A stretch of 64,000 bases of DNA from a virus. Taxonomy: Duplodnaviria > Caudoviricetes. Under the pieces are notes generated by a model. The model saw nothing but the letters and a program-made list of their open reading frames with translations, was not told where the DNA came from and searched no databases. Location of the stretch: positions 2,948 through 66,947 of the IMG/VR virus record IMGVR_UViG_3300033075_001000, one strand, 5' to 3'. Positions within the stretch are counted from its first letter, which is position 1, and each line of letters begins with the position of its first letter. Shown in pieces: positions 1 through 64,000 of the stretch. The position numbers were made by a program, and so were the translations under genes.

Positions 1-636
1 TACGTTCTCTGCGGTGTAACCGCTCTTGGGGTCAAGCCTGTCCAGGCTTGCGTTGCACGGCGAGACGGTCCCATGGCCGCCACCGATCGTGAGATCGACA
101 CCGGAGTAGTAGCACTTCCATCCCTGCGCTTCGATGGTATCCATCGCCCACTTCCGCGACAGATTGAAGGGCAACCCCAGTTTCTTAGCGCGGGACTTGG
201 CGCCAGAGATGAGGACCGAAAAGTATCTCTTCGGCTCTCCGTATTTCTTCACGGCGTACTGGTTCCGGCAGTCGATACACTCGGCGTAGATACCCCCCTT
301 CGACCTCCGCCTAAACCGTTCAACGGGTAGCGTCTGGCCGCAGGCGTAGCACCTTTTCTCTGCCCGTTCATCGCGGAACGCCTGCCATTTCGTTCGGTTT
401 GCGCCCACTCCGGCTGGGACGGCTACGTGCTTTGCGGCGCACGCAGTCGAGCAATACCGCCGGGGGCCTCTGTCAGATTTGCCGCCACTTTTTAGGATTC
501 CGGTGAATCTGCTGATGGCTTGCCCGCGGGAGAAGTAAAAGTCCTTCCCGCACGCCGCACACACCCTCGCCAGGGGATCCCCATCCATGGTGAGCGGGAA
601 CCCATGCTCCGTGGTGATAGCAGCGTCAAGGACCAT
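1..636 (-). CDS. HNH-type endonuclease with N-terminal Zn-finger motifs (3' end runs off the window)
   Basis: Hand translation from ATG 636, open to position 1: CAACGKDFY...YCSTACAAK, CYACG...CIDC, then WKCYYSGVDL...SLDRLDPKSGYTAENV. Missing from the ORF track because it is truncated. Confidence 0.8.
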   Translation of the reverse strand, partial: MVLDAAITTEHGFPLTMDGDPLARVCAACGKDFYFSRGQAISRFTGILKSGGKSDRGPRRYCSTACAAKHVAVPAGVGANRTKWQAFRDERAEKRCYACGQTLPVERFRRRSKGGIYAECIDCRNQYAVKKYGEPKRYFSVLISGAKSRAKKLGLPFNLSRKWAMDTIEAQGWKCYYSGVDLTIGGGHGTVSPCNASLDRLDPKSGYTAENV

Positions 637-640
637 GTCG

Positions 641-1111
641 TTACGAAGCGGCGGGGCGGCCGGTCTTGCCGAAGACGGTGACGCGGACGACGCCCGTGGC
701 AGCCGTTCCGCCGGTGGCGGTGATTCGGACCTTGGCGGCCGACGCCTGCCCCACGCCCGCGTTCGCGGCCGTCGTGTTGGCGAGCTGGTGGGTGATGCCG
801 ACCGCGGTCGTGCCGGCCGTCAGGGCGATGCCCGTGGCGAAGCGCGCGGCGACGTTGGCGTCACCGACCGTGAAGGACGAGACGCCGGACCCGGTGATGG
901 TCGTGACGACGGTCACGGTCACGAGCTCGATGAGGCTGTTGGCGGGAAGGAGGTACTCGGTCGAGTCCGTCGTCGCCCCGGACGTCGAGAGGGTGATGGT
1001 CTCGCTGTTGCGGAAGCGGAGGACCTCGTCCTGCCCGCCGACTGGGACGGATCCGGTCGGGCCATTCCCCGCGACCGAAAGAAATCCGCCTACGGTTTCC
1101 ATGGTTGCCAT
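641..1111 (-). CDS. Putative virion structural/decoration protein (Thr/Ala/Gly/Val-rich)
   Basis: ATG 1111 preceded by AGAGGAGAAGAGAC; sequence MATMETVGGF...VVRVTVFG; directly downstream of terL. Confidence 0.55.
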   Translation of the reverse strand: MATMETVGGFLSVAGNGPTGSVPVGGQDEVLRFRNSETITLSTSGATTDSTEYLLPANSLIELVTVTVVTTITGSGVSSFTVGDANVAARFATGIALTAGTTAVGITHQLANTTAANAGVGQASAAKVRITATGGTAATGVVRVTVFGKTGRPAAS

Positions 1112-1127
1112 GTCTCTTCTCCTCTTC

Positions 1128-3197
1128 TCAGTTCGTTGCCACTTCTTGCCGCCACCAGCCGGAGCGCCGTACCTGCACGTAGCCCTGGTTCTGGTTTCGG
1201 AGCTCTGCCTGGGCGATCCGCATCTGCATGTGTCTCGACTGCGGGTCCGATGCGGTGATCCGCCTCGAGAGGAGCACCTCGTTCGGCACGCGAACCGTGC
1301 GTGGCCGCGTCTTGACGCCGTAGCGAAGCGAGTCGTAGGGGTCGTCGCCGTCGAACTTGTCGACGTCCTCGGGATCCCCGCCATCCGAGGTGTCCCGCTG
1401 GCAGAGCGGTATGCACTCGATGAGCTTCGGGCAGTTCTTCGAGATCATCAGCTTGTTCTCGCCGAACATCTGCTGAAGCAGGAGAGCTCCGCCGACGCGG
1501 TCGTTGTCTGCCTGTGCCGGCTCGGGGATGTTGAAGTTGCGGAAGACGTCTGCCATCTCCTGGGCATACGTGCGCTCGGAGTGTTTCCGGCCGAATGCGT
1601 CCGGCGAGAGGTAGACGGCGTCGATCGTCTCGGTCCCCGTCATGGAGACGATCTCGTAGGCGAGCTGCTCCGGCGTCAGCTTTCCCCTGACGAGCTCTCT
1701 GTGGACCCAGATCGTCGAGCCGTCCCAGGTGTACCAGTACACGGCCGACGGGTGCTCGTAGCCCCAGTCGACCGAGACCCACTTCGGCATCCACGGAGCG
1801 AGCTCGACCTTGTCCGGGTCGTAGACGTTGGTGTCGACGGAGAACCGTTCGAAGTACCGTCCGACGAGGACGTCCCAGTCTCCTTCGCGCCAGGCACGCC
1901 ACAAAGCATCGTCGCCGAATGCCGAGAGCGCGAGCCTGGATTCGTAGGTCGGGTCGTCGACGTACAGCTTCGGGTTGTCCTCGAGCTTCGAAGGGATGAA
2001 GACGGCCCGGATCTTGAGGTCCGGGCGTAGGGGATTCGGGATGAGGTCAAAGGGCTGGCCGGGCCTTCTGTCCTTGATGTAGCGATCGCGGACCCACTTG
2101 GTGCCGGGCCCGCCAGGGTTCCCGGTCGACCTGCGGACGCAGAAGACGCCTTCGGCGGAACGAAGGCAGGCCATGAGCTTGTCGATCGGTTTCGGCGATG
2201 CCCAGTTTGTGAGCTCGTCGAAGGCCATGAAGGTCTGGGCGTTGATGAGCCCGGTCCCGCTGATGTAGTGGTTTGCCCCCTGTACCGTTATATCCGCGAC
2301 AGTCACACCACCGCACGGGCTCATAGTCACGAACCCCAGAGCGACCGCTTCGGTTCGTGGCCGCCACTCTCCGGAGTACATGTGCCGCCAATGCGAGCCA
2401 TGGTCCTCCGGATGTAACCCTGCCGTACGTGCGTGGAGCATGACGGGATGACCAGTAGCATTGACCCTCGTCCCGTCTTGGGACACCCATCCCTTCACGT
2501 CACGGTCGCCACGCTTCCACTTTCTGGTGAGCGGCATTTTTCGTGGGTTTTGCCTGACCCCTTCTGCCGAAAGAACCGGGTGCCACGTCGGCTGCCGCTG
2601 TTTGCCGATGATGTGACCATCGCCGGAGAAGACGCGAACCTCGACACCGGGAGCAACGTACGGTTTAACCGTCCTCGTAACCTTCCGAGGGCCCTCGAGA
2701 GTGAGCACGCTGTCCCCGACCTCGATGAGCTCGATGGGCTTCTGCGTGCCGTCCGCCATCACGACCGGGGTGCCTACTTCGACGCAGAACTCTTGCCCGT
2801 GGTACTCGTCGGCGTCGGCATCCCGGTCGAGGTACCTGAAACGAAGACTGGCCCCGGAGGGCCAACGCCAGGTGTACTCGCTGGCGGCATAGGAAGCGCC
2901 GGTGGTGGCGAAGATCTTCTTGGACCGGTCGATGACCTCGTCCATCTGCTTGTACGTCTTGCGGAAGAAGATGCCGCGGGCCTTGCCTCCCCAGCGCATG
3001 GCGTGTTGCAGCCAGTCGCCGAGGAGTCCCCAGGTCTTTCCCCCGCCTCGAGCTCCGCCGAAGAAGACATCGGGGAGTGGACACGTCAGGAGCAGGGTCT
3101 GCGGTCCGGGGTTGGGAGCCCACAGCACGTTCCGGCCGCCGTATTCGGCCTTCCCGGGCTCGATGCCGCCCCCTCCGAACGTCTCGGTATCCGACAT
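1128..3197 (-). CDS. terL: Terminase large subunit with an intein
   Basis: Walker A GGARGGGKT, Walker B FMAFDE, STGNPGGPG motif, nuclease domain VSVDWG...DDPYDSLRY. Confidence 0.95.
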   Translation of the reverse strand: MSDTETFGGGGIEPGKAEYGGRNVLWAPNPGPQTLLLTCPLPDVFFGGARGGGKTWGLLGDWLQHAMRWGGKARGIFFRKTYKQMDEVIDRSKKIFATTGASYAASEYTWRWPSGASLRFRYLDRDADADEYHGQEFCVEVGTPVVMADGTQKPIELIEVGDSVLTLEGPRKVTRTVKPYVAPGVEVRVFSGDGHIIGKQRQPTWHPVLSAEGVRQNPRKMPLTRKWKRGDRDVKGWVSQDGTRVNATGHPVMLHARTAGLHPEDHGSHWRHMYSGEWRPRTEAVALGFVTMSPCGGVTVADITVQGANHYISGTGLINAQTFMAFDELTNWASPKPIDKLMACLRSAEGVFCVRRSTGNPGGPGTKWVRDRYIKDRRPGQPFDLIPNPLRPDLKIRAVFIPSKLEDNPKLYVDDPTYESRLALSAFGDDALWRAWREGDWDVLVGRYFERFSVDTNVYDPDKVELAPWMPKWVSVDWGYEHPSAVYWYTWDGSTIWVHRELVRGKLTPEQLAYEIVSMTGTETIDAVYLSPDAFGRKHSERTYAQEMADVFRNFNIPEPAQADNDRVGGALLLQQMFGENKLMISKNCPKLIECIPLCQRDTSDGGDPEDVDKFDGDDPYDSLRYGVKTRPRTVRVPNEVLLSRRITASDPQSRHMQMRIAQAELRNQNQGYVQVRRSGWWRQEVATN
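2235..2786 (-). mobile_element. Intein (184 aa) in terL with C-terminal Gln and +1 Thr
   Basis: Starts CVEVGTPVVMADGTQKPIELIEVGDSV (Hint block A) and ends HYISGTGLINAQ|T. Removing it gives YHGQEF-TFMAFDELTNW, an intact Walker B context. Confidence 0.85.
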
Positions 3198-3282
3198 CCC
3201 CAGGAAAGTCTAGGGTGTCCATCCCCGCAATGCTTGACGGTGCAACACTTTGTGCGACACACTCTGCACCCGGAGGTAGGAG
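3198..3282. promoter_or_regulatory. Divergent promoter/operator region between terL and the RHH gene
   Basis: TTGACG at 3234-3239 and CACACT at 3258-3263; near-direct repeats GTGCAACAC (3240) and GTGCGACAC (3252). Confidence 0.4.
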
Positions 3283-3540
3283 ATGGTGACCTACGTGAAG
3301 AAAGCGGCCTCGTTCAGCATCCGCATGACGGGGCAGGAACGGGAGTACCTGGATGCCCTGGCGGCCCGGTACGACAGACCCAGGAGCTGGGTGATCCGAA
3401 AGACGGTCCAGACGCTCGCCAAGCTCGAGAAGAACCGGCGGCAAGGCACCCTGGACGAGAAGGGAGCCGAGGCCCTGAAGGTCCTCGAGAAAGGCCTGAA
3501 GGAGCCCATCCGCATCGTGGATCCGTACGCCGGGGAGTAG
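3283..3540 (+). CDS. Ribbon-helix-helix (CopG-like) DNA-binding protein
   Basis: SFSIRMTGQEREYLDALAARYDRPRSWVIRKTV pattern; RBS GGAGGTAGGAG. Confidence 0.75.
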   Translation: MVTYVKKAASFSIRMTGQEREYLDALAARYDRPRSWVIRKTVQTLAKLEKNRRQGTLDEKGAEALKVLEKGLKEPIRIVDPYAGE

Positions 3541-3551
3541 GTGGAGGGGAA

Positions 3552-3788
3552 GTGAGCGATCGCAAGCACGAGCCGCTCTCCGACGACGTCAAGAAGGCCC
3601 CGGCCAAGAAGAACACCCGGCTCTGGTGCGGCGGCAAGGTCTACCGGGAGCACGTCTACGCCTGGAAGATGGGCGAGTACGACTGGGCCATCCAGTTTTG
3701 CACCAACTGCAACAAGGTCCTACAGCGGTGTCCTCCGCCGGCGTGGAGGACCAAGCGCCCGTGTTGCTGCGGCAAGCACAAGAGGTGA
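3552..3788 (+). CDS. Small Cys-rich hypothetical protein
   Basis: GTG after GGAGGGGAA; CTNC and CCCGKH motifs. Confidence 0.55.
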   Translation: MSDRKHEPLSDDVKKAPAKKNTRLWCGGKVYREHVYAWKMGEYDWAIQFCTNCNKVLQRCPPPAWRTKRPCCCGKHKR

Positions 3789-3791
3789 CTG

Positions 3792-4136
3792 ATGGCGAAG
3801 AAGAAGCTGATCGACCTCGTGAACGAGGTCGTCGAAGATTCGATCCTGCTGGCGGACGGGTTCGACGAGGCCTTCCTCGGCATCGCTACCCGTTGCGGGC
3901 AGCCGCCTGTGGCGGTCTACGACGCCGACCGCTGCATCCAGCTCCTCGTCGACGGGGGCATGGAGTACGAGGAGGCGATGGAGTATTATAGTTTTAACAT
4001 CGAAGGCGCGTGGGTTGGCCCGGGTACTCCTTGCTTCATATGGCGCCTTCAGGAGTGGGACGATGCGAAGGAAGAAAAGCGCAGAGGAGAGGCTGGCGGA
4101 ACGAAGCGTCAGGGACCCGGCCACGGGGTGTCTTGA
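3792..4136 (+). CDS. Conserved phage hypothetical protein
   Basis: [10 protein letters not shown]...VAVYD...[17 protein letters not shown] is a motif I recall from uncharacterised phage proteins. Confidence 0.65.
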
Positions 4137-4527
4137 GTGGGCTGGAGCCAAAAACAACAAGGGGTACGGCGTGATCCGAGTGGGCGAAAAACTACTACTC
4201 GCCCACCGGGTTGCACTCGAGATCTCCGGGATCCCCATCCCACCAGGGATGTGCGTGCTGCACCGCTGCGACAACCCGATCTGTATCGAACCCTCGCATC
4301 TGTTCGTTGGGACCAACGCTGACAACTCTGCCGACATGGCGCGCAAGAAACGCAGCCGCTGGGTTCAGCGGACTTCTTGCTCCGCTGGTCACACGTACTC
4401 AGACGGGAGCGTCTACGTCTACAAAGATGGCCGGCGCGGGTGCAGGGAATGCAGGGCACGGTACCGCGCGAATTACGCCGAGAAAAAGAAAAGGGGCGTC
4501 GATGACTGGTCGAAGCCTCCCATGTGA
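4063..4527 (+). CDS. HNH homing endonuclease
   Basis: GCLEW...GYG...AHR...[24 protein letters not shown]; RBS AGGAG before ATG 4063; overlaps the upstream gene by 74 nt. Confidence 0.9.
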
Positions 4528-4759
4528 GCCCCGTGACCCGTCCCGCTGGAATCCGGCAGAACGGCTGTTCTTCGCCGGGTTCCTACTGCTTTCAGGGATC
4601 TTCATCGCCGTGATCGTCGCCGGCATGGTCCAGAAGAGCCGGGCCCACGACGCTTTCGTCGCCGAGTGCCTGGAGGACGGGAAGAAGCGCTACGAGTGCG
4701 AGACGATGTGGGGGCAGGCCCAGGGCGGCGGGCACACCACACCACTGCCGACGAAATGA
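4502..4759 (+). CDS. Small membrane protein
   Basis: One hydrophobic segment, [22 protein letters not shown]. Confidence 0.55.
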
Positions 4760-4810
4760 AAGTAGACAGCTTCCGTCTACTTCTGTAGACTGGCCGACGG
4801 GGGGATCGAG

Positions 4811-5662
4811 ATGTCGAACTTCTCGTTCACGAAGCTGTTCTCCAGCATCACGGAGTCGACGATCTGGGCGGAGCCCGACCATGTCCGGATCGTCTGGATC
4901 ACGATGCTGGCGATGTCCGACATGCGGGGCAGAGTCTACGCCACCATCCCGGGTCTCGCCGGCCGCGCCAGGGTGACCGTCGAGCAGTGCGAGGAAGCCC
5001 TCGAGAAATTCAAACAACCGGACAAATACTCACGCTCCCGGGAGCACGAAGGACGCCGAATCGAGGAGATCGACGGCGGCTGGGGCCTCCTGAACTACGA
5101 TAAGTACCGTGCCCTCAGAGACTCAGAGAAGGACAAGGAGCGGAAAAGGAACTGGGCGGCGAAGAAAAGGTCCGTCGACAGAAGTAGACGGTTGGAGTCG
5201 ATAGTAGACCACGGTGGACCGGCGTCGACCGGCGTAGACCGTGGTAGACCCAAGACAGAAGACAGAGTACAGAGTACAGAAGAAGAAGAAGGTACTTCTA
5301 CGTCCCGGGTAGAAGGAGAGGTCTCCGGAGAGAATGGGAGGGGGTCGACTACGTCGCCCCCCGTCGCCTCCTCCAGCCGTGGTCTTGGACGGTGGGCTGT
5401 CGCAACGTACGCGGATTCGTGGAAGACCATCTACGGCGCGAACCCGGAGGTGTCCCCGAGGGACGCGGGCGAGCTCAACACCCTGGCTAAGAGGATGGTG
5501 AAATCCTGTGAGGGTGACGTCACCGCGGGGAAGGCCCTATTCTCCGACTACCTGTCGTGGTATCTGGCCCGGAACGGGTACTGGGCCACCAAGGCACATC
5601 CCGTATCAGGGATGGCTACATCCTCCACGATCAACGAGTACAAGGCAGGGCTCTCGCAGTGA
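4811..5662 (+). CDS. Phage replication initiator / replisome-organiser-like protein
   Basis: FTKLFSSITESTIW...IVWITMLAM...IPGLAGRARV...GRRIEEIDGGW N-terminal motif; internal repeat array; stop overlaps the primase-helicase start. Confidence 0.7.
   Translation: MSNFSFTKLFSSITESTIWAEPDHVRIVWITMLAMSDMRGRVYATIPGLAGRARVTVEQCEEALEKFKQPDKYSRSREHEGRRIEEIDGGWGLLNYDKYRALRDSEKDKERKRNWAAKKRSVDRSRRLESIVDHGGPASTGVDRGRPKTEDRVQSTEEEEGTSTSRVEGEVSGENGRGSTTSPPVASSSRGLGRWAVATYADSWKTIYGANPEVSPRDAGELNTLAKRMVKSCEGDVTAGKALFSDYLSWYLARNGYWATKAHPVSGMATSSTINEYKAGLSQ
5171..5295 (+). repeat. Iteron-like GT(A/C/G)GAC array followed by a purine-rich tract (candidate origin)
   Basis: Seven GTVGAC hexamers between about 5174 and 5249, an ACCACGG/CCGTGGT inverted repeat, then CAAGACAGAAGACAGAGTACAGAGTACAGAAGAAGAAGAAGG. 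Confidence 0.55.
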
Positions 5663-7287
5663 ACCTCGCCGAGGTCTCTTCCCGCCTCACCGTCAAGCAC
5701 CGCCGCGGGGACACCCTTGACTGCGTCTGCCCCGCCCACGAAGACCGCGTGGCATCCCTTACCGTCAACGAAGCTCCGGACGGCAAGATCCTCGTGAAGT
5801 GCCACGCCGGCTGCGAAACATCCTCGGTGCTCGCCGCGATCGGCATCGAGTGGGCAGACCTGTGGCCCGACGACGGGAAGTCGGCTCCGTCCACGAAGGT
5901 ACGCCCGATCGACCCGAGCATCGGCACGCCGACCGCCTCCTACGTCTACACCGACGAGGAGAACGAGCCCCTCTTCCGGGTCGTTCGCTACGACATGGGG
6001 GAAGGCAAGAAGCGCTTCGTCCAGCAGAAGGCAACAGGGGAAGGTACCTGGGCCCACAACCTCGGAGACGCCAGAAAGGTCCTCTACCGCCTGTCTGCCG
6101 TCAAAGAGGCAGCCGCACACGGCCGCAGGGTCCTGTACGTCGAAGGCGAGAAGGACGTCCACACCCTCGAGAGGCTCGGCTTCATCGCCACCACGCACGC
6201 CGGAGGGGCAGGAGCGTGGAAGACCGACTACGCACCAGCACTAGAGGGGGCAGAGGTCGTCATCCTCCCCGACAACGATGTCCCCGGTAAGAAGCTCGCC
6301 CAGGCGATCCTCAAGGACGTGCGCGGGTCCCGTGTCCTGGACCTGCCAAACCTTCCCGAGAAGGGAGACGTCTCAGACTGGGTCGCTGCCGGGGGGACAC
6401 GAGAGACACTCCTGAAGCTCCTGGGTCCAGAGATCTCCGACATGAACCCGGTCGGGTGGGAACAGTTCCAGCAGGAGAAGGAAACGCTCACCTACTTCTG
6501 CGGAGATGTCATCGCCGACGAGACCGTGAACATCCTCGTCGCAGACGCCGGCGTCGGGAAGACGACTCTCGTCAACCAGCTCTGCCTCTCGATCGCTTCC
6601 GGCTATCCCTTCCTGGGCTTTATGAAGACGAAGCAGGTCCCCGTGCTTCTTCTCGAGGCCGAGGGGGCTCGGTCCCTCTTCCGCGCCAGGGCTGAGCTCG
6701 CACGTCAAGCTCTCCGCATCCCGTCGGAGGCACTCCGAGGGAACTGGTCGATCCAGTCCAGGTGGGTCTCGGACTTCGACGCAGGGAACCTGATGGTCGA
6801 CACACAGATCCGCCGGAGCGGAGCGAAGCTCGTCGTGCTCGACACGCTGGGGTACTTCTTCGGCGACGGCGACGAGAACTCCGCCAAGGACTGGAAGAAG
6901 AAGATCATGTTCCCCCTGCGTCGCTACCGTGCCCTCTACGGGTGCTCTTTCATCGTCATCCACCACGAAGGCAAGCCGGGGGAACTTCGCACAGGGCACA
7001 ACAAGGGCCGCGGAACCTCTGCCATGTTCGGCGACTGCGATACGTGGTTCGCCATCGAAAACTTCGAGTCGAAGCCGGACGAGTACTCGAGTCTCTCGGA
7101 GGGACAGCGAGAAGAGGCCGACAACGAAAAGACGCTGCGCTGGCACAAATCGAAGGTCGGCAAGAAGCCGAAGCCCATCACCCTGAACCTCGACGTCGAC
7201 AACGCCATCTTCACCGTGAAAACGAGCTCCATCCGAGAAGAGCTGGATGCAGCTCCCAAGACCAGGAGGACGAAACGTGACTTCTGA
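5659..7287 (+). CDS. Bifunctional primase (Zn-binding + TOPRIM) / RecA-family (AAA_25-like) helicase
   Basis: CPAHED...CHAGC zinc domain; YVEGEKDV and ILPDND TOPRIM motifs; Walker A ADAGVGKTT; Walker B LVVLDTL; IVIHHEGK. Confidence 0.9.
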   Translation: MNLAEVSSRLTVKHRRGDTLDCVCPAHEDRVASLTVNEAPDGKILVKCHAGCETSSVLAAIGIEWADLWPDDGKSAPSTKVRPIDPSIGTPTASYVYTDEENEPLFRVVRYDMGEGKKRFVQQKATGEGTWAHNLGDARKVLYRLSAVKEAAAHGRRVLYVEGEKDVHTLERLGFIATTHAGGAGAWKTDYAPALEGAEVVILPDNDVPGKKLAQAILKDVRGSRVLDLPNLPEKGDVSDWVAAGGTRETLLKLLGPEISDMNPVGWEQFQQEKETLTYFCGDVIADETVNILVADAGVGKTTLVNQLCLSIASGYPFLGFMKTKQVPVLLLEAEGARSLFRARAELARQALRIPSEALRGNWSIQSRWVSDFDAGNLMVDTQIRRSGAKLVVLDTLGYFFGDGDENSAKDWKKKIMFPLRRYRALYGCSFIVIHHEGKPGELRTGHNKGRGTSAMFGDCDTWFAIENFESKPDEYSSLSEGQREEADNEKTLRWHKSKVGKKPKPITLNLDVDNAIFTVKTSSIREELDAAPKTRRTKRDF

Positions 7288-7633
7288 CAAGGCCCACGCA
7301 CCACGGCTGATGACGCTCAGGGAACTCCTCGAAGAGATCCCCCCCGAGATTGCTCCCGCGGAGTCATTAGCGGAGTTCCTTGAGCTCAACAGCGAGCACT
7401 ACAAGCGGCACCACCTGAAGTCCCAGAGGGTCTGGCTCGATATGGACCATACCCTCTGCATCGAAGCCTACGGCGCCGAAGATCACTACTGGATCGAGAA
7501 GAGCCGCTACAAAACCGCAGCGCAGAGATGGGAGTGGGCTATGCACCTTCTCGAGAAGACTTGGTTCACTCCGCCGCTCCTCTGGGACCTGCTTGTCATC
7601 ATGGGCAGGCCGCAGCGCCGGTGCGATCCATGA
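7277..7633 (+). CDS. Hypothetical protein
   Basis: GTG after AGGAGG; overlaps both neighbours. Confidence 0.6.
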   Translation: MTSDKAHAPRLMTLRELLEEIPPEIAPAESLAEFLELNSEHYKRHHLKSQRVWLDMDHTLCIEAYGAEDHYWIEKSRYKTAAQRWEWAMHLLEKTWFTPPLLWDLLVIMGRPQRRCDP

Positions 7634-7866
7634 GCCACGTCGTCGTACCCCCCGGCAGCTTCGTCGGCAACGGGTGGTTTGAGAACGCCCTCCACGACAC
7701 CGCCTCCTGCGGTGGCTGCGGTGCCCAGCTCGACGTCTACCGCACCGACGAGAACTGGGCCGGCAAGCCCGCCGTCAGCACCTGGGTCTGCGCGCACAAG
7801 CTCGAGGACTGCGTACGGTACCTCGCCGAGGAACTCAAGAAACTCCGGCAGGACCTCGTCGGATGA
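7630..7866 (+). CDS. Hypothetical protein (CxxC)
   Basis: ATGA overlap; CGGC motif. Confidence 0.55.
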   Translation: MSHVVVPPGSFVGNGWFENALHDTASCGGCGAQLDVYRTDENWAGKPAVSTWVCAHKLEDCVRYLAEELKKLRQDLVG

Positions 7867-8069
7867 AGAAGAACCCTCCCTCCCGCCGCCCCGGGCCCCC
7901 GCTCTGCGTCGACTGCGGCCTCCCCGTCCTCGACCCTACCTCCTGGGGCGGCGCCTGCCTCCACGGTCCCTGCCGCTCCGTCCGCGGCAGCAAGAGCGCC
8001 AAGGCCAAGTACGAACGGCACCACCACGTTTCCTTCAAGCCGACCACGAAAGTAGCCAAGCCGATATGA
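7863..8069 (+). CDS. Hypothetical Cys-rich protein
   Basis: ATGA overlaps on both sides; CVDC and CxxGPC motifs. Confidence 0.5.
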   Translation: MKKNPPSRRPGPPLCVDCGLPVLDPTSWGGACLHGPCRSVRGSKSAKAKYERHHHVSFKPTTKVAKPI

Positions 8070-8278
8070 GCGACATCCTGACCCGGCTGCGTGGTTACAA
8101 CCCGCCCGACCGCACCGAATGGACAGGCCGTCTGATCTCACAGGACCTACACGACGCAGCCGACGAGATCGAACGCCTTCGAGCCCGCATCGCAGAGCTC
8201 GAGGCCCAGCTCCAGAACGCCGGCACCGGCGCCATGGCAGCCGTCTACGTACGCGGCCAGGATGGCAAGACCTCCTAG
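8066..8278 (+). CDS. Hypothetical protein with AADEIERLR coiled coil
   Basis: MSDILTRLR...LHDAADEIERLRARIAELEAQL is a common small phage protein pattern. Confidence 0.6.
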   Translation: MSDILTRLRGYNPPDRTEWTGRLISQDLHDAADEIERLRARIAELEAQLQNAGTGAMAAVYVRGQDGKTS

Positions 8279-8406
8279 ACCGCCCCAAAAACCCGGTTTC
8301 CGGTTCGCTGGAGCTGCCCAAGCGCCCCGGCCTGTACCCGTGGACCCCGAACGCCTCCTACCCCCCTCCAAACGCAAAAGAAGGGCATCCGGCAAGAAAG
8401 GTTGAT

Positions 8407-8640
8407 ATGGAGCCACCGGAAGACCTCCCTCCCCTCGGTACCCTCGTCCCCTACGTGGAGGGGCCCCTCGGCGTCGCCGTCGGCTCCATCCTCTACGAGC
8501 ACCGCTACGCCGACGACCTCTCCTGCCGCTCCACTACCCTCTGCTGGCGCGTCATCGAACCCTCCCCGGAGGAGTCCCGGACCCTCAAGCCCAGGAAGCT
8601 CTTCCTTCGCCTCGAGTGCATCGCAACGGGTTCCCCGTGA
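8407..8640 (+). CDS. Hypothetical protein
   Basis: ATG after AAAGGTTGAT; GTGA overlap with the next gene. Confidence 0.45.
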   Translation: MEPPEDLPPLGTLVPYVEGPLGVAVGSILYEHRYADDLSCRSTTLCWRVIEPSPEESRTLKPRKLFLRLECIATGSP

Positions 8641-8849
8641 GAGCCGAAGTCGAACAGCCCGACGGCTCCTACGTCCTCGAAGACCGCGGAGAGCCCGAGT
8701 GCGGCAGAGACTTCTGCGACTCCTGCGGAGACTGCCTCGCCTGCTACGGCGACGGGTGCCCGGACAACGACTGGGGGGGCCACCGCTGGGTCATCTACTG
8801 TCGGGAACGCTGGGAGAAGTTCGGCCTCAAGACTCCGCCGGAAAAATGA
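8637..8849 (+). CDS. Cys-rich hypothetical protein
   Basis: CGRDFCDSCGDCLACYGDGC; last gene of the + block. Confidence 0.55.
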   Translation: MRAEVEQPDGSYVLEDRGEPECGRDFCDSCGDCLACYGDGCPDNDWGGHRWVIYCRERWEKFGLKTPPEK

Positions 8850-9273
8850 CCGGTGGACACCCCTTTTCTCGAAGGGTGCCGGGGGGATACCTGGGTAGGG
8901 GGGGGAGAACCTACGGAGAGGGGGGGGTGGGTGTGGGAAGGTGGGTATCTTGGTCGGCCTCTCGCGCGTTCCCTATCCCAACCAAAGGTTCTCTGCTCCA
9001 GGGGGGGGCCATCACGAGAAAAATTGTGTGAGGGGGGCTATGTAAATCGGCGGGCCGCCGGCCGCCGAGCGTGCCCCCCCTGCGGACCCGGGCGTGCTCG
9101 CGCCGTGGGCGTGCGCCGGGCGTGCGTGCTCGCTCGCAGCGTGGAGGCGGGGGACGTGCGGTCGACTGCGTGAGGCGCTCAAGGCGAGGCGCTCAAGGTC
9201 GACTTGCGTGCGACCGGGGGCGGCCCGGAGGGTCGAGCCAGCGTCCGATAAGCCCTCTTACGTGTGAAAGCGC

Positions 9274-9783
9274 TCAGTCGTCCTCGTCCGGTGACAGGCT
9301 GGCGACCGCATCCACCACGTCGTCGACCCGGACGGCGGCAGCCGGGAGCTCGTAGACAGGCGCGGCCCGTGGCGTCTCGGCGAGGACCGACACCGCGTCG
9401 GCTGACCAGTCCATCTCCGACGCGCGTAGGACCGGCAGAGCGATGACCCCGCGGATCGTGGCTTCTACCTCGAGGCGGTCGGGGATTCTGCCTTCCAGCC
9501 TTTCCCAAACCATACCGAGGACGTGCCAGTCGAGCTTCTCGTCCTTGTCGGTCAGGTGGCCGACGACCCGTTTGACGACTTGGCCTATCGGGAGGGAACT
9601 ATCCACTACTCCCTGCGAGTCGCCCCACAGCTCGGCCCTGAACAGCTCGGTTATGGACCTGTCCATGCGTTTGGAGCCGGTGGAGATGGGGGAAGCCGAG
9701 CGGCGGGAGGCAGCGGAGGGGCGATAGCCGGTGAGGGTAGCGGCCGAGGGGGTTGAGGCGGCTGCGGAGCGGGAGCGGGCCAT
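9274..9783 (-). CDS. Probable terminase small subunit (start uncertain)
   Basis: RSITELFRAEL...VVKRVV...LGMVWERLEGRIPDRLEVEA resembles TerS-type 'DRLEGK' helices; same strand as terL; no other terS candidate seen. Confidence 0.45.
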   Translation of the reverse strand: MARSRSAAASTPSAATLTGYRPSAASRRSASPISTGSKRMDRSITELFRAELWGDSQGVVDSSLPIGQVVKRVVGHLTDKDEKLDWHVLGMVWERLEGRIPDRLEVEATIRGVIALPVLRASEMDWSADAVSVLAETPRAAPVYELPAAAVRVDDVVDAVASLSPDEDD

Positions 9784-9881
9784 GGTCGGTGGGAATGATA
9801 GCGCCTTGACCCGGTGGAAGCTTGGTTGGGGTGAGATCTGAGTTTGGTTGGCTCACCCCTTGCAGAACCTAACATCTGGTC

Positions 9882-9912
9882 CCTACACTATATGTAGGTC
9901 ACACAATGTGAC
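9882..9912. promoter_or_regulatory. Two abutting palindromes (operator-like) at the divergence between terS and the early operon
   Basis: CCTACA-ctata-TGTAGG (9882-9898) and GTCACA-caa-TGTGAC (9898-9912) in a locally AT-richer spacer. Confidence 0.55.
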
Positions 9913-9938
9913 GCACCGGACGATATAGGAGGACGACG

Positions 9939-10352
9939 ATGGGAGCCGCCAACACTCACGACGAAACGAACGAGATCGAGACTCTTGAAGTCGCTGACCG
10001 CACCTGCTGGGACGTGATGACGACCGCTCTCGAGGGCGGGATCGGCTACTGGGCCAGCGCCCGGAAGATCCTTCGGCACGCCGACGACGGGACGCCGGAC
10101 GCTTTCTCGATCGTCTCCTGCGAGATCCGCGAGGACGGCATCGACGGGGACGACCCGGGCGACTGGCTCCCGCTCAACGCTGACGTGATCCGCAAGGGGA
10201 TCGCGCTCCTCTTCGACCGGCAGGTTTGCCCGGAGTACCTCGCCGAGTCGTTCGTGGCGGAGACCGACGCGGACGGGGGATGCGCGGTGGACGCCGATGC
10301 AGCGGACGCGATCGTCCAGCTCGCCACGCTCGGCTGCATCGTTTACTGCTGA
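9939..10352 (+). CDS. Conserved phage early hypothetical protein
   Basis: TALEGGIGYWA...DADAADAIVQLA motifs; RBS AGGAGGACGACG. Confidence 0.7.
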   Translation: MGAANTHDETNEIETLEVADRTCWDVMTTALEGGIGYWASARKILRHADDGTPDAFSIVSCEIREDGIDGDDPGDWLPLNADVIRKGIALLFDRQVCPEYLAESFVAETDADGGCAVDADAADAIVQLATLGCIVYC

Positions 10353-10444
10353 AAGGACGCTGCGTAGACGTCGGGCTACGGGGGCGGGTGACAGACGCCC
10401 CCGGCACCGGACGCCTAGACAGGCGAGCCGACAGGAGGACGACG

Positions 10445-10690
10445 ATGAGCAGAGCGAGACTCAACGCGAGGACGAACGAGGAGAGGAGCCAGCGGCGGTT
10501 CGTGAACGCCGCGGAGAGGGTCCTGACGCGGCTGGCGAACAGCCCGGCGCCGATCCCGGCCAAGGCGCTTTCGATGCCGGAGCGGTCGGTCCTGCGGCCG
10601 CTGGAGGCCGAGGGGGTCATCACCTACACGGGCGAGGCGTGGGCGCTCGCGCCGGCCGTCGAGCGGCAGATCAGGACGGTGCTGAAGTGA
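10445..10690 (+). CDS. Hypothetical protein (possible winged helix)
   Basis: AGGAGGACGACG-ATG leader; LRPLEAEGVITYTGEAWAL. Confidence 0.6.
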   Translation: MSRARLNARTNEERSQRRFVNAAERVLTRLANSPAPIPAKALSMPERSVLRPLEAEGVITYTGEAWALAPAVERQIRTVLK

Positions 10691-11109
10691 AGCAGTACCG
10701 CTGGGCGCAGATCCCGCCGCGGACCGAGTACGACGCCCCCGGCTCGATGCCGAGGGCGATCCTCTCGCCGACCTGCTACGACCTGCGGACGGCCTTCGTG
10801 TCGACGGCGGCCCGGGCGCTCTGGACGGTCTGGTTCCGCGACCGGATCGAGCCCGGGCTGATGCCGGTCCTGTACCGGAGGCTCAACGCGGGGGATGGGC
10901 CGTGGGCCGAGGTGACGACCGAGGACCCGGGCGTGCTGGCGATCCTCGAGGGTGACGAAGACTGGCTTCAGGCGGACATCGTGAAGGAGGCGATGCTCGT
11001 CGAGGGGATGAGCGAGGAGGCGTGCTGGGAGACGATGGACAGGATCGAGACGTGGGATGGCTGGACGCCGCTGACGCTCCGGGCCGAGGAGCGGACCGAG
11101 GCGGTCTGA
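10687..11109 (+). CDS. Hypothetical protein
   Basis: GTGA overlap; protein-like composition. Confidence 0.6.
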   Translation: MKQYRWAQIPPRTEYDAPGSMPRAILSPTCYDLRTAFVSTAARALWTVWFRDRIEPGLMPVLYRRLNAGDGPWAEVTTEDPGVLAILEGDEDWLQADIVKEAMLVEGMSEEACWETMDRIETWDGWTPLTLRAEERTEAV

Positions 11110-11200
11110 TCCCGTGCGGGTTGGGGGCGGGTTCGACCTGGGCTCGCCCCCATCTCAGACCGGACCAGAAGAGACCGGCCAAGACAGGAGGACAACAGAC

Positions 11201-11614
11201 ATGAGACCGACGACCATCACCCGGGAGGACCAGAGGCTCGGATGCGCTGCGGCGTTCGTAGAGCGCGACTGCACGGTCAAGCACGAGGGGCGCTCGTACG
11301 AGGCAGGCGGGGCGTACAGGGTCGGGACGAAGGCGCTCGTCTACGTCAGCGCGGACGGGACGCGCGTCACGACGTGGCACGGGGAGCCGGTCGGCTGGGC
11401 CGAGGTGGTCTCCCAGATCAAGCTGCCGCGGTGGAGCTACGTGAGCGGGAGCTACATCTACTCGTACCGGGTTCGGATGCACGACTACACCGAGTGGTAC
11501 GGCCGGGGCGGGGGAGCGGGGATGGCTCTCAGCCTCCGGCAGACCAAGGCGAGCCAGCGGGCCGAGGAGCGGCGGGAGAGGCAGGCCAAGGCGGAACAGG
11601 GGATCGCGTCATGA
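11201..11614 (+). CDS. Hypothetical protein
   Basis: AGGAGGACAAC leader; aromatic and Gly-rich beta-type sequence. Confidence 0.65.
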   Translation: MRPTTITREDQRLGCAAAFVERDCTVKHEGRSYEAGGAYRVGTKALVYVSADGTRVTTWHGEPVGWAEVVSQIKLPRWSYVSGSYIYSYRVRMHDYTEWYGRGGGAGMALSLRQTKASQRAEERRERQAKAEQGIAS

Positions 11615-11850
11615 GCGAAGACGACGGGCTCCCCTTCGTCCCGCGAGTCAACGGCACGGCAGACCGGTACGACTTCCGCCTGAGCATCGAGGACCGGCAC
11701 CGGTTCAGGGACCTGCCGTACCGGTCCCGCCGCTGGATCGAGATCACGGACCAGAGGACCGGGACGAAGTACCTCGTCCGCCGGGCATCCTGCGGCAGCG
11801 GCTGCTACTGCGACGCGCTGGCGAAGCCGCTGCCGGAGGTGAAGCCGTGA
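11611..11850 (+). CDS. Hypothetical protein
   Basis: ATGA overlap; RRASCGSGCYCDA. Confidence 0.6.
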   Translation: MSEDDGLPFVPRVNGTADRYDFRLSIEDRHRFRDLPYRSRRWIEITDQRTGTKYLVRRASCGSGCYCDALAKPLPEVKP

Positions 11851-11951
11851 CGTCCCTCGACACCTTCTGTCTGACGGCATTCCTGATCGGCGTCCCGACG
11901 CTGTTCTGGCTGGCGGTGCGGTGGGGCGCGCCGAGGAAGGGAGGACTCTGA
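11847..11951 (+). CDS. 34-aa membrane peptide
   Basis: GTGA and TGATG overlaps; TFCLTAFLIGVPTLFWLAV hydrophobic core. Confidence 0.45.
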   Translation: MTSLDTFCLTAFLIGVPTLFWLAVRWGAPRKGGL

Positions 11952-12196
11952 TGCCGCTCCCGATGAGGAACACGACCTTCCCCAAGATGGACGAGGCGCG
12001 GCTCGTCCGCTTCGTCCGCTCGCTCAACCTGAAGGCTGCCAATCAGGGCAACCGCTTCCTCTGGATCGAGCGGGAGCGGGACGGCTGGAGCATCGGCCGG
12101 GGCGCGTCCGGCACGCAGTTTCACGACCAGATCGCTGCCGGGCTGACGGCCCGGGAGTGCTACGCGGTCATGCTGGGCATGATCAACGCACAGTAG
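11951..12196 (+). CDS. Hypothetical protein
   Basis: ATG after GGAGG; TGATG coupling. Confidence 0.6.
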   Translation: MPLPMRNTTFPKMDEARLVRFVRSLNLKAANQGNRFLWIERERDGWSIGRGASGTQFHDQIAAGLTARECYAVMLGMINAQ

Positions 12197-12211
12197 AGGA
12201 GGACGACTCAG

Positions 12212-12502
12212 ATGCCGACACTCGAAACCGTGGAAGACGTCCAGCGCCTGCACCGCGGGCACTGGTTCGACCGGGACACCATGCGTTTCTTCCAGACGCG
12301 CATCCCCGACGCTCGCGTCTACGGAGGGCGGTACTTCATCTCATCCGAACAGTTCGGGGCGCCGCGAGGCTACACGGTCCGCGAGATCAACCTCGAGACG
12401 GGGGACATCAGCACGGTCGGGAAGTTCAACAGCTACCCGAGCCTCAAGGCGGCACGGGGCGCGATCTGGGCGCTTCTGAACGAAGAGGACCGGAACGTCT
12501 GA
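12212..12502 (+). CDS. Conserved phage hypothetical protein
   Basis: HWFDRDTMRFF...YGGRYFISSEQ...YTVR...TVGKF; GGAGGACGAC leader. Confidence 0.7.
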   Translation: MPTLETVEDVQRLHRGHWFDRDTMRFFQTRIPDARVYGGRYFISSEQFGAPRGYTVREINLETGDISTVGKFNSYPSLKAARGAIWALLNEEDRNV

Positions 12503-12572
12503 CACCGGCGGAGGGGCGCGTGCGATGCGCCCCTGTACCGGGGCCAGAGGCTCCGAACAGGAGGACGACGAC

Positions 12573-12980
12573 ATGAGCACCGAGGAATCCCCCGAGATCG
12601 CAGGCCTCGCCTTCGAGGTCGGCATCGAGATGCAGCGCGTCAATGCCATCACGAAGCGCGAGGAGTACCTCGCCACGCTTCACCCCGTGAACGCCGACCA
12701 ACGCTATGCCTTCGACGCGTTCGGCGGGTTCACCGGGTGGTGGGCGTTCCTGCGCGACGTCGCCGTCTACCTCTGCAAAGCGAAGGACGACACCGAGGCG
12801 GAGATCGACGCCGGGAAGCGGGAAGGATGGCTGGATCTCTGGGCCATGCTCAGCCGGGCCGCGAACATCATCGTCGAGCGCTTCGTCGACGAGGAGCATC
12901 TGAACGCTCGGGAGATCGCGCAGGAGACGGTGGACGAGGAACTGGGCGACTTCGGGCTCGAGTACGAGGTGAAGCCATGA
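12573..12980 (+). CDS. Acidic hypothetical protein
   Basis: AGGAGGACGACGAC-ATG leader; acidic C-terminus. Confidence 0.65.
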   Translation: MSTEESPEIAGLAFEVGIEMQRVNAITKREEYLATLHPVNADQRYAFDAFGGFTGWWAFLRDVAVYLCKAKDDTEAEIDAGKREGWLDLWAMLSRAANIIVERFVDEEHLNAREIAQETVDEELGDFGLEYEVKP

Positions 12981-13005
12981 AAGCGCTCGAACCCGAGGTG
13001 ACGAA

Positions 13006-13455
13006 GTGAGCGAAGGCGAGGTTCTGAAGTTCTACTTAGCGCACCCGAACCCCGCCGTACGCACGATGCAGGGCCGCAGGATGGGGGTCAAGACGAGCCC
13101 GGCCAAGGCCCGGGCCGTCCGCATCAACGGTCGCTCAGGGGGCAGGCCCATCAACCTGGGCATCCTCTTCCACAAGCGGTACGACAAGGAGCACCGGAAC
13201 CCCGTCAAGGTCGCCTACTCGCGGAGTTGGGGGGGCATCCTCTTCACGTACCCCGACGGGCGCCGAGAGTTCTATCCCGAAGGGACGTGCTCCAGCCCCG
13301 AGGAGGCGGTCATCCTGCTTGATGCGTGGTGGGGAGCTCCCGAGGCGGTAGTCACCCCCGACGGGCGTAACGAGCCGGATTTCGACTGGTATCCGTTCTG
13401 GCCGCAGGGAGTCCCCATCGGCCGGCGGAAGCCGAGGAAGAAGGTGGTGGGATGA
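13006..13455 (+). CDS. Hypothetical protein
   Basis: 149-aa ORF coupled to the flanking ORFs. Confidence 0.6.
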   Translation: MSEGEVLKFYLAHPNPAVRTMQGRRMGVKTSPAKARAVRINGRSGGRPINLGILFHKRYDKEHRNPVKVAYSRSWGGILFTYPDGRREFYPEGTCSSPEEAVILLDAWWGAPEAVVTPDGRNEPDFDWYPFWPQGVPIGRRKPRKKVVG

Positions 13456-13610
13456 CCGGCCTCGACTGGATCATCCTGCTCTCCATCGTCGTCGGCCTCT
13501 TCGCATGGGGAGCCCGGGAGATGATGAGCACCCGCCCCCCGGCTCCCAGAAAGCCCCGCAAGCTGACCGACGATCCTTCCTCTGGGCCGCCCGACAGCCA
13601 TTGCCTGTAG
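13452..13610 (+). CDS. Small membrane protein
   Basis: ATGA overlap; LDWIILLSIVVGLFAWG. Confidence 0.5.
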   Translation: MTGLDWIILLSIVVGLFAWGAREMMSTRPPAPRKPRKLTDDPSSGPPDSHCL

Positions 13611-13625
13611 ACCGTAGATAGAGCT

Positions 13626-13670
13626 TGACTTCCGAATAGCGCCCACACAATATTCAGGTAGGAGGACGAA
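13626..13670 (+). promoter_or_regulatory. Sigma70-like promoter and RBS
   Basis: TTGACT at 13626, CACAAT/CAATAT 15-17 nt later, then GGAGGACGAA. Confidence 0.4.
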
Positions 13671-13673
13671 CCC

Positions 13674-14513
13674 ATGAGAACGCCTTTCCTCATCGACCGT
13701 CACCAGATCGAGCACCCCTGCACCGTCGCCGGGACGTCGGCCGCGACGATGCGGAGCATCTGCCACGTCCAGTTCACCCGGAGCGGCTACGGGGCCGCCG
13801 TCGTCGGGACGAACGGGCACTACCTCGTCGCCGTCACGCCGAACCAGTCTGCCCCCGAGTGGAAGGACTTCCCGACCGGCACCGTCTCGCTCGACACCGA
13901 CGTCGAGGAAGTCGACTGGGCCCCCTTCGTCGTCGACCGCGAGGACCTCGTCAACGCCCTGAAGATGCTCGGCAAGGGCAGCAAGAAGATCCCGATCCTG
14001 AACTACATCCTCGTCATCCCCCCCGAGCCGCAGGCCAGCTACGTCCGCCTCCTCGTCCCGCTCAACGGCACCCCGCAGGTCGTCGAGTGCCGGTGTCTCC
14101 TCCGCGGAGAGGACCGCTTCCCGGACTGGACGAAGGTCGTCGCCGAACCGAAGGCGTGGAAGCACGGCAGCGGCTCCCGAGTGGCCTTCGACGCTGGGTA
14201 TCTCGACCAGATCACCGACATGGTGCGGTCGGTCTCCGGCAGGACGTCTGCCTCGCAGGTCGAAACGAACTTCGCGTTCACGGACAGGGGGCATGAGGGG
14301 CCGCTGATGATCTACGGGACCTCCGAGCGCTTCGTCGCCATCCTCATGCCGATGCGCTCCGACCTCGACAAGGGCAAGCTGAACCGCACCGCGGCCGAAT
14401 GGGCGAAGAAGCTCCGCTCCCGCTTCGTCATCAAGGGCGAGGTCCCCGAGGCCGAGGAGGCTGAGGGGATCGCCCCCGCCGAAACCGACGCTTGTGGGGT
14501 GGCTGCCGCCTGA
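13674..14513 (+). CDS. DNA sliding clamp (DnaN/beta-clamp)-like protein
   Basis: VVGTNGHYLVAV (cf. ATDGHRL), EDRFPDWTKVV (cf. G.FPDY..V), VAFDAGYL, terminal AILMPMR. Confidence 0.65.
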   Translation: MRTPFLIDRHQIEHPCTVAGTSAATMRSICHVQFTRSGYGAAVVGTNGHYLVAVTPNQSAPEWKDFPTGTVSLDTDVEEVDWAPFVVDREDLVNALKMLGKGSKKIPILNYILVIPPEPQASYVRLLVPLNGTPQVVECRCLLRGEDRFPDWTKVVAEPKAWKHGSGSRVAFDAGYLDQITDMVRSVSGRTSASQVETNFAFTDRGHEGPLMIYGTSERFVAILMPMRSDLDKGKLNRTAAEWAKKLRSRFVIKGEVPEAEEAEGIAPAETDACGVAAA

Positions 14514-14593
14514 ACCTGGGCCATCCCTGCCCGCCTCGCCGCAAGGGGAGACGGGCAGAGGAGCCGCCGAGGCTTCGAAGGAGGACGACGAAG

Positions 14594-14923
14594 ATGACGC
14601 GACGAAAGTTCGGCCCGGGCCGTGGACGCGGCAGGCCCCCGCTCAATGTCGATGGGCTCCCCCCGGCCATCCTGAATCTCAAGATGCCCGAGGACCTGCG
14701 CCTCCGCCTCCGGGCGGCCATGAAAAAGGACGGCACCACGGCCTCCACGATGATCCGAAAGGCACTCGACAAGGCTCTCCCCCCAGCTCCGCCCCTCCCG
14801 GTGCCGGTGCTGCCCAAGGAGAGCGCGTGGCCGGAGCTGGACCCCTACGAGGCCGAGGAGCCGCCGCCGAGCTACGACCCCACCACGGGTACCTACCGGT
14901 TCCCCGGGGAGCCCGAGGAGTAG
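14594..14923 (+). CDS. RHH-like DNA-binding protein with a GRGRPP motif
   Basis: GRGRGRPP then LNLKMPEDLRLRLRAAMKKDGTTASTMIRKAL. Confidence 0.65.
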   Translation: MTRRKFGPGRGRGRPPLNVDGLPPAILNLKMPEDLRLRLRAAMKKDGTTASTMIRKALDKALPPAPPLPVPVLPKESAWPELDPYEAEEPPPSYDPTTGTYRFPGEPEE

Positions 14924-14927
14924 GCCA

Positions 14928-15365
14928 GTGCTGCGCCTGCACGAGCTCTCCAGGGCGATGCGGCAGCACCTCGAGACCGAGTTCCCGGAGGCCGCGTTCA
15001 CGGTTTCCTCGAGCTACGTAGGGCGGAAGGACGCCCCGAAGACGCTCCGCGTGGACGTGGAGTGGGTCAACGGTCCTCCGGTCGAGTACGTGAAGACCGC
15101 CTCGAGAGCCTTCCTCGAAACGACGGCCGAAGGCCTCTGGAAGGTCGTCTGCCTGCGCTGGTATACGCCGGCATGGGCGAAGGACATGGCCGCTTACCAC
15201 GGCGCCCGGGTCAAGATCAGCACCTGCGGCTACAACAGCGCTGCCCTGATTCACCCCCCGACGAATGACGAGGACGGCGAGGCGGCTCTTCGCCAGTTTC
15301 GCGCAACCCTCGACTACTGCTTGGCCCCGAACGAGGCCGGGAGGACGAAATGTCTGACGAACTGA
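14928..15365 (+). CDS. Hypothetical protein, LPD29-like
   Basis: MRQHLETEFPEAAFTVSSSY...VDVEWVNGP resembles the LPD29 'FP..KFSV.....V.W.DGP' pattern. Confidence 0.45.
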   Translation: MLRLHELSRAMRQHLETEFPEAAFTVSSSYVGRKDAPKTLRVDVEWVNGPPVEYVKTASRAFLETTAEGLWKVVCLRWYTPAWAKDMAAYHGARVKISTCGYNSAALIHPPTNDEDGEAALRQFRATLDYCLAPNEAGRTKCLTN

Positions 15366-15370
15366 GCCCG

Positions 15371-15835
15371 CTATGGGCGCAACAGTTTCCGAAGCCACCC
15401 ACGAGTCACACCGAGAGCGCGAGCCACGCGGAGTTTCGGTTCTCCGGCGGCCATTCGAGCAATCGCCTCATCTCGAAGCCGAGCAGGATAAGCCGAGAAG
15501 AACACCCCGCGAAGCCCACGCCGAAGATCCCCACGGATGTTCGCGGACTGATCGACACGCTGCAAATTGACTGGCCGGTTGTCGGCCTTATCCCCGTTGA
15601 GGTGGTCGATCTGAGGGCTATCCCCGGGAGCGAAGGTATCGGCTATCACACGGTGGAGGGGACGGCGGACACGACCCCATGGCCCATGGAGCACCACCCG
15701 ACGGTATCCCTCGTGGGTAACCTCCGGACTGAGCACGCGGCCACGCTTCCCGCGCACTCGCCCCATGGTAGAAGCGGCGTAGCCGTAAAATCCGGGTACT
15801 GGACGCCATTCTTCGGTACGATCGTCGTCAGCCAT
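15371..15835 (-). CDS. NUMOD4-HNH homing endonuclease
   Basis: EEWRPVPGFYGYAASTMGRVR (NUMOD4) and IDHLNGDKADNRPVNL (HNH); inverted within the + operon. Confidence 0.9.
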   Translation of the reverse strand: MADDDRTEEWRPVPGFYGYAASTMGRVRGKRGRVLSPEVTHEGYRRVVLHGPWGRVRRPLHRVIADTFAPGDSPQIDHLNGDKADNRPVNLQRVDQSANIRGDLRRGLRGVFFSAYPARLRDEAIARMAAGEPKLRVARALGVTRGWLRKLLRP

Positions 15836-15947
15836 CGTGAGCCCTCCTACGGGTTCCGAGGTCAGGCCCGGGGTGAGGGTGACAGCCCTTCCCCGGGTCG
15901 AACTTCATTCTACAGCCACACAGCCATCGCGGCGCAGGCGGCCTGAG

Positions 15948-16145
15948 ATGGGCGACTACCCTCCCTGCCCCACCTCAGGGCCCATCACGGGATGCTGCAC
16001 GGTCGCCATCCCGAACACGTCCCAGTTCGCCGTCGTCTGCCCGGGGACCGCCACCCAGACGGCCGCGGTCCCGACCCTGTCCTACGTCAGCATGGCTCTC
16101 TTCGCCGTGCTCATCATCGCTGCCGCACTGAGGAGGATCGGATGA
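15948..16145 (+). CDS. 65-aa Cys-containing protein with an IPTL-CTERM-like sorting signal
   Basis: C-terminus VPTLSYVSMALFAVLIIAAALRRIG = (I/V)PTL motif + TM helix + Arg pair. Confidence 0.6.
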   Translation: MGDYPPCPTSGPITGCCTVAIPNTSQFAVVCPGTATQTAAVPTLSYVSMALFAVLIIAAALRRIG

Positions 16146-16354
16146 TCGAGTGGACACTGAACAAGTCTGGGACGTGCCGCTCCTACAGGGACGTCCCCAA
16201 AGGTGCCCGCGTGGAAGCGGTCAACGGCCGTTTCGTAGTGGGAACTTGCGAGACGTGCGGCAAGGTCGTCCTCGAGGGCCATAGGTATAGCACCTGGGCC
16301 GACGACATCGTGACTTGCGCCAAGTGCAGCGGGCCGCAGAAGGAGAGAGCATGA
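16142..16354 (+). CDS. Zn-ribbon hypothetical protein
   Basis: CETC...CAKC; ATGA overlaps. Confidence 0.6.
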   Translation: MIEWTLNKSGTCRSYRDVPKGARVEAVNGRFVVGTCETCGKVVLEGHRYSTWADDIVTCAKCSGPQKERA

Positions 16355-16644
16355 ACGACTTCCGCTACCCCAACCCGGATTTCTGCCCCCCGCTCGCGAA
16401 GGCGAACATCGACGCATGGGTCCGCCACGCGCAGCCCGGCGGGCACTTCCTGACGGCCGTGCTGGAGAACAACCTTAGCGGCGCGATCGCGCACGGCGAC
16501 CTCGACAACCTCGCAGCCCTCCACCACATCGTCGCCTACCTCTACAACCGCTGCCCGGGAGCCTGCTGGGGGAGCCCCGAGAAGGTCAAGGAGTGGCCGG
16601 AGCTGCTGGCGAAGAGGGGGATCGACAAGTTCGAAACCGACTGA
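16351..16644 (+). CDS. Conserved phage hypothetical protein
   Basis: PGGHFLTAVLENNL...IVAYLYNRCPGACWGSPEKVKEW. Confidence 0.7.
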   Translation: MNDFRYPNPDFCPPLAKANIDAWVRHAQPGGHFLTAVLENNLSGAIAHGDLDNLAALHHIVAYLYNRCPGACWGSPEKVKEWPELLAKRGIDKFETD

Positions 16645-16667
16645 CGCCGGAGTAGCCCAGAGACACG

Positions 16668-16700
16668 AGCGCCCCGGGGCAACCCGGGGCGTTTCGCTTT
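16668..16700 (+). terminator. Intrinsic terminator at the convergence of the + and - operons
   Basis: GCGCCCCGGG-GCAA-CCCGGGGCGT followed by TTCGCTTT. Confidence 0.75.
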
Positions 16701-16900
16701 CAGGCCTCCCCGAAAAGGTCTTGTTGCCCCCTGCGTATCAGCTCTTCGCGTTCCTCCCTGGCGTCGGTAGCTTCCTTCGCCAGCTTCTCGGCTGCCGAGC
16801 ACGACTCGAGCTCGTCGAGGATGCGGAGCCTCTTGCAGTCCGGGTGGTTGGAATGACGGACGACGAAACGCTTCCCGTTGTCGAGGACGGCCCAGGTCAC
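16700..16900 (-). CDS. Hypothetical protein
   Basis: Last gene of the - operon; ATGA coupling. Confidence 0.55.
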   Translation of the reverse strand: MTWAVLDNGKRFVVRHSNHPDCKRLRILDELESCSAAEKLAKEATDAREEREELIRRGQQDLFGEA

Positions 16901-17205
16901 GGCTTCTCCCCCCGCGCCCCCGCGAGGCGGCGCCAGCGGGCGTCGGCCTCGGTGCGGAATTCGGCCACGTAGGCGCCGACGATGCTTTCGGTGGCCCGCC
17001 TGCGCCCCAGCTCGACATCGGACAGATAGGCGGCAGAGCGGACGAAGCGACGCGCAGCCTCTCGCAGCGAAACACCCGCCGCCCTACGAAGCTGACGCAG
17101 CCCATCCCCTTCGACCCTGTCTATGAAGCCGAGCCCTTGGCACGCCCGGCACGGCTCGCGGTAGACCTTCAGTTGCGGTGGGGGCAGCGTCCGCGGCGCG
17201 GTCAC
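16897..17205 (-). CDS. XRE-family HTH protein with an N-terminal CxxC
   Basis: LRQLRRAAGVSLREAARRFVRSAAYLSDVELGRR. Confidence 0.8.
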   Translation of the reverse strand: MTAPRTLPPPQLKVYREPCRACQGLGFIDRVEGDGLRQLRRAAGVSLREAARRFVRSAAYLSDVELGRRRATESIVGAYVAEFRTEADARWRRLAGARGEKP

Positions 17206-17444
17206 TCCCGCACCTCCGCCTTGATGTCGTAGTAGCGGTCGAGCGCCTCTTCGATCGCGTGGAGAATTCGGCAACCCGGCTCCTTGCTCTCTGGCGAGCG
17301 CACGAAGATGTCCGCCGGATAAACCTCCACGAGCATCCGCCGCGTCTCTTCCGCCCATTCGGGCAATCCGAGCGGCGGAGCGGGTTCGGGCTTCGGCGGT
17401 ACTGCCCCGAACGGTTCCCCCGGCAGCGTCCGCGGCGCGGTCAC
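17202..17444 (-). CDS. Hypothetical protein
   Basis: GTGA overlaps; first 23 nt identical to the next gene's start. Confidence 0.55.
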   Translation of the reverse strand: MTAPRTLPGEPFGAVPPKPEPAPPLGLPEWAEETRRMLVEVYPADIFVRSPESKEPGCRILHAIEEALDRYYDIKAEVRE

Positions 17445-17833
17445 GACCGGCCTCCGCGAGAGGCGAGGGCGGCGAGCCCAGCCTCGGTCAGTTCGCCGCA
17501 CGGGCCTTCCCCGCCGCACCACTCGCACTCGACGCCGTCGGCGTGCCGCTCGACCTGATGCCAGAGGCCGGACGCCTCGGCGGCTTCCTGCGCGTCGGCC
17601 CCGTCGATGTCGCCGGGATTGCCGTCGTCCCACCACTCGGCGAGCATGGCTTTCCCGAAGAGGGCTAGGGCGCGCAGCCGCTCGTTCTCGGCGCGGAGGG
17701 CGGCGTCGTGGGCCATGAGCGTTGCCCGCGTCTCGGGGTTCACGTCATAGAACGACTCGTAGCCCCGGTTGGTGCATTCAAGGATGTCCCACCATTCGCG
17801 CTCGTACTCTTCGGGGCTCAGGATGTCTTTCAC
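17441..17833 (-). CDS. Hypothetical mosaic protein
   Basis: GTGA overlap; RAENERLR block. Confidence 0.6.
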   Translation of the reverse strand: MKDILSPEEYEREWWDILECTNRGYESFYDVNPETRATLMAHDAALRAENERLRALALFGKAMLAEWWDDGNPGDIDGADAQEAAEASGLWHQVERHADGVECEWCGGEGPCGELTEAGLAALASRGGRS

Positions 17834-18264
17834 TTCCCGCCTCCCGCGAGGGCGGCGAGGAGATCCTGCACGGCGTGCGCGAGCTTGGCCGGCATGATCG
17901 GATGGCCGCAGTAGTCTCCGAACTGATCGGCGCCTCCAAAGACATCGCGCATGGCTTTGTCGGTACGCTCCGCCGCCTCCCTGACCTCCTCCGGCAGCGC
18001 GGGCGCGGGCTTTCCGCAGCGGCAGATGACCGTATCCACGTCGCCATCTTTGTCGGCTAGCCCATAGAACCCTACGCCGTGGCAGTCGCGGCACTCAGAG
18101 TTGGGCTTGGAGACTGGCTCCGTCGCGGCGAGGAGGGAGCGGAGGGCGTCCGCGACGGTCAGCGAGATCGGCGCGAACGACCACTCGTCTCCGGCGACCG
18201 CGATATCGTGCTGTTCCAGCGCCTCCTGCGCCTCTTTGACGGCTTCGGCGAGATCGGTGTTCAT
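17830..18264 (-). CDS. Hypothetical mosaic protein (CxxC)
   Basis: ATG after AGATGGGGGAAG; DALRSLLAAT and ALAGGGK blocks. Confidence 0.6.
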   Translation of the reverse strand: MNTDLAEAVKEAQEALEQHDIAVAGDEWSFAPISLTVADALRSLLAATEPVSKPNSECRDCHGVGFYGLADKDGDVDTVICRCGKPAPALPEEVREAAERTDKAMRDVFGGADQFGDYCGHPIMPAKLAHAVQDLLAALAGGGK

Positions 18265-18710
18265 GCTGACTTCCCCCATCTCCTCGCGCTGGTGATTAGG
18301 TTGTCCGCGTGCTTGCATTCCTTGCAGTACCGGCTTCTCCGGCCCTTCAGCGTTCGCACGCCATCGAGGGCGTGACCCTTGGTGCAGGAGCGCCGCCGCT
18401 GTTCGGCGTGGCGCCCCTTGCTGACGCAGTCGTGCGCGTTGTCGGCGGCGGTGCCCAAGAAGAGATGCCGCGTGTTCACGCACGGCGGGTTGTCACAACG
18501 ATGGAGCACGAACAGACCGGGCGGGATGGGGCCGTGCTCCAACATCCAAGCGAACCGATGCGCCGCATATACGCGCCCACCCGACCGGAGGCGTCCGTAG
18601 CCGCGTCCAGTCACCGTCCCCAGCCACAGGAAGCACCCGCTGTTCGGTTCCGGTATGACGAACTTCTCGAATTGCGCCGCCTCCCTGCGGGCCGTGGCGA
18701 GGTCAGCCAT
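18261..18710 (-). CDS. HNH homing endonuclease
   Basis: SGCFLW...GYG...AHRFAW...[24 protein letters not shown]. Confidence 0.9.
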   Translation of the reverse strand: MADLATARREAAQFEKFVIPEPNSGCFLWLGTVTGRGYGRLRSGGRVYAAHRFAWMLEHGPIPPGLFVLHRCDNPPCVNTRHLFLGTAADNAHDCVSKGRHAEQRRRSCTKGHALDGVRTLKGRRSRYCKECKHADNLITSARRWGKSA

Positions 18711-19008
18711 TGCCGTCGCCGTAGCCGTCGCCGGAGCCGAAGCCGGAGCCGGAGCCGGAGCCGTCGCTGGAGCCGTAGCCGTAGCCGGAGCCGGAGCCGT
18801 AGCCGGAGCCGGAGCCGGAGCCGTCGCCGTAGCCGTAGCCGGAGCCGGAGCCGGAGCCGTCGCCGTAGCCGTAGCCGGAGCCGTAGCCGGAGCCGTAGCC
18901 GTAGCCGTCGCCGTAGCCGGAGCCAGAGCCGGAGCCGTAGCCGGAGCCGGAGCCGGAGCCGTCGCCGTAGCCGTAGCCGGAGCCGGAGCCGAAGCTTACG
19001 CTCGCCAT
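18703..19008 (-). CDS. Gly/Ser/Tyr/Asp low-complexity repeat protein
   Basis: GSGSGYGYGDGSG repeats encoded by 6-nt tandem units; coupled to the upstream DUF6948-like gene. Confidence 0.65.
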   Translation of the reverse strand: MASVSFGSGSGYGYGDGSGSGSGYGSGSGSGYGDGYGYGSGYGSGYGYGDGSGSGSGYGYGDGSGSGSGYGSGSGYGYGSSDGSGSGSGFGSGDGYGDGNG

Positions 19009-19313
19009 TCCGGCACCGCCGCGATGGATGACTGGGCCTCTGGCGTCACTGCAAGAATCTCGATGGATTCGGTCAGCTCGACCCGCGAGACCGCGCACGG
19101 GAATTTGCACGTCGCGGGGCTTTTCGTCCCGCGCACGGCGAGTTCGCTGAGGCTCGCCGCACCGGTCCAATACCAGATTCGGCGGGCATCACGGAGCACG
19201 ACCTCCTTCCCCTTGCGAGACACCAGGTATCCAGCGAACACTCCGGCGCTATGGGTGCGGACGATGACATACCGCTGCTTCGGGCTGGGCTTCGTCGTCT
19301 TCTTCGTGGCCAT
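18996..19313 (-). CDS. DUF6948-like protein
   Basis: YVIVRTHSAGVFAG...EVVLRDARRIWYWTGAASLSELA. Confidence 0.75.
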   Translation of the reverse strand: MATKKTTKPSPKQRYVIVRTHSAGVFAGYLVSRKGKEVVLRDARRIWYWTGAASLSELAVRGTKSPATCKFPCAVSRVELTESIEILAVTPEAQSSIAAVPEWRA

Positions 19314-19324
19314 TTTCTTCTCCT

Positions 19325-19480
19325 TCACTTGCTCTTCTCCTTCTCCTCGCGCTCTGCGGCGCGAAGGCGGGCGGCGTGCGGGCGCGTTCCGCGTCGTCCG
19401 TAACCCCACTCATCCGACCGGCACGGCTGTCCGGGGTCAGCAAAGCAGTACGTGCAGTAGACGGCCAGCGGCCCGCTCAT
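19325..19480 (-). CDS. Small zinc-finger protein
   Basis: CTYCFADPGQPC...RPHAAR. Confidence 0.6.
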   Translation of the reverse strand: MSGPLAVYCTYCFADPGQPCRSDEWGYGRRGTRPHAARLRAAEREEKEKSK

Positions 19481-19725
19481 TTCTCCTCCGGCGGCGCGGC
19501 GAGAGCCCGCACGATCTGCTTGTGCAGGAAGCCGCACCCAGCGCAGTTGTGAGCACCGCCGCTCATTGACAGTAGATGGTTAGCGACACCTTGTAGCTCT
19601 TTTCGCAGCCTCTCGTTCTCGGCGCGGAGTTCCTCGTTCGCGACGACCTCACGGTCCAGCGCATCCGCCGCGCAGACCGGGCAGGAGTCGCATTGGATGC
19701 AGCGGACGCACTCATGGTCGCTCAC
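19477..19725 (-). CDS. Cys-rich mosaic protein
   Basis: CxxCxxCxxCxxC, RAENERLR, CAGC. Confidence 0.55.
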   Translation of the reverse strand: MSDHECVRCIQCDSCPVCAADALDREVVANEELRAENERLRKELQGVANHLLSMSGGAHNCAGCGFLHKQIVRALAAPPEEK

Positions 19726-20357
19726 TTCCCGCCTCCCGCGAGGGCGGCGCGGAGGTATGCCGCGCGCTGCTTGAACGTCTCCTCGTACGCGGAGTGCCCG
19801 CTCTCGGCCTCCTCTTCGCAGAAGACGATCTCGCGCTCGATGGTGAAGCGCAGCCTCTCGTTCTCGGCGCGAAGGGGCGGCTCCGAATCCTTCGCCTTTT
19901 CCGTTTGACGGCTGTCCCGGACCTCCGCGTTAAGGCCGTTCAAGAACCGCTGATCCGCAATCGACTTCGGGCGCCCCAACCGGGCGTTCCCGTCGAGCCA
20001 TTCCTTGACGAGAGAGATGAGGCGTTCCGTCTCTTCCTCCGCCCGAACCCGCAGCCCGAACTGTCGCCCGCGTTCCTCTTCTTCTTTGTCGATACGCTCA
20101 CGGAGGGACTCGACCTCGCGCCACGTCATGTCGTAGGCCGCGCCACGCTGCTCGGCCAGTGTGAGGGCCGCGTTGCGCTCGGTCGTGAGGGCGGCGATGT
20201 CGTGGCCTGTCTCTGCCATGACATTGGCAAGACGCGCCCGCAGCCAGTCCCGCTCTGCGCGGACGTGTCCGTTGCACTGCCACGTCGTACCGGCCCGGTC
20301 CTTCGCGGCGTCTTGTCGGCAGTCCACGCACGCCGGGTCGTATTGGATCTCGCTCAT
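19722..20357 (-). CDS. Coiled-coil mosaic protein
   Basis: CVDC; long heptad region; RAENERLR and ALAGGGK blocks. Confidence 0.6.
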   Translation of the reverse strand: MSEIQYDPACVDCRQDAAKDRAGTTWQCNGHVRAERDWLRARLANVMAETGHDIAALTTERNAALTLAEQRGAAYDMTWREVESLRERIDKEEEERGRQFGLRVRAEEETERLISLVKEWLDGNARLGRPKSIADQRFLNGLNAEVRDSRQTEKAKDSEPPLRAENERLRFTIEREIVFCEEEAESGHSAYEETFKQRAAYLRAALAGGGK

Positions 20358-20560
20358 GGTTCACTCTCCAGATCGACCACGACCTTGACCTTGGCGAACG
20401 CCCAGCGCACGCCAGCCGACTCCAGACGGAGGGCCACATCCACGGCGACTTCGTCGGCGACTTCGATGAGCGCGTCTTGGACCTGCGCGTAGTGGTGACG
20501 GGTGCTGACCGGATTCAGCGCGACCCGCTCTTCGCGGTTAATGCGCGTGAGGCTCATCAC
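20354..20560 (-). CDS. Hypothetical protein
   Basis: ATGA/GTGA coupling on both sides. Confidence 0.55.
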   Translation of the reverse strand: MMSLTRINREERVALNPVSTRHHYAQVQDALIEVADEVAVDVALRLESAGVRWAFAKVKVVVDLESEP

Positions 20561-20856
20561 TTCTCTCCTCCCTTCTCGCCCCGGACGGCGGCGTCGAGCG
20601 CAGCGAACGCAGCGAACCGACGCTCAATAACCCGCGCCGTGTCGGCCCCGGTGAATCCGTAGAAGGCGCGGAAGTCGTTCTCGGCCTCCACCATCTCCAC
20701 CGCCGCCCGTGCGACGGCGAGGAGGCGCCGCAGCGTGCCGACACGGATCGGGACGCCGGTTACGTCGCGTATTGGGTCCGACACGTTCGGCGCCCATTTG
20801 TCGATGGTGCGCCGCCCCTCTTGGATGATCTCGGCGAGCGTTACCTCAACGGGCAC
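20557..20856 (-). CDS. Hypothetical protein
   Basis: GTG after AAGGAGG; coupled. Confidence 0.55.
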   Translation of the reverse strand: MPVEVTLAEIIQEGRRTIDKWAPNVSDPIRDVTGVPIRVGTLRRLLAVARAAVEMVEAENDFRAFYGFTGADTARVIERRFAAFAALDAAVRGEKGGEK

Positions 20857-21067
20857 GGTTGGCCTCCTTCTGGCGCCGAATGTGGCGGCGCATTCCGCGC
20901 GACGGACGGAGGAAACAGTTGAGCCGCCTCATCGCTTTGGTGGCGCTTCGGCAGCTGAGTCGCAGCCGGTCATACGACTCACAGAAAGCGTGGGCCTTGA
21001 GCATCGCGGCCCCCAGCCGCTCCCGCATCTCGTGCGAATACCCGACGAGGCTCTCGGCGAGCGTCAC
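20846..21067 (-). CDS. Basic hypothetical protein
   Basis: GTGA overlap; Arg-rich. Confidence 0.45.
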   Translation of the reverse strand: MTLAESLVGYSHEMRERLGAAMLKAHAFCESYDRLRLSCRSATKAMRRLNCFLRPSRGMRRHIRRQKEANRAR

Positions 21068-21891
21068 CGGCCACCTCCCTGCGCGGAGAGGTACTTGATG
21101 ACGCGGCACACCTCGCACACCTCGTCCGGCGGGACGCCAGCCTCCCGGCAGGTAACTCCAGATCCCGGCTTGTCACGGCACCCCTCGGCGGCGACCATCC
21201 GGAGCAGCGCGAGCCGCTCCGCCGCCTCCCGGACGGCGTCGGACGGGGGCGGGGAACTCTCCGGAATTTCCGGAAGGTTCGCGGTGGCGGCGAGGAGCCG
21301 CTCGATGACGATGCACAGGTGATCCATGCTGCCGAAGACGCGCTCGTTCGCCCGCAGCCGAAGCGCCTCCTCTGCCTCTCTCCGTGCGGCGGCGAGGTCA
21401 GCCACGGGGGCGTCACTTGCCATTGGTCTCCTCCTTCTCCTCGGCCCGCTTGCGCGCTGTCGGGCGTGGCGGATACCCTCTTGCTCGACATTGGAAGCGT
21501 CGAGACGTTCGGCGTGAGGCCGGACAGGACGCGGCCCGTACCCCATGTCCTTCGACAAACACCCGCGCCCCATCGGCTCTTTGCACCTCGGACACTCCAC
21601 GTCCAGCGGGTCCGCGCTCACGGCTTCGCCTCCGGGAACAAAACGCGAGTCATGTCCTGCCCGCGCGTCGGGGTCCGCAGGGGGGGGGATGTCCCGGCTT
21701 TCCGCCCACCTAGCGTGCGATTCGAGGGCGCCCATCGCAGAGGCGTACGAGCGTTCCATCCGGTGGGCATAACGCCACGGATTTAGCCACGCCCACCACG
21801 GGCGGGTGTCGCGGACGACGTCATCCCACGACATATGTTCGCGCCCCGGTCGGCCGCGGACAGCGGCGTCTGAGTAGGTTGGCGCGCTCAC
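21064..21891 (-). CDS. Single open frame joining three apparent gene modules (internal starts at 21621 and 21423; middle module is a Zn finger)
   Basis: GTG 21891; internal GTG 21621 (VSADPLDVECPRC...RPHAER); ATG 21423 with RBS AAGGAGGAG; G9 tract at 21680-21688. Confidence 0.45.
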   Translation of the reverse strand: MSAPTYSDAAVRGRPGREHMSWDDVVRDTRPWWAWLNPWRYAHRMERSYASAMGALESHARWAESRDIPPPADPDARAGHDSRFVPGGEAVSADPLDVECPRCKEPMGRGCLSKDMGYGPRPVRPHAERLDASNVEQEGIRHARQRASGPRRRRRPMASDAPVADLAAARREAEEALRLRANERVFGSMDHLCIVIERLLAATANLPEIPESSPPPSDAVREAAERLALLRMVAAEGCRDKPGSGVTCREAGVPPDEVCEVCRVIKYLSAQGGGR

Positions 21892-22106
21892 GGCCTCTCT
21901 CCTTCCGGCTTCGCCTCGCGGGTGGCGGCGAGGAGCGAGCGGAGGGCGTCCACGCACCGCTCTACCCTTTCCCTCACAACATCCACAGCTTCCGCCGGAT
22001 CTCTCGTGAGCGTCTCCTGTAAGGCCGCGTCCTCCCATCTGGCGTCCCACTTCGCCAGCGCCGCCTCCGCCTCCTTGATCGCGGCGGCGAGGCCCGGGCG
22101 GCTCAC
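21888..22106 (-). CDS. Hypothetical mosaic protein
   Basis: GTGA overlaps; DALRSLLAAT block. Confidence 0.55.
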   Translation of the reverse strand: MSRPGLAAAIKEAEAALAKWDARWEDAALQETLTRDPAEAVDVVRERVERCVDALRSLLAATREAKPEGERP

Positions 22107-22507
22107 AGCTCCACCTCCCCGTCGAGGCGGGCGAGAAAGGCGCGGGCCGCGCACGGGCCGCACGGTCCCGCAGCGTTCATGTCGATGCAGGTGCCCCGCC
22201 AGCCGCCACGCACCAGCCAGCACGGATGCGTGGCGATCTCCCGCAGCGCCTCGCGGAGCCTGCCCCGCTCGGCCAGGACATCGCGGACAGCCTCGATGAC
22301 GTTGGAGTGGTGCGTGGTCGGGGCGAGGAGCGCCGCGACCTCCGTCAGCTGCCGGTCGAACGCCGACTCGCGCTCCGCCAGCCGGTCCCGCTCCGCCTCG
22401 GCCAGCGCGGCGCGAAGCGACTCGACTCTCTTGTTGAGCCACTGCACCTCGCACTCGGCGCACCGGCAGTTGTCGGTCCTGCGGCAGACGTAGCGGATCT
22501 CGCTCAC
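22103..22507 (-). CDS. Cys-containing coiled-coil hypothetical protein
   Basis: GTGA coupling; MSEIRYVC start parallels MSEIQYDP at 20357. Confidence 0.6.
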   Translation of the reverse strand: MSEIRYVCRRTDNCRCAECEVQWLNKRVESLRAALAEAERDRLAERESAFDRQLTEVAALLAPTTHHSNVIEAVRDVLAERGRLREALREIATHPCWLVRGGWRGTCIDMNAAGPCGPCAARAFLARLDGEVEL

Positions 22508-22581
22508 TTCCCACCTCCGTCGAGGGTGGCGCGGATACGGTTGGCGAGGTCGCTGGGCATGTGCTTTGGCTCGTCACTCAT
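22504..22581 (-). CDS. 25-aa peptide
   Basis: RBS AGGAGGGG before ATG; ends in a TLDGGGK variant of the shared terminal block. Confidence 0.35.
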   Translation of the reverse strand: MSDEPKHMPSDLANRIRATLDGGGK

Positions 22582-22595
22582 CGTCCCCTCCTGGC

Positions 22596-22741
22596 AAAAA
22601 GGCGGTCGGCCCCCGTCTGGACGGGAGCGCCAGCGTCGCTACCTCTACAACTGAATTCCCCGGGAAACCGTCTCCATGATCTGGGCGAGGCGTCTCGCCT
22701 GACCGGGAGACCCTTGCGACTTCAAAGAACTCCGACCGCCT
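22596..22741 (-). ncRNA. Candidate structured intergenic RNA / attenuator
   Basis: 10-bp closing stem AGGCGGUCGG/CCGACCGCCU followed by UUUU; inner stems GUCUCC/GGAGAC and GGCGAG/CUCGCC. Confidence 0.45.
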
Positions 22742-22746
22742 GTTTC

Positions 22747-23088
22747 TCATCTGGCACTCTTCACGATGACCCTGTACTCGCTGAAGTTCTCGTCGCTCAA
22801 CCTGCGGATCAGCGCTAGGACCATTTCTGTCGTCGGGGCTGGCAGCCCGGCCTGCCGGAACCAGTGGTCTCGCACAACCTTGGCGGCATCCGTCTGGCCG
22901 AAAAGGAACGTGTCGATCCTCCCCCGCGCCGGCGACCCTGGAGAGGTGTCCCTACGGTCGGTGACCGCGTGGAGAATCACCGCGGCAGCCAGCCGCTGGT
23001 ACGGCGTCCATTCCGTCGCTGGGTCAAAGGAGAAGACCTCCTTGCGGACCACCTCGAGCGGATCAACCCGTTCCTCTTTCTCAGCCAC
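22747..23088 (-). CDS. Hypothetical protein
   Basis: YQRLAAAVILHAVTD motif; overlaps the RuvC-like stop. Confidence 0.6.
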   Translation of the reverse strand: MAEKEERVDPLEVVRKEVFSFDPATEWTPYQRLAAAVILHAVTDRRDTSPGSPARGRIDTFLFGQTDAAKVVRDHWFRQAGLPAPTTEMVLALIRRLSDENFSEYRVIVKSAR

Positions 23089-23545
23089 GGCCGTACTTGA
23101 GCCGCCCATACTCAGCGATTGCCAGCGCTTCGGCTATACCATCCTTTGGAGTCCTGCACCCCATGGGGATCAGATTGACCGTAGGGTAGGCCCGGCGTGC
23201 CCAGACGATGGCTGCATCCTTGTCCTTGAGGCTGCCCTCCAGAATCACCTTCTTCCACTCCTGGGGCCTTACGAGCTCGGTCCTGACCTGCATCGCAGCC
23301 AGGATGCCCAGGAGCTCCCCGAAGCGCCGCCCGAAGGTAAACGTGGAGCTTACCCCCTGCTTTGGCATGGCCGCGACCTTCTCGATCACCGCCAGGTCGA
23401 AGCCGAGCGTGAACCAGTCCTTGACGATCTCCGCAAGGTCCACCTCGTTCCCGGCTAGGGGGAACAGCTCCGCAAGCGGCTGGCAGTCGTCGCCGATGAG
23501 GGCGTACCCGCCGTGCAGGCCGGGGTCGATCCCAAGCACTTTCAC
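23081..23545 (-). CDS. RuvC-like Holliday junction resolvase
   Basis: VLGIDPG, AVIEKV, GVSSTFTFG, PQEWKK, DGIAEALAIA. Confidence 0.88.
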   Translation of the reverse strand: MKVLGIDPGLHGGYALIGDDCQPLAELFPLAGNEVDLAEIVKDWFTLGFDLAVIEKVAAMPKQGVSSTFTFGRRFGELLGILAAMQVRTELVRPQEWKKVILEGSLKDKDAAIVWARRAYPTVNLIPMGCRTPKDGIAEALAIAEYGRLKYGRG

Positions 23546-23784
23546 TTCTGCTTCCTCCTTGCGGCGTCAACGCGGTTCTGGAAGGCACGTAGCCGACGCG
23601 AGAGCTGGTGGTTCCGCCGGTGGAGGTCGTTCACCTCTTCCTCGAGAAGGACGAGATGGTCGAGTACCTTCTTGGTGTAGTCCGCCAGGGTCTTCCACTG
23701 CGGGGGCCTGTCGATCCAGAGATCGTTCGGGCGCAGGTCCTCGATGACCTTGGTGTGCAGGGCCTCGGCGACGCGCTCGTTCAT
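23542..23784 (-). CDS. Coiled-coil hypothetical protein
   Basis: GTGA coupling with the RuvC-like gene; start uncertain. Confidence 0.5.
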   Translation of the reverse strand: MNERVAEALHTKVIEDLRPNDLWIDRPPQWKTLADYTKKVLDHLVLLEEEVNDLHRRNHQLSRRLRAFQNRVDAARRKQK

Positions 23785-23830
23785 GGAGTGAAGGAAGAGC
23801 CTCCCCCCGGAAGGGGAGGCTCCCCCAGAG

Positions 23831-24082
23831 CTACGGCTGGACCTCATCGAGGGCGGAGCCACCACGCATCGACGCCGGGACGTCGCTGGGCGGCATCGGA
23901 ATCGGAGGCGCCGGCGGGTTGTCGACGCGGTAGAGGAAGACGTTCGAGACCGGGCCCTGGAAGATGATGTTGTTCGTCTTCGGGTCCTTGATCTGGATCA
24001 TCCCGTCGCCGCTCTGGATCTTGAAGTCGTCCGGGAAGTCGATCGTGTCCTCGACGGTATGCGTGAAGCGGGCTCGTATCAT
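23831..24082 (-). CDS. Hypothetical protein
   Basis: ATGA coupling; RBS GGAGGTGA. Confidence 0.6.
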   Translation of the reverse strand: MIRARFTHTVEDTIDFPDDFKIQSGDGMIQIKDPKTNNIIFQGPVSNVFLYRVDNPPAPPIPMPPSDVPASMRGGSALDEVQP

Positions 24083-24327
24083 GCGGTCACCTCCGGCTGG
24101 GTTTCGGCCTTGGCCCTGGGCTTCCTGGCCTTCCTGGCGCCGGCCTTGGGCCCGCGCTTCCGGGGCGCGACGATGCCGTCCAGGAGGTCGGCGTTGATCG
24201 GCCCGGCGAGCTTGCAGATGGTCTTGAGCTCCTCCAGGAGGTCTGCCCTGCGCGTGCGGGCCTCGGCCTCGAGCTTGGTGCGCTCCTCTTCGAGCGCTTC
24301 GAGACGGCTGGTGATGGTTTCGGTCAT
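24079..24327 (-). CDS. Coiled-coil protein with a basic tail (possibly nucleoid-associated)
   Basis: LEALEEERTKLEAEA...PRKRGPKAGARKARKPRAKA; RBS AAAGGAG. Confidence 0.6.
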   Translation of the reverse strand: MTETITSRLEALEEERTKLEAEARTRRADLLEELKTICKLAGPINADLLDGIVAPRKRGPKAGARKARKPRAKAETQPEVTA

Positions 24328-24342
24328 GGGGCTCCTTTCTGG

Positions 24343-25188
24343 TTACCCTTCTTCGCCAGGCTGACGCTCGTCGAAGAGCGCCTGGTCGGTGGGGTCGGGC
24401 TTCGTGACGTTCGCGGCGATCTGGTCGGACTTCGAGGGGGGCTCCGGGAGCTCCTCGATAGTGATGGGGTTGATGTCGATCACGCCCTCCATGCCTTCGA
24501 GAGCGTCCGCCTTCGTAATGGCGTCCTGGCTCTCGATGCTGAGGGGGAGCATCTTGGCGAGACGGCGGATGGCCGTCTTCTTCATCATCTCCTCGTAGTC
24601 CGAAACCCATGCCCCTGCGTTTCCCATGCGGCTTTTCGCGCGGATGTGCTCCACTTCCGCCAGCGTCATTACCTCGAACTGCGAGCCGCCGTCCTTGAGC
24701 TTGGCGATGGCGTAAACGAGGACCGGCTTCCCGCGCTCGCCGGTCAGAAGCGGGACGTGGCGGAGGACCGGGTTGAACCCGTAGGCCAGCTCGAAGATGT
24801 CGTTCTGCTTCACGACGCGCGCCTCAATCGACTGGATTTCTCCGGACCGTCGCGCGAGCTCGATGAATCCTCTGTACCCCACAATTAACTGGCATTCCAT
24901 TTTGCCAGTCTTCCCGTTCTTGAACGGGACGAGGTAGGCCGAGCCCAGCGCGCCGCCGCAGTCGAGGCCGAGCTGCGCCGCATTCATCACCGACTGGAGA
25001 ATCGTCCCGGAGTCGCACTCCAGAAGCGTGGGGGTCTTCGACGCCGCCACGAGCGCGATTTTGATGAGCCGCTCCGGCGTAAGGTGCCGCGGGATGACCG
25101 CGGCCATCGACGGCCGCGCCTCCTCGAGCAGCCGCTTGAGCGTGTCCATGCGTTCCTTCGGTTTCACGATGGCGTTACCGATTGCCAT
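24343..25188 (-). CDS. recT: RecT-family single-strand annealing protein
   Basis: AAQLGLD...AYLVPF...CQLIVGYRGFIELARRSG...W..DYEEMMKKTAIRRLAKMLPLS. Confidence 0.93.
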   Translation of the reverse strand: MAIGNAIVKPKERMDTLKRLLEEARPSMAAVIPRHLTPERLIKIALVAASKTPTLLECDSGTILQSVMNAAQLGLDCGGALGSAYLVPFKNGKTGKMECQLIVGYRGFIELARRSGEIQSIEARVVKQNDIFELAYGFNPVLRHVPLLTGERGKPVLVYAIAKLKDGGSQFEVMTLAEVEHIRAKSRMGNAGAWVSDYEEMMKKTAIRRLAKMLPLSIESQDAITKADALEGMEGVIDINPITIEELPEPPSKSDQIAANVTKPDPTDQALFDERQPGEEG

Positions 25189-25242
25189 GGGTCCCCTTTC
25201 TCTTCGCGTAGGCCAGTGCGCTATGCGCGCGAGCGCAAGGTG

Positions 25243-26223
25243 TCACGGATTCCCCTTCTTGAAGGTGGGCATGAAGTACCTCGTCGAGGGGCCCACCTTG
25301 GTGTATTTCTGGATGATCTGGTCGGAGATCCCCTGCGCTGCGGCGAGGGCCTCCCAGTCGGTGTTCGCCCGGCCCGCCCGCTCCTTCCACGTCACCTGAC
25401 CGCACTCCGCGGTGAACCCGTCGGCCTCGCCGATGCTGTTCTTCAGGAGGTTGGAGAGCTCCTCCTCGCGGTCCTTGAGACGCTTGAGGCCATCCCGGAC
25501 GTCCTTCAGGTCCTCGAGCCACTTCGCTTCGTGGGGCTCCGCCACCCGGAGCGGGGTCCGGTTGTGGGGGAACTTGTTCTTGACCCAGAGCCCAGCGGTC
25601 TCGGAGGCGTCGATCGGTGGCGGTACACCGGGGACGATGTGGTCGTTCCAGAAGGCGCTGACCGTCTCGCGGATCTGCGCCCCCAGGAGCGCGCTTCGCT
25701 GGACCGTGTAGAGGCGCACCTCCTGCCCGGCCATCATGGCGGCGACGTCCCAGACGTCCAGGTTCAGCACCTCGAGATAGGTCTGCACCTGGACGAGGTA
25801 GTGGGTGGGGATCTCGTCGGTGCCCTCGGGGCCCCAGCCCTCCATGGCGTACTGCCCGACGTTCTTGAACTCGACACCGCGCTCCTCGTCGAGGCAGAGG
25901 CAGTCCGGCGAGGCCCCCAGGAAGGGCAGCTCCGGGTGCCGGTAGATGGTGTTCTCGACGCGGCGCACCTTCCGTCCCGTGAGGAGCTCGTACTCCTCGG
26001 CCAGGATCTTCTCCATGCGCCGGCCCAGGCGGAGCTTCTGGGTGTCCTCCATGGGCGGGACGAGGCCGGTCTTCTGGCCGTAGATCTTCCAGGCATCCGC
26101 CCAGGGGGAGAGGCCCATCAGGGCCGCCACCTCGGAGCCGCCGACGAAGGTCTCCCGGGCAGCGGTCCACGCTTCGACGTCGGGGAAGACGATCGGGGGG
26201 GGCGTCTTCTCGTAGAGGGTCAT
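25243..26223 (-). CDS. YqaJ-like (lambda-exonuclease family) recombination nuclease
   Basis: RETFVGGSEVAALMGLSPW, LGASPDC, VEFKN, IPTHYLVQVQTY; adjacent to recT. Confidence 0.92.
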   Translation of the reverse strand: MTLYEKTPPPIVFPDVEAWTAARETFVGGSEVAALMGLSPWADAWKIYGQKTGLVPPMEDTQKLRLGRRMEKILAEEYELLTGRKVRRVENTIYRHPELPFLGASPDCLCLDEERGVEFKNVGQYAMEGWGPEGTDEIPTHYLVQVQTYLEVLNLDVWDVAAMMAGQEVRLYTVQRSALLGAQIRETVSAFWNDHIVPGVPPPIDASETAGLWVKNKFPHNRTPLRVAEPHEAKWLEDLKDVRDGLKRLKDREEELSNLLKNSIGEADGFTAECGQVTWKERAGRANTDWEALAAAQGISDQIIQKYTKVGPSTRYFMPTFKKGNP

Positions 26224-26384
26224 GAGTTCACCACCGGCGCGAGCCGCTCGATACGGTCCTTGTTCTTCTGGACGTTGCGGCCGGCGTCGACGGCTCGATA
26301 GGCCTGCTGGCGACGCTTGAACCGCAGGTCGTCTGCCGTCCTCTCGATGGGCTTCTTGCGGGCTCCGGACTTCCGCTTGTACAT
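26220..26384 (-). CDS. Small basic protein
   Basis: Coupled; Lys/Arg-rich. Confidence 0.5.
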   Translation of the reverse strand: MYKRKSGARKKPIERTADDLRFKRRQQAYRAVDAGRNVQKNKDRIERLAPVVNS

Positions 26385-26638
26385 CAGTTCTCCTCTTTCG
26401 GGACGCGGTTCAGGACGGAGATCAGCTTGAGGGCACGATCGGAGCTCTCGGCACACTTCGGGCACCGGCCGACGCGCTCGTCGAAGACGACGTCGCACTC
26501 GACGCAGAGCACCGCGACCTCGAGCGGCAGGGTGTTCTCCTCAGAGGGGGGCTGCATGGTGGGCACCCGGAACGGGAACTTCTTCCATGGGTACTCCTTG
26601 GCACCTGCGGCTATTTTCTGTAGGCCCCGGAATGTCAT
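26384..26638 (-). CDS. Zn-ribbon hypothetical protein
   Basis: CVECD...CPKC. Confidence 0.55.
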   Translation of the reverse strand: MTFRGLQKIAAGAKEYPWKKFPFRVPTMQPPSEENTLPLEVAVLCVECDVVFDERVGRCPKCAESSDRALKLISVLNRVPKEEN

Positions 26639-27108
26639 GCGCCCTCCTTCCAATAATGGTTGTGGACGATCGCCGACACCATCTGTTGGCTCAACCCAAA
26701 CACGGCCCCCACGGCGGCCTGAGTCATATCTCCACGCACGGCCATCTTCCTGATTTCTGTCGCTACTGGCCGCGTTATTTTTCGGTAAGCCACCCTGCGG
26801 CCCTTCTGAATCATGTCCCCGACGTTGTCGGCCTGTGTCCCCAAAAATAGGTGTGCTGGGTTCACGCACGGGGGGTTATCGCACGAGTGCAGCACGCTCA
26901 GGCCTACGGGGATGGCCCCGGAATGCAATCGCCAACTGACTCGGTGGGCCTGCTCCATCCTATCGGCTAGCCAGAACCTCCCGTATCCATCCTTGTCTCT
27001 ACGGCCAGTCCATTCCAAACAACCGGAGGAAGCCGTTGCCGTATGCCGGTGAAACCGTTCGAGGTCCCGTGGTACCATTTCAGCGTGAGGGTGCTTAGTC
27101 GCCTTCAT
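26635..27108 (-). CDS. HNH homing endonuclease with a C-terminal HTH
   Basis: SGCLEWTG...GYGRFW...VLHSCDNPPCVNPAHLFLGTQADN; TQAAVGAVFGLSQQMVSAI; RBS AGGAGGACG. Confidence 0.9.
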   Translation of the reverse strand: MKATKHPHAEMVPRDLERFHRHTATASSGCLEWTGRRDKDGYGRFWLADRMEQAHRVSWRLHSGAIPVGLSVLHSCDNPPCVNPAHLFLGTQADNVGDMIQKGRRVAYRKITRPVATEIRKMAVRGDMTQAAVGAVFGLSQQMVSAIVHNHYWKEGA

Positions 27109-27120
27109 CGTCCTCCTGGT

Positions 27121-27157
27121 GAGCCCCGGACTCGTCACCCGGGGCTCTTCTTTTTTC
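27121..27157 (+). terminator. Hairpin + T-run oriented to stop + strand transcription just before the Y RNA array
   Basis: GAGCCCCGG-actcgtcac-CCGGGGCTC-TTCTTTTTT. Confidence 0.55.
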
Positions 27158-27202
27158 AACGGCAGGGCCCGGCTACGACGAAGGTAACCGGGCGGGTCGT
27201 TG
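27157..27202 (-). ncRNA. Weak fifth Y-like RNA (Y5, minimal)
   Basis: CAACGAC-CC-GCCCGG-UUAC...CCGGGC-CCU-GCCGUUG; shares the GG-UUAC and U-GCC motifs but has a reduced internal loop. Confidence 0.35.
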
Positions 27203-27256
27203 GTGGGGTTGTAGGTGGGGAGATGGCCGAAGAGGCGCGGCCGGAGGGCAAGAGAA

Positions 27257-27351
27257 GAGGGGCAAGGTGAAGAGAGGGAGACCCGAGCGAACCCGGGAAT
27301 GCGTGTCGGCTTATAAGGCTGATGCAGTAACCCTCTCAATTCGGCCCCCTC
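27257..27351 (-). ncRNA. Y RNA (Y4) with a non-tRNA payload
   Basis: GGGGC-CGAAUU-GAGAGGG-UUAC...CCCUCUC-UUCACCUU-GCCCC; payload includes a CCCGGG-UUCG-CUCGGG hairpin. Confidence 0.65.
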
Positions 27352-27405
27352 GTTGTTCAGCGGAAAGCCCGGAACCTTGAATAGCGCCGGGCCTTATTAA
27401 AAGTT

Positions 27406-27530
27406 GCGAGGCAAGAGGTGGGGACGGCCGTTTGAAGGCATCTGCTCTACCGTTGAGCTAGTGGCCCCGAAGGGCGACATTGGATTCGAACCAACAACAA
27501 TATGCTGTAACCGTCTCCGAGCGGCCTCGC
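27406..27530 (-). ncRNA. yrlA: YrlA-type Y RNA (Y1) with a permuted tRNA-like module
   Basis: GCGAGGC/GCCUCGC terminal stem; GGAGACGG-UUAC; T-arm GUUGG-UUCGAAU-CCAAU; acceptor-like stem closed by UUCG; D-arm GCUC-AACGGUA-GAGC. Confidence 0.85.
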
Positions 27531-27540
27531 GGGATGAATG

Positions 27541-27673
27541 TACGGCAAGTTGTGAAGACGATGTTTTAGTGCTCTAACCAACTGAGCTACCCACACCGTA
27601 GAAGGGGTGTGGGGCCGGATTCGAACCAGCGACCTCTCGATCCATAATCGGTAACCGTCTCCGATCGGCCGTA
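27541..27673 (-). ncRNA. yrlA: YrlA-type Y RNA (Y2) with a permuted tRNA-like module
   Basis: UACGGC/GCCGUA and GGAGACGG/UCGUCUUC stems; T-arm GCUGG-UUCGAAU-CCGGC; CCCACACC/GGUGUGGG acceptor-like stem; D-arm GCUC-AGUUGGUUA-GAGC. Confidence 0.9.
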
Positions 27674-27686
27674 CGTTAGGCCGTAC

Positions 27687-27748
27687 GTGGCGGCAAGTTG
27701 GCGCCGAGGGAGACATAATGGAAGTAACCCTCGGCTGTCGGCCGCCAC
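27687..27748 (-). ncRNA. Minimal Y RNA (Y3, 62 nt; Ro-binding-type stem only)
   Basis: GUGGCGGC-CGACA-GCCGAGGG-UUAC(loop)-CCCUCGGC-GCCAACUU-GCCGCCAC. Confidence 0.75.
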
Positions 27749-27802
27749 ATGTTCTTCAGTTGTTAAAGACCCCGGTTGTGCCGTAGCACAATGTAGCGCT
27801 GG

Positions 27803-29446
27803 TCAGACCCTTCCGCAAGCGAAATCTGCGATGAGCCGCGGGGCGACCGTGTCGAACCCGACGACGTCGAGGCAGCCCGGATCCCTGGCGTCCGCGATAG
27901 TGAAACCTGTGGAGGTCATCCCGATGACGACGAGCTTCGCGTCGGTCCCAGTCTGTTTCCGGTACTGCCGGAGAGCCTCCATGGGGTGGACGGACCCGCT
28001 GTGGGTCTCGTTGTCGGTGATGACGATGAAGCAGTCGACCTGGAGTCCCTCCTCCATGGCGTTCAGCATCGGGCGGGCGCAGTCGGTCCCGCCCCAGGGC
28101 CGGTTCTGGGTCGCCTGGAAGGCCTGGGAGAACTGGCACCCGTCGTTGATGCCGAGCGGGATCATCATAGAGTCGCTGGCGGGCCAGCCGTACCGGTTCA
28201 CCACACGGGAGGACGAGAACCCCCGGATGACGTAGTTCGGCTTCTCCGCCTTCGCGATCGCGAGGGCGAGGCACGCAGCCCCGGCCGCCGGGGTGAGTCC
28301 GGGGACGCCGGCGATGACGCCAGAGTACATCGAGGGCGAGACGTCGACGCCGATGTAGAACCGCTTCCCGGTGGGCTCGAGGAAGTCGAAGGACCGCAGG
28401 AACGCCCCGTCCAGGGCCGACACGATCGAGTCGACCTTGACCCAGGTGTTCTTCCCCCGGAAGCCGTGGCCCTGCCCGTACGTCAGGAGGGCCGCCAGGA
28501 GCTGGATCGGGTGGACGTGGGCCTTCCGGATCCACTCGTCGTTCCCGAGCCCCTGGACCACCTTGGCGGTCGCGGCAGACAGCGGCTTGAGGAGGCCGAC
28601 CTCGGTCATCTTCCCCAGGTTCCGGATCATGGCCGTCATGGGCATCCGCTCGAGGAGCGCCGCCCAGACCTCCGTGTCGTTCAGGAACTCGGTCTTGACG
28701 CACTCCCGGGGCAGGTCGTACTTCCGGATGAGCTCGACGGCCTCCTTCGGGTCCGTGGCGCGCTTCATCCGCTCGAAAGCCCAGACGCGGGCGAGGACCT
28801 CGTCCGGGTGGACCTCCTCCCCGACGGAGGGCCAGCCCTTGACGACCCAGTTCAGGATGTCGTTCCGGCGGCCGGCGACCTTCGGGTGGGCCAGACGCAG
28901 GACGTCCCGGTGGGACCATCCGTCCCGGGACTGGTACTTCATGACGTCGTAGACGAGGTCCTTGTCGGAGTGGGCCTCGTACCAGCGGGCGATCGCCTTC
29001 CGCAGACCGGTGCCCATGCCCCGCTCCGACTTCAGCATCGCCATGAGGTGGAAGAGGTGGGTGCCGATCTTGGCGACGCCGGGGAAGGCCTTGTAGGCCG
29101 CGCGCCGGCCCGCCTCCGTGCCCTTCACGGCCACCCGGGCGAGGGCGTAGAGGAGCGGGTCCTGCTTCGGGGCCCGGCGATCCTTGACGTTCTCGAGGAT
29201 CGTCTCGACGACGCGGTCAGGGTCCTCGGCGATGCACCGGTCGAGATTGGCGGTGTTCGCCTTGACCTGGGTCTCCTGGGAACAATAGTAAGTCGAGCCC
29301 TCCGCACCCAGAATGAGGAAGCGCTGGAGGGCCTTCCAGGGGTCGAGTGCGTAGACGAAGCCTCCGGCCTGGTTCTGCACCTGGCTGGAGTCGAGCGGCT
29401 CCCTCTGAGGGATGGTGGACTTCCTCTTGGGAACAAGGTAGGCCAT
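27803..29446 (-). CDS. rsr: Ro60/Rsr TROVE-domain RNA-binding protein
   Basis: QVQNQAGGFV...LQRFLILG...YY; YQSRDGWSHRDVLRLAHP; MPMTAMIRNLGKMT; vWA MIDAS VDVSPSM...TDC...ITDNET; LDVVGFD. Confidence 0.97.
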   Translation of the reverse strand: MAYLVPKRKSTIPQREPLDSSQVQNQAGGFVYALDPWKALQRFLILGAEGSTYYCSQETQVKANTANLDRCIAEDPDRVVETILENVKDRRAPKQDPLLYALARVAVKGTEAGRRAAYKAFPGVAKIGTHLFHLMAMLKSERGMGTGLRKAIARWYEAHSDKDLVYDVMKYQSRDGWSHRDVLRLAHPKVAGRRNDILNWVVKGWPSVGEEVHPDEVLARVWAFERMKRATDPKEAVELIRKYDLPRECVKTEFLNDTEVWAALLERMPMTAMIRNLGKMTEVGLLKPLSAATAKVVQGLGNDEWIRKAHVHPIQLLAALLTYGQGHGFRGKNTWVKVDSIVSALDGAFLRSFDFLEPTGKRFYIGVDVSPSMYSGVIAGVPGLTPAAGAACLALAIAKAEKPNYVIRGFSSSRVVNRYGWPASDSMMIPLGINDGCQFSQAFQATQNRPWGGTDCARPMLNAMEEGLQVDCFIVITDNETHSGSVHPMEALRQYRKQTGTDAKLVVIGMTSTGFTIADARDPGCLDVVGFDTVAPRLIADFACGRV

Positions 29447-29460
29447 GTGGGCTCCTCTCT

Positions 29461-29515
29461 GGTGCGTATCGCACCGGAGCGCACTGTACTACCTACCCTT
29501 CGAAAGTCAAGTCAA
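29461..29515 (-). promoter_or_regulatory. Sigma70-like promoter and palindrome upstream of rsr
   Basis: On the - strand TTGACT-16 nt-TACAGT (29510-29483), then a GGTGCG-ata-CGCACC palindrome (29461-29475) and RBS GAGAGGAG. Confidence 0.6.
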
Positions 29516-29676
29516 TCCTTCTGTTTGAACCAGCGGCGCCACTTCCCCCGCTTCTTGTCCTCGGCGTGGAAGTCCTTGCCGACCTCCTGGTCGACGCCGA
29601 CCTTCTTCGCGAACTCCGGGGAGTGCGCGATCGCGTTAAAAAATCTTGCCTGGCGTTTACTGGACGATGGAGCCAT
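29512..29676 (-). CDS. Conserved small phage protein
   Basis: PSSSKRQARFFNAIAHSPEFAKKVGVDQEVGKDF. Confidence 0.7.
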   Translation of the reverse strand: MAPSSSKRQARFFNAIAHSPEFAKKVGVDQEVGKDFHAEDKKRGKWRRWFKQKD

Positions 29677-30361
29677 CGGACTCCCCCTTCTTCTTGCCCT
29701 CCCAGCGAGCGAGAGCTGCATCTCTGGCCCCTGCCGCCAAGTGCGAGCATTGAGACTTGCCCCTACAGGCCCTGGAACAAAACCGCCGTTTCGTAGCGGT
29801 AGCTGGGGTAACCCGGATAGCGGCCCCGCATCGTTCGCACGGCTTCATGGACTCGGTCCGTTTGTAGGCCCCCGCACACGTCGTGCTACAGAACTTCGCA
29901 CCCCTCCGAACAAACACCGGGTTGCGGTAGAACGTAGCGCCGCAATGGAGACACACTATGTCTTCCGCGGACCTGCGTGGCGTCGGTACAACGGGAGCTT
30001 CCGTAAAATTTACCTCCGCGACCGCGCGCCGCCTGTTGAATTCCTTGCGATAGTTACAATTGTGGCAGAGTAGCTGGTACTTGCCGGCGGGCCAGCCCTG
30101 CCGTTTGAGGCGAGAATAGAGCTGGACACCGCCCGCGCCGGCGGGGCGTTTCCGCTCTGTGTACCCAGTATCGTCGATGTGGTCCAATACCAGTATCACT
30201 GGATCGCCCTCGCCACAAAGCCGACATTTGCCGCCGTACGCGGCTACCATTTCACGTCGGATGCGATCCCTGCGCTCGGCTCCGTAATGCCTCAGATACC
30301 CCTTGTTACATTCGAGCCAACGGGCAAGGTTCTTTTTGGCTTCTTCAGACTTTATCGGCAT
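29657..30361 (-). CDS. HNH endonuclease with C-terminal Zn-finger repeats
   Basis: YGGKCRLCGE...LDHID...YQLLCHNCN; CLHCG...FCSTTC; CERCG...FCSRAC. Confidence 0.85.
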   Translation of the reverse strand: MPIKSEEAKKNLARWLECNKGYLRHYGAERRDRIRREMVAAYGGKCRLCGEGDPVILVLDHIDDTGYTERKRPAGAGGVQLYSRLKRQGWPAGKYQLLCHNCNYRKEFNRRRAVAEVNFTEAPVVPTPRRSAEDIVCLHCGATFYRNPVFVRRGAKFCSTTCAGAYKRTESMKPCERCGAAIRVTPATATKRRFCSRACRGKSQCSHLAAGARDAALARWEGKKKGESDGSIVQ

Positions 30362-30453
30362 GGTGTGCCTTCTGCCTCCACGCCTCAAGTATACCACCGT
30401 CTACGCGAAGAACTTCGCCTGTTTCTTCGACGTGCTGGGCATCGCGCCTCCCC

Positions 30454-33400
30454 TCACTCGTTCCCGAAGATCGCCTTCAGCCGGGCCTCGATCTTCTCGA
30501 CGTCCTTCCCTGACCGGGTCTTCCGCCAGAGCGCCGGCCGGGAGCTGCCGTCAGAGGCCCGTTTCCCGTAGGCCTTCTCGTGGAGGATGGGCTTGATCTC
30601 TTCCCGCTCGCTTCTCGAGGCGAGGTCCCAGAAGTCCAGGGCGATCTCGATCGGCATCGACCTCGAGTAGGCGGCCTGGAGCGAAGTCATCCCGCCGGCC
30701 TTCTCGACCTTCTTCGTGTCCTTCGGGTGGAGCTCGCCTTCGTCTTCCTTCTGCCGGACCTCAGAGAGGATTGCCTCTCGTTCAGCCGGAGTCTTCGCCC
30801 CGCGGAGCCGATCGTCGGCCTGGGCCAGGAACTTCGAGCGGTCACCCTGTTCGCGGGTCTTCGCTCCCTGTGGCATGTGCTCCGCGGAGTACTTCTTCAT
30901 CGCTTCTGTCAGGGGCGTACCCGTGACGTAGCTCGGGGCCCGGGTAACGCCGATCATTGGGGCCCACGCCGGGAGCTTCGTGTTCGGATTCGGGGCGCCC
31001 TCGATCATCTGCCGCACCGAGAACGGCAGGAACTCACGCATCAGGAATTTGGCGTCGTCGAGACGCTGCTGGAAGAACGGGTCTTTCGGGTCGTGGATCT
31101 GGATGTTCCAGAAGTCAGCGTTCCGGCCAATGTAGTAGATGTCACCGAGGACCGGATGCAGCTTGTGGGTGATCGTGGTGAGCGGGTGCGTCGACCAGGC
31201 GAGGACGTCCTTGACGTAGGTGGCATACATGAACCGCTCGTCCGTGCCGTCGGTGTTCTTGGCCCCAGTGGGGACCGCGTAGAGGTCATTGAGCTCCTTC
31301 GGCGCCTTCTTGTGGAGCATGTAGTAGGTCATCGCCCCGATGACGCCCATCCCCCACGCCAGATAGAGGCCGTACGCCATCCTGTGTGTCATGACCGGGT
31401 CCCGGAGGTCGTAGCGAGGCGCCGGCGGCTCTTCCGGCCCGCCTTCGCCGCCCTTCCCGCCCCGCGGCGGCCCTCCCGCCGGCGGTTTGCCGACGCGCCG
31501 GCCGACGGTGAACAGGTCGGTGACGGCCCCTCCGAGGTGCCGGATGTCTCCGGTGTTCCAGCCGAGGCTTCGAACAGCGAGCATCGCGACGTCCTTCGCC
31601 GTGCGGTTCCAGAAGAGGTTGTCGTAGACCATCTGCCCCATCCGGTCGTCGACAGCGTCCCATGCCCGCGCGAGGGCGTGACGCAGGACGTAGGGGTCGA
31701 CGTCGGGGCCGAGGCGCTCGACTTCGTATCGGGCCAGCATGGCGAAGACACCGAGCTTCATCCTCGGCACCCACCACTCCATCAGCCATGCGCCCGTCTT
31801 CTCGAAGAAGGCCGGGAGCAGGTTGCCGAACACTCCCAGGACGCTCTTTTGCCGGAGGGCCCTGCCGAGGGCCTCCCCGGCCTTCGTCATGTAGAGCGAC
31901 TCCTGCTTGAAGCGCCCGCCGGCCGTGATGACCCACTCCACTTCCGGGATGCTGGCGGATCCCGCGAGAGCCTCCTGCATGATCTGGTGACCGCGGTAGA
32001 CGTTCTGGATGGGCGTGTGCGGGGAGAGCCCGAAAGCCATGTTCTTGAGGCCCTGGCGTACGTCGCCCTGGGCAAGCTGGTAGATGCCTACCGCGCCTCG
32101 AGAGGTGAGGGAGTCGAGAACCGTGAACATCCAGTGGAAACCGGAGAGCCCAAGCTGGGCCTGGTTGAGGAGGTTGAAGACCCATCGGACGCCGCGGTAG
32201 GACTTCTTGTGCCCCAGGCCCGGCGAGAGGGCCCGGTTGACGATCCTGGCGACCGGCTTCGGCGCCGCCCAGTAGCCCTTGACGAGCAGGCCGTGCAGGT
32301 CCTGCTTCGTCGTGATGGTCTTACGGGTGATCGTCGGCTTCAGGTCGAGGATCGGGGCGGTCTCGTCGTTCTTCTTGAGGAAGGCCTCGAGCCGCTCGAA
32401 GGCCTTGGGGGCGATCTTCCGGTAGTGCTCCTTGTTCGTGACATACCCGTCGAGGAGGTTCGCGACGAGCTCCGGCCGGCTCATGACGTACTTCTTCCGG
32501 CTCTTCGAGATCTTGTCTTCGGTCTTGATCCGGTCCTCGGCCATCCTCTTGAGCTCGTCCTCGATGCCGGGGGCCCCCTTCATGAGCTCGTCCCAGAGGT
32601 CGTACTTCTGGTCGAGAAGGTGCCCGATCTCGTGCCAGAGGAGGCCCAGGGGGGATGCGAAGCGCGTGAGGATGATGCCCCGCGTCGGGTAAGCCACGCC
32701 GTGGGTTCTACCGGTCCCCGGGAGACGGTAGTGCTTGGCGCCCAGGTCCGCGAGGATCTTCGTAGCACCGTCCCAGAGCTTCTGGTCCACGACCTCGTCG
32801 AGCTTGATGTTGCCGGGGCCGTAGATCGTCCCGACCCGTGGGTCCAGCCTTTCCCAGCCCGGAGGGGGGCTCGGCATCGTCTCGACCGAGAAAGCCTTGA
32901 CATAGCCATGCCGGCGGCCTTCGGCGAGCCACTGGTGGCAGGCGACGTACTTGTAGACGTTGTGGAGGTGATCCAGGACCGCGTCGATCGGGTTCGGGTG
33001 CTTGAGCTTGAGCCCGGGGCCGCCCTCGCTCTCCGGCTTTAGCCCGTCGACGATGAACTCGATGTGCCGCTTCTTCAGGAAGGTCTTTGACCCCTCCCAG
33101 TTCCGCTGCTTCGTGAAAGTGGCCGACCAGTCCTCCGCCTTCTTCGTGTCCGCCCAGAGGTGCGGGAAGTAGTCCTCGAAGAAATGCTTCAGGCGCCCGG
33201 TGCCGAGGTTCCGGATGGCGTCCCGTGCCTCGTCGAGGATTTCCCTGACAAGCTCTGCGGCCTCGTTCAGGACGGGCGTCTCTTGTGGATCCCCGCGCTC
33301 GATCTTGTCGAGGAAGGTGACGACCTCGGACTCGCTCTTGCGGTCGAGCTCGATCTTGGCCGCCTTCAGCATCGTGTGGGCCTGGAGCAGACGGTGCTCC

Positions 33401-36400
33401 CGCCGGGCCGTCGTCTCGCGCATAGAGTCGCCCGCGAGGGTCGCCTCGAGCGTTGCCGTCTGCGGCGCGAAGGCGTTCCGCATGTCGGAGAAGAGCTCGG
33501 AGAACGTCTCCCGGATCGGGTGCTCCTTGACCTTCGGCAGCGGATCCGGCCGCTCCTTCTTCGGCTTGGGCCCCTTTTCGATGAGCCGACGCCCGGCCGC
33601 GAAATCTCCAGCGTCCCGGGTGCTCCCACCGCGAGACGCGAGCCCTGCCTTGCCGGCGGGGGGCACGAGGGAGACGACCGGGTAGGTCGACATGAACCGC
33701 GCCAGTACGGGCTCCAGCGCCTCGTCGGCCGGGAAGAGGTACCGCGACGTATAGCTGTGCCGCTCGACGAGGACGCCCATCTTTTCGACCTGGAGTCTGG
33801 CGTCCCAGAGCTTCTGGGCAGCCTTCTGGTCGTTGTCGTCGATCTCGATCCGCTCGACGCCCGTGATGAGCGACCGCCGGAGCCACCATCCGTTCGCGAG
33901 CTTCGCCCGCCACTTCCCGTTGAGGACCTTCTCGATGACTTCGGTCGGAGTGATCTCGCGCGAGCTCTGCCCGACGCCAAGGTTCGTGAGGACTTCGTCG
34001 AGCTCCGCCGCGTCGATCAGCCTCCCGAGGATGCGCCCGCCGTCCGTGATCTTCACACGGCGGATGCGAGGCGTGCCCGCACCGAGCCGGTTCCAGACCG
34101 GCAGGAGCGCCCCGCTGACGATGTGGAGGGGAGACTCGTGGAACTTCGGGACCAACTTCGACTGCTCGTCCCAGAGCGCCATGGCCTTCTCGAGATCGAC
34201 CTCGTCGAACCGCTTGCCGTCGATCTGGCCGCCCCAGGAGTAGAAGTCCTCCACGGGCTCCCACGCCTGCCCGAATGGGGTCTGGGCGAGGAGCTTCATG
34301 TGGACCGTGCCCTGCTTGTCCGTGGTAGTGGTCCGGTTGTCGTAGAGCGCGTGGATGCGCCCGCTCGCCTTGTTCTTGACGTAACGCTCGATCCCGCGAG
34401 CCCCCGGGAACCGGAGCGGCTCCCGCTTCTTCTTCGAGATGAGCTCGTAGTAGACGGTCTCTGCGTGCGACCGCTTGTCGATGTTGACGACGCTGCGGCG
34501 GACCTCCTTGACCTCGTCAGCCCGGATGTCCTCGACGCCGAGCTCAAGAGTCCCGGCCTGCCGCGCGACGTCGATGAGGTGGCCGAGGAGGCTGCTCAGC
34601 TTGTCGAAAACGATCTTCTGCCCTTCGAGCGGCATCGAGAGCACCCGGTTCAGGAACTGCGTCATCTCCGGCATATCGAGCGTGCTGGTGATGTCGAGCC
34701 CCGTCGCCTCCTGGAAGTCCTCCCTCGACATGCCCTCGAGCTCACCTCCGCGGACCAGCCCGAAGAGTGCCGATAGCGCCTGGGCGGCGAGCGGCGACTC
34801 GAGGTTGTCGGACTCGGTGAACATGCCCTGCCCGGCTGCGGAGCGCTGGCCCTTCGTCAGCGCGCCTGACTGCGCCATGCGGCGAGCGATCGTCGAGACA
34901 AACCGCTTGTGGCCCGGGACCTCTGTAGAGACCAGGATGTCTACCGGCGCGTTCTCCTGGTTCGACCGATGCGTACGGCCGAGGCCCTGGATCGCCTTGT
35001 CGGCACGCCATCCCGGCTGGAGCAGGTAGTGGTAACGGCGCCGCTGGTTCTTCGCGTTCCGCGATGAGTGGTAAGACGCGCCTGTGCCGCCCGCCTCGGA
35101 GAACACGAGGATCTTCTTGCGGTCCGCCATGAAGTCGGCGGCCTCGGAGGCGTTCGCCGTGCTGCCCCTCTTCTCCTCACGGAGCTTCCCGTCCGGCCCG
35201 CGCACGAGTCGAGCATTCCGCCCGGTAACCTCGGCGACCTTGTCGGGCCCGAAGTGGTTGATGAGCTGGTCGAGCGCACCGTCCGGGACCGGGAGCTGCC
35301 CGAGCTCCGTCAGCAGGGCCTCCCGCATCGCGACGGCATCGGGGTTCTCGATGTAGTCCCCCTTCGAGTCCGTCGCGTAGACCATCTTGACGTTGCCGTC
35401 TTCGTCGGTCTTCTCGACCATCTGATGGACGGGGAAGCTCTTCTCGACGTACTCCATCAGGCTGCGCCGCGGCGTGAGGTCGAGGCTCTCGAGATCGTCC
35501 TCTTCCTCCATCTCCTTCTTGGCACGGTCGAGCTGTGCCTTGCCGGTCAGCGTGAGCTGGACGACGACGGCGTGTCCTTCCTTGAGCTGCCTCTCCATGT
35601 CGACCAGGACCGTCGGCATCTGGATCGAGGTCAGGACCATGTTCCAGAACCGCTGGTTCGTGGACCAGAACTGGTTATAGGCGTTCAGCTTCGCCCACTT
35701 GCTGATCCGGTTGGCGTGGTCCTTCGCGGTCAGGCCAAGAGCATCGTCGATCTTGCTCGAGACGAGGCGCCACGCAGACGCGAGCTTGTCCCACATCTCC
35801 TTCTGGCTGTCGGTCAGATCGTGCTGAAGCCGCTGCACCTCGACGCCTTCGAACGAAAGCGTCCGAGCGCAGTAGACGCCCGCGGCCTTCATGCCCTGGG
35901 CCACGAGCTCCATCGCTGCGATACCGCCGCTGGCGACGCTGGTGACGAACTTGCCCTTGTCGGGGAACGCCGTCTCCTCGCCCCAGAGACCGAGCCGGTC
36001 AGCGTAGGCGAGGTTCGAGACTTCCGTAGCCGCCGTCGCAGAGGCGTAGACAACGCGGGACTTCGGGAGCGATCGCGCCAGACCGATGCCGGCAAGGGCC
36101 CTCTTCGAGGGCTCCTTCTTCCGTCCCCCCTTGGACGTCGCGATCGCGTTCGCCATGTTGTGGCTCTCGTCGTAGGCAATGACGCCTTCGAAGTCCGCCC
36201 CGAGCCACTCCTTGATCTGGTCGATACGGGCGACCTTCTTCACCTGGGAGGCGGCCTCCGTCTCGGCCGGCTGGTCTCCCTTCTTCTTCTTCTTCTTGCC
36301 GGAGGACTCCGCTGCAAGCGTCGTGTAGGTGACGACGAGGATGCCGTCCTTCTTCGGGACCGACCCGTCGGACGCGACCTTGTCGAGCCGCATGACGTTG

Positions 36401-39400
36401 TCGGGGTTCATCCCGATTGCCGCGAGCTCCTTCTTGATGTCCTCGACGAGACGCCAGTTCTCCGTCACCCAGACGGCTCGCTTCCGCCCCTGGCGCCAGT
36501 TGTCGGCGATGACTCCGGCGATGATGCGTGCCTTGCCGACGCCGGTGCCGTCTCCGACGAGGAACCCACGGCGCTCCCCGCTGGGAAGGATCTGTTGGTG
36601 GGCGTTCCCGGAGAGGGCGATCGCTTCGAACTGCGCGTCCGAGATGTCGCCGCGCTCCATGGCCCCCTCGGAGATCCACGGTGAGTAATCGACTGGAGGG
36701 TACTTGACGGCCGACATGGCGGCCGACTCGACGAGCTTGGCCGGATGGGGCTTCAGCCCCTTGATCTTGATGCTGGGGGTGTACCGTTCGAAGACCGCCG
36801 TAGAGAGCTCTTCGCTCTCACCCGTACCGGCGGTCTGTTCGACCTTCAGGTCTCGGGCGTCTGGTCCAGCCCCTGGCTCAACGTCGAGGACAGGCGGTCG
36901 TAGTACACCTCCAGCAGGTTTGCCGCGACTTCCGCCGGGCTCTGGCTGTGCAGCCACTCCGGGTCGAGCTTCGGGTGCTCCAGCTCGAGGTCCGGTTCGT
37001 CGTCCGGGTGCACCAGCCACTTCCACGCCCGGCCGTGCTTCGCTCCCAGGAGCGTGTTCAGGAACTGCCCCGCCTCTTCCCGTACTTCCCTGTTCCCCGG
37101 GGGCGTTACCTCGCCCTGTCTCCGGGCCCACTGCATCAGTTGGAGTGCGTACAGGAACTCCGGGTCGGGCTGCGCTACCTGGCCGAGCTTCTCTTTCGCT
37201 AGCTGGTTGAGGGGCGTTTCGTTCTCCGGAACGATCTCTTTCGCCACCGGGCACCTCCGTCTCTATTTTCACTCGTTCCGGGAGTGTCGGCGCGAAATCT
37301 TCGAGCTGCTTCAGTGTCTGGCACTTCCGCTCCCGGATCCCGCCGACGTCCTGGGGCTTCTTCACCTTGTCCCAGATCAGGACCCGGGTCGGGAACGACG
37401 TCCCGTACTTGGCGTAGATCTTCTGGGCCCCCGTCATGTCGAAGTTGGCGACGAGGACTCCCCCGATCGCCTTCATCTCGTCGAAGACGGCCCGGTACTT
37501 CGGGGCAAGCGGGCTCATCCCTGCTCCGACGATCGCCACGAGTCGGCCGCCGTCGCGCAGGGTCCGGAACGCTGCGGTGATGTGCTTGCCGGCCGTCAGG
37601 ATCGCCTTCTTGTCGAGCCCCGCCGATGCCGAGAAGGGGGGGTTCATCAGTACGACGGTCGGCTGGCGATCGCCGCTCAGTTCCTTGGCGAGTGCGGAGT
37701 TGATGATGCCGGCGTCGACCGAGAAGGTCTCGCTCAGGCCGACGCCCATGTGCTGGATCAGCTCGGCCCGGTTCTCCTCGAGCTCGTTACCGAAGAGCTC
37801 CCGCGGCTCGTAGACGTGTGCCGCTGCGGACAGAGAGCCGAGGCCTACCGACGGCTCGAGGACGACGTCGTCCTTCGTGATACCGGCGAGCTTGGCTACC
37901 ACGGCCGCGTAGTCCGCAGGCGTCGAGAACTGCTGGAACTTGTCTGTGGCGACGTCCCGGACGGTCTTCGTCGGGAGGTCATGGATCAGTTCGCGCAGAC
38001 TCTCCCGATTACCCATGAAACGCTTGTCGGTCGCCGCGAGATAGTTGATCGCCAGCTCGATCGCGTCGTAGAGGCGGCTGATCGAGTAGTCCTTCGTGAC
38101 CTCTAGGCCCGTCTTCGCCTTCAGGACGTCGGCGAGGTCCTTCGCCGTCGACCACATCGCCGCCGCCTTGCGGATCCTCTCTCCCGGCGCCATCGGACCG
38201 GTGTGGTAGGTCCCCGGTGGGGCCTGGAGCTCGACGATGGCGTCCCGAAGGGTGCGAAGCATCACCGCCCCGGGGGGCAGATCTGCCTCTACGTCTCGTT
38301 CGGGTCCAGGTCCTGGTTCACCTTCTGGCTCGAGCCCGAGGCCGGGCTGTCGCTGGTCGCCCGGTGCCGTTTCGGCTTCAGGCTCTTCATCGCCGCCGCC
38401 CACTCCTTCGGGTGGAACACCGGGGACAGTATCCTCGCCCTCACCTTGCGCCCGAACCACTTCGGTCCATGGCTGCTGGGATGAGCGGCCCGCGGTCTTG
38501 AGTTTGGAGAGGACGGTGGTCGCATCGTTTCCCTCGAATATCTTAATCGGAATGCCCTGGAACGTGTGGATCTTCCCGTCTTCTGTCTGGATCTCCAGGA
38601 AGGCGTCCTCGAAGGCCTCGTTCACGAGGCCCTTGGCCTCTTCGAGCTCCATGAGCGCCAGTTGGCCTGGCCGCTTGAAGGCGATAACGAACTCGTCTCC
38701 GCCGATATTGAAACCGCTACCCCCGACCGTGATGGCGCACTTTTTCACGATGTCGGCGGCGGCCTGGATCGCCGCATCGCCCGCATCCATGCCGTAGGTG
38801 TCGTTGAACCACTTGAACGCCTTCAGGTCGAGCGCGACGAAGCGCTCGTAAGTCTTCTCCCGGCGGACCTTCTCGAAGGAGTCCTTGTTCCAGAGCCCGG
38901 TGAAGTGCGTATCTGCCCGGCGAGTCTCGGCCTCGGCCCTCTCGCCGAGGAGGTCGACGAGCTCCTCGAGCTCTTCTTTCGAGGCCCGCTTGTCCTTCTT
39001 CTTCTGGAGGAGCTTCTCGATCCGGGCCGTCGTGTCCGGATGCTCCCGGCGCTCCCGCGGGCCTTCCGTGGGCTCCGCCCGGCGCTCGGGGCCGGCGTAC
39101 CGCTCTCCGTCCTCCTCGGTTTCGGTGTCTGCGCCCAGCTCGAGCTGGCCCTCGTCCGACTTGGGACGAGCTCGGTACTGCCCTCGCTCCCGCTTCCCCA
39201 CGATCTCGTCAAGGTCCGCCAGCTCCTCGTCGGTGGCCGTACCCTCTCTCTCTTTCTCGAGTAGACCGTTGACGTGAGCGGTTGTGCTGTCGTCCCACCT
39301 ACGCTCCTCGCCCTCGTAGGCGGGGGCGGAGACCTCGGGAGCCTCGACTGGCGGCCCGAACTCGTGCTCCTTCGGGGGCATGTGTGTGTTCTGAGTCTCC

Positions 39401-42075
39401 GGGGCGACCGAGATCTTGGTCTTGTGGACGTTGCGCTCGACGCCGTTCGGGAGCTTCACCCTGAACTTGCCCTCGGAGTCCCCGTGAGACTGGACCTCGA
39501 CGGGCTGATCGCCGACGAAGGCCGGGAACGGTACGGTCAGGTAGCGGTTCTCGCTGGCCTTCTCGAGCGGGATCCTCTGCGCGGGCGTGGCGGCAGGGGC
39601 TTTGCCCTTCTTCTCGACCGTGATCGTCCCGGGGTCCTCGTCGAGGCTCAGCGCGGCATCCGGGTAGGAGTCCCACCGAACGGCTTCACCGTCCTCGGTG
39701 ACTTCCCCTCCAACCTTCTTCAGGTGGCTGTAGACCCTCGTCCCCGGGGGGACGCTGGCCTTGCCGTCACGCACCGTAATGATCTGCTGCCCGGATGCCT
39801 TTGCGACGCTTCGCGCCGCAGCCACGTCTTCAGCGATACGCCTATCGTCCGCTTCCCTCTCAGCCTGCCACTTCTTCTCTTCTCGCGCCTTCCTCTGCCT
39901 GTCGAGGATCGCCTTGTCCGTGTTGTCACCGACAACCGTCCACCGCTGATCGAGCGGGAAAGTCTTCCCGGTGAGTGTCGTGACCCCACCGGAAGCTCCC
40001 GTGACGCGGACGCGGAATCCTCCCTTCGATCCGACAACCTCGCCGGTGAGCTGAGAATCTCCGAGCGGGCCTCCCTGGGGGAGATAGACCTTATCCCCGG
40101 CCCTCGGTTTGACGCGCCCGTCCGGATGAAACGCCCGGTCCGTGCCGAATGTCGCCTTGCGGTGAGCACGGAGCCCCGCTGGGGTAACGTCCGTTGGGTC
40201 AGCGGGAGGTGGTTCCTCCGGCTGGACCGGCTCCTCGTCCTCCCGCGGCTCCGGGCCCACGTCCTCCGGCGGCCGGATGGTCTCTCCCTCGGGCTGCTCC
40301 GGCTCGGGCGGCTCCTGCTGCTCGGGGGCGGCCTCGTCCTCGCCCTCGATGAAGTCCGGCTCCTGGACCTCCGCCTCCGCCACTTCCTGGACGGGCTCGG
40401 GCTCGGGTGGCTTCGGACGAGACGTGACGATGACGTCGGCTACCGGCAACGTCCCGGTGATGCCGCTCGGGAACTTGATGGGCACACGGTGCTCGTCCGG
40501 GTCGTCCGGGTCCCCGATCGGCGGGCCGGTCACGATGAAAGGCTTCCCGAACTTGCTCGTGGCCTCGATCGGGTAGACCGTCTTCCCCTTGCCCTGGGCG
40601 AGGATCTTGTCGAGCGGCGTCCGGATCGCCTCCTGCGCGAGGACTGCCTCGCCCGGGGGGACCTCGGGGGGAGGTGTCGTCCCGGGAGGTTCGATCTCGA
40701 GGACCTGGGTCGGCTTGCCCACGAGCTCTGGGGCCGTCGCGACCGGTGCGGGGGCCGGTTCAGGGGCCCCGACGGGGCCTGGAGTCGTCCGTGGCTCGAC
40801 CGGAGGCATGGCAGGGGGGGGCGCCGCCTGGGGCGGCATGGCTGGGCCTGGGCCAGCCACAGGGCCTCCTGGCGGCGCCGGCGGAGCTCCACCGGGCCCA
40901 ACGGGAGACCCGGCCGGAGCAACCGGCGGCTCTTGAACGGGAGGCGCTCCAGCCCCAGCCCTGGCTTCGTTCTGGGCGAGAAGCTCTGCCACAACCGGCT
41001 GCGTGGCCGCCCTGTTCGCCCGATCCGCTATCCCGGCCTTGATGTCGCCGATGGCTTTCGTTCCGGCTACCTTGGTGCCTGCGACCGCACCGACCAAGCC
41101 GAGGAGTGCTGCCGTGGCCTCTGGCCCAGACTGCTTCTTCGCCCTCTCGAAATCTCCCTCGAGAAGGTCGGCTACCGCCTCTGGTCCGGCCTTGCTCGCG
41201 AAGTCCCAGAGCATCTTCAGGCCGAACCCGGTACCGACGATTGCGGCTCCGATCGGACCCGTAGCCGCAACAGCGGCGGCGCCCAGACCGGCCGGGGACG
41301 TTGCACCCTCCACGAGGTTGGCCCCAGTCCTCGCCACGAACCCGCCGACATCGGCCGCCGCTGGCCCTCCGGGGATGTTCTTCATCAGCGGTTCGGCAAC
41401 ACCGAGCGCCGCTTCGACCGGCTTCCGGATGGGGAGCGCCGATTCCCCGCGGGCGAGCCGGTTGTAGAAGCTCTGCTCCTCCTGCTGCGCCGCATACGCT
41501 GCGGGGCGTCCGGCTACGAGAGCATCGAGCGCGGTCTCGTACCGCGGTTCTGCTGCCTTGTCTGCCGCGGACGATGCGAGGAACTTCGAACCGGCCTGGG
41601 GCGTAGGAGAAACGGGGCCCTGCGGGGGGGGAGTCGGCTTCGCAGCGCTCTTGTCGAGCGTATCTGCGGGCTGTCCGAGCGCCGAGCTGACCTGCCGAAG
41701 GGCGATCGCCTTGCTGGCGGCCTTCCGCCCCGGCATGTCCTCTCTGCCGACGTCTACCGATTCGGGTGCGGCCCCGGCTGGCATGGCCGGCGGGACTGGC
41801 GCTGCACCGAGCATCGACTGTGTGAAGTCGCTCGCCACGTCGCCCTGCATGACGTCGGATTCGTACCCGACAGGCTTGCCCTCGTATCCGGACTTCTTTC
41901 CGGGGGCCGGGCTGAAGCCTTTCCGCTCTCGCTCCCCTACGACGATCTGGCCCTTGGTCTTGTTCTCGTACCGGGCCTTGATGTCCTTGACCTTGGCGTC
42001 GAGGTCATCCCAGTTGTCCGCGTCGACGTTGAAGACGACCTTCGTTCCGGGGACCTGATACTTGAGATTCGGCAT
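30454..42075 (-). CDS. 3873-aa polyvalent (DarB-like, probably virion-injected) protein: GGDEF + adenine MTase + Strawberry-notch SF2 helicase + HExxH
   Basis: GGDEF at 38689-38703; FSTP...LEPSVGLG...NPPF; GDGTGVGK...DESH...QGLGRTHRSNQ; HEIGH at 32620-32634; last large gene of the virion module. Confidence 0.9.
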   Translation of the reverse strand: MPNLKYQVPGTKVVFNVDADNWDDLDAKVKDIKARYENKTKGQIVVGERERKGFSPAPGKKSGYEGKPVGYESDVMQGDVASDFTQSMLGAAPVPPAMPAGAAPESVDVGREDMPGRKAASKAIALRQVSSALGQPADTLDKSAAKPTPPPQGPVSPTPQAGSKFLASSAADKAAEPRYETALDALVAGRPAAYAAQQEEQSFYNRLARGESALPIRKPVEAALGVAEPLMKNIPGGPAAADVGGFVARTGANLVEGATSPAGLGAAAVAATGPIGAAIVGTGFGLKMLWDFASKAGPEAVADLLEGDFERAKKQSGPEATAALLGLVGAVAGTKVAGTKAIGDIKAGIADRANRAATQPVVAELLAQNEARAGAGAPPVQEPPVAPAGSPVGPGGAPPAPPGGPVAGPGPAMPPQAAPPPAMPPVEPRTTPGPVGAPEPAPAPVATAPELVGKPTQVLEIEPPGTTPPPEVPPGEAVLAQEAIRTPLDKILAQGKGKTVYPIEATSKFGKPFIVTGPPIGDPDDPDEHRVPIKFPSGITGTLPVADVIVTSRPKPPEPEPVQEVAEAEVQEPDFIEGEDEAAPEQQEPPEPEQPEGETIRPPEDVGPEPREDEEPVQPEEPPPADPTDVTPAGLRAHRKATFGTDRAFHPDGRVKPRAGDKVYLPQGGPLGDSQLTGEVVGSKGGFRVRVTGASGGVTTLTGKTFPLDQRWTVVGDNTDKAILDRQRKAREEKKWQAEREADDRRIAEDVAAARSVAKASGQQIITVRDGKASVPPGTRVYSHLKKVGGEVTEDGEAVRWDSYPDAALSLDEDPGTITVEKKGKAPAATPAQRIPLEKASENRYLTVPFPAFVGDQPVEVQSHGDSEGKFRVKLPNGVERNVHKTKISVAPETQNTHMPPKEHEFGPPVEAPEVSAPAYEGEERRWDDSTTAHVNGLLEKEREGTATDEELADLDEIVGKRERGQYRARPKSDEGQLELGADTETEEDGERYAGPERRAEPTEGPRERREHPDTTARIEKLLQKKKDKRASKEELEELVDLLGERAEAETRRADTHFTGLWNKDSFEKVRREKTYERFVALDLKAFKWFNDTYGMDAGDAAIQAAADIVKKCAITVGGSGFNIGGDEFVIAFKRPGQLALMELEEAKGLVNEAFEDAFLEIQTEDGKIHTFQGIPIKIFEGNDATTVLSKLKTAGRSSQQPWTEVVRAQGEGEDTVPGVPPEGVGGGDEEPEAETAPGDQRQPGLGLEPEGEPGPGPERDVEADLPPGAVMLRTLRDAIVELQAPPGTYHTGPMAPGERIRKAAAMWSTAKDLADVLKAKTGLEVTKDYSISRLYDAIELAINYLAATDKRFMGNRESLRELIHDLPTKTVRDVATDKFQQFSTPADYAAVVAKLAGITKDDVVLEPSVGLGSLSAAAHVYEPRELFGNELEENRAELIQHMGVGLSETFSVDAGIINSALAKELSGDRQPTVVLMNPPFSASAGLDKKAILTAGKHITAAFRTLRDGGRLVAIVGAGMSPLAPKYRAVFDEMKAIGGVLVANFDMTGAQKIYAKYGTSFPTRVLIWDKVKKPQDVGGIRERKCQTLKQLEDFAPTLPERVKIETEVPGGERDRSGERNAPQPASEREARPGSAARPGVPVRTPTDAVGPETGRGNAPGEQGSTGRGGAVPEHAPGSEARPGVEVAGAPGRRTGPRAGAPEARPGVAAQPEPGGSRGKPAGGVLRPPVLDVEPGAGPDARDLKVEQTAGTGESEELSTAVFERYTPSIKIKGLKPHPAKLVESAAMSAVKYPPVDYSPWISEGAMERGDISDAQFEAIALSGNAHQQILPSGERRGFLVGDGTGVGKARIIAGVIADNWRQGRKRAVWVTENWRLVEDIKKELAAIGMNPDNVMRLDKVASDGSVPKKDGILVVTYTTLAAESSGKKKKKKGDQPAETEAASQVKKVARIDQIKEWLGADFEGVIAYDESHNMANAIATSKGGRKKEPSKRALAGIGLARSLPKSRVVYASATAATEVSNLAYADRLGLWGEETAFPDKGKFVTSVASGGIAAMELVAQGMKAAGVYCARTLSFEGVEVQRLQHDLTDSQKEMWDKLASAWRLVSSKIDDALGLTAKDHANRISKWAKLNAYNQFWSTNQRFWNMVLTSIQMPTVLVDMERQLKEGHAVVVQLTLTGKAQLDRAKKEMEEEDDLESLDLTPRRSLMEYVEKSFPVHQMVEKTDEDGNVKMVYATDSKGDYIENPDAVAMREALLTELGQLPVPDGALDQLINHFGPDKVAEVTGRNARLVRGPDGKLREEKRGSTANASEAADFMADRKKILVFSEAGGTGASYHSSRNAKNQRRRYHYLLQPGWRADKAIQGLGRTHRSNQENAPVDILVSTEVPGHKRFVSTIARRMAQSGALTKGQRSAAGQGMFTESDNLESPLAAQALSALFGLVRGGELEGMSREDFQEATGLDITSTLDMPEMTQFLNRVLSMPLEGQKIVFDKLSSLLGHLIDVARQAGTLELGVEDIRADEVKEVRRSVVNIDKRSHAETVYYELISKKKREPLRFPGARGIERYVKNKASGRIHALYDNRTTTTDKQGTVHMKLLAQTPFGQAWEPVEDFYSWGGQIDGKRFDEVDLEKAMALWDEQSKLVPKFHESPLHIVSGALLPVWNRLGAGTPRIRRVKITDGGRILGRLIDAAELDEVLTNLGVGQSSREITPTEVIEKVLNGKWRAKLANGWWLRRSLITGVERIEIDDNDQKAAQKLWDARLQVEKMGVLVERHSYTSRYLFPADEALEPVLARFMSTYPVVSLVPPAGKAGLASRGGSTRDAGDFAAGRRLIEKGPKPKKERPDPLPKVKEHPIRETFSELFSDMRNAFAPQTATLEATLAGDSMRETTARREHRLLQAHTMLKAAKIELDRKSESEVVTFLDKIERGDPQETPVLNEAAELVREILDEARDAIRNLGTGRLKHFFEDYFPHLWADTKKAEDWSATFTKQRNWEGSKTFLKKRHIEFIVDGLKPESEGGPGLKLKHPNPIDAVLDHLHNVYKYVACHQWLAEGRRHGYVKAFSVETMPSPPPGWERLDPRVGTIYGPGNIKLDEVVDQKLWDGATKILADLGAKHYRLPGTGRTHGVAYPTRGIILTRFASPLGLLWHEIGHLLDQKYDLWDELMKGAPGIEDELKRMAEDRIKTEDKISKSRKKYVMSRPELVANLLDGYVTNKEHYRKIAPKAFERLEAFLKKNDETAPILDLKPTITRKTITTKQDLHGLLVKGYWAAPKPVARIVNRALSPGLGHKKSYRGVRWVFNLLNQAQLGLSGFHWMFTVLDSLTSRGAVGIYQLAQGDVRQGLKNMAFGLSPHTPIQNVYRGHQIMQEALAGSASIPEVEWVITAGGRFKQESLYMTKAGEALGRALRQKSVLGVFGNLLPAFFEKTGAWLMEWWVPRMKLGVFAMLARYEVERLGPDVDPYVLRHALARAWDAVDDRMGQMVYDNLFWNRTAKDVAMLAVRSLGWNTGDIRHLGGAVTDLFTVGRRVGKPPAGGPPRGGKGGEGGPEEPPAPRYDLRDPVMTHRMAYGLYLAWGMGVIGAMTYYMLHKKAPKELNDLYAVPTGAKNTDGTDERFMYATYVKDVLAWSTHPLTTITHKLHPVLGDIYYIGRNADFWNIQIHDPKDPFFQQRLDDAKFLMREFLPFSVRQMIEGAPNPNTKLPAWAPMIGVTRAPSYVTGTPLTEAMKKYSAEHMPQGAKTREQGDRSKFLAQADDRLRGAKTPAEREAILSEVRQKEDEGELHPKDTKKVEKAGGMTSLQAAYSRSMPIEIALDFWDLASRSEREEIKPILHEKAYGKRASDGSSRPALWRKTRSGKDVEKIEARLKAIFGNE

Positions 42076-42099
42076 TTCGTTCTCCGCTGCCCCAGCGCC

Positions 42100-43362
42100 T
42101 CAGTCGTAGTCTAGAACCGTAACGTCTTCGTCCTCCGCTGCTGCGGCCGGCGCTCCGCCGCCGCCCCGCTGCGCTCGCGACGCCCGGCGAGCGTTCTTCT
42201 CGGCCTCGACTTCCTCTTCGAACTTTTTCCTCTGAACCTGCGGGTCCAGCTTCAAGAACTTCTCGTCCTTGTTGAGCCGTGTCAACACTGTCTTGCGGGC
42301 CAGGTCGTCGAGGGCGACCTCCGGATCCTTCGTGCTCGTGCGGCCCGGAGAAGCCGCCCGCGGCTGTCCGCTCGCTACTTTCGAGACCGTGCCGCCCTCG
42401 TCCTTGTAGACGTCGGTGTTGGCGGGCACGTTGAAGTACCGCGCCCTAACTGCCTCGCCGCCATGGATGGGCGCCATGTTCTCTGGCCCCGTCGGTCCGA
42501 TCATCCCGGCTTGCGGGCCGATCTCAGCCGGTGCCCCGGGGGCCGGCACATCCTGCCGCTCCCAGGTGCCGTCCTGGCGTTGCTTGTAACCGTGCCCGGT
42601 CTGCTTGTCCCAGGTGATGCCTTCGTTCAGGTATCTCCTCTTCGCAGCTTCGTCGAGCCCTTCGGCGACGACCGTTGACGTCCCGTCGTTGAAGATGGCG
42701 TAGAGGCGTTTCTTCCCGTCTGGTCCGTTGAGTGCCTGATGCCCTATCGCCCGTGGCGTCTCGCGCCGCGCGAGCTCCTCAGAGGCGGTCTGCCTGCGCC
42801 ACCGCATCTCCAGGTCTCGCGCGGTGTCCTCTCGCCGGCGATTCCACTGGTCGGTTGACTCCAGGCTGTACCACTTGTGCTTTTTCCCTGGGCCGAACTC
42901 CTCGTCATACGCCTTCTGCTGCTTCTCGAGGTCAGGGTCACCCAGAAACTTCGACCCCTTCTTGTAGTCCGCCGCCGGCGAATCCGGGCCCGGCGGCTTT
43001 TCCGGCTTGCTGCCCTTGTCGGTGCTGGCCTGAACCGACTCCGGCGTGACGCGGTCCTCGTCGGGGTCTTCCGTCCCCCACTGTGCCGCGTCCATCCGCT
43101 TGAGGACCTTGTCGCGGGTGTCGCCGCCGACTGCCGCCACGACGGACCCCGGCAGCTTCTCCTCGGTCTGCTCCGACTCGAGGAACTCGTTCCCGCGCCC
43201 CGTCCTCTGCTGCATGTGGCTGGCATTGGTGTTCAGGAGGATCGTCGGGTCCTGGCCGCCCTTGGTCAGGTCACGATAGTCCTCCTGCTCGAACTGCTCG
43301 TACTCGGCATTCGGGTCGTAGTCATCGTCCTCGCTCAGGAAACGACGCCTCGTGCTGAACAT
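42100..43362 (-). CDS. Putative internal virion / ejection protein
   Basis: Highly charged and low-complexity; between the tail genes and the polyvalent gene. Call rests on position only. Confidence 0.5.
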   Translation of the reverse strand: MFSTRRRFLSEDDDYDPNAEYEQFEQEDYRDLTKGGQDPTILLNTNASHMQQRTGRGNEFLESEQTEEKLPGSVVAAVGGDTRDKVLKRMDAAQWGTEDPDEDRVTPESVQASTDKGSKPEKPPGPDSPAADYKKGSKFLGDPDLEKQQKAYDEEFGPGKKHKWYSLESTDQWNRRREDTARDLEMRWRRQTASEELARRETPRAIGHQALNGPDGKKRLYAIFNDGTSTVVAEGLDEAAKRRYLNEGITWDKQTGHGYKQRQDGTWERQDVPAPGAPAEIGPQAGMIGPTGPENMAPIHGGEAVRARYFNVPANTDVYKDEGGTVSKVASGQPRAASPGRTSTKDPEVALDDLARKTVLTRLNKDEKFLKLDPQVQRKKFEEEVEAEKNARRASRAQRGGGGAPAAAAEDEDVTVLDYD

Positions 43363-43364
43363 GG

Positions 43365-45752
43365 CTACAGACTCGCGTTCCCCGACTCGGTGTACGTCTC
43401 GCGCGGGTTGGAGGCGACGCCCGCCGCCGTGGCCCACTGCTTCGACGGATCCTGGCCGGTGTAAAGGGCGTGAAGCCCGGAGAGACCCTTGGACTGAAGG
43501 TCACGGCCATACCCCATGGCCGACTGCTGCCCCTGGAGGCCGGTTGTCTTCCTCGCCTGCCCGAGCCCAGCGACGTTGAGCATCCCGGACGCACCGGTCT
43601 CCTTGCGCTTCTGGGTCTCGTTGGCGAAGTCGATCTGGTTCTGCCTGCCCTGCGATCCCATGGTTTCGCTGAAACCGCGGGCCATCTTCGCCATGTTCGC
43701 GGCGTAGCCTGCGCTGTTCCCGGTGCGTGCCTGGTTGCGGAGCATCGCGTCGCGGTTCGTCTCGAATCCGGCGCGGGCCGCCTTCATCCCTTCCTGGGTG
43801 ATGGCGTTCTGCTCGGCAGGCGAGTAGCCGCCCTTGAGCATGTCGCCGTAGGCGCCGTAGGCCTCGTCCTCGCCGCGGCCCGCCTTCTTCGTCATCTCTT
43901 CCCAGCCCTGGAGGTTTCGGTTCTCGTAGTCCGTCAGGTTGCCCGACGCGAGGTCCGTGTAGGCCCCGTAGAGGCCGCCCTGGGGCTCCTCGGGGCGCCA
44001 GAGGGGAGAGGTGGACCATGCGTCGCCGCCTGCGTAGCCGGCGTCGGGGTACGCCTGTCCGATCTGCATGTCTTCGTAGACCGGGTTGCCCTTCTCATCC
44101 ACGACCGCGCTGCCGTCGGCATTCCGCTTCTGCACCTTCGTCGGGTTGAAGCCCTGTGGGCCGAACTGGGATGCGCGCTGCGGGTTGTCTGTGTCCTGGT
44201 TGCTGTAGGCGCCGCCAGGCGGATCGTTCGTCTCGTCGAACCCATCCGGGACCCAGTCCCCGTCCTGGTTGATGTGCCCGCCTCCGCCACCGCCGTTCAT
44301 CCGGTTGTAGGTGTCCCGAATCTGGGCTGCGTAGGGCGCCAGGTAGGCGTCCCATTCCGGATTCCCGGTGAGGCTCCCGTCGCCACCATCGGTCCCGTCG
44401 CCCCTGCCACCCGTGGGTTCGACCTCGGGATCCCCCCCATTGTTCGGGTCGTCCTCGACGCCTTTCCCGTATGCGCTGTAGTCGGGAGTGGCCGCCACGT
44501 TGCTGGCGAGGGCCTGCGGCGGTGTCGTTGTCGACTTGCCCTGGATGATCGGCTTCCCGGGCCCGGGAGGATTCGTGGGTGAGCCGCCGGCGACAGGGGG
44601 CAGATTCGGTCCGCCAGCGGCGGGCGCTGTCCCCGGGATGAGCCCGTCCTGTGGCCTGCCCGTGACGGCTTCCTGCGCGGCAGCGCCGCTCTTGATCTTC
44701 GCGATGTTCTCGGGGTCGAGGTTGTTGAGCTGCCCGAGAATGGTGTGCCCCACGCTGAACGCCTCCGGCCCCATCTGGTCGAGGATGGTGCCGAAATGCT
44801 TCTTGAGGTCGTCCACGGTCAGGCCGGACTGGAGAGCCTTGACGACGTCGGGTTCGCGGACACCCTGGACGTCTCCCTTCTTGGAAAGGAAGTCCTGGAC
44901 CTCGAGGAAGCCCTTGTACTCAGGGCTGTTCAGCTTGGACTGGAGCGCGTTGGCCTCGTCCATGCGCCCCGCACGCTTGAGGGATTCGACGCTGCCCTGG
45001 TTGGCGTAGCGCAGGTATTCGGCTGACGTCTGGTTCGTCGGCCGTCCCGCGGCGCGGGAACGCTGGTACTCGATCTCCTGGGGACTCCATCCGTGCCGCT
45101 TCGCTGCGAGCTGGAGCGCCTCCTCTTGGCGAGGGTCAAGCTGCCCTCCCGATATTGATGGGTTCGTCTTGTCGTAGGGCGCTGGAGCCGGGGCCGGGAT
45201 CGGAGTGCCTCCGCCGGGCGGCAGACTGACGGGCGGGCGGGTATCGTCCTTCGGACCGGTTCCGCCCGGAGGCAGGGGGCCACCGCCGAGCGACCCGGGG
45301 CCTCCCGGTTGAATGATCGGTCCACCGCCGTCGGGCGAAGGGATGGGCGCGGACGACCCACCTCCGGGAGGAGGCGTTGGCGGCGCCGGCGGAGGAGTCC
45401 CGGGCGGCACGTAGCCGTTCGTTTCCTGTCCGCCGAGCGTGGGGTTCTGCGAGCCGTACCCGCCCCAGCCGCCGTACTTCTTCGCCGGGAGCGGATTGTT
45501 CGGGTCGGCCGCACGAGCTGCGACCTGATCGTTCGACTCGAACGAGCCGCCGTACCCGGGGCCTCCGAAGAGGAGGTTCCTCTGCGCGAGTTGCTGGTTC
45601 GCCTCCCCGGCGAGCCGCCCCATGATGTCCTCAAGCGGGCGCTGGTTGGCGTTCTCGCCGAGGTAGGTGTTTTTTTGCTTGATGTTCCCGCGGCCCGCGC
45701 CAATGGATCCGCTCGTCCCGCCGCCGTAGAGCCCCTTGACGATGTCACCCAT
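43365..45752 (-). CDS. Putative ejection/pilot protein (Gly/Pro-rich with a helical Gln/Gly C-terminus)
   Basis: 795-aa ORF; C-terminal NAITQEG...NQIDFANETQKRK region; position. Confidence 0.55.
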   Translation of the reverse strand: MGDIVKGLYGGGTSGSIGAGRGNIKQKNTYLGENANQRPLEDIMGRLAGEANQQLAQRNLLFGGPGYGGSFESNDQVAARAADPNNPLPAKKYGGWGGYGSQNPTLGGQETNGYVPPGTPPPAPPTPPPGGGSSAPIPSPDGGGPIIQPGGPGSLGGGPLPPGGTGPKDDTRPPVSLPPGGGTPIPAPAPAPYDKTNPSISGGQLDPRQEEALQLAAKRHGWSPQEIEYQRSRAAGRPTNQTSAEYLRYANQGSVESLKRAGRMDEANALQSKLNSPEYKGFLEVQDFLSKKGDVQGVREPDVVKALQSGLTVDDLKKHFGTILDQMGPEAFSVGHTILGQLNNLDPENIAKIKSGAAAQEAVTGRPQDGLIPGTAPAAGGPNLPPVAGGSPTNPPGPGKPIIQGKSTTTPPQALASNVAATPDYSAYGKGVEDDPNNGGDPEVEPTGGRGDGTDGGDGSLTGNPEWDAYLAPYAAQIRDTYNRMNGGGGGGHINQDGDWVPDGFDETNDPPGGAYSNQDTDNPQRASQFGPQGFNPTKVQKRNADGSAVVDEKGNPVYEDMQIGQAYPDAGYAGGDAWSTSPLWRPEEPQGGLYGAYTDLASGNLTDYENRNLQGWEEMTKKAGRGEDEAYGAYGDMLKGGYSPAEQNAITQEGMKAARAGFETNRDAMLRNQARTGNSAGYAANMAKMARGFSETMGSQGRQNQIDFANETQKRKETGASGMLNVAGLGQARKTTGLQGQQSAMGYGRDLQSKGLSGLHALYTGQDPSKQWATAAGVASNPRETYTESGNASL

Positions 45753-47679
45753 GGCCGCACTCCTTACGCCACATCTCGAACGACTCGACTCTGTTGCTGT
45801 GATAGTAGAGATGCACCTCGCGTGTGACTCGGCGCGCGAACTCCAGCCCCCCCGCGATGAGAGCGACCATGCCGATCACTTGCCCGAGGATCTCCCTGTA
45901 GGTGTATGCAAACATCTGGGTCTCTCGCTTGGGGCTGCGAGCCCAGTCGTTCGAGGCGTCCCAGACGAGGAACGAGGACATGAGGACAGGCTCGAGGACG
46001 CCCCGGTGCCTCGCGTAGAAGCCGTTGTTCGGGAGCCTCACGATCATGTCGCTCATCAGCTTCATGACGGCACCGCTCAGCTCGTCGGCCGTGAAGTCCC
46101 CGTCGGCGAGGTCGTCGGCGAGCTGTGAGCCCTCACCCAGGAGCCCGAGGAGCGCTGCCGCTTCATCGTCTCCCGCCGCCCACCGCCGGTGCATGTCGGC
46201 TTCGCTGGCCGCCAGGGCTGGGTCGCCCCAGTTGTCGGGGACGATCTCGAGGTAGGCGAACCCCAGGTCCTTCTCCCCGTCGTAGACGCGGCAGAGCGCC
46301 TCCTGGTAGGTCAGGGAGTGGAACGGGTCGACAACCTGTTGATGCGGGGAGACGGGGCGGAGCTCTAGCGTCCGGTCCTCGAGCATGAGGAGAAATCCGC
46401 GCCGCTCGTACTCGACGGGCACCACGAAGCCATCGCAGAAGTCCCAGAGTTCCTTCCGCCCGCTTCGCTCGTAGAGCATCATCTTCTTCCCGTCGCTGAA
46501 CCGGATCGACGCCCAGAGCCAGCCCTGCCGCGAGGGCAGTAGGCCGGTCTCGTAGTCGATCCAGACGTCGGTCGCGCACCCCGCGACCATCCGCACCTCG
46601 TCGTAGTCGATGGACACGACGGCCGAGGCGGACGGCCATGACCGGTGGAGGGACCAGCCGTACTCGCCGAGCGGCGCGACGCCGTGCTCGACCGCGGTGC
46701 AGGAGTCACGGACGCTGATGCTGAGCCGTCCGCCAGGGAAGAGGAACGTCTCCCCGTTGTGCTTCGTGGTCGGCCCTGCGTGGATCACGCGGCCCGTCTC
46801 CTCGTTCACGATCGCGACGTGCGAGAAGCTGTACCCGGAGAGCGGATCCCCGAACTTGGCGGCCATGAACCCGAGATGACCAACTTTCCCGGAGTAGTAC
46901 GTCCACTCGAAGTTCCGGCCGTTCTGCTGCCGCCAGAGGCCCTTCAGGTCTTCGACCCGCTCGAGCTCGTGGCCGACGGCGATGACCCCACGGGTGTCAT
47001 CGTGGAGGGGGACGATGCCAACCATGTCAGGGATGGTGCCCAGGAAGATGTGGTCGTAGCGCTCCAGCTCAGCGGGGCCGAAGTGGTACGCACGGTGGCC
47101 CAACGCTCCGGTGACGGCGGAACAGGTGTCGACCAGGACATGGCGGCCGTCATTGTCGACGTAGTAGCAGGACTCGAATGGCTTGAAGTTGATGCCCTGG
47201 AACCCGCTGTCTGCCACATCCTTGCACGCCTCCATGAGGGCCTTCGCGTCCGGCACGATGAAGAATGAGGGGTGGACCCTCGCGATGTGGATGCCGTCGG
47301 GCGTCTCGATCTTCGGGATGAATCTCCCACCGAACAGAGCGCCCTTGATGTCGATGCCCTCGCAGTTGGCCCAGAACGCCATGTCGGTGTCGATGAAAAC
47401 GACCGGGTCCGTGAGGCCGAGCTGGACGTGGCGCTCGAGCACCCCGCCGATGAACTTGCCGTGCTCGGTCCTCTCCAGGAGCCTGTAGAAGTAGGCGCCC
47501 GCCCTGGTGGCAGCGTCTTCGATGTCAGGGACGACGGAGGAGTCGGAGAAGTTGTCGGCGACGTAGACGTCGGCCGTGGGGAACCCGACACGCAGGGTCT
47601 TGAATACCATCAGCGTCTTGTCGAGGTTCGCCGGCGACATGCACGTCGTGAGGATGAAGACTTTCACGAGGCCATCCAC
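45745..47679 (-). CDS. 644-aa multidomain protein: GT-A-like (DxD) + AttH/lipocalin-like + DDxxD helical domain
   Basis: VVFIDTDMAFW; EWTYYSG...WLWASIRFSDG...MLY...AYLEI; QLADDLADGD. Confidence 0.5.
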   Translation of the reverse strand: MDGLVKVFILTTCMSPANLDKTLMVFKTLRVGFPTADVYVADNFSDSSVVPDIEDAATRAGAYFYRLLERTEHGKFIGGVLERHVQLGLTDPVVFIDTDMAFWANCEGIDIKGALFGGRFIPKIETPDGIHIARVHPSFFIVPDAKALMEACKDVADSGFQGINFKPFESCYYVDNDGRHVLVDTCSAVTGALGHRAYHFGPAELERYDHIFLGTIPDMVGIVPLHDDTRGVIAVGHELERVEDLKGLWRQQNGRNFEWTYYSGKVGHLGFMAAKFGDPLSGYSFSHVAIVNEETGRVIHAGPTTKHNGETFLFPGGRLSISVRDSCTAVEHGVAPLGEYGWSLHRSWPSASAVVSIDYDEVRMVAGCATDVWIDYETGLLPSRQGWLWASIRFSDGKKMMLYERSGRKELWDFCDGFVVPVEYERRGFLLMLEDRTLELRPVSPHQQVVDPFHSLTYQEALCRVYDGEKDLGFAYLEIVPDNWGDPALAASEADMHRRWAAGDDEAAALLGLLGEGSQLADDLADGDFTADELSGAVMKLMSDMIVRLPNNGFYARHRGVLEPVLMSSFLVWDASNDWARSPKRETQMFAYTYREILGQVIGMVALIAGGLEFARRVTREVHLYYHSNRVESFEMWRKECGHG

Positions 47680-47725
47680 TCCTTGTGAGCGCGGACGAGG
47701 AAGTCGATGACCTTCCGGATCAGAT

Positions 47726-48148
47726 TCATACGATGAACCTCCGGTCCAAGAGGACCTTGAAGTGTTCGCGGTGCTCGTCCGACACGAACCCTGCCAGGCC
47801 GGCGAGCCGCCGCGCGAAACCGCGGAAGATCCGCGGGGTAGCTACCATCACGTCCCTGAACCCGTTCAGGCGTGCGAACCGGAACCCTTCCTCGAGAATC
47901 ACCCTGGCGAGCTTCCAGCGTTCGGCAGGAGTGCCCCACGTCTTGTCGAGAAGGAAGTGCCCCTCCACGGTGACATGGAGGATCCCTGCCCCCACCACGA
48001 GGCCTGTTTCATCCTCGACGATGCAGGCAACCATGTTGTCGGGGGCGGCGGGATCCGGCACGTAGAACTCTTCCCCGTGCCGATGGTGGAGCTCGAGGAT
48101 GACGTCTGCGTCGCCCGGGAGGGCGGGCCGTACCTTCAGCGCTGCCAT
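47726..48148 (-). CDS. GNAT-fold protein (virion-module acetyltransferase-like)
   Basis: KVRPALPGDADVILEL start; IVEDETGLVVGAG; ARLNGFRDV; FARRLAG. Confidence 0.6.
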   Translation of the reverse strand: MAALKVRPALPGDADVILELHHRHGEEFYVPDPAAPDNMVACIVEDETGLVVGAGILHVTVEGHFLLDKTWGTPAERWKLARVILEEGFRFARLNGFRDVMVATPRIFRGFARRLAGLAGFVSDEHREHFKVLLDRRFIV

Positions 48149-48474
48149 CGCCGTCGCTCAGCCGCGTCGGGCCTGGGCGGCTGGAGGCCGACGCCAGGTG
48201 GCGGCGTGAACTGCGGCGGCATCTGCTGCGTAGCGCGCCCGTACCACTCAGGGGTGCCCCCCGGCATCTGCTTGCCGGGCATCTGAGGCCTCGCATTCGA
48301 GGCGGTCCGGGCGGAGTTGTCGACCGACGGGGCGGTCTGCTTGGGCTTCTTGGTGCTCTGGGGGGCCGGGATCGCCGGCACCGCGGGTGGGTTCTGGGCG
48401 ACGCTCCCGTACCCCTGGAGCCCCTCGGGTTCCGGGTATCCCCTCGAGTACCACGGGAAGTTCAGGTCGCCCAT
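48136..48474 (-). CDS. Pro-rich hypothetical protein
   Basis: RBS AAGGGGTAGGAG; low complexity. Confidence 0.5.
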   Translation of the reverse strand: MGDLNFPWYSRGYPEPEGLQGYGSVAQNPPAVPAIPAPQSTKKPKQTAPSVDNSARTASNARPQMPGKQMPGGTPEWYGRATQQMPPQFTPPPGVGLQPPRPDAAERRRWQR

Positions 48475-48486
48475 CTCCTACCCCTT

Positions 48487-48990
48487 CTAGTACCTTCTAC
48501 TCCTGGGGAAGCCTGGCGCGGGGATCGGCGGGAGGCCGGGCTTCTTCGGGCCCATGTTACCGCCGGGCTGCGGCAGATTCACGATCCCCCCGCCGTTCCC
48601 CAACCCAGGCCTGGGCGGTGGGCCTGCTGGCTGCGGCATCGTTCCCTTGAACCCCCCCGTTCCAGGGGGCGGGATGGGCGGCATCCGGCCCCCCCCACCG
48701 GTCATCCCGGTCCCTCCAACCGGAGGCCGTGGCGGGTTGCCGAGACCCGGGCCCGGCGCGTAGCCGCCACCAACCGGGGGCCGCGTCGGGTCGGGCATCG
48801 TGAAGGTGTCGGGCGGCGACATGACCGGTGCCGGCTGCTGCGGCATCGGCGCCGGCGCACGCCGGGGCATGACGTCGGGCTGCTCGAAACCGGCCGGGTC
48901 GCCGGGCTGGACCGGCATCCCTTCCATCGGAGGGGCAGGCGCGCGGACGCCGGCCCCCATTCCACGGTTCGGGTTCAGGAACTGTCCCAT
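48487..48990 (-). CDS. Pro/Gly/Met-rich low-complexity protein
   Basis: RBS GTAGGAGGAAAAC; Pro and Gly dominate the sequence. Confidence 0.55.
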   Translation of the reverse strand: MGQFLNPNRGMGAGVRAPAPPMEGMPVQPGDPAGFEQPDVMPRRAPAPMPQQPAPVMSPPDTFTMPDPTRPPVGGGYAPGPGLGNPPRPPVGGTGMTGGGGRMPPIPPPGTGGFKGTMPQPAGPPPRPGLGNGGGIVNLPQPGGNMGPKKPGLPPIPAPGFPRSRRY

Positions 48991-48999
48991 GTTTTCCTC

Positions 49000-49944
49000 C
49001 TACTCGTTCCACTCAACCAAGAGGTATCCGCTTCTGCCGGCGCGCATCCCTGACGCCGCACCGTGGTAACCACCCGTGCCCCACCCCCCGGGGAAGCTCA
49101 CGCCAGGAGCCCCGTTCACCGCGGTCGTTCCAGAGGCCCCCGTGATCGGAGGGAAGCCGTTGGCCCCTGACGTGCCGCCAGGCCCACCGGCAGCGGCCCC
49201 AATCCCCGTGGTTGTCCCCGTGACGCCCCCTGACCCGAGCCCCCCCGCGAGTGTGAGGAGCCCCCCGAAGGACGTCGCGCCTCCCGCACTCCCCGCCGTG
49301 ACGCTCCCGGCGGTTGAGGAGCTCGCCCCCGCGGTGCCGCCGGTCCCGATGGTGACGGTGTAGCCAGTCGATGCGGTGACGGTGAGCTTCTTGCGGAAGA
49401 CCGACTCGCCGCCGCCTCCGCCGCCGACCCCGCCGTGAGCCGTGTCGGTCTCTTCCCCGCCGCACCCGCCGCCAGCTCCGCAGCCGGTGACCCAGACCTC
49501 CGTGACTCCGGCCGCCGTGGTGAACACCGTCGCCCCGCTCGTGAATTCCTGCGCCCTCATGATCTTGCCTCCCGTGAACGTCAGGGTTCCTCCCGAGACC
49601 GAGAAGCCGGTGCCGAGGGAGATTTCCTCGACGTCGCCCGCGCCGGCCGTCGAGCGGCCCAGCAGGCGGTCGGTGGCAGAGACGTTCTGGATCTTGGCGT
49701 AAGTGACGGCGTCGTTGTCGATGGTCCACGTCGCGAAGTCGTTCGTGACCGTGATGTCGCCCTTGTCGCCGTCGGTCAGCTTGGCCTCGATGGCAGCGAT
49801 GGACGCGGCGCTCGACGCCGCGAGCGTGTCGTGGGCCCCGGCGAGCTCGTTGCCGGTCAGACCGATGTCGCGCAGCATCTCGTAGAGAAGAGGGTCCTTC
49901 TGGGCGCGCTGCGCGAACTTCGTGGTCTTGAAGTTGATGGGCAT
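49000..49944 (-). CDS. Tail fibre/spike-like protein with a Gly-rich domain
   Basis: DGDKGDITV...AVTYAKIQNV...LLGRSTAGAGDVEEI; QEFTSG...VWVTGCGAGGG Gly-rich module. Confidence 0.7.
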   Translation of the reverse strand: MPINFKTTKFAQRAQKDPLLYEMLRDIGLTGNELAGAHDTLAASSAASIAAIEAKLTDGDKGDITVTNDFATWTIDNDAVTYAKIQNVSATDRLLGRSTAGAGDVEEISLGTGFSVSGGTLTFTGGKIMRAQEFTSGATVFTTAAGVTEVWVTGCGAGGGCGGEETDTAHGGVGGGGGGESVFRKKLTVTASTGYTVTIGTGGTAGASSSTAGSVTAGSAGGATSFGGLLTLAGGLGSGGVTGTTTGIGAAAGGPGGTSGANGFPPITGASGTTAVNGAPGVSFPGGWGTGGYHGAASGMRAGRSGYLLVEWNE

Positions 49945-52379
49945 CAGGTCTTCCGAAGGAACGAGTAGGGGGCCTGCTTGAGGAACGCCCCAAGCCGTCG
50001 CAGGCTCCAGTAGTCCGTCGCACCCGTCGTCCCGACCCGGAACCCGAGCTGCGTCTGGATGTTGTGGAACTTGATCTCGACGTCGTCGTCCGGGGCCGTC
50101 GAGAGCGTTTTGGCCGTGAGCGTCGTCAGCGTCCCGCCCGGCGTGCGCGACTGCGTGACGAGGCTGCCCGCCCCGCGGATGCGGAGGATGAGCCGGTCGA
50201 AGAGGGAGCGGCCGATCTCGGAGCCGACGGGGGCCGTCTCGTAGTACGACGGGAACGCGACGGTGAAGTCGGCGAGGGCCCCGGTGGTCTGCTGCCCCAG
50301 GTTCGTGCCGACCGATACCGTGAACGCATCGTCGCGAGTGTCCATCTCGACCATGTGACCGAAGGTCGCGGCCATGGGCCAGATGGTCCACTTGCGCCCC
50401 ACGCCTCCGCCGGCAATCGGGTCTCCGAAGCCCTCGACGTAATCGAGGACGAAGACCTGAGCGATGGCGCCGCTCGTGATGGTGGTCGAAACGCCGATGT
50501 AGACCCGCTGGGCGGACGTATCGACGACGCTCCAGAAGCCGGCCCCGTGCGTCCAGTCGAGCGCGTCCCAGGTGGGCTGGATCTCCTGGCTGATCTTCTC
50601 CGGCGTCCCGCCCGTGAAGTGGTAGACGCCGTTGCGCGACACGATGATGGCCCAGGAGTCACCGAGGGCGACGCCGTGCGGCGACGGGGTCCCGACGGTG
50701 TTGGAGACCTGGTCCACGGTCCAGGTGTACGGCTCGTCCCCGTTGTCGGTGACGACGTAGAGCGAGTGATCCTTGCAGACGTAGAGATTCCCGCGGAGCT
50801 GGAAGACGTCGGTGATGTACTGCCCGTCGTCCTTGGCGACCTGCACGAGACCGGTGGTGTCCATAACCGTCTCGGGGTCGTCGGGAGGAGAGACCCAGAG
50901 GACCGAGCCCATGTTCGCTTCGACGGCGTCGTAGAGTTCGATCCGGTCGATGAAGACGGTCTTGCCCAGCGGGATCGTGTTCTCGCCAGCGACCGTGATG
51001 TTGACGTACTGCCCGACGGGAGCCTCGCTGCCGAGGACGTTGCCCCAATCCCAATACGACCCGGAGTAGCCGGCGATCTCGGCGATGAGCGCCGACGCAA
51101 TCGTCGTCCCCGTCCCGGCGACATTCGAGGCGGAGACGCGCACCGTCACGCGGGCATTGGACGCGGCCATCCCGCTGTCCACCTTGGCTCTGACACGCAG
51201 CCCATACCGATGGCCGGGCAGGATGTAGTTCGTACCGCTCAGCCCGTAGTTGAGGGCGACCTGGTCGATCTGCCCTCGCGTGGCCGTAGCACCGTCCCCG
51301 GTGATGCGGTAGGCCTGGAGGGCGACGCCAGGGTCGGTGACGATGGCACCCCCCGCCCCGGTCGCCACCCACTCCGACGGCAGCGTGCCGTCGCGTTCGT
51401 CGAATGAGAGGGAGCGGAGGCCGACAGAGATAGGCGCGGAACTCGTCACGTCGGCGTCGGAGAAAGCCTGCGTGGACCCGTTGGCGCCCCAATAGCCGAG
51501 ACGGCTCCCGTACTTCTCGACGCCGACCATCGCCCGGACCGGGACGTTGTCGATGTAGTCCTCGAGCGACGTCCCGCTGATGAGCTCGGAGTCCGTAAAC
51601 GTGAGGCCGCTGAGCGTCGTCGTTGTGTTGTCCTGGATCGTGAAGCGCGGCAGGGTGAAGAACGAGGTGCTGTTCGCTGGCGTCGCGAAGACGGTCCGCT
51701 TGGTCACGTAGCCGGGACCGATGGGAATAACGGCGAAGTCGGCGCCCTGATTCAGGAGAAAGACGGCTCCGACGGGAGCAGAGGGGGGCGTGACGTACTC
51801 CGACTCCGTCTCGTAGACGACGACGAAGTCGTGACGGCCGGCGGACATCGTCCCCCCGGCACTCGGGGTGACGGTGAAGCACGCCGTCGGAGCGGCCTGA
51901 CCGACCGGCGTGATCCGCTGGCCGTCGTACTTGAAGACGCCGATAGATGCAGTCGGCGTGAACGGGATGGGATCGAGGATCGACGGGTTGTCCGGCGTGT
52001 CTTTCAGCTTGTAGACGGCGAAGTACGCCCGGCCGAAAAGCGTCGTCCCGCGTAGCCGGTGCTGCTCTCCCATCGCCGTAGTCGTCGCAGCAACGTCGCT
52101 GAACGGGATCGCCGCGCCGTCGTCAGTGATAGTCCCATTCGTCATGAGGATCAGGAGTCGCCTGGTATAGAGCGGGTCTACGTACGACAACATCCCCGTG
52201 GCGTTCGACGCCGTCGTCAGATACGTCGTGAACCCGACCCGGCTCCTGACTCCACCCGGGAAGAACTCCACATTCGAGCAGTCCGGCGACACTCCAACCG
52301 GCAGGTCGGATCGGTCGATCAGCGTCACCAGGCCGCCGTACTGATCTACCAGGACCGGCTGGAGGCCGTCGGTGCTCAT
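49944..52379 (-). CDS. Tail nozzle / DNA-stabilisation protein (P22 gp10- or T7 tubular B-like)
   Basis: 811 aa, beta-rich; GG...DRSDLP...NVEF..GGVRSRVG N-terminus; LWVSPPDDPE; position after the adaptor. Confidence 0.65.
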   Translation of the reverse strand: MSTDGLQPVLVDQYGGLVTLIDRSDLPVGVSPDCSNVEFFPGGVRSRVGFTTYLTTASNATGMLSYVDPLYTRRLLILMTNGTITDDGAAIPFSDVAATTTAMGEQHRLRGTTLFGRAYFAVYKLKDTPDNPSILDPIPFTPTASIGVFKYDGQRITPVGQAAPTACFTVTPSAGGTMSAGRHDFVVVYETESEYVTPPSAPVGAVFLLNQGADFAVIPIGPGYVTKRTVFATPANSTSFFTLPRFTIQDNTTTTLSGLTFTDSELISGTSLEDYIDNVPVRAMVGVEKYGSRLGYWGANGSTQAFSDADVTSSAPISVGLRSLSFDERDGTLPSEWVATGAGGAIVTDPGVALQAYRITGDGATATRGQIDQVALNYGLSGTNYILPGHRYGLRVRAKVDSGMAASNARVTVRVSASNVAGTGTTIASALIAEIAGYSGSYWDWGNVLGSEAPVGQYVNITVAGENTIPLGKTVFIDRIELYDAVEANMGSVLWVSPPDDPETVMDTTGLVQVAKDDGQYITDVFQLRGNLYVCKDHSLYVVTDNGDEPYTWTVDQVSNTVGTPSPHGVALGDSWAIIVSRNGVYHFTGGTPEKISQEIQPTWDALDWTHGAGFWSVVDTSAQRVYIGVSTTITSGAIAQVFVLDYVEGFGDPIAGGGVGRKWTIWPMAATFGHMVEMDTRDDAFTVSVGTNLGQQTTGALADFTVAFPSYYETAPVGSEIGRSLFDRLILRIRGAGSLVTQSRTPGGTLTTLTAKTLSTAPDDDVEIKFHNIQTQLGFRVGTTGATDYWSLRRLGAFLKQAPYSFLRKT

Positions 52380-52382
52380 CCC

Positions 52383-52724
52383 CTACCCCTTCTTGAAGTA
52401 TCCGATGCCCGTGATGACGTCCGTGGTGAGCCCGCCGGGGTACGCCCCCGCCGAGAGCTCCGCGAACGGATCCTGCGCGTTGGCCCCGCTCGTGTAGACC
52501 ATCAGCTTGTTCGTCGAAGCGATGTAGCGGAAGCTGTAGCCGTTGACGTCCTCCGCCGTGATGTGGAACGGCACGCTCGGGCTCTTGAAGTTGAACCCCG
52601 AGAAGGCCCCCGAGAGGGACTCCCCGCCGGCGCTGTAGGTGCCAGAGAGCGTGACGGGGAAGACCACGAGCCACGCCTGCCCTAGGTCCAGGTTCTTGAT
52701 CGGGGTGCCAACTGAGATCGCCAT
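52383..52724 (-). CDS. Small structural protein
   Basis: LSGTYSAGGE...GYSFRY...NKLMVY; position in the head-tail block. Confidence 0.55.
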   Translation of the reverse strand: MAISVGTPIKNLDLGQAWLVVFPVTLSGTYSAGGESLSGAFSGFNFKSPSVPFHITAEDVNGYSFRYIASTNKLMVYTSGANAQDPFAELSAGAYPGGLTTDVITGIGYFKKG

Positions 52725-52733
52725 GTGAGCCTC

Positions 52734-53954
52734 CTATCCGACTCCTCTGAAGTATCCCTGGTAACGGCTTGCTCCCCGCGCGGAGAGGCGCCGGACAGGG
52801 TTCTGTTGCTGTGCCTTCTGCTGGATGTTCGCGATGTCTTCGAGCTCAGCATCGAACAGTCTCTCGAACTCGGAGGCCGCCTCGTGTTGGCCCCTGCTGG
52901 TCGAGATGAGCTTGCAGACCATGAAACTGATCGGGTTGACGAAGCCCTGCATGATGACGGCCTGGGCTGGCACCAGGGAGCCAGTGAAGTTCTCGAGGGC
53001 CCCCCAGTAGTCGATCCTGAGCTGCCGGTCCTCGGTGGCCCCCATGAGGCGTATCTCGCCGTCGTAGAAGTCCCAGTACCCGAGAGACGTCGTCTGGGCC
53101 TGGTTGGGGATCTGGTAGGGGCCTACGACTCGGTAGAAGTCCTGGTCGGTCCCGCCGATCTTGGCCTCCCAGAGCTCGTCCGGTTCGACGAAGTTCTCAG
53201 GGAGGATCGGCGGGTAAGTCGCCGAGAGCGGCTGGCCTGCCGTCGCGGTGTACCCGAGGAAGTCCTGGGTGTGCGTGATGGTCGGGAAGGCGACTTCGGC
53301 GACAAGCCCCGCGAGGACCGGGAAGACGATGTGGAGGGACCCGGCAACGATCCCGGGCGTGGTGATAGGGCCTGTCGTGACGACGACCTTCTGCCAGTTG
53401 GCCGTCACGTTGATGCTCTGCGAAGTCTCGTTCGCCCCAGAGAACCCCGCCGCGACGCTTGCCGTGTACGGAATGCCGCCAGAGGTCTTGATCCAGATGC
53501 TCACCGTGCAGAATTGGTTCGCGGTGCCCGCCGCGATGGTGACCGGCGATGTGACCGTCATCTCGTGTGCAGAGGCAGCGGCGAAGGCCCACTTCGCGGC
53601 CGTCGTGCCCCCGCTTGGGTCCGTCTGCGCGGCCGTGACGGTCGGGGCGTCGTAGGCCCCGATCGACCACTTCCCTGCGCCTACCGTGAAGTCCTTGGAG
53701 TAGGCGACGAGGTTGGGCGCGGCCTGAGCCGTGTCCTCCCTGTAGCGTCCGATACGCTTTGTCCCGGCCGGGACGATCATCGCCGAGTCCTGCCGAAACT
53801 TCGCCTGCTTGACGCTCCGGGACATGAGGTAGTTCGAGATCTTTCTCTGGGCTGTGTTCACGTACGGGAGGATGAAGTCCGCGGTGAACACACTCGTGCT
53901 GGCGTCGTCCAGGAGCGCCGGGACCGTCGTGATGATGTCCTGGAGTGTCGCCAT
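52734..53954 (-). CDS. Head-tail adaptor-like protein with an inserted carbohydrate-binding-like domain
   Basis: N-terminal TLQDIITTV..LLDD...YVNTAQRKI and C-terminal helix frame a beta-sandwich-like insert (PNLV.YS..F...W...TVSIWIK...W.KV.VT). Confidence 0.6.
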   Translation of the reverse strand: MATLQDIITTVPALLDDASTSVFTADFILPYVNTAQRKISNYLMSRSVKQAKFRQDSAMIVPAGTKRIGRYREDTAQAAPNLVAYSKDFTVGAGKWSIGAYDAPTVTAAQTDPSGGTTAAKWAFAAASAHEMTVTSPVTIAAGTANQFCTVSIWIKTSGGIPYTASVAAGFSGANETSQSINVTANWQKVVVTTGPITTPGIVAGSLHIVFPVLAGLVAEVAFPTITHTQDFLGYTATAGQPLSATYPPILPENFVEPDELWEAKIGGTDQDFYRVVGPYQIPNQAQTTSLGYWDFYDGEIRLMGATEDRQLRIDYWGALENFTGSLVPAQAVIMQGFVNPISFMVCKLISTSRGQHEAASEFERLFDAELEDIANIQQKAQQQNPVRRLSARGASRYQGYFRGVG

Positions 53955-53965
53955 TGACTATCCTC

Positions 53966-54643
53966 CTACTTCTGCTGCGCTGCCGGCGTGAGCCGCTTCT
54001 CGTCGGCCCAGGACGGCTTCCCGTTCTCGTCCCAGAAGATCCTCTGGCCGCACCCCTTCTGACCCACGGAGTGGATCTTGGCGCCCTTGTTCATGGGTTC
54101 GTTGCAGACCGGGCAGAGCACCTTCTCGACGGCGATCCAGTCGGCTGCCCACTCACGCTCGACGGAGATGACGCCGGCGGCGAGCTTGGCGTCGTCGCTG
54201 ATGTCGGTGATGCGCTGGGTCGCGGACCACATGCGATCTGCCTTCCGGACCGTGTCCTCGGCCCACTCCGCGAGCCGCTTGCGTGCGGAGATGATTTCCG
54301 CTTCCGTCGGCTCCTCGCCCTCCGGGACGAAAACGCCCCTGGACGTGAGCGAGTCGCTGCCAGCCAGGATGCCGGCGTAGTCCTTCGCGATCTCCTTGGC
54401 GGTGATCGCGAGAGCGGAGATGTGCTTGTCCTCCCCGAGGTCGTACTTGTCGTACCCGGGCTGGATCTCGACGAAGCTGTAGGCCATCTTCGGCGTGCAG
54501 GCCGGGAGCTCGTACTGGCCGTTCGCGTCGTGGAAGTAGAACGGCCGCGGGAAGACGCTGCACAGCTTGTGCTTGACGCGGGGGATGTACTCCTTGAGCG
54601 TCACCTGGGGGCCGTGTCCGGTCGCGGGGATCTGGATCGCCAT
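53966..54643 (-). CDS. Hypothetical protein with a C-terminal CxxC
   Basis: 225-aa ORF in the head module. Confidence 0.65.
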   Translation of the reverse strand: MAIQIPATGHGPQVTLKEYIPRVKHKLCSVFPRPFYFHDANGQYELPACTPKMAYSFVEIQPGYDKYDLGEDKHISALAITAKEIAKDYAGILAGSDSLTSRGVFVPEGEEPTEAEIISARKRLAEWAEDTVRKADRMWSATQRITDISDDAKLAAGVISVEREWAADWIAVEKVLCPVCNEPMNKGAKIHSVGQKGCGQRIFWDENGKPSWADEKRLTPAAQQK

Positions 54644-54655
54644 TGGGTGCTCCTT

Positions 54656-55285
54656 CTACACGCCCACTATCGGGCGTGGGTTCTTGCCTGAGACGGGCAC
54701 CCACGTACGGAACGGGAATGCCTTCGCCTCGGAGTCGATGATGTCGTGGAATCGCTTCCTGCGTGTTTCGAGGTCGTAGCTGTTGGAGGCAGCGGCAAGG
54801 GCCTTCTTCTCATCCCTCGTGCGTGCCGTCGCCCTCTGGTGCCAGCGGATCAGCTCTCTCACGGCGTCTTCGGTCGGAGACATGAAGTCGCCCGACTTCG
54901 ACTGGCAGACCGCGACGTGCTCGTACTCCCCCCGCGATGGGAAGGGGCCGAGAGCAGGGACGCGAGTCCCCTCGATCCACTGGTACGTTCCGTCTTCCCA
55001 TGCGTCGGGGCTCCCGTAGATTTCGCAGGGCTTCTTCACTTCGAGATGGAAGCGGTCCCGCGGGTGATACCGGGGCCACCACTCGGCACGTAGCTCGCGC
55101 CGGATGAGGTTGTCGCTGTCGTCGTAGTCAGAGTGAAGGCCGACGCGGAGCTCGAGCCTGCTCCAGCCCCACACCAGCCGGTAGATAGGGTCTCCGTAGA
55201 GGTCACGACCTCCGGCCGCGATCACCGCCTTCTTGACGATGTCGCTTGGCTCGAGGTCGTAGGTCTCTCCGACGAGGATGTTCAT
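54656..55285 (-). CDS. Hypothetical protein
   Basis: 209-aa ORF after the capsid terminator; GGRDLYGDPIYRLVWG. Confidence 0.65.
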   Translation of the reverse strand: MNILVGETYDLEPSDIVKKAVIAAGGRDLYGDPIYRLVWGWSRLELRVGLHSDYDDSDNLIRRELRAEWWPRYHPRDRFHLEVKKPCEIYGSPDAWEDGTYQWIEGTRVPALGPFPSRGEYEHVAVCQSKSGDFMSPTEDAVRELIRWHQRATARTRDEKKALAAASNSYDLETRRKRFHDIIDSEAKAFPFRTWVPVSGKNPRPIVGV

Positions 55286-55296
55286 GCTTCTCCGGT

Positions 55297-55326
55297 AAAG
55301 CCCGGGAGGCCGAAGCCCCCCGGGCT
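55297..55326 (-). terminator. Intrinsic terminator after the major capsid gene
   Basis: AGCCCGGGGGGC-UUCG-GCCUCCCGGGCU-UU on the - strand. Confidence 0.75.
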
Positions 55327-55348
55327 AATCACACGTTGAGACGAGTTC

Positions 55349-56593
55349 TCAGTAACCCGTTGGCACGGTGAGGCTGCTTACGTAGCCCGCTCGGCTCGGA
55401 TCGTCGACGAAATACTGCGCGATCTGCGCGATGTAGGTGATCTCGGCAGCCGCGAGGCCACCGGAGGCACCGTAGATCTGGAACACGGAGTCATCCTCGA
55501 CCGTGTAGAGGCCGATGGGGAGGGTCTCGCCGCGGCCCCAGTTCTTCCAGTCGATGAGATCCATGCGCGAGGGGTCGGCGTTGGTCGACACGAGGACCGA
55601 CATGCCGTCGATGGAGAGCTTGTCGACGTTGAACATCGCCTCCATGCCCGGGTGGTCGGAGCCGCGGTCGTAGCGGGTCTGCGAGATCCCGATGTCCTCG
55701 TAGGCCTGCCGCTGCGCGGGCGCGATGAACCACTGCCACTTGCCGTTCTGCCAGACCTTCATGCCGCGGTTGAGCTCCATGAGGGACTTGAGCAGGCGGA
55801 TGTGGTACGGCGCGAGCGAGCCGCCGGCGGTGACGGCCGGGGTCCGGATCTGCGGGTAGGTGGCCCGGTTCATGCCCATCCAGGTGCCGGTGGCCGCGCT
55901 GTTGTGGTGGTACTTGAGGCCGTAGAGCCACGTCGGGGTGGCGCCGGTGATGTTGTCGATGAGGATCTTGTCGCCGTTCGTGTAGCCCGCCGGGAGGGCG
56001 TCGAACGTGGCCGACTTGTTCGGGTAGTCGACCGACTGGCAGAGCGCCATGCCGCGGTTGGTGGCGAGCGTGGTGTCGTAGAAGGTGTACTTGTTGTTCG
56101 GGCGCAGGAGGCGCGAACCGACCGGGGACGTCATGACGACCGTGGGGGCACTGACGGACGTCGAGGTCACCGCGAGAACGCCGTCACCGGCGGTCATGAG
56201 GTGGCGATCGAGGTGCGTCTTGTACTCCTCCATGCCGTCCGTGAGGAGGTCCTTGGCCGCATTGTGGATCGCGATCGAGTCGTTCGCGGTGTTCCACTTG
56301 ACGCTCTTGTTCTGCTCGAGAGCGATGAGGGTCGGCAGGGGCGTGAGCACGGCCGCGTCGTACACGGCCGCGTTGCCGCGTCCCATGTCGCCGCCGTCCG
56401 GGCTGAACGTCCTGAACTGGCCGCCGGAGCTCATCTTCTTGGGGAGACGCAGCGTCCGGGGGCCGGCGCGCTCGACGTCGGCGCGCGACTGGATGTTGGA
56501 GCAGAAGTCCTGCTCGGCCTCGAAGAGCACCGGGATGACCTCCCGGTAGGTCTCCTTAAACAGGGCAGCTACGTTGGCCTGGGTCTGTGCCAT
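55349..56593 (-). CDS. Major capsid protein
   Basis: 414 aa after portal and scaffold, followed by a terminator; YLYGLKYH..GTWMG.NRATYP-type motif. Confidence 0.85.
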   Translation of the reverse strand: MAQTQANVAALFKETYREVIPVLFEAEQDFCSNIQSRADVERAGPRTLRLPKKMSSGGQFRTFSPDGGDMGRGNAAVYDAAVLTPLPTLIALEQNKSVKWNTANDSIAIHNAAKDLLTDGMEEYKTHLDRHLMTAGDGVLAVTSTSVSAPTVVMTSPVGSRLLRPNNKYTFYDTTLATNRGMALCQSVDYPNKSATFDALPAGYTNGDKILIDNITGATPTWLYGLKYHHNSAATGTWMGMNRATYPQIRTPAVTAGGSLAPYHIRLLKSLMELNRGMKVWQNGKWQWFIAPAQRQAYEDIGISQTRYDRGSDHPGMEAMFNVDKLSIDGMSVLVSTNADPSRMDLIDWKNWGRGETLPIGLYTVEDDSVFQIYGASGGLAAAEITYIAQIAQYFVDDPSRAGYVSSLTVPTGY

Positions 56594-56605
56594 GACGGCA
56601 ACTCC

Positions 56606-58081
56606 TTACCGCTTGAGTCGGTGCGCGAAGAACACATCGAATGCGTCCTTCATCCCAACGCCTTTCAGGTTCGGCGCCTGTTCGGTGGGAAGAGCTGGCC
56701 TGCCCCCAGCCGCTACCGGCTCGCGCCGGGAGAGGATGCGGTCCTGCTTCTGCTCGCGCTGGTTGAAGACGTGCTCGAACATCGAGCCGTACTCGGCGAG
56801 GACGTCGCCTGCATGACGGCTGAGAAGCCCGAGCCCCTGGTCCACGAGGAACTTCGCCACCATCGCCTTGTGCTGTGCACTGCCGTCACCGTTCTTCAGG
56901 AGCTGCTCGTACCGCGTGGCGATCGCCTGGTTCGCCTGTACGGTCTCGTAGATCCTTCTGCCGATCTCGTTCGCCATCCGCTGGCGCGTCGTCTCGTTGA
57001 AGACGCCGTCGGGATCGGACTGCTCGATGACCTTGTTCACTTCGGACATGACGGTGGTGGCAGCCTGTTCATACGTGCTCTGGTGGAACTGCTGAACCTG
57101 CTGTTCGTAGATGGCGCGCTCGCGCCCCTTCAGCTCCTCCAGTTCGGCACGTACGGGATCGAGGGCCGGTTCTTGCTCCGCCGGCTCAGCGGAGGGTCGT
57201 GGTTCCAGGGTGATCCCTGAGTATTCGGCGACGATGTCGAAAGCCGCCTCGAGCTCTGCGTTCCCCGTCTTTGCCGCTTCCCTCTTCGCGTTCCGGTAGA
57301 GGTTCGTGAGGGCAGCCTGGCCGACGTTGGTGAAGGAGTCGGGTACGGCTTTCTCGAGCCACCCAGGGTCCGTGACGATCGACACGAGGCCCTTGAGGGC
57401 CTCGGGGTTGGTCTTGCTCAGCCTGGTAGCGAAGCGGAAGTTGTCTTCGGGGTTGGCCGAGTTGAAGTCCGACAGCATCTCCCGGCCCACTTTCGCTTCG
57501 CCGTTGATCTGCTTGAGGACGTCCACCGTCGGGGCGATCTCCAGGTATGCGGGCACGGCGGCGAGCGGCATCCCGGTATCCCGGTAGGCTCTGCCGACGA
57601 AGTACGTGTCCGCGATCTCCTTCCTGGTCTTCGAGTCCACCGGGCCCCCGGTTTCCGGGTCCGTGAGGACCTTGAGGATGTTCCTGACCTTCGGGGGTAC
57701 GGTGCGCTCGAGACGTGCAGCGAGCTCCGACGGCACTTCCGCCGGGAGATCGCTCTTGGCCTGGGCCTTCGCCTCCGCCTTCTCCTGGAGCCTGTCCTCG
57801 ATCTTCTCGGTGCTCTGGGGGGCCGTCGGCTCATCCTGGCTGGGCTCGACGACCTCGGGGGCGGCTTCCCTTTCGATCGCGGCCTTCTTGTCCGCGAAAA
57901 CGGCATCGAATGCATCGCGCGTGCTCATCCCGGGCTTGAGGACGGACGCTGGCGTCGTCGGCGCAGAGGGCGCCGGGGTAGGCGTCGGAGCGGGTGTCGA
58001 TGGGGCAGACGGCGCAGAGACCGGTGCCGACGGGGCCGGGGAGGCCGCGGGGGCGGAGGCTGCGGGTGCGATGGCTGACAT
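56606..58081 (-). CDS. Scaffolding protein
   Basis: Ala/Pro-rich N-terminus and charged helices; between portal and capsid. Confidence 0.7.
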   Translation of the reverse strand: MSAIAPAASAPAASPAPSAPVSAPSAPSTPAPTPTPAPSAPTTPASVLKPGMSTRDAFDAVFADKKAAIEREAAPEVVEPSQDEPTAPQSTEKIEDRLQEKAEAKAQAKSDLPAEVPSELAARLERTVPPKVRNILKVLTDPETGGPVDSKTRKEIADTYFVGRAYRDTGMPLAAVPAYLEIAPTVDVLKQINGEAKVGREMLSDFNSANPEDNFRFATRLSKTNPEALKGLVSIVTDPGWLEKAVPDSFTNVGQAALTNLYRNAKREAAKTGNAELEAAFDIVAEYSGITLEPRPSAEPAEQEPALDPVRAELEELKGRERAIYEQQVQQFHQSTYEQAATTVMSEVNKVIEQSDPDGVFNETTRQRMANEIGRRIYETVQANQAIATRYEQLLKNGDGSAQHKAMVAKFLVDQGLGLLSRHAGDVLAEYGSMFEHVFNQREQKQDRILSRREPVAAGGRPALPTEQAPNLKGVGMKDAFDVFFAHRLKR

Positions 58082-58122
58082 CTACTTCTCTCTTCTCGCC
58101 GGCTCAGCGGGCCCCGGCATCG

Positions 58123-60471
58123 TTACGCTGGCCCCGGAGGGGGTGAAGGCTTGTCCTCGGGAGCTCCGGGTTCTCCTTCGGCAGGGGGAGGCATCGGGGG
58201 CATCATTCGCTTCTTCAGCTCGAGCGCGTAGAGGATGAAGTTGAGGTACCCGGGCGCCTGGGCCGCCTTCAGGGCCATGCCTTCTGCGGACTGGTCGAAG
58301 TCCATGCAGGCCTCGAGATAGGCGTCGTACGGGTCCAGCTCGCCCGGCATGATGCTGGGCTGCGGGGGCCCAGGGACGAGGATGGGCTGACCGTTGGGGC
58401 CGACGACCGGGAGGCCGGTCATCGGGTCTAGCTGGGGCATCGGCGGCCCTGGGATGGGCTCTGCCTGGATGAGCTGCTGGATGACGGTCCAGGCGTTCTT
58501 GTAGCCCTTCTCTCCCGGCATCTCGAGCTCAAACCCGAGAAGCCTCTTCATCGGGTCTGCGTTGGCGAGCTTCATCATGGCGCCCTGGAAGAGCGGGTTG
58601 CCCATCAGGGTCATGACGAGTCCCTGGCGCTGCGGCCAGGTGGTCGGGTAGTCCTCCGTGGACTCTGCGAACGTCTGGTACTGGCCCTGCTTGATCTTCG
58701 CAGGGTCGACCGTGATGTTGATGAACGAGCCGCCCTCGGTCTGCTCCGTGATCGACTCGGGACCCATGTCGTTCTTGACGAACTCCTGGACCAGGAGAGG
58801 GGCCACGTCCTCGTGGTGTTCCTTGAGCACGCGCCAGAAGATCCCGATCCGGCCCATGGCCGAATCCTTCTCCATGGCGATGCCGCTCGCGGTGTTGTTG
58901 GATCCCGTGCTGCCGCCGTAAGCGGCAGGGAAAGCGCCGACGGTGAACTGGGGGATCTCCGTACGCATCTCCCGCATCAGTTCGCCCGTGTACTGGGGGA
59001 GCATCCCTGGCTGTGTCTGCCAGAACGAGTCGCTGACCGATCGTCCCGCCTTCGCCCGGACGTTGTACATGGCGCCGGCGAGAACGCTGGACCTTGCCCA
59101 CCGGTCGACGTCGAGGACGTCGTTGTCGACGAATGTCGCCGGGAGCGTGAACTCCACGGAGTCGCGAACGATGTTGTAGAGGTCGTTCGTGATCTCCTGG
59201 AGCTGGACGAGACTGCCGCCGATCGGCTCGCGCACCTGGCCGCGGCCGGGCATGGCGTGGCAGACGCGCCAGTGGTCGTCCATTTTCTCGGTTCTGCCTT
59301 CGCAGAAGACGTCTTCCGAGAAGGCCGCGTAGCATCCGTCCGGGTACATCTGTAGGAGCTCGTCTCGGAGGCTTGCCTCGTCGAGCTGGTAGAAAGCCCA
59401 CGGACGGAGCCACGCTTCCTTGAATGTCACTTCGTCGCCCATGTTGACCTGCACGGCCCTGTTCTCGACCGTCAGGCCCTGTTGGAGCTGGCGGCGGGCC
59501 TTGCGCTCCACAGAGTCCGACCCGGCCCCGGAGCCTGCCCCGCCACCGACGATGCGGTCCGCGATCTCCGGGTAGGCTCTCCGAACGTAGGCCTTGTGGA
59601 GCTCCCTGGACCGGATGATGTAGGGGAACTCCGACTGATCCTTTGCGTTGGGAGGCAGCTTCAGCTCGAGCCCTCCGACGACGTCCCATGTGACCCTTGA
59701 GCGGGGGATCTTCTTCGTGCCCGTCTGGACGTTCTTCATGACCGTCTTGGGGGGCACGATGGAGGCGTCGGTGTAGGGCGTCCCGCAGGCCGCGCATGTG
59801 CCGTCACCGAGGTCGGCCGACTGCGCCTGGCAGGACATGCACCGGTAGCTTTCGGGGCCGACCTGCTGGGGGACCTGGGTGAACGTGGGCTCTTCGATCC
59901 AGCCGTAGCGGTCGCCGTCTGCGACGGTGTGGACGTACGATCCGAAGCTCCCGTCGCACCAGAGCGTGTAGACCTCTTCGAGAAGCCGCTGGTGCTTCTT
60001 CGACTGCCGCTCGAAGATCTTGACGTAGTCCGTGGCGCCGTCGGCAGAATCGCGATCGCCCGGGTCGTCGGCTCGCAGCGGGAAGAAGCGCACCGTCGGG
60101 TGGTTCGCCGTCAGAATGGCGATCATCGCCATGGCGAAGCCCTGGTAGACGTTGATGGTGTAGAGGTTCTGGGCCTGGGCCGGGGTTGCGCCGGCCAGGA
60201 GCCCGCCAGTCTGCGTGGGGGCCCTGTAGGCACCGATCCGGGGATCCCACCAGAGGTACTGGTTGCCGCGGAAGAACTCGTGGTTCTTCAGGCACCGGCG
60301 GATGTACTCGCGCCGGCTCTGGTCGCTCTCGGTCTCGAACTTGAGGATCAGCTCACGTAGGGCCTTCTGGATGTGCTCTGGAGTCTTCAGCGAGGCTGGA
60401 ACGTCTTTCTGATCGCCCCCTGGCATCTGGGCCATCTTCGCGGCCAGGACAGAATCAAAAATGGAGCTCAC
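58123..60471 (-). CDS. Portal protein (P22-like, 782 aa)
   Basis: HEFFRGNQY, YTINVY..F, TANHP.VRFFP, QEITND..N; Pro-rich tail; position. Confidence 0.85.
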   Translation of the reverse strand: MSSIFDSVLAAKMAQMPGGDQKDVPASLKTPEHIQKALRELILKFETESDQSRREYIRRCLKNHEFFRGNQYLWWDPRIGAYRAPTQTGGLLAGATPAQAQNLYTINVYQGFAMAMIAILTANHPTVRFFPLRADDPGDRDSADGATDYVKIFERQSKKHQRLLEEVYTLWCDGSFGSYVHTVADGDRYGWIEEPTFTQVPQQVGPESYRCMSCQAQSADLGDGTCAACGTPYTDASIVPPKTVMKNVQTGTKKIPRSRVTWDVVGGLELKLPPNAKDQSEFPYIIRSRELHKAYVRRAYPEIADRIVGGGAGSGAGSDSVERKARRQLQQGLTVENRAVQVNMGDEVTFKEAWLRPWAFYQLDEASLRDELLQMYPDGCYAAFSEDVFCEGRTEKMDDHWRVCHAMPGRGQVREPIGGSLVQLQEITNDLYNIVRDSVEFTLPATFVDNDVLDVDRWARSSVLAGAMYNVRAKAGRSVSDSFWQTQPGMLPQYTGELMREMRTEIPQFTVGAFPAAYGGSTGSNNTASGIAMEKDSAMGRIGIFWRVLKEHHEDVAPLLVQEFVKNDMGPESITEQTEGGSFINITVDPAKIKQGQYQTFAESTEDYPTTWPQRQGLVMTLMGNPLFQGAMMKLANADPMKRLLGFELEMPGEKGYKNAWTVIQQLIQAEPIPGPPMPQLDPMTGLPVVGPNGQPILVPGPPQPSIMPGELDPYDAYLEACMDFDQSAEGMALKAAQAPGYLNFILYALELKKRMMPPMPPPAEGEPGAPEDKPSPPPGPA

Positions 60472-60860
60472 CGATCACTCCCCAGGCCGATCAGTTCTTT
60501 CTCGGCGGCCGTCTCGAGGTTCGCTACCCACGCCCGCATACTCGTGACACGGCTGGTCCCGGTGATGTTGGTGCGGGAAAGGATCTCTTTTCTCTCCGTG
60601 AGCTCCGTGTTGTTCAGGTCCCGGATGTCCTTCAGGAGCTGCTTGACGTCGTCGCGGTATTTCGTGACCTCGCAGAGGACCTCGTCCTGCTTGCGCCGGA
60701 TGTCCCCGAGGTCCCCGCGAAACCCGTCAATCGCAACCTGTTGGAGATGGAGTCTCGCCGCGGTCGCCACCAAGGCGGCATTCAGGCGCCGGATGACCCA
60801 CGCGCAGTAACCTACGCCGGCCGCGATGATGGCGAGGGCGACGGCTTCCACTGCTACCAC
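60468..60860 (-). CDS. Membrane-anchored coiled-coil protein
   Basis: N-terminal TM segment (VALAIIAAGVGYCAWVI) followed by heptads. Confidence 0.55.
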   Translation of the reverse strand: MVAVEAVALAIIAAGVGYCAWVIRRLNAALVATAARLHLQQVAIDGFRGDLGDIRRKQDEVLCEVTKYRDDVKQLLKDIRDLNNTELTERKEILSRTNITGTSRVTSMRAWVANLETAAEKELIGLGSDR

Positions 60861-61204
60861 CCCTTCGACTTCTCCATCCCCCAGGGCTTGTGCTTGCCCT
60901 TCTGGGCCCCGTACTTCTTGGAGATCTCCCTCTCCTCGTTCGCCTCTTCCTCGGGAGTCTCCTTGCCCTTGTGCGACTCGAGCGGGGCCTTCAGGGCGAC
61001 GCCGTGCTCGACCTCTTCCTCGGCCATGGTTTCCTTCCCTTCGTACGGAGCGGAGTCGCCGGCGGCCTTGGGCATCCGCTCGGTCGTCTTCGTCATCACG
61101 TTCTTCATGGCCTCATCACCCTTCGCCTTGACGTGAGAGGTGAACCTGCCCATTTCGTCCCTGCCTGTAGTCGCCATTGCTTCCCCCTTCAAATTCTCGG
61201 GCAT
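60854..61204 (-). CDS. Charged hypothetical protein
   Basis: Lys/Glu-rich; GRDEMGRF motif. Confidence 0.55.
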   Translation of the reverse strand: MPENLKGEAMATTGRDEMGRFTSHVKAKGDEAMKNVMTKTTERMPKAAGDSAPYEGKETMAEEEVEHGVALKAPLESHKGKETPEEEANEEREISKKYGAQKGKHKPWGMEKSKGW

Positions 61205-61225
61205 AACCCGTTTTGATTCATGGCC

Positions 61226-61762
61226 CTAGATCCCGTTGGTCCTGTACGCCGACTCCCACCTCAGAATGGGTTGCACGTACGCCTCCCAGTTGGCCTGGGT
61301 GGGGCGTCCTGCGTTGTATGCCGAGACCGCGTCAACCTCGTCGTACTTCGAAAGAAGGTTCGCCAGGAGGCGGCAGGCGTACTCGAGGCCCACCTCCGGG
61401 TCGCAGAGCTCTGGGAAGAACCCCCCCTTGAAGCCGTGTTCCCGGGCAACCGCACCCATGACCTGCGCCAGGCCCCAGCTCGCCTGCTGGCCCCACCACT
61501 CCTGGTCCTTGTCTCCGGCCGCCGCCATGAAGTCGGCTGGGGGCACTTCCGAGACCCTTTCTGCCGTCGTCAGGGCCCGGAACGGGGCCCTCCTGGCGAC
61601 GTCCCAGAGGTAGCGGTAGGCAGGTTCGGGGTTCCATGCCCACGGGTTGAAGGAGCTCTCCTTGGCGCACACGGCCGCCAGGAGAGGCACCGGGATGGCG
61701 TGCCGGGTTGCCACCGCGACGATGTGGGGAGCGATTTCCGGCGGGACGACGGGCGGCATCAT
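61226..61762 (-). CDS. SLT-type lytic transglycosylase (endolysin)
   Basis: AVCAKESSFNPWA (catalytic E), SWGLAQVM, DPEVGLEYAC, AVSAYNAG. Confidence 0.9.
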   Translation of the reverse strand: MMPPVVPPEIAPHIVAVATRHAIPVPLLAAVCAKESSFNPWAWNPEPAYRYLWDVARRAPFRALTTAERVSEVPPADFMAAAGDKDQEWWGQQASWGLAQVMGAVAREHGFKGGFFPELCDPEVGLEYACRLLANLLSKYDEVDAVSAYNAGRPTQANWEAYVQPILRWESAYRTNGI

Positions 61763-62313
61763 GGCTTTCTTCCCCTGTGCGGCGTGCCGTCGAAGCCGTC
61801 GGGGTCTGTCTCGCGACACGGGTGCGGCGACCGCTTCGGGTCGCGCGGTCCCATCATCCGGGCGTGTTCGTCCTCGATCGTGCTGAGGCGCTTGTCGATG
61901 CCGTCGAGGAGCCTGACGTCCGTCTTCACGGTTTCTTGGATGACGTTCAGCCGTCCGATAACGTCACGCATCGCAAGGTCGAGTCCGTGCATCGCAACGA
62001 GCAGCCCCTCGTGGTTCTTGTGCGCGGCTGGCTCGTGCGCGTCCTCGTCCAAGTTGTGGGCCTTGATCGCTTCCCCGTTCGCGTCCGCCAGCCGTGAGCC
62101 ACTCCACCGCCACATCGCGACGAGCGCGAGCGCCCAGACGGTCAGGTTGGCGATGACGAGATAGGCCAGGCGGTCGATGACGAGTTCCGCAACCCCGGCG
62201 TCCGCCCTGCCCGCTGCCGCCACCTGGGCGAGCGCGGCCGTCCCGGTCGAGAGCGCGACGAGTAGCGTCCCGAAGACGAGTAGGGCCGGGGCGGAGCGGC
62301 GCATCCGGATCAC
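61759..62313 (-). CDS. Membrane protein of the lysis cassette (2 hydrophobic segments + coiled coil)
   Basis: LLVFGTLLVALSTGTAALA and LAYLVIANLTVWALALVAMW; adjacent to the endolysin. Confidence 0.55.
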   Translation of the reverse strand: MIRMRRSAPALLVFGTLLVALSTGTAALAQVAAAGRADAGVAELVIDRLAYLVIANLTVWALALVAMWRWSGSRLADANGEAIKAHNLDEDAHEPAAHKNHEGLLVAMHGLDLAMRDVIGRLNVIQETVKTDVRLLDGIDKRLSTIEDEHARMMGPRDPKRSPHPCRETDPDGFDGTPHRGRKP

Positions 62314-62567
62314 GGCTTGGGGTCTCCCGGCGCTACGTTGTTACGGTTGAGGGCGCTGACCGGAGCGATCACGTCCGGCTTGAACCACTCGCGCAGGATG
62401 AGGATGGCGTTGGAGAGCAGAGGGATGACGAGCATCTCCCTCCACGAGTTCCAGTCGTTCGTCTGGAAGGCGTAGACGAGGAAGCCGAGGGCGAGGAGCG
62501 CGGCGCTCTGCCAGAGGGCCGTGAACCGCTGCGACTTGTACCAGGGGACGGGAGGAGTCTCGGTCAC
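62310..62567 (-). CDS. Holin-like protein
   Basis: PWYKSQRF start and two hydrophobic segments. Confidence 0.55.
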   Translation of the reverse strand: MTETPPVPWYKSQRFTALWQSAALLALGFLVYAFQTNDWNSWREMLVIPLLSNAILILREWFKPDVIAPVSALNRNNVAPGDPKP

Positions 62568-62794
62568 TTCGGCACCTCGATCAGCGGCGTCGAGTGCCGC
62601 GCGAAGATCGCCTCTGCCTTGGCGCGACGCTCCGTCCGCTCTGCGTCGGTCTCTTCGGCTACGAGGCCGAGCGCGTCGTTCAGCGACTGGAGGATCGGGA
62701 CCGCGTCAGGGATCGCGACCTTGCCCTTGGTGACTGCCTTCACGATGAGGTTGATCCCCTGCCCGACGAGGAGGGCGATGATCGGGTCCATCAC
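62564..62794 (-). CDS. Hypothetical protein
   Basis: Coupled; amphipathic N-terminus. Confidence 0.55.
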   Translation of the reverse strand: MMDPIIALLVGQGINLIVKAVTKGKVAIPDAVPILQSLNDALGLVAEETDAERTERRAKAEAIFARHSTPLIEVPK

Positions 62795-63216
62795 TTCACC
62801 TTGTAGTCACGGCCCAAGTCTGGGCCGCCGTTGAGCATGACGAGGACGCAGATGTTGGCGACGAGCGAGTCCACCTCGCGCTTCGCCGCGCTGACCGCTG
62901 CCGGGTCCGTCTTGCCGCTGGCGATGTAGGTCGCGAGCGCGGCGTCGAAGGCGCGGTACGCGGGCGGGAACTGAACGCGGATGCGCTCGAAGACGAGCAG
63001 CGTCTCAGGCGAGAGCTTCGCCTTGTTCTGCTCCGCGAACGTGATCCCGCTGTCATAGATCGACGGCGCGACGGTGAGGGCGCGCTGCGCGTTGACGACG
63101 AAGCTGTTGTGCGCGCAGGCCGACAGGAGAAGTGCCGCCGCCACGAGGAGGACCACCCCGTGGCGCTGGCCCGGGACACGGGGCCGCGTGAGGAGAGGCA
63201 CGCGGAGGGAGTTCAT
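62791..63216 (-). CDS. Lipoprotein (spanin-like position)
   Basis: VVLLVAAALLLSA|C lipobox. Confidence 0.65.
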   Translation of the reverse strand: MNSLRVPLLTRPRVPGQRHGVVLLVAAALLLSACAHNSFVVNAQRALTVAPSIYDSGITFAEQNKAKLSPETLLVFERIRVQFPPAYRAFDAALATYIASGKTDPAAVSAAKREVDSLVANICVLVMLNGGPDLGRDYKVK

Positions 63217-63464
63217 TTCGGGTCTCCCGCAAGCAGCGCTCGCACGGCCGCGTCCTTCGCTTCAAGGAGCTTACGGAGAGCGACGGTCTTCTCGGGGTTG
63301 TCCGGCAGCGGGCCGCCGAACGTGCACACGCCACTCTCTGGGTTGTTGTCGCCTTTCGACATCGCGTGCGCGAGTTCGCAGAACGGTTTCGACACCATCT
63401 GAAGGTGCCCCGGCAGGTGCGAGTACTCGAAGAACTGGAGGATGTGCGCTACGGAGGAGTTCAT
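63213..63464 (-). CDS. Conserved phage helical-hairpin protein
   Basis: ILQFFEYSHLPGHLQMVSKPF...LP.NPEKTVALRKLLEAKDAAVRA. Confidence 0.7.
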   Translation of the reverse strand: MNSSVAHILQFFEYSHLPGHLQMVSKPFCELAHAMSKGDNNPESGVCTFGGPLPDNPEKTVALRKLLEAKDAAVRALLAGDPK

Positions 63465-63466
63465 GG

Positions 63467-64000
63467 TCAGTCCGTCCACGCGGGGTTCAGCGACCCGTCC
63501 TCGTTCCACTTCCGGGGCCTGCCCTTGTCGTCGCACGTCAGGTTCGTGAGCCACTGCTGCGCGGAGAGGAAGAGGACCGAGTCGAGCGAGGGCGTGGTCT
63601 GCGCGTAGGCCGCCTCGAACCCCGAGACGCCCGTCGGGATGTAGCCCTCGCGCACCGCGAGCGCCCAGATGTCGTTCTTGCCCGCCTGCGCCCATTCGAG
63701 CGGCACCGCGAGCGACCGCTCGTAGCGCGCCTTGATCGTCGCCTCGTCGTTCGAGAGGTTGCCGTCACCGCGCCGGTTGACGTTGTGCGCCTGGTTGTCG
63801 TGCCACTCGCTGACCGACTTGCAGTTCGGCCCGAGGACCGGCACCGGAAGCTCCTGCGTCTGGCCGAGCGCGATCTTGGTGTTGAGATCCCAATACTCGC
63901 GGCCGGTGCAGAAGAGGCGGTAGCGCTGGTACTCGTAGGAGGTGCCTGGGTAGCCGTAGGGCGGCGCGAACTGCGCGGCCGAGTTGACGACGTAGTTGTC
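63467..64000 (-). CDS. Hypothetical protein (5' end outside the window)
   Basis: Open frame from 64000 to the stop at 63467. Confidence 0.6.
   Translation of the reverse strand, partial: DNYVVNSAAQFAPPYGYPGTSYEYQRYRLFCTGREYWDLNTKIALGQTQELPVPVLGPNCKSVSEWHDNQAHNVNRRGDGNLSNDEATIKARYERSLAVPLEWAQAGKNDIWALAVREGYIPTGVSGFEAAYAQTTPSLDSVLFLSAQQWLTNLTCDDKGRPRKWNEDGSLNPAWTD

What the first reader, a model, noticed from the sequence alone, without database searches (positions are those of the whole stretch)
27157..29515. Phage Ro60 (Rsr) operon with a tandem array of 4-5 Y RNAs: one conserved Ro-binding scaffold, different payloads
Seen: a complete TROVE/vWA Ro60 gene has its own TTGACT-16-TACAGT promoter. 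It is followed on the same strand by RNAs at 27687-27748, 27541-27673, 27406-27530, 27257-27351 and, weakly, 27157-27202. The first four fit one pattern: terminal stem ending GGC, CG internal loop, second stem ending GG, UUAC, payload, stem, CUU, GCC. The stem sequences differ between copies but keep complementarity. Payloads are two tRNA-like modules, a bare 17-nt loop, and a UUCG-hairpin module. Established: bacterial Rsr binds Y RNAs (Yrn1, YrlA/YrlB), Y RNA can tether Rsr to PNPase, and rsr often lies near rtcB RNA-repair genes. Inference: no rtcB/rtcA is in this window, so the phage may use a modular set of Ro60 RNPs to redirect host RNA decay/repair or to decoy tRNA-targeting defences. 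A diversified multi-copy array of this kind is not something I recognise as characterised.
Basis: partly seen in the sequence, partly recalled or inferred. Interest (0 to 1): 0.92.

Follow-up and report, generated by a model that had tools for sequence, protein, structure and literature searches.

The report
Phage Ro60 operon with four Y RNAs
An uncultured phage encodes the ring-shaped RNA-binding protein Ro60 followed by four small partner ("Y") RNA genes that share one protein-binding handle but carry different cargo. This is a larger example of a known protein-RNA pairing, and such multi-copy rows proved common but unannotated beside Ro60 genes of viruses and bacteria.

Summary
The ORF at 27803-29446(-) is a full-length Ro60/Rsr. 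Y1-Y4 lie directly downstream on the same strand and share one scaffold: terminal stem ending GGC, CG-loop, second stem, UUAC, cargo, second-stem return, CUU, GCC.

Y2 and Y3 are YrlA-type permuted tRNA mimics, though below the Rfam cut-off. Y1 is a bare handle. Y4 carries a non-tRNA cargo with two hairpins. The weak fifth (27157-27202) is a conserved hairpin in the operon tail, not a Y RNA.

Two related viral contigs keep orthologues of each copy, with compensatory stem changes, a different order and a different number (5 and 4 copies). The same handle clusters on the Ro60 strand in many loci: at least 4 copies in 9 of 66 viral and 7 of 80 bacterial loci.

This is therefore a new, larger member of the known Ro60-Y RNA kind. 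Chen 2014 reported YrlA in 22 phages, and phage phiLo has two Yrl RNAs. I found no paper describing arrays of four or more, and Rfam does not annotate them.

This scan had already noted similar handle-plus-cargo arrays beside Ro60-like genes on other DNA. Function is inferred only. A decoy role against anticodon nucleases is unlikely, because no copy has an anticodon loop.

The parts
29483..29510 (-). Sigma-70-like promoter candidate TTGACT-16-TACAGT, 36 nt upstream of the rsr start codon
   Evidence: Consensus scan, 9 of 12 matches; 2 sites found against 0.3 expected. Both hexamers and the spacing are conserved in L003 while the flanks diverge. No transcript evidence.
27803..29446 (-). Ro60/Rsr gene (547 aa; TROVE ring plus vWA domain)
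   Evidence: Pfam PF05731 plus PF25045. Full-length match to Ro60 and Rsr in PDB 9nen, 1yvp and 2nvo. His187 aligns with X. laevis H187 and is invariant among 12 relatives.
27776..27791 (-). Small hairpin between the rsr stop codon and Y1; role unknown
   Evidence: Fold. The L003 counterpart keeps the hairpin with changed bases on both arms.
27687..27748 (-). Y1: bare handle with a 17-nt loop. GUGGCGGC / CGACA / GCCGAGGG / UUAC..loop.. / CCCUCGGC / GCCAACUU / GCCGCCAC
   Evidence: Fold -33.8 kcal/mol, z -5.7. R1 43.3 bits, as a seed. Weak match to nematode stem-bulge (Y-homologue) family RF01656, 20 bits. Orthologue L003a is 74% identical, with compensatory changes in both stems.
27540..27674 (-). 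Y2: handle plus YrlA-type permuted tRNA mimic. Order: V hairpin, T-arm, 7-bp acceptor-like stem whose loop carries discriminator C + CCU, UA, D-arm
   Evidence: Rfam YrlA 41.1 bits, E 1.6e-7, below the gathering score of 69. Fold z -3.2. Descriptor hit. Orthologue L003e is 78% identical and has CCA at the same loop place.
27406..27530 (-). Y3: handle plus YrlA-type permuted tRNA mimic with a short capped acceptor-like stem
   Evidence: Rfam YrlA 34.4 bits, E 1.4e-5. Descriptor hit. Orthologue L003b is 69% identical. Stem 2 has one A.C mismatch. The fold alone is not significant (z -1.4).
27367..27392 (-). Hairpin in the 54-nt Y3-Y4 spacer, followed by UUUCC; possible weak internal terminator or processing site
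   Evidence: Fold -17.8 kcal/mol, z -2.2. It did not meet the terminator scan's rule. L003 has only 10-15-nt spacers there.
27257..27351 (-). Y4: handle (GCCGAAUUG is the best GNCGAA match of the four) plus a non-tRNA cargo of about 50 nt ending in hairpin CCCGGG-UUCG-CUCGGG
   Evidence: R1 23.4 bits, E 0.007 in the whole window; not a seed. Orthologue L003c is 79% identical, with the cargo conserved. Similar two-hairpin cargos occur in L025.
27110..27256 (-). Conserved pyrimidine-rich tail with three hairpins (about 27225-27242, 27157-27202, 27124-27144), running into the RBS of the next gene. It includes the proposed fifth RNA, which is not a Y RNA
   Evidence: Fold -61.3 kcal/mol, z -3.6. 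Alignable with L003 6279-6420. R1 scores of 8 bits or less, equal on both strands.
26635..27108 (-). Next gene: HNH endonuclease. It is not part of the cassette and is absent at the syntenic place in L003
   Evidence: Pfam HNH_3 and PHROG HNH families. L003 ORF map.

Best explanation
The locus is a phage rsr operon: a Ro60 gene and four Y RNA genes.

Probable course of events (inferred, by analogy with M. smegmatis yrlA-yrlB):
- The operon is transcribed from the conserved promoter upstream of rsr as one precursor.
- Host nucleases cut the precursor at the 9-12-nt spacers.
- Each RNA is bound by Ro60 through its handle, that is, stem 1 with the GGC-CGA bulge region.

The cargo of each RNA would then tether the Ro60 ring to a different partner:
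- Y2 and Y3 present a tRNA-shaped module (T-arm, D-arm and acceptor-like stem, with no anticodon arm) to tRNA-recognising enzymes or to PNPase.
- Y4 presents a different two-hairpin module.
- Y1 carries no cargo and may only gate or occupy Ro60.

During infection the set most likely retargets host 3'-to-5' RNA decay, or RNA quality control, in the phage's favour.

Shown here: the gene, the four RNA structures, their covariation, their conservation as distinct types, and their recurrence beside Ro60 genes.

Inferred: binding to Ro60, processing, the partners and the benefit to the phage.
For: Ro60 identity:
-. The histidine corresponding to H187 is conserved. A review reports that the H187S mutant lacks Y RNA binding (PMC11277228).

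Handle:
- All four copies share GGC-CG(A), then 11 nt, then UUAC, then CUU-GCC. These correspond to the published GNCGAA motif and YUAY element of YrlA (PMC4201824).

Statistics:
- Only these four descriptor hits occur in 128 kb of window sequence.
- Rfam YrlA gives E 1e-7 and 1e-5 for Y2 and Y3; R1 gives E 0.007 for the non-seed Y4.

Association with Ro60:
- R1 finds 73 hits in 66 viral loci and 71 in 80 bacterial loci, all 144 on the Ro60 strand and most within 2 kb of the gene.
- Descriptor hits, same strand against opposite strand: 122:16 (viral) and 115:16 (bacterial).

Covariation:
- Stem 1 is 92.8% paired. Overall, 173 cells show double changes, against 55 in shuffles and 20-34 when partners are slid.
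- The stem-2 extension was not in the model. In 49 non-seed hits it averages 7.1 contiguous pairs, against 4.2 with swapped partners; 0 of 2000 permutations reach this.

Orthology:
- Y1, Y2, Y3 and Y4 correspond to L003 a, e, b and c at 69-79% identity, against 36-64% between paralogues.

Precedent:
- M. smegmatis YrlA and YrlB are processed from one precursor.
- phiLo Ro60 binds two phage Yrl RNAs and forms a complex with host PNPase (PMC12135203).
- Abundant RNAs lie upstream of an Rsr-like gene in a Listeria phage (PMC12282133).
Against: - There is no evidence that the RNAs are made. The one metatranscriptome that held part of the stretch covered only pieces of the rsr coding region, as assembled contigs that may be DNA.
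- Y2 and Y3 do not reach Rfam's gathering score.
- The folds of Y3 and Y4 alone are not better than shuffles (z -1.4 and -1.6).
- Only Y4 has a near-exact GNCGAA; Y1-Y3 have GCCGAC, GCCGAU and GCCGCU.
- The contig has no PNPase, RtcB or other RNA-repair partner, and the host is unknown.
Confidence: 0.85

Rival explanations
1. Only Y2 and Y3 are free-standing Y RNAs. The cargo-less Y1, which starts 54 nt after the rsr stop codon, and perhaps Y4, would be Ro60 binding sites within the operon transcript. They would feed back on rsr mRNA stability or translation, or simply protect its 3' end.
For: - Y1 lies directly behind the stop codon and has no effector module.
- Bare copies are the commonest class, 67 of 122 viral hits.
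- There is no transcript data.
Against: - Bare copies occur upstream as well as downstream of rsr. There are often two or three per locus, and some lie between other Y copies or tRNAs.
- One bare copy reaches the gathering score of the nematode Y-homologue family.
- Y4's cargo is conserved at 79% in L003, which a plain protein-binding site would not need.
Confidence: 0.1
2. The region is a decayed phage tRNA gene array, and the shared flanks are remnants of tRNA processing signals, so there is no functional tie to Ro60.
For: - T-arm and D-arm sequences in Y2 and Y3.
- Phages often carry tRNA arrays next to Ro genes, for example Sixama and Sparky.
Against: - ARAGORN finds no tRNA in the window.
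- The arm order is permuted (T before D) in both copies.
- Y1 and Y4 have no tRNA parts yet share the handle.
- The handle covaries and tracks the Ro60 strand in 144 of 144 model hits.
Confidence: 0.03
3. The RNAs are tRNA decoys against host anticodon nucleases or other tRNA-targeting defences.
For: - tRNA-like modules are present.
- The cassette lies next to a 3873-aa polyvalent protein, a class linked to conflict with the host.
Against: - Y2 and Y3 lack an anticodon stem-loop, because the handle occupies that position. Enzymes that read or cut the anticodon loop would have no target.
- Y1 and Y4 are not tRNA-like.
- Decoying of enzymes that recognise the elbow or the acceptor end is not excluded.
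Confidence: 0.07

Closest known systems
Bacterial and phage YrlA/YrlB Y RNAs with Rsr (S. Typhimurium, M. smegmatis; YrlA predicted in 254 bacteria and 22 phages; Chen et al. 2014, PMC4201824; Rfam RF02553)
   Same: - Encoded next to rsr on the same strand.
- Terminal stem with a GNCGA-type 5' strand, and YUAY starting the cargo.
- tRNA mimic in the order V, T-arm, acceptor-like stem, D-arm (Y2, Y3).
- More than one Y RNA per locus, probably from one precursor.
   Different: - Four copies of three cargo classes instead of the two characterised.
- Y2 and Y3 score 41 and 34 bits against a cut-off of 69.
- The 3' strand of the handle (CUUGCC) is also conserved. Chen et al. say this holds for D. 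radiodurans and animal Y RNAs but not for YrlA.
- No rtcB or rtcA nearby.
Thermus phage phiLo Ro60 with Yrl1 and Yrl2 (PMC12135203)
   Same: - A phage-encoded Ro60 with adjacent phage-encoded Y-like RNAs carrying a CGAA-type bulge.
- No phage PNPase. In phiLo the host PNPase joins the complex in vitro.
   Different: - Two RNAs upstream of the gene, against four downstream here.
- tRNA-like modules were not reported there.
- The proteins are only distantly related.
D. radiodurans Yrn1/Yrn2 and the Ro60-Y RNA-PNPase machine (RYPER)
   Same: - Several small RNAs encoded beside rsr.
- Both strands of the Ro-binding helix are recognisable.
- It supplies the model for the tethering function.
   Different: - Different cargo layout.
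- Function has been shown there and not here.
Animal Y RNAs and nematode stem-bulge RNAs (Rfam RF01656 and related)
   Same: - A set of several paralogues with one Ro-binding stem and different loops.
- Motif order GG(U/C)CGA ... GGGUUAUC ... CUUG.
- Y1 gives a weak match, and relative L004 5961-6028 a match above the cut-off, to RF01656.
   Different: - Separate pol III genes in animals, against a tandem operon here.
- The similarity may be convergence on the same protein surface.

Membership tests
Ro60/Rsr protein | TROVE HEAT-repeat ring followed by a vWA domain, full length | tested here: met
   Pfam PF05731 (107 bits) and PF25045 (168 bits). Residues 10-547 align with nearly the whole of the PDB Ro60/Rsr chains.
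Ro60/Rsr protein | Residue needed for Y RNA binding (H187 in vertebrate numbering; the H187S mutant is reported to lack Y RNA binding, PMC11277228) | tested here: met
   His187 aligns with X. laevis H187 in the motif LRL(S/A)H and is invariant in 12 relatives. Binding itself was not tested.
Y RNA (general) | Encoded close to the Ro60 gene on the same strand (prokaryotic Y RNAs) | tested here: met
   All four lie within 550 nt downstream of rsr on the - strand.
Y RNA (general) | 5' and 3' ends pair into a stem that carries the Ro60 site, GNCGAAN0-1G on the 5' strand | tested here: inconclusive
   The stem is met in all four and covaries. The motif is near-exact only in Y4 (GCCGAAUUG). Y1-Y3 have GCCGAC, GCCGAU and GCCGCU, so only the GNCG core is invariant.
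Y RNA (general) | Bound by Ro60 in vivo or in vitro | not testable with these tools
   Needs pull-down or gel shift.
YrlA (Rfam RF02553) | Score at or above the family's gathering cut-off (69 bits) | tested here: not met
   Y2 41.1 bits, Y3 34.4 bits; no match for Y1 or Y4. The viral relatives also fail the cut-off.
YrlA (Rfam RF02553) | tRNA-like core: T-arm, acceptor-like stem-loop, UA, D-arm in that order, with YUAY opening the V region | tested here: met
   Y2 and Y3 align over model positions 1-114 with intact T and D arms. UUAC follows stem 2. Not met by Y1 or Y4.
rsr-rtcBA RNA repair operon | RtcB ligase and/or RtcA cyclase adjacent to rsr | tested here: not met
   No RtcB or RNA-ligase match in the 67-kb contig. 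The contig is about half a genome.

The most novel reading that the evidence does not exclude
Rows of a Ro60 handle with interchangeable cargo would be a general and so far undescribed way in which viral and bacterial rsr loci are organised.
- Two to seven RNA genes share the Ro60 handle.
- They display different cargos: bare, permuted tRNA mimics, tRNA-order mimics with an anticodon-like arm, and non-tRNA hairpin modules.
- They are gained, lost and reordered as cassettes.
- Together they act as an adaptor set that sends one Ro60 ring to several different partners.

In phages such a set would be a host-takeover or counter-defence tool. The handle's likeness to animal Y RNA and nematode stem-bulge RNA stems would then reflect common descent.
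Probability: 0.3. Interest if true: 0.7.

Novelty: new member of a known kind. Interest (0 to 1): 0.42.

Why it matters
What bacterial and phage Y RNAs do, and why one Ro60 needs several of them, is still open. Only pairs of Y RNAs have been studied in bacteria and in one phage.

A compact phage operon with four clearly different Y RNAs is a convenient test object for the tethering model, in which each cargo recruits its own partner. This is the more so because orthologues of each type, and natural gain, loss and reordering, can be seen in relatives.

The survey also shows that standard annotation misses these RNAs. Rfam cut-offs and GenBank phage records do not call them at most Ro60 loci, including loci of cultured actinophages where experiments are possible.

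Tried and rejected
The closest Ro60 relatives (93%, 75%, 71% and 70% identity) could therefore not be fetched. Covariation rests on more distant relatives.
- A megablast search of phage records found nothing.
- The search for related loci with the single protein found nothing; the profile was needed.
- Rfam at gathering cut-offs gave no hit in the window. ARAGORN found no tRNA.
- A mixed MAFFT alignment of bare and cargo-bearing copies misaligned the 3' halves (A3), so it was not used for a model.
- Model R1 cannot span cargos of about 85-95 nt, so it misses Y2 and Y3 even with filters off. Those two rest on Rfam YrlA and the descriptor.
- RNAalifold on A4 recovered only stem 1.
- Sequencing runs: the RNA run X19 covered only parts of the rsr coding region at 95-99% identity, as contigs, with nothing on the array. 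X20 is probably DNA. This gives no evidence for or against expression of the Y RNAs. The small shares in sludge, soil and wastewater runs are relatives, not this phage.
- Two key reviews (PMC10870794, PMC6542706) are not held. A published remark on larger arrays cannot be excluded.
- Searches for the names YrlC, YrlD, Yrn3 and Yrl3 found nothing relevant.
- The fifth RNA was considered and rejected.
- Small ORFs over the array (for example 27447-27716) were rejected as coding. The region differs from L003 by cassette-sized gains and losses and by paired stem changes.
Full report
**Where the window comes from**

The window is most of a 66,947-bp IMG/VR viral contig that CheckV estimates as about 51% complete. 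Its G+C content is about 65%. Phage genes surround the finding:
- a virion structural protein, HNH endonucleases, and a YqaJ/RecE-like exonuclease with RecT;
- a 3873-aa polyvalent protein with Strawberry-notch helicase and GGDEF domains.

**The protein**

ORF 27803-29446(-) encodes 547 aa.
- It has Pfam TROVE and Ro60-vWA domains.
- It aligns end to end with the solved Ro60 and Rsr structures, E 1e-105 to 1e-111.
- His187 aligns with X. laevis H187. A review reports that the H187S mutant lacks Y RNA binding (PMC11277228). The residue is invariant in 12 relatives.
- A sigma-70-like TTGACT-16-TACAGT lies at 29510-29483.
- In relative L003 (Ro60 69% identical) the same place reads TTGACT-16-TACATT, although the flanks have diverged. 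This is the only support for promoter function.

**The RNAs**

On the - strand behind rsr, four stretches fold into the same two-stem frame:
- Y1: GUGGCGGC/CGACA/GCCGAGGG/UUAC..17-nt loop../CCCUCGGC/GCCAACUU/GCCGCCAC
- Y2: GUACGGC/CGAUC/GGAGACGG/UUAC..93 nt../UCGUCUUC/ACAACUU/GCCGUAC
- Y3: GCGAGGC/CGCUC/GGAGACGG/UUAC..about 83 nt../CCGUCCCC/ACCUCUU/GCCUCGC
- Y4: GAGGGGGC/CGAAUU/GAGAGGG/UUAC..about 50 nt../CCCUCUC/UUCACCUU/GCCCCUC

How far this exceeds chance:
- I wrote a descriptor: GNCG closing a stem of at least 6 bp, then a second stem of at least 5 bp ending just before UUA, then any cargo of 8-150 nt.
- It finds exactly these four in both strands of the 64-kb window and nothing elsewhere.
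- Shuffled copies of the window give about 6 hits per 128 kb. Four hits in one 500-nt stretch on one strand is therefore far beyond chance.

Support from models:
- Rfam's YrlA model aligns over its full length with Y2 (41.1 bits, E 1.6e-7) and Y3 (34.4 bits, E 1.4e-5). T and D arms are intact, but both scores are under the gathering score of 69.
- Nothing in the window reaches any Rfam gathering score, and ARAGORN calls no tRNA.
- Y1 gives a weak match to a nematode stem-bulge RNA family, the worm homologues of Y RNAs (20 bits).

**The fifth candidate**

The fifth candidate (27157-27202) is a hairpin in a conserved 147-nt tail (fold z -3.6).
- My handle model scores it 3.5 bits on either strand.
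- It has no GNCG or CUUGCC.
- In L003 the hairpin is kept but GGUUAC is not.

I do not count it as a Y RNA.

**Relatives**

I therefore used a 12-sequence Ro60 profile to collect 71 viral loci and 80 bacterial loci.
- L003 has five copies behind rsr, and L004 (56% identical Ro60) has four.
- Each window copy has one clear orthologue in L003: Y1-a 74%, Y2-e 78%, Y3-b 69%, Y4-c 79%. Paralogues within the window are 36-64% identical.
- The order differs (a, e, b, c in the window; a, b, c, d, e in L003), and type d is missing here.
- The types are therefore older than the split of these phages and are kept apart, while the array gains, loses and reorders units.
- Reading the orthologous pairs directly shows double changes that keep pairing. 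Examples: Y1/L003a stem 2 has GCCGAGGG:CCCUCGGC against GGCAGGG:CCCUGCC, and Y2/L003e stem 1 has GUACGGC:GCCGUAC against AGGGGC:GCCCCU.
- Synteny is kept on both sides: polyvalent protein, rsr, array, small ORF, exonuclease. The two HNH genes that flank the cassette in the window are absent in L003.

**Handle model and covariation**

I built a covariance model (R1) from 24 cargo-less copies. It contained only stem 1 and the three innermost pairs of stem 2.
- It finds Y1 and the non-seed Y4 (E 0.007), and nothing else in the window.
- It finds 73 hits in the viral loci and 71 in the bacterial loci, all 144 on the Ro60 strand.
- On the model-made alignment, stem 1 is 92.8% paired. There are 173 double-change cells overall, against 55 in shuffles and 20-34 when partners are slid. 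That alignment leans towards the model.
- As an unbiased test I looked at the outer part of stem 2, which the model does not contain, in the 49 hits that were not seeds. A hit's own arms form on average 7.1 contiguous pairs, against 4.2 when arms are swapped between loci. None of 2000 permutations reaches the observed mean.

**How common arrays are**

I combined R1 and descriptor hits; both give lower bounds. The largest same-strand cluster per locus is:
- at least 2 in 33 of 66 viral loci and in 28 of 80 bacterial loci;
- at least 4 in 9 viral and 7 bacterial loci;
- 6 copies at the most.

Further points:
- Cargo classes among descriptor hits are bare or short, YrlA-type (T then D), tRNA-order (D then T, viral loci only), T-arm only, and other.
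- Cultured phages have such RNAs too, unannotated. Bxz1-like Ava3 has three upstream of its Ro gene, and Sparky has two.
- At Rfam gathering cut-offs, none of the copies in 15 array-rich loci is called YrlA. A few cargos are called tRNA, and one bare copy is called a nematode stem-bulge RNA.

**Literature**

- Chen et al. 2014 (PMC4201824) predicted YrlA near Ro60 in 254 bacteria and 22 phages, but reported only the best match per genome. They defined GNCGAAN0-1G and the YUAY that opens the V loop. They showed two Y RNAs each in S. Typhimurium and M. smegmatis (the latter cut from one precursor) and at least two in D. radiodurans.
- Thermus phage phiLo Ro60 binds two phage Yrl RNAs and forms a ternary complex with host PNPase (PMC12135203).
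- A Listeria phage study suggests that three abundant RNAs upstream of an Rsr-like gene may be Y RNAs (PMC12282133).
- I found no description of arrays of four or more. Two reviews were not available.
- Earlier agents of this scan reported comparable handle-plus-cargo arrays beside Ro60-like (mostly DUF2828-type) genes in other phages. This is therefore not the scan's first sighting, though here the protein is a canonical Ro60 and the handle is the published YrlA one.

**Mechanism**

The most likely reading is the standard one: Ro60 binds each handle, and the cargo decides what the ring is tethered to.
- Tight 9-12-nt spacers argue for one precursor.
- Y2's acceptor-like stem is 7 bp, followed in the loop by a discriminator C and CCU; the orthologue L003e has CCA. 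It is then followed by GUGUGGG-UA-GCUC, exactly like positions 1-13 of a tRNA. This predicts RNase P cleavage and CCA repair, as shown for M. smegmatis YrlA. That is inference.
- Because the handle takes the place of the anticodon arm, a decoy role against anticodon nucleases is unlikely for this array.
- No RtcB, RNA ligase or CCA-adding enzyme is on the contig.
- No expression evidence could be obtained.

**Verdict**

This is a real, well-supported four-member Y RNA operon of a phage Ro60. It is a new and larger member of a known kind, of moderate interest mainly as a tractable example of a widespread, unannotated multi-copy organisation.

Noticed in passing
L008:1204-2240; L066:3062-3911; L107:1001-2295; L025:3222-3783: Same-strand rows of 5-6 handle-bearing RNAs beside Ro60 genes of other viral and bacterial contigs. 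At least 4 copies occur in 9 of 66 viral and 7 of 80 bacterial loci (lower bounds).
   Followed up: partly
L008:1795-1918 and 1928-2069; L041:365-500; L022:3531-3666; L048:3490-3617: Some cargos are tRNA-order mimics (D-arm, anticodon-like arm, T-arm) enclosed by the Ro60 handle. Rfam calls tRNA inside two of them. This cargo type differs from YrlA and is absent from the window.
   Followed up: partly
L066:3348-3911: Handle RNAs alternate with ordinary tRNA genes (3410-3482, 3604-3675, 3751-3823). This suggests that tRNA processing enzymes cut the precursor.
   Followed up: no
L004:5961-6028: A cargo-less viral Y RNA reaches the Rfam gathering score of the nematode stem-bulge RNA family RF01656 (40.2 against 38 bits). 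The handle motifs GG(U/C)CGA...GGGUUAUC...CUU resemble animal Y RNA stems.
   Followed up: partly
L078:2060-2405 (Mycobacterium phage Ava3); L076:2117-2295 (Sparky): Cultured mycobacteriophages carry three and two unannotated Y-like RNAs just upstream of their annotated Ro-like genes. These are usable experimental systems.
   Followed up: partly
window 30454-42075 (-): A 3873-aa polyvalent protein (Strawberry-notch helicase AAA_34 plus Helicase_C_4, GGDEF domain) lies upstream of the rsr cassette. The same neighbour is present in L003.
   Followed up: partly
window 26635-27108 (-) and 29657-30397 (-): Two HNH-type endonuclease genes flank the rsr cassette here but are missing at the syntenic places in L003. 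They are probably independent homing-endonuclease insertions.
   Followed up: partly
window 27597-27612 (-), within Y2: The loop of Y2's 7-bp acceptor-like stem reads discriminator C + CCU, while its orthologue L003e has CCA. [quoted passage not shown]
   Followed up: no
window 27415-27504: In two metagenome runs (sludge, soil), contigs of relatives keep the Y3 handle flanks but have 92 different letters in place of the 88-nt cargo. This could be a cargo swap or strong divergence within a conserved handle.
   Followed up: no
window 27110-27256 (-): A pyrimidine-rich tail of about 147 nt with three hairpins follows the last Y RNA and is conserved in L003. Its role is unknown (3' end formation, processing, or another RNA).
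   Followed up: partly

Follow-up and report, generated by a model that had tools for sequence, protein, structure and literature searches.

Residues 1055-1200 of P0001, the product of a giant phage polyvalent-protein gene, form a true and complete GGDEF domain, and its retained residues suggest that this domain is probably catalytically active. In what we consider the best reading, held with slightly better than even confidence, the domain is a feedback-insensitive diguanylate cyclase carried as cargo by a DarB-like polyvalent protein, which would be delivered together with the phage DNA and raise c-di-GMP in the host. The gene is located in the window, i.e., the whole 64,000-nucleotide stretch of viral DNA analysed, and its features are collected in Table 1. 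They lie on the - strand; a + strand reading was discarded, as it yields stops and low-complexity sequence.

Table 1. Position of the giant gene, its domains and motifs, and the adaptor-like gene in the window
Feature	Window position	Strand	Basis or remark
Giant polyvalent-protein gene P0001, 3,873 aa	30454..42075	-	Uninterrupted single ORF
GGDEF catalytic domain, residues 1055-1200	38476..38913	-	Pfam PF00990; AF2 and PDB fold matches
GGDEF signature motif, G1125-F1129	38689..38703	-	Motif position
Leader copy 1, about residues 912-968, contains YEGEERR	39172..39342	-	No GGDEF domain after it
Leader copy 2 (YAGPERR, PRERR) and two stalk helices, residues 993-1054	38914..39099	-	
Probable N6-adenine DNA methyltransferase domain, about residues 1360-1570	37366..37998	-	PHROG matches
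Strawberry-notch-type SF2 helicase, residues 1776-2516	34528..36750	-	Pfam AAA_34 and Helicase_C_4
HEIGH motif, possible zincin-type processing peptidase	32620..32634	-	Motif alone
SU10-adaptor-like gene, opens the tail block that ends with the giant gene	52734..53954	-	Pfam SU10_adaptor

The Pfam domains found in P0001 are GGDEF, AAA_34 (E 4e-101) and Helicase_C_4 (E 3e-81), while the methylase is recognized by phrog_6263 'DNA methyltransferase' (E 3.5e-8) and also by phrog_9133. The methylase region contains an NPPF motif at residues 1478-1481, and its Pfam matches to MTS and N6_Mtase both remain under the cut-offs. Pfam gave no match around the HEIGH motif and detected no ART, LPD or MPTase domains in the protein. 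The combination of GGDEF domain, methylase and Sbno-type helicase in a 3,873-residue product of an IMG/VR viral record marks P0001 as a polyvalent protein.

Two of the checks proposed in an earlier note on this DNA, an HMMER search with the Pfam GGDEF family and structure prediction, both support the assignment of the domain. PF00990 scores 44.7 bits (E 1.6e-11) against the isolated domain, 44.5 bits when repeated on the record and 38.3 bits against the whole protein, at a curated gathering cut-off of 23.8 bits. By phmmer, at least 20 solved diguanylate cyclases are matched at E < 1e-3. The AF2 model of the domain as a monomer reaches a pLDDT of 87.9, and the best 50 Foldseek matches to it in the PDB are GGDEF domains without exception (probability 1.00, best E 1.2e-9), with the stalk-bearing SiaD, DgcB coiled-coil plus GGDEF and GCN4-WspR among the best. 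The exact GGDEF that the earlier note had placed inside a giant protein is thereby confirmed within a single ORF.

All catalytic and substrate-binding positions listed for PleD (PMC7288161), namely D327/E370 for metal and signature, N335/D344 for guanine binding and K442/R446 for phosphate binding, are retained in P0001. The motifs DTHFTGL, KAFKWFND and GGDEF occupy residues 1055-1061, 1085-1092 and 1125-1129, respectively. In a 34-sequence alignment (A1), D1083, N1091 and D1100 align with PleD D327, N335 and D344, and D1127, E1128, K1193 and R1197 with E370, E371, K442 and R446. The metal-binding D1083 is invariant (34/34 and 43/43 aligned sequences). The phosphate-binding K1193 and R1197, which a smaller alignment had put three residues off, align gap-free to the consensus L-Y-x-A-K-x-x-G-R in A1. 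Retention of the metal-binding Asp, the ND..G...GD motif and GGDEF, as noted earlier from the letters, is thus borne out at residue level.

PleD, WspR, DgcB, SiaD and DgcR share with P0001 the fold, the catalytic residues and an N-terminal helix entering the D.LTGL turn. In contrast to these enzymes, P0001 harbors neither a sensor domain nor the RxxD I-site five residues before GGDEF, positions -9 to -6 reading TVGG, so that product feedback would be absent and output bounded only by GTP and enzyme lifetime. The linker salt bridge in which PleD R366 pairs with D292 (PMC3032553) has lost both partners, with T1056 at the D292 position and N1123 at that of R366, two residues before GGDEF, where 27 of the 34 aligned sequences carry Arg. 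Both the missing I-site and the unusual Asn had been read correctly in the earlier note. We ruled out that this Asn is a catalytic defect, since R366 is a structural salt-bridge partner and not a catalytic residue (PMC3032553). Further changes affect His340 of the YGH motif, which is Met in P0001, and the conserved AD..LY, which reads AT..LS; together with the lost salt bridge, they count against the best reading.

We define here a phage-borne group of GGDEF domains, the 'KW' clade, by two features: a Trp that follows the P-loop Lys, and an [E/D]RR leader ahead of the domain. P0001 displays both, as KWFND and a PRERR leader. A leader similar to its own precedes the clade, whose members were found in 48 IMG/VR contigs, mostly within giant polyvalent proteins. 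Across 43 phage sequences (alignment A4), the residues D, K, N, D, G, G, D and E are invariant, and among 18 giant ORFs compared the GGDEF domain is the sole block conserved in all. P0002 shares the architecture of P0001, with 56% identity over the part from the methylase to the C-terminus. Towards its sole close relative, the GGDEF domain shows only 40-43% identity and the helicase part 56%, a difference that weighs against the best reading. The maximum-likelihood tree puts P0001 within the clade, but its branch is long and the SH-aLRT only 82-88.

Other searches returned little. A word-based search of proteins of 2,130-6,778 aa returned only P0001 itself for the domain, and a scan of viral contigs with the single GGDEF domain gave no match. 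Against cultured phages, tblastn with the domain gave one weak match only, and residues 1350-3873 matched a single Bacteroides phage weakly. A scan of genome contigs for the host yielded one relative in a Clostridiales MAG, with 35% identity and no GGDEF domain.

The guanine-reading residues bear on the likely product. Hypr GGDEF enzymes, which are cGAMP synthases, carry Ser in place of PleD D344 (PMC7288161); P0001 retains D1100 here, and this Asp argues for the use of GTP over Hypr-type cGAMP synthesis. An active domain could still make something other than c-di-GMP: its product might be a dinucleotide, linear or mixed, or some other nucleotide that acts as a jammer or decoy of nucleotide-based immunity. 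Synthesis of cGAMP or c-di-AMP is possible for GGDEF enzymes, anti-restriction genes are associated with the domain, and the clade has peculiarities of its own that would fit an unusual product, i.e., the Trp after the P-loop Lys, a mostly SGDEF signature, R366 replaced by His or Asn, the conserved leader and a C-terminal RGE..PPG tail. Against this stand the Asn and Asp, which are invariant or nearly so, the absent Hypr Ser and the lack of similarity to defence cyclases in PADLOC, and we consider a product of this kind rather improbable. The earlier suggestion of interference with nucleotide-signalling immunity finds no footing here, as nothing ties the domain to such immunity and PADLOC gave no meaningful match.

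It is also conceivable, at a still lower probability, that no signal is made and that the domain is a GTP-binding, GTP-sensing or structural module regulating or scaffolding the methylase and helicase. GGDEF domains acting as GTP sensors or ATPases exist, YybT being one and PdeA another. The long branch of P0001 would be in line with such a role, as would its score of 75 bits against a clade profile built without P0001 and P0002, which is no higher than that of cellular domains (70-93 bits; clade members 120-217), and the signature of P0002, which reads GGDEY. As a rule, however, GGDEF domains that act as sensors no longer have an intact signature or set of metal ligands, whereas domains of the P0001 type keep every catalytic position across sequences that are 20-40% identical. 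Catalysis is further favored by two features of the relatives: P0104 contains two intact GGDEF domains in tandem, and an inorganic pyrophosphatase domain of polyvalent type also occurs in 5 of the 18. The former fits a need for two half-sites and the latter fits the release of pyrophosphate, both of which support a functional cyclase.

For such a diguanylate cyclase, we envisage that the stalk helices pair two copies of P0001, that each half-site holds one GTP with Mg2+, and that the dimer would join both GTP molecules into c-di-GMP. AF2 predicts the stalk helices at residues 1013-1027 and 1033-1054, continuing into the GGDEF domain, and Foldseek aligns the P0001 helix with the stalks of DgcB, SiaD and GCN4-WspR.

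Upstream of the domain lie the motifs YEGEERR (residues 920-926, window 39298-39318), YAGPERR (residues 993-999, window 39079-39099) and PRERR (residues 1006-1010, window 39046-39060). Residues 900-1060 hold three of the four ERR of P0001; at least three were found in 42 of 10,000 shuffles of this region, indicating that their number exceeds chance. The two leader copies align with a score of 92 (shuffle mean 35, SD 6.3), and by this comparison the ERR motifs go back to a module of Arg-rich leader plus stalk that has been duplicated within the protein. The RRWD...HV part of copy 1 matches the single leader of P0002. PRERR is positioned at -75 relative to the metal-binding Asp, an offset identical to that of the DRR of P0002, while most of the KW clade has its motif at -50. 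Packing of the ERR motifs onto the GGDEF domain finds no support in AF2, which, with the leader included, predicted residues 985-1012, the ERR region of copy 2, to be disordered. The earlier likening of these motifs to c-di-GMP-binding linker motifs needs correction: the motifs are real, above chance and conserved, yet none corresponds to an established c-di-GMP-binding motif, and they are predicted to be disordered. It seems improbable that the leader, with the pattern [E/D]RR-x-D-x3-R-x-R-V followed by M-T-P-E-E-M-R..ALL, has a function of its own in a class of cyclases specific to phages. It might then be a relocated product- or nucleic-acid-binding switch replacing the I-site, or a product-changing element through which the injected enzyme would yield a non-canonical nucleotide directed at nucleotide-based immunity of the host instead of ordinary c-di-GMP signalling.

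GGDEF domains in phage and prophage polyvalent proteins have been described by Iyer, Burroughs, Anand, de Souza and Aravind in 2017, who predicted a nucleotide signal delivered at invasion (PMC5512222). Their example from Acetonema longum, WP_004096050.1, combines GGDEF, adenine methylase, SF2 helicase (SNF2 or Sbno-type) and HExxH in one giant polypeptide, as does P0001, the likeness being one of architecture. In contrast to the proteins of that study, P0001 gave no Pfam match to ART, LPD or MPTase, and it carries a Strawberry-notch helicase and a duplicated leader. Taken alone, the window thus adds one further instance of a design catalogued in 2017 (PMC5512222), and contributes nothing new beyond the conservation of the leader and the covariation at the salt bridge. 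A literature search found no experimental test of the GGDEF-in-polyvalent-protein design or of P0001 relatives.

The position of the giant gene, last in the tail and ejection block, where the genes of injected virion proteins are usually found, suggests that P0001 is probably packed in the virion, or else made during infection. The adaptor-like gene scores 25 bits, slightly under the 27-bit cut-off, and the layout of adaptor followed by giant gene recurs in 9/9 records examined, including L002-L004 and 5/5 further records; the latter were searched with the Pfam adaptor family, as an adaptor HMM built for the purpose proved too narrow. P1 DarB, an injected anti-restriction protein, resembles P0001 by architecture alone, in that a large SF2 helicase comes after a methylase. 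DarB is not known to carry a GGDEF domain, and in tblastn at E 1e-10 P0001 residues 1350-3873 showed no similarity to P1. From gene position and known injected proteins, we infer that P0001 is probably packed and released with the DNA.

A ready, feedback-free diguanylate cyclase injected in this way could switch the lifestyle of the host within seconds, before any phage gene expression. The rise in c-di-GMP would shift the host to a sessile, low-motility state, and a possible gain for the phage would be that receptor pili or flagella are lost and competing phages excluded. If so, the change would extend to motility, pili and biofilm alike, and would give phages a new way to take over the host and perhaps to exclude superinfection. 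Phage peptides are known to raise c-di-GMP via YfiN (PMC8085984), and PlzR, which is induced by c-di-GMP, blocks type IV pili (PMC11461919).

An unlikely alternative is that the cyclase is active without being delivered by the virion, and is made during infection or lysogeny to alter host c-di-GMP from within. P0001 has only one strongly hydrophobic segment, which makes its character as a membrane-spanning ejection protein weak and fits a non-delivered enzyme. Delivery is favored, in turn, by the giant gene closing the adaptor and tail block throughout the records examined, and by the fact that the injected P1 DarB belongs to the class of phage polyvalent proteins in which methylase and helicase modules are combined (Iyer 2017).

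Production inside the cell is further suggested by the stand-alone 'diguanylate-cyclase GGDEF domain' proteins of Yuavirus (Pseudomonas; YuA gp44, MP1412 gp43) and Vojvodinavirus (Bordetella; CN1, LK3), which sit among non-structural siphovirus genes, outside the structural block and adjoining the anti-restriction gene klcA. LK3 lysogens overproduce biofilm (PMC8471281), in agreement with expression inside the cell. These proteins have KW.ND, [S/G]GDEF and the absence of an I-site in common with P0001, but are 156 aa long, unfused and devoid of the ERR leader, P0001 being a distant, long-branch relative. As cultured members of the clade, they offer tractable material for testing. An apparent GGDEF-KlcA fusion in phage BL8 was rejected, as it consists of two separate ORFs with a misplaced annotated start.

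Residues 1055-1200 of P0001, the giant polyvalent protein, form a real GGDEF domain, as the earlier note had read from the sequence. The isolated domain matches Pfam PF00990 with 44.7 bits (E 1.6e-11, profile positions 23-141 of 161), and the whole protein with 38.3 bits, against a cut-off of 23.8 bits. Among PDB sequences, phmmer returned diguanylate cyclases only, bar one chance match near E = 1. The AF2 model of the domain, built from an alignment of 34 sequences, has a mean pLDDT of 87.9, and its best 50 Foldseek matches in the PDB are GGDEF domains without exception. The best of these are SiaD, a coiled-coil + GGDEF fragment of DgcB and a GCN4-WspR fusion, indicating that the long N-terminal helix of the model is aligned as well. 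All motifs quoted in that note were found in place. The coding region is a single ORF of 3,873 aa on the - strand (30454-42075); a + strand reading of the feature coordinates is meaningless. The window has a G+C content of 65.8%; its source, a viral contig in IMG/VR with a length of 66,947 b, is classed as linear, and CheckV estimates it to be 51% complete.

Features of P0001 and genes upstream of it. PleD equivalents were read from alignment A1 (34 GGDEF sequences); PleD roles follow the review PMC7288161, except that of E371, which lies outside its list.
Feature	P0001 residues	Window	Strand	PleD residue
YEGEERR	920-926		-	
YAGPERR	993-999		-	
PRERR	1006-1010		-	
DTHFTGL	1055-1061		-	
KAFKWFND	1085-1092		-	
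GGDEF motif	1125-1129	38689-38703	-	
Mg2+ binding	D1083		-	D327
Mg2+ binding	D1127		-	E370
Signature Glu	E1128		-	E371
Guanine binding	N1091		-	N335
Guanine binding	D1100		-	D344
Phosphate binding	K1193		-	K442
Phosphate binding	R1197		-	R446
SU10-adaptor-like gene, upstream		52734-53954	-	
Virion structural protein, upstream		49944-52379	-	
Tail-fibre-like protein, upstream		49000-50391	-	
Three proteins, no family assigned, upstream			-	

We consider it somewhat better than an even bet that the domain is an active, feedback-free diguanylate cyclase. The RxxD I-site before GGDEF is absent, as had been noticed earlier, positions -9 to -6 reading TVGG. Hypr enzymes, which make cGAMP, carry Ser at the position of PleD D344 (PMC7288161). 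P0001 has Asp there, so that GTP is the expected substrate, and a domain making a different nucleotide product appears unlikely. The Asn two residues before GGDEF, which had raised concern, is a real substitution (N1123), but the worry can be set aside. Its counterpart, PleD R366 (WspR R249), is described as fixing the linker conformation through a salt bridge to PleD D292, the Asp in the D.LTGL turn (PMC3032553). In P0001 both partners are changed, to T1056 and N1123, and among 39 phage relatives the pair is D/R in 12, H/H in 9 and D/H in 7. Further deviations are the His of YGH, replaced by Met, and AD..LY, which reads AT..LS.

A HMMER search of 1.84 billion representatives yielded 4,801 GGDEF proteins at E ≤ 1e-3, with a single close relative, P0002, a giant protein of 3,748 aa. 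It shares the domain order GGDEF, methylase, Sbno-helicase and is 43% identical in the GGDEF domain and 56% in the rest of the protein. Two patterns of a phage clade with Trp after the P-loop Lys, D..x.LKW.ND and [YF].[ITK][GS]GDE[FY], retrieved 48 IMG/VR loci, ~38 of them within ORFs of 1,400 to >4,400 aa. These GGDEF-bearing giant ORFs are polyvalent proteins in the sense of Iyer et al. 2017 (PMC5512222). Across 18 aligned giant ORFs (A3), no block other than the GGDEF domain is common to all; Pfam detects GGDEF in 17, InPase and RadC in 5 each, LPD38 in 4, and ART-PolyVal and LPD22 in 3 each. P0001 probably belongs to this clade, though its placement is not secure. With P0001 and P0002 left out of the clade profile, P0001 scores 75 bits, no higher than cellular domains do (70-93; clade members 120-217), and in the ML tree the long branch carrying both proteins falls inside the clade, with SH-aLRT of only 82-88. 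The clade also conserves G.RA.RGE.PPG, a C-terminal tail that follows the last helix (alignments A2, A3 and A4) and is lacking in canonical cyclases; P0001 keeps it only in part (RAQGEGEDTVPG). A 3,717-aa protein related to the methylase-helicase core, encoded in a Clostridiales MAG (L054:5882-17035, +; 35% identity), has no GGDEF domain, so the domain behaves as exchangeable cargo.

Other polyvalent proteins with GGDEF are P0128 (4,599 aa) and P0104 (4,373 aa), which combines two tandem GGDEF domains with an Eco57I-type methylase, SNF2 and LPD39. The tandem domains (L003:9678-10880, +), both intact with SGDEF, could form an intramolecular cyclase dimer; P0104 was found on 12 contigs, and an integrase gene adjoins. 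A polyvalent-type inorganic pyrophosphatase domain (PF18823) accompanies GGDEF in 5 of the 18 giant ORFs (L005-L052, A3), a pairing that would clear the pyrophosphate released by the cyclase. This co-occurrence and the tandem form of P0104 argue for catalysis that releases pyrophosphate, not for GTP binding alone, as does the fact that the metal and guanine ligands are invariant although the sequences share only 20-40% identity; we give little credence to a non-catalytic GTP-binding module. For the cyclase, two P0001 copies would pair via the stalk, as do WspR, DgcB and SiaD.

Three of the four ERR triplets of P0001 fall within residues 900-1060; at least three arose in only 42 of 10,000 shuffles of this segment. 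Residues ~912-968 align to ~995-1052 with a score of 92 (shuffles 35 ± 6.3), indicating that the leader and helix module is internally duplicated. The GGDEF domain follows the second copy only. P0002 has a single leader (DRRWD...HV...), 75 residues ahead of the metal-binding Asp, the same offset as PRERR in P0001. Within the wider phage clade, 24 of 39 leaders contain [E/D]RR, mostly at offset -50, compared with 6.3% of background 80-aa windows from the same ORFs. RR occupies that offset in 16 sequences, 15 of which are leaders of this kind, the KRR of the 452-aa L024 ORF being a coincidence. In these sequences it opens a well conserved segment, [E/D]RR-x-D-x3-R-x-R-V-x2-M-[T/S]-P-[E/D]-E-M-R-x-A-L-L, which continues into LTG[L/I].NRRAY. 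Judged by this conservation, the motif is a genuine N-terminal extension. The proposed likeness to c-di-GMP-binding motifs fared less well, as ERR resembles RxxD and RxxxR only loosely and is no established motif of that type. In the AF2 prediction the P0001 leader is disordered, at a pLDDT of about 50, and two helices come after it (1013-1027 and 1033-1054).

In L002, L003 and L004, other records with giant genes, the block starts with an SU10_adaptor gene and ends with the giant gene, as it does in the window. In all five further records examined, an SU10_adaptor gene scoring over the Pfam cut-off stands on the strand of the giant gene, 9-17 kb upstream of it. Short-tailed phages encode internal or ejection proteins at this position of the block, and by analogy the giant gene would occupy their place. 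P0001 has just one strongly hydrophobic segment (residues 262-282). An active cyclase that is not delivered with the virion is a minor but appreciable possibility. With delivery of an active cyclase, a rapid increase of host c-di-GMP could plausibly benefit the phage. Precedents are known: Pseudomonas phage peptides raise c-di-GMP via YfiN (PMC8085984), PlzR, induced by c-di-GMP, blocks type IV pilus assembly (PMC11461919), and LK3 lysogens overproduce biofilm (PMC8471281).

The upstream block of the window also encodes a 644-aa protein (45745-47679, -) matching phrog_21390 (E 1.4e-23), with a sub-threshold lipocalin-like match. The second gene downstream of the giant one, beyond a 246-aa ORF (29657-30397), is a complete Ro60 gene (27803-29446, -; vWA_Ro60 E 2.8e-49, TROVE E 1.4e-30; phrog_850 'RNA-binding protein'), beside which the first reading from sequence had placed Y-RNA-like genes.

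The GGDEF-bearing polyvalent design has been known since Iyer et al. 2017, who listed GGDEF among nucleotide-generating domains, gave an Acetonema longum example with GGDEF, SNF2, adenine methylase, zincin peptidase and ART domains, and proposed interference with host nucleotide signalling (PMC5512222). Our literature search found no published activity measurement for any phage GGDEF domain. The additions made by P0001 are modest: a conserved leader, duplicated here, an explanation for the Arg-to-Asn change, the adaptor-to-giant-gene synteny, and a link to stand-alone genes in cultured phages, which offer an experimental handle. According to BFVD, GGDEF proteins also occur in the Bordetella phage CN1 and in two Bacillus phages, SP-15 and G. 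Of the clade described above, cultured phages carry only a stand-alone 156-aa form, present in 48 of the 55 matching records, all Pseudomonas Yuavirus-type or Bordetella Vojvodinavirus phages. Its gene is always immediately followed by klcA, an anti-restriction gene (L053:5971-6932, L055:2495-3643, L056:2432-3428). In phage BL8, the annotated start of the 'anti-restriction protein' is too far upstream and overlaps the separate GGDEF ORF.
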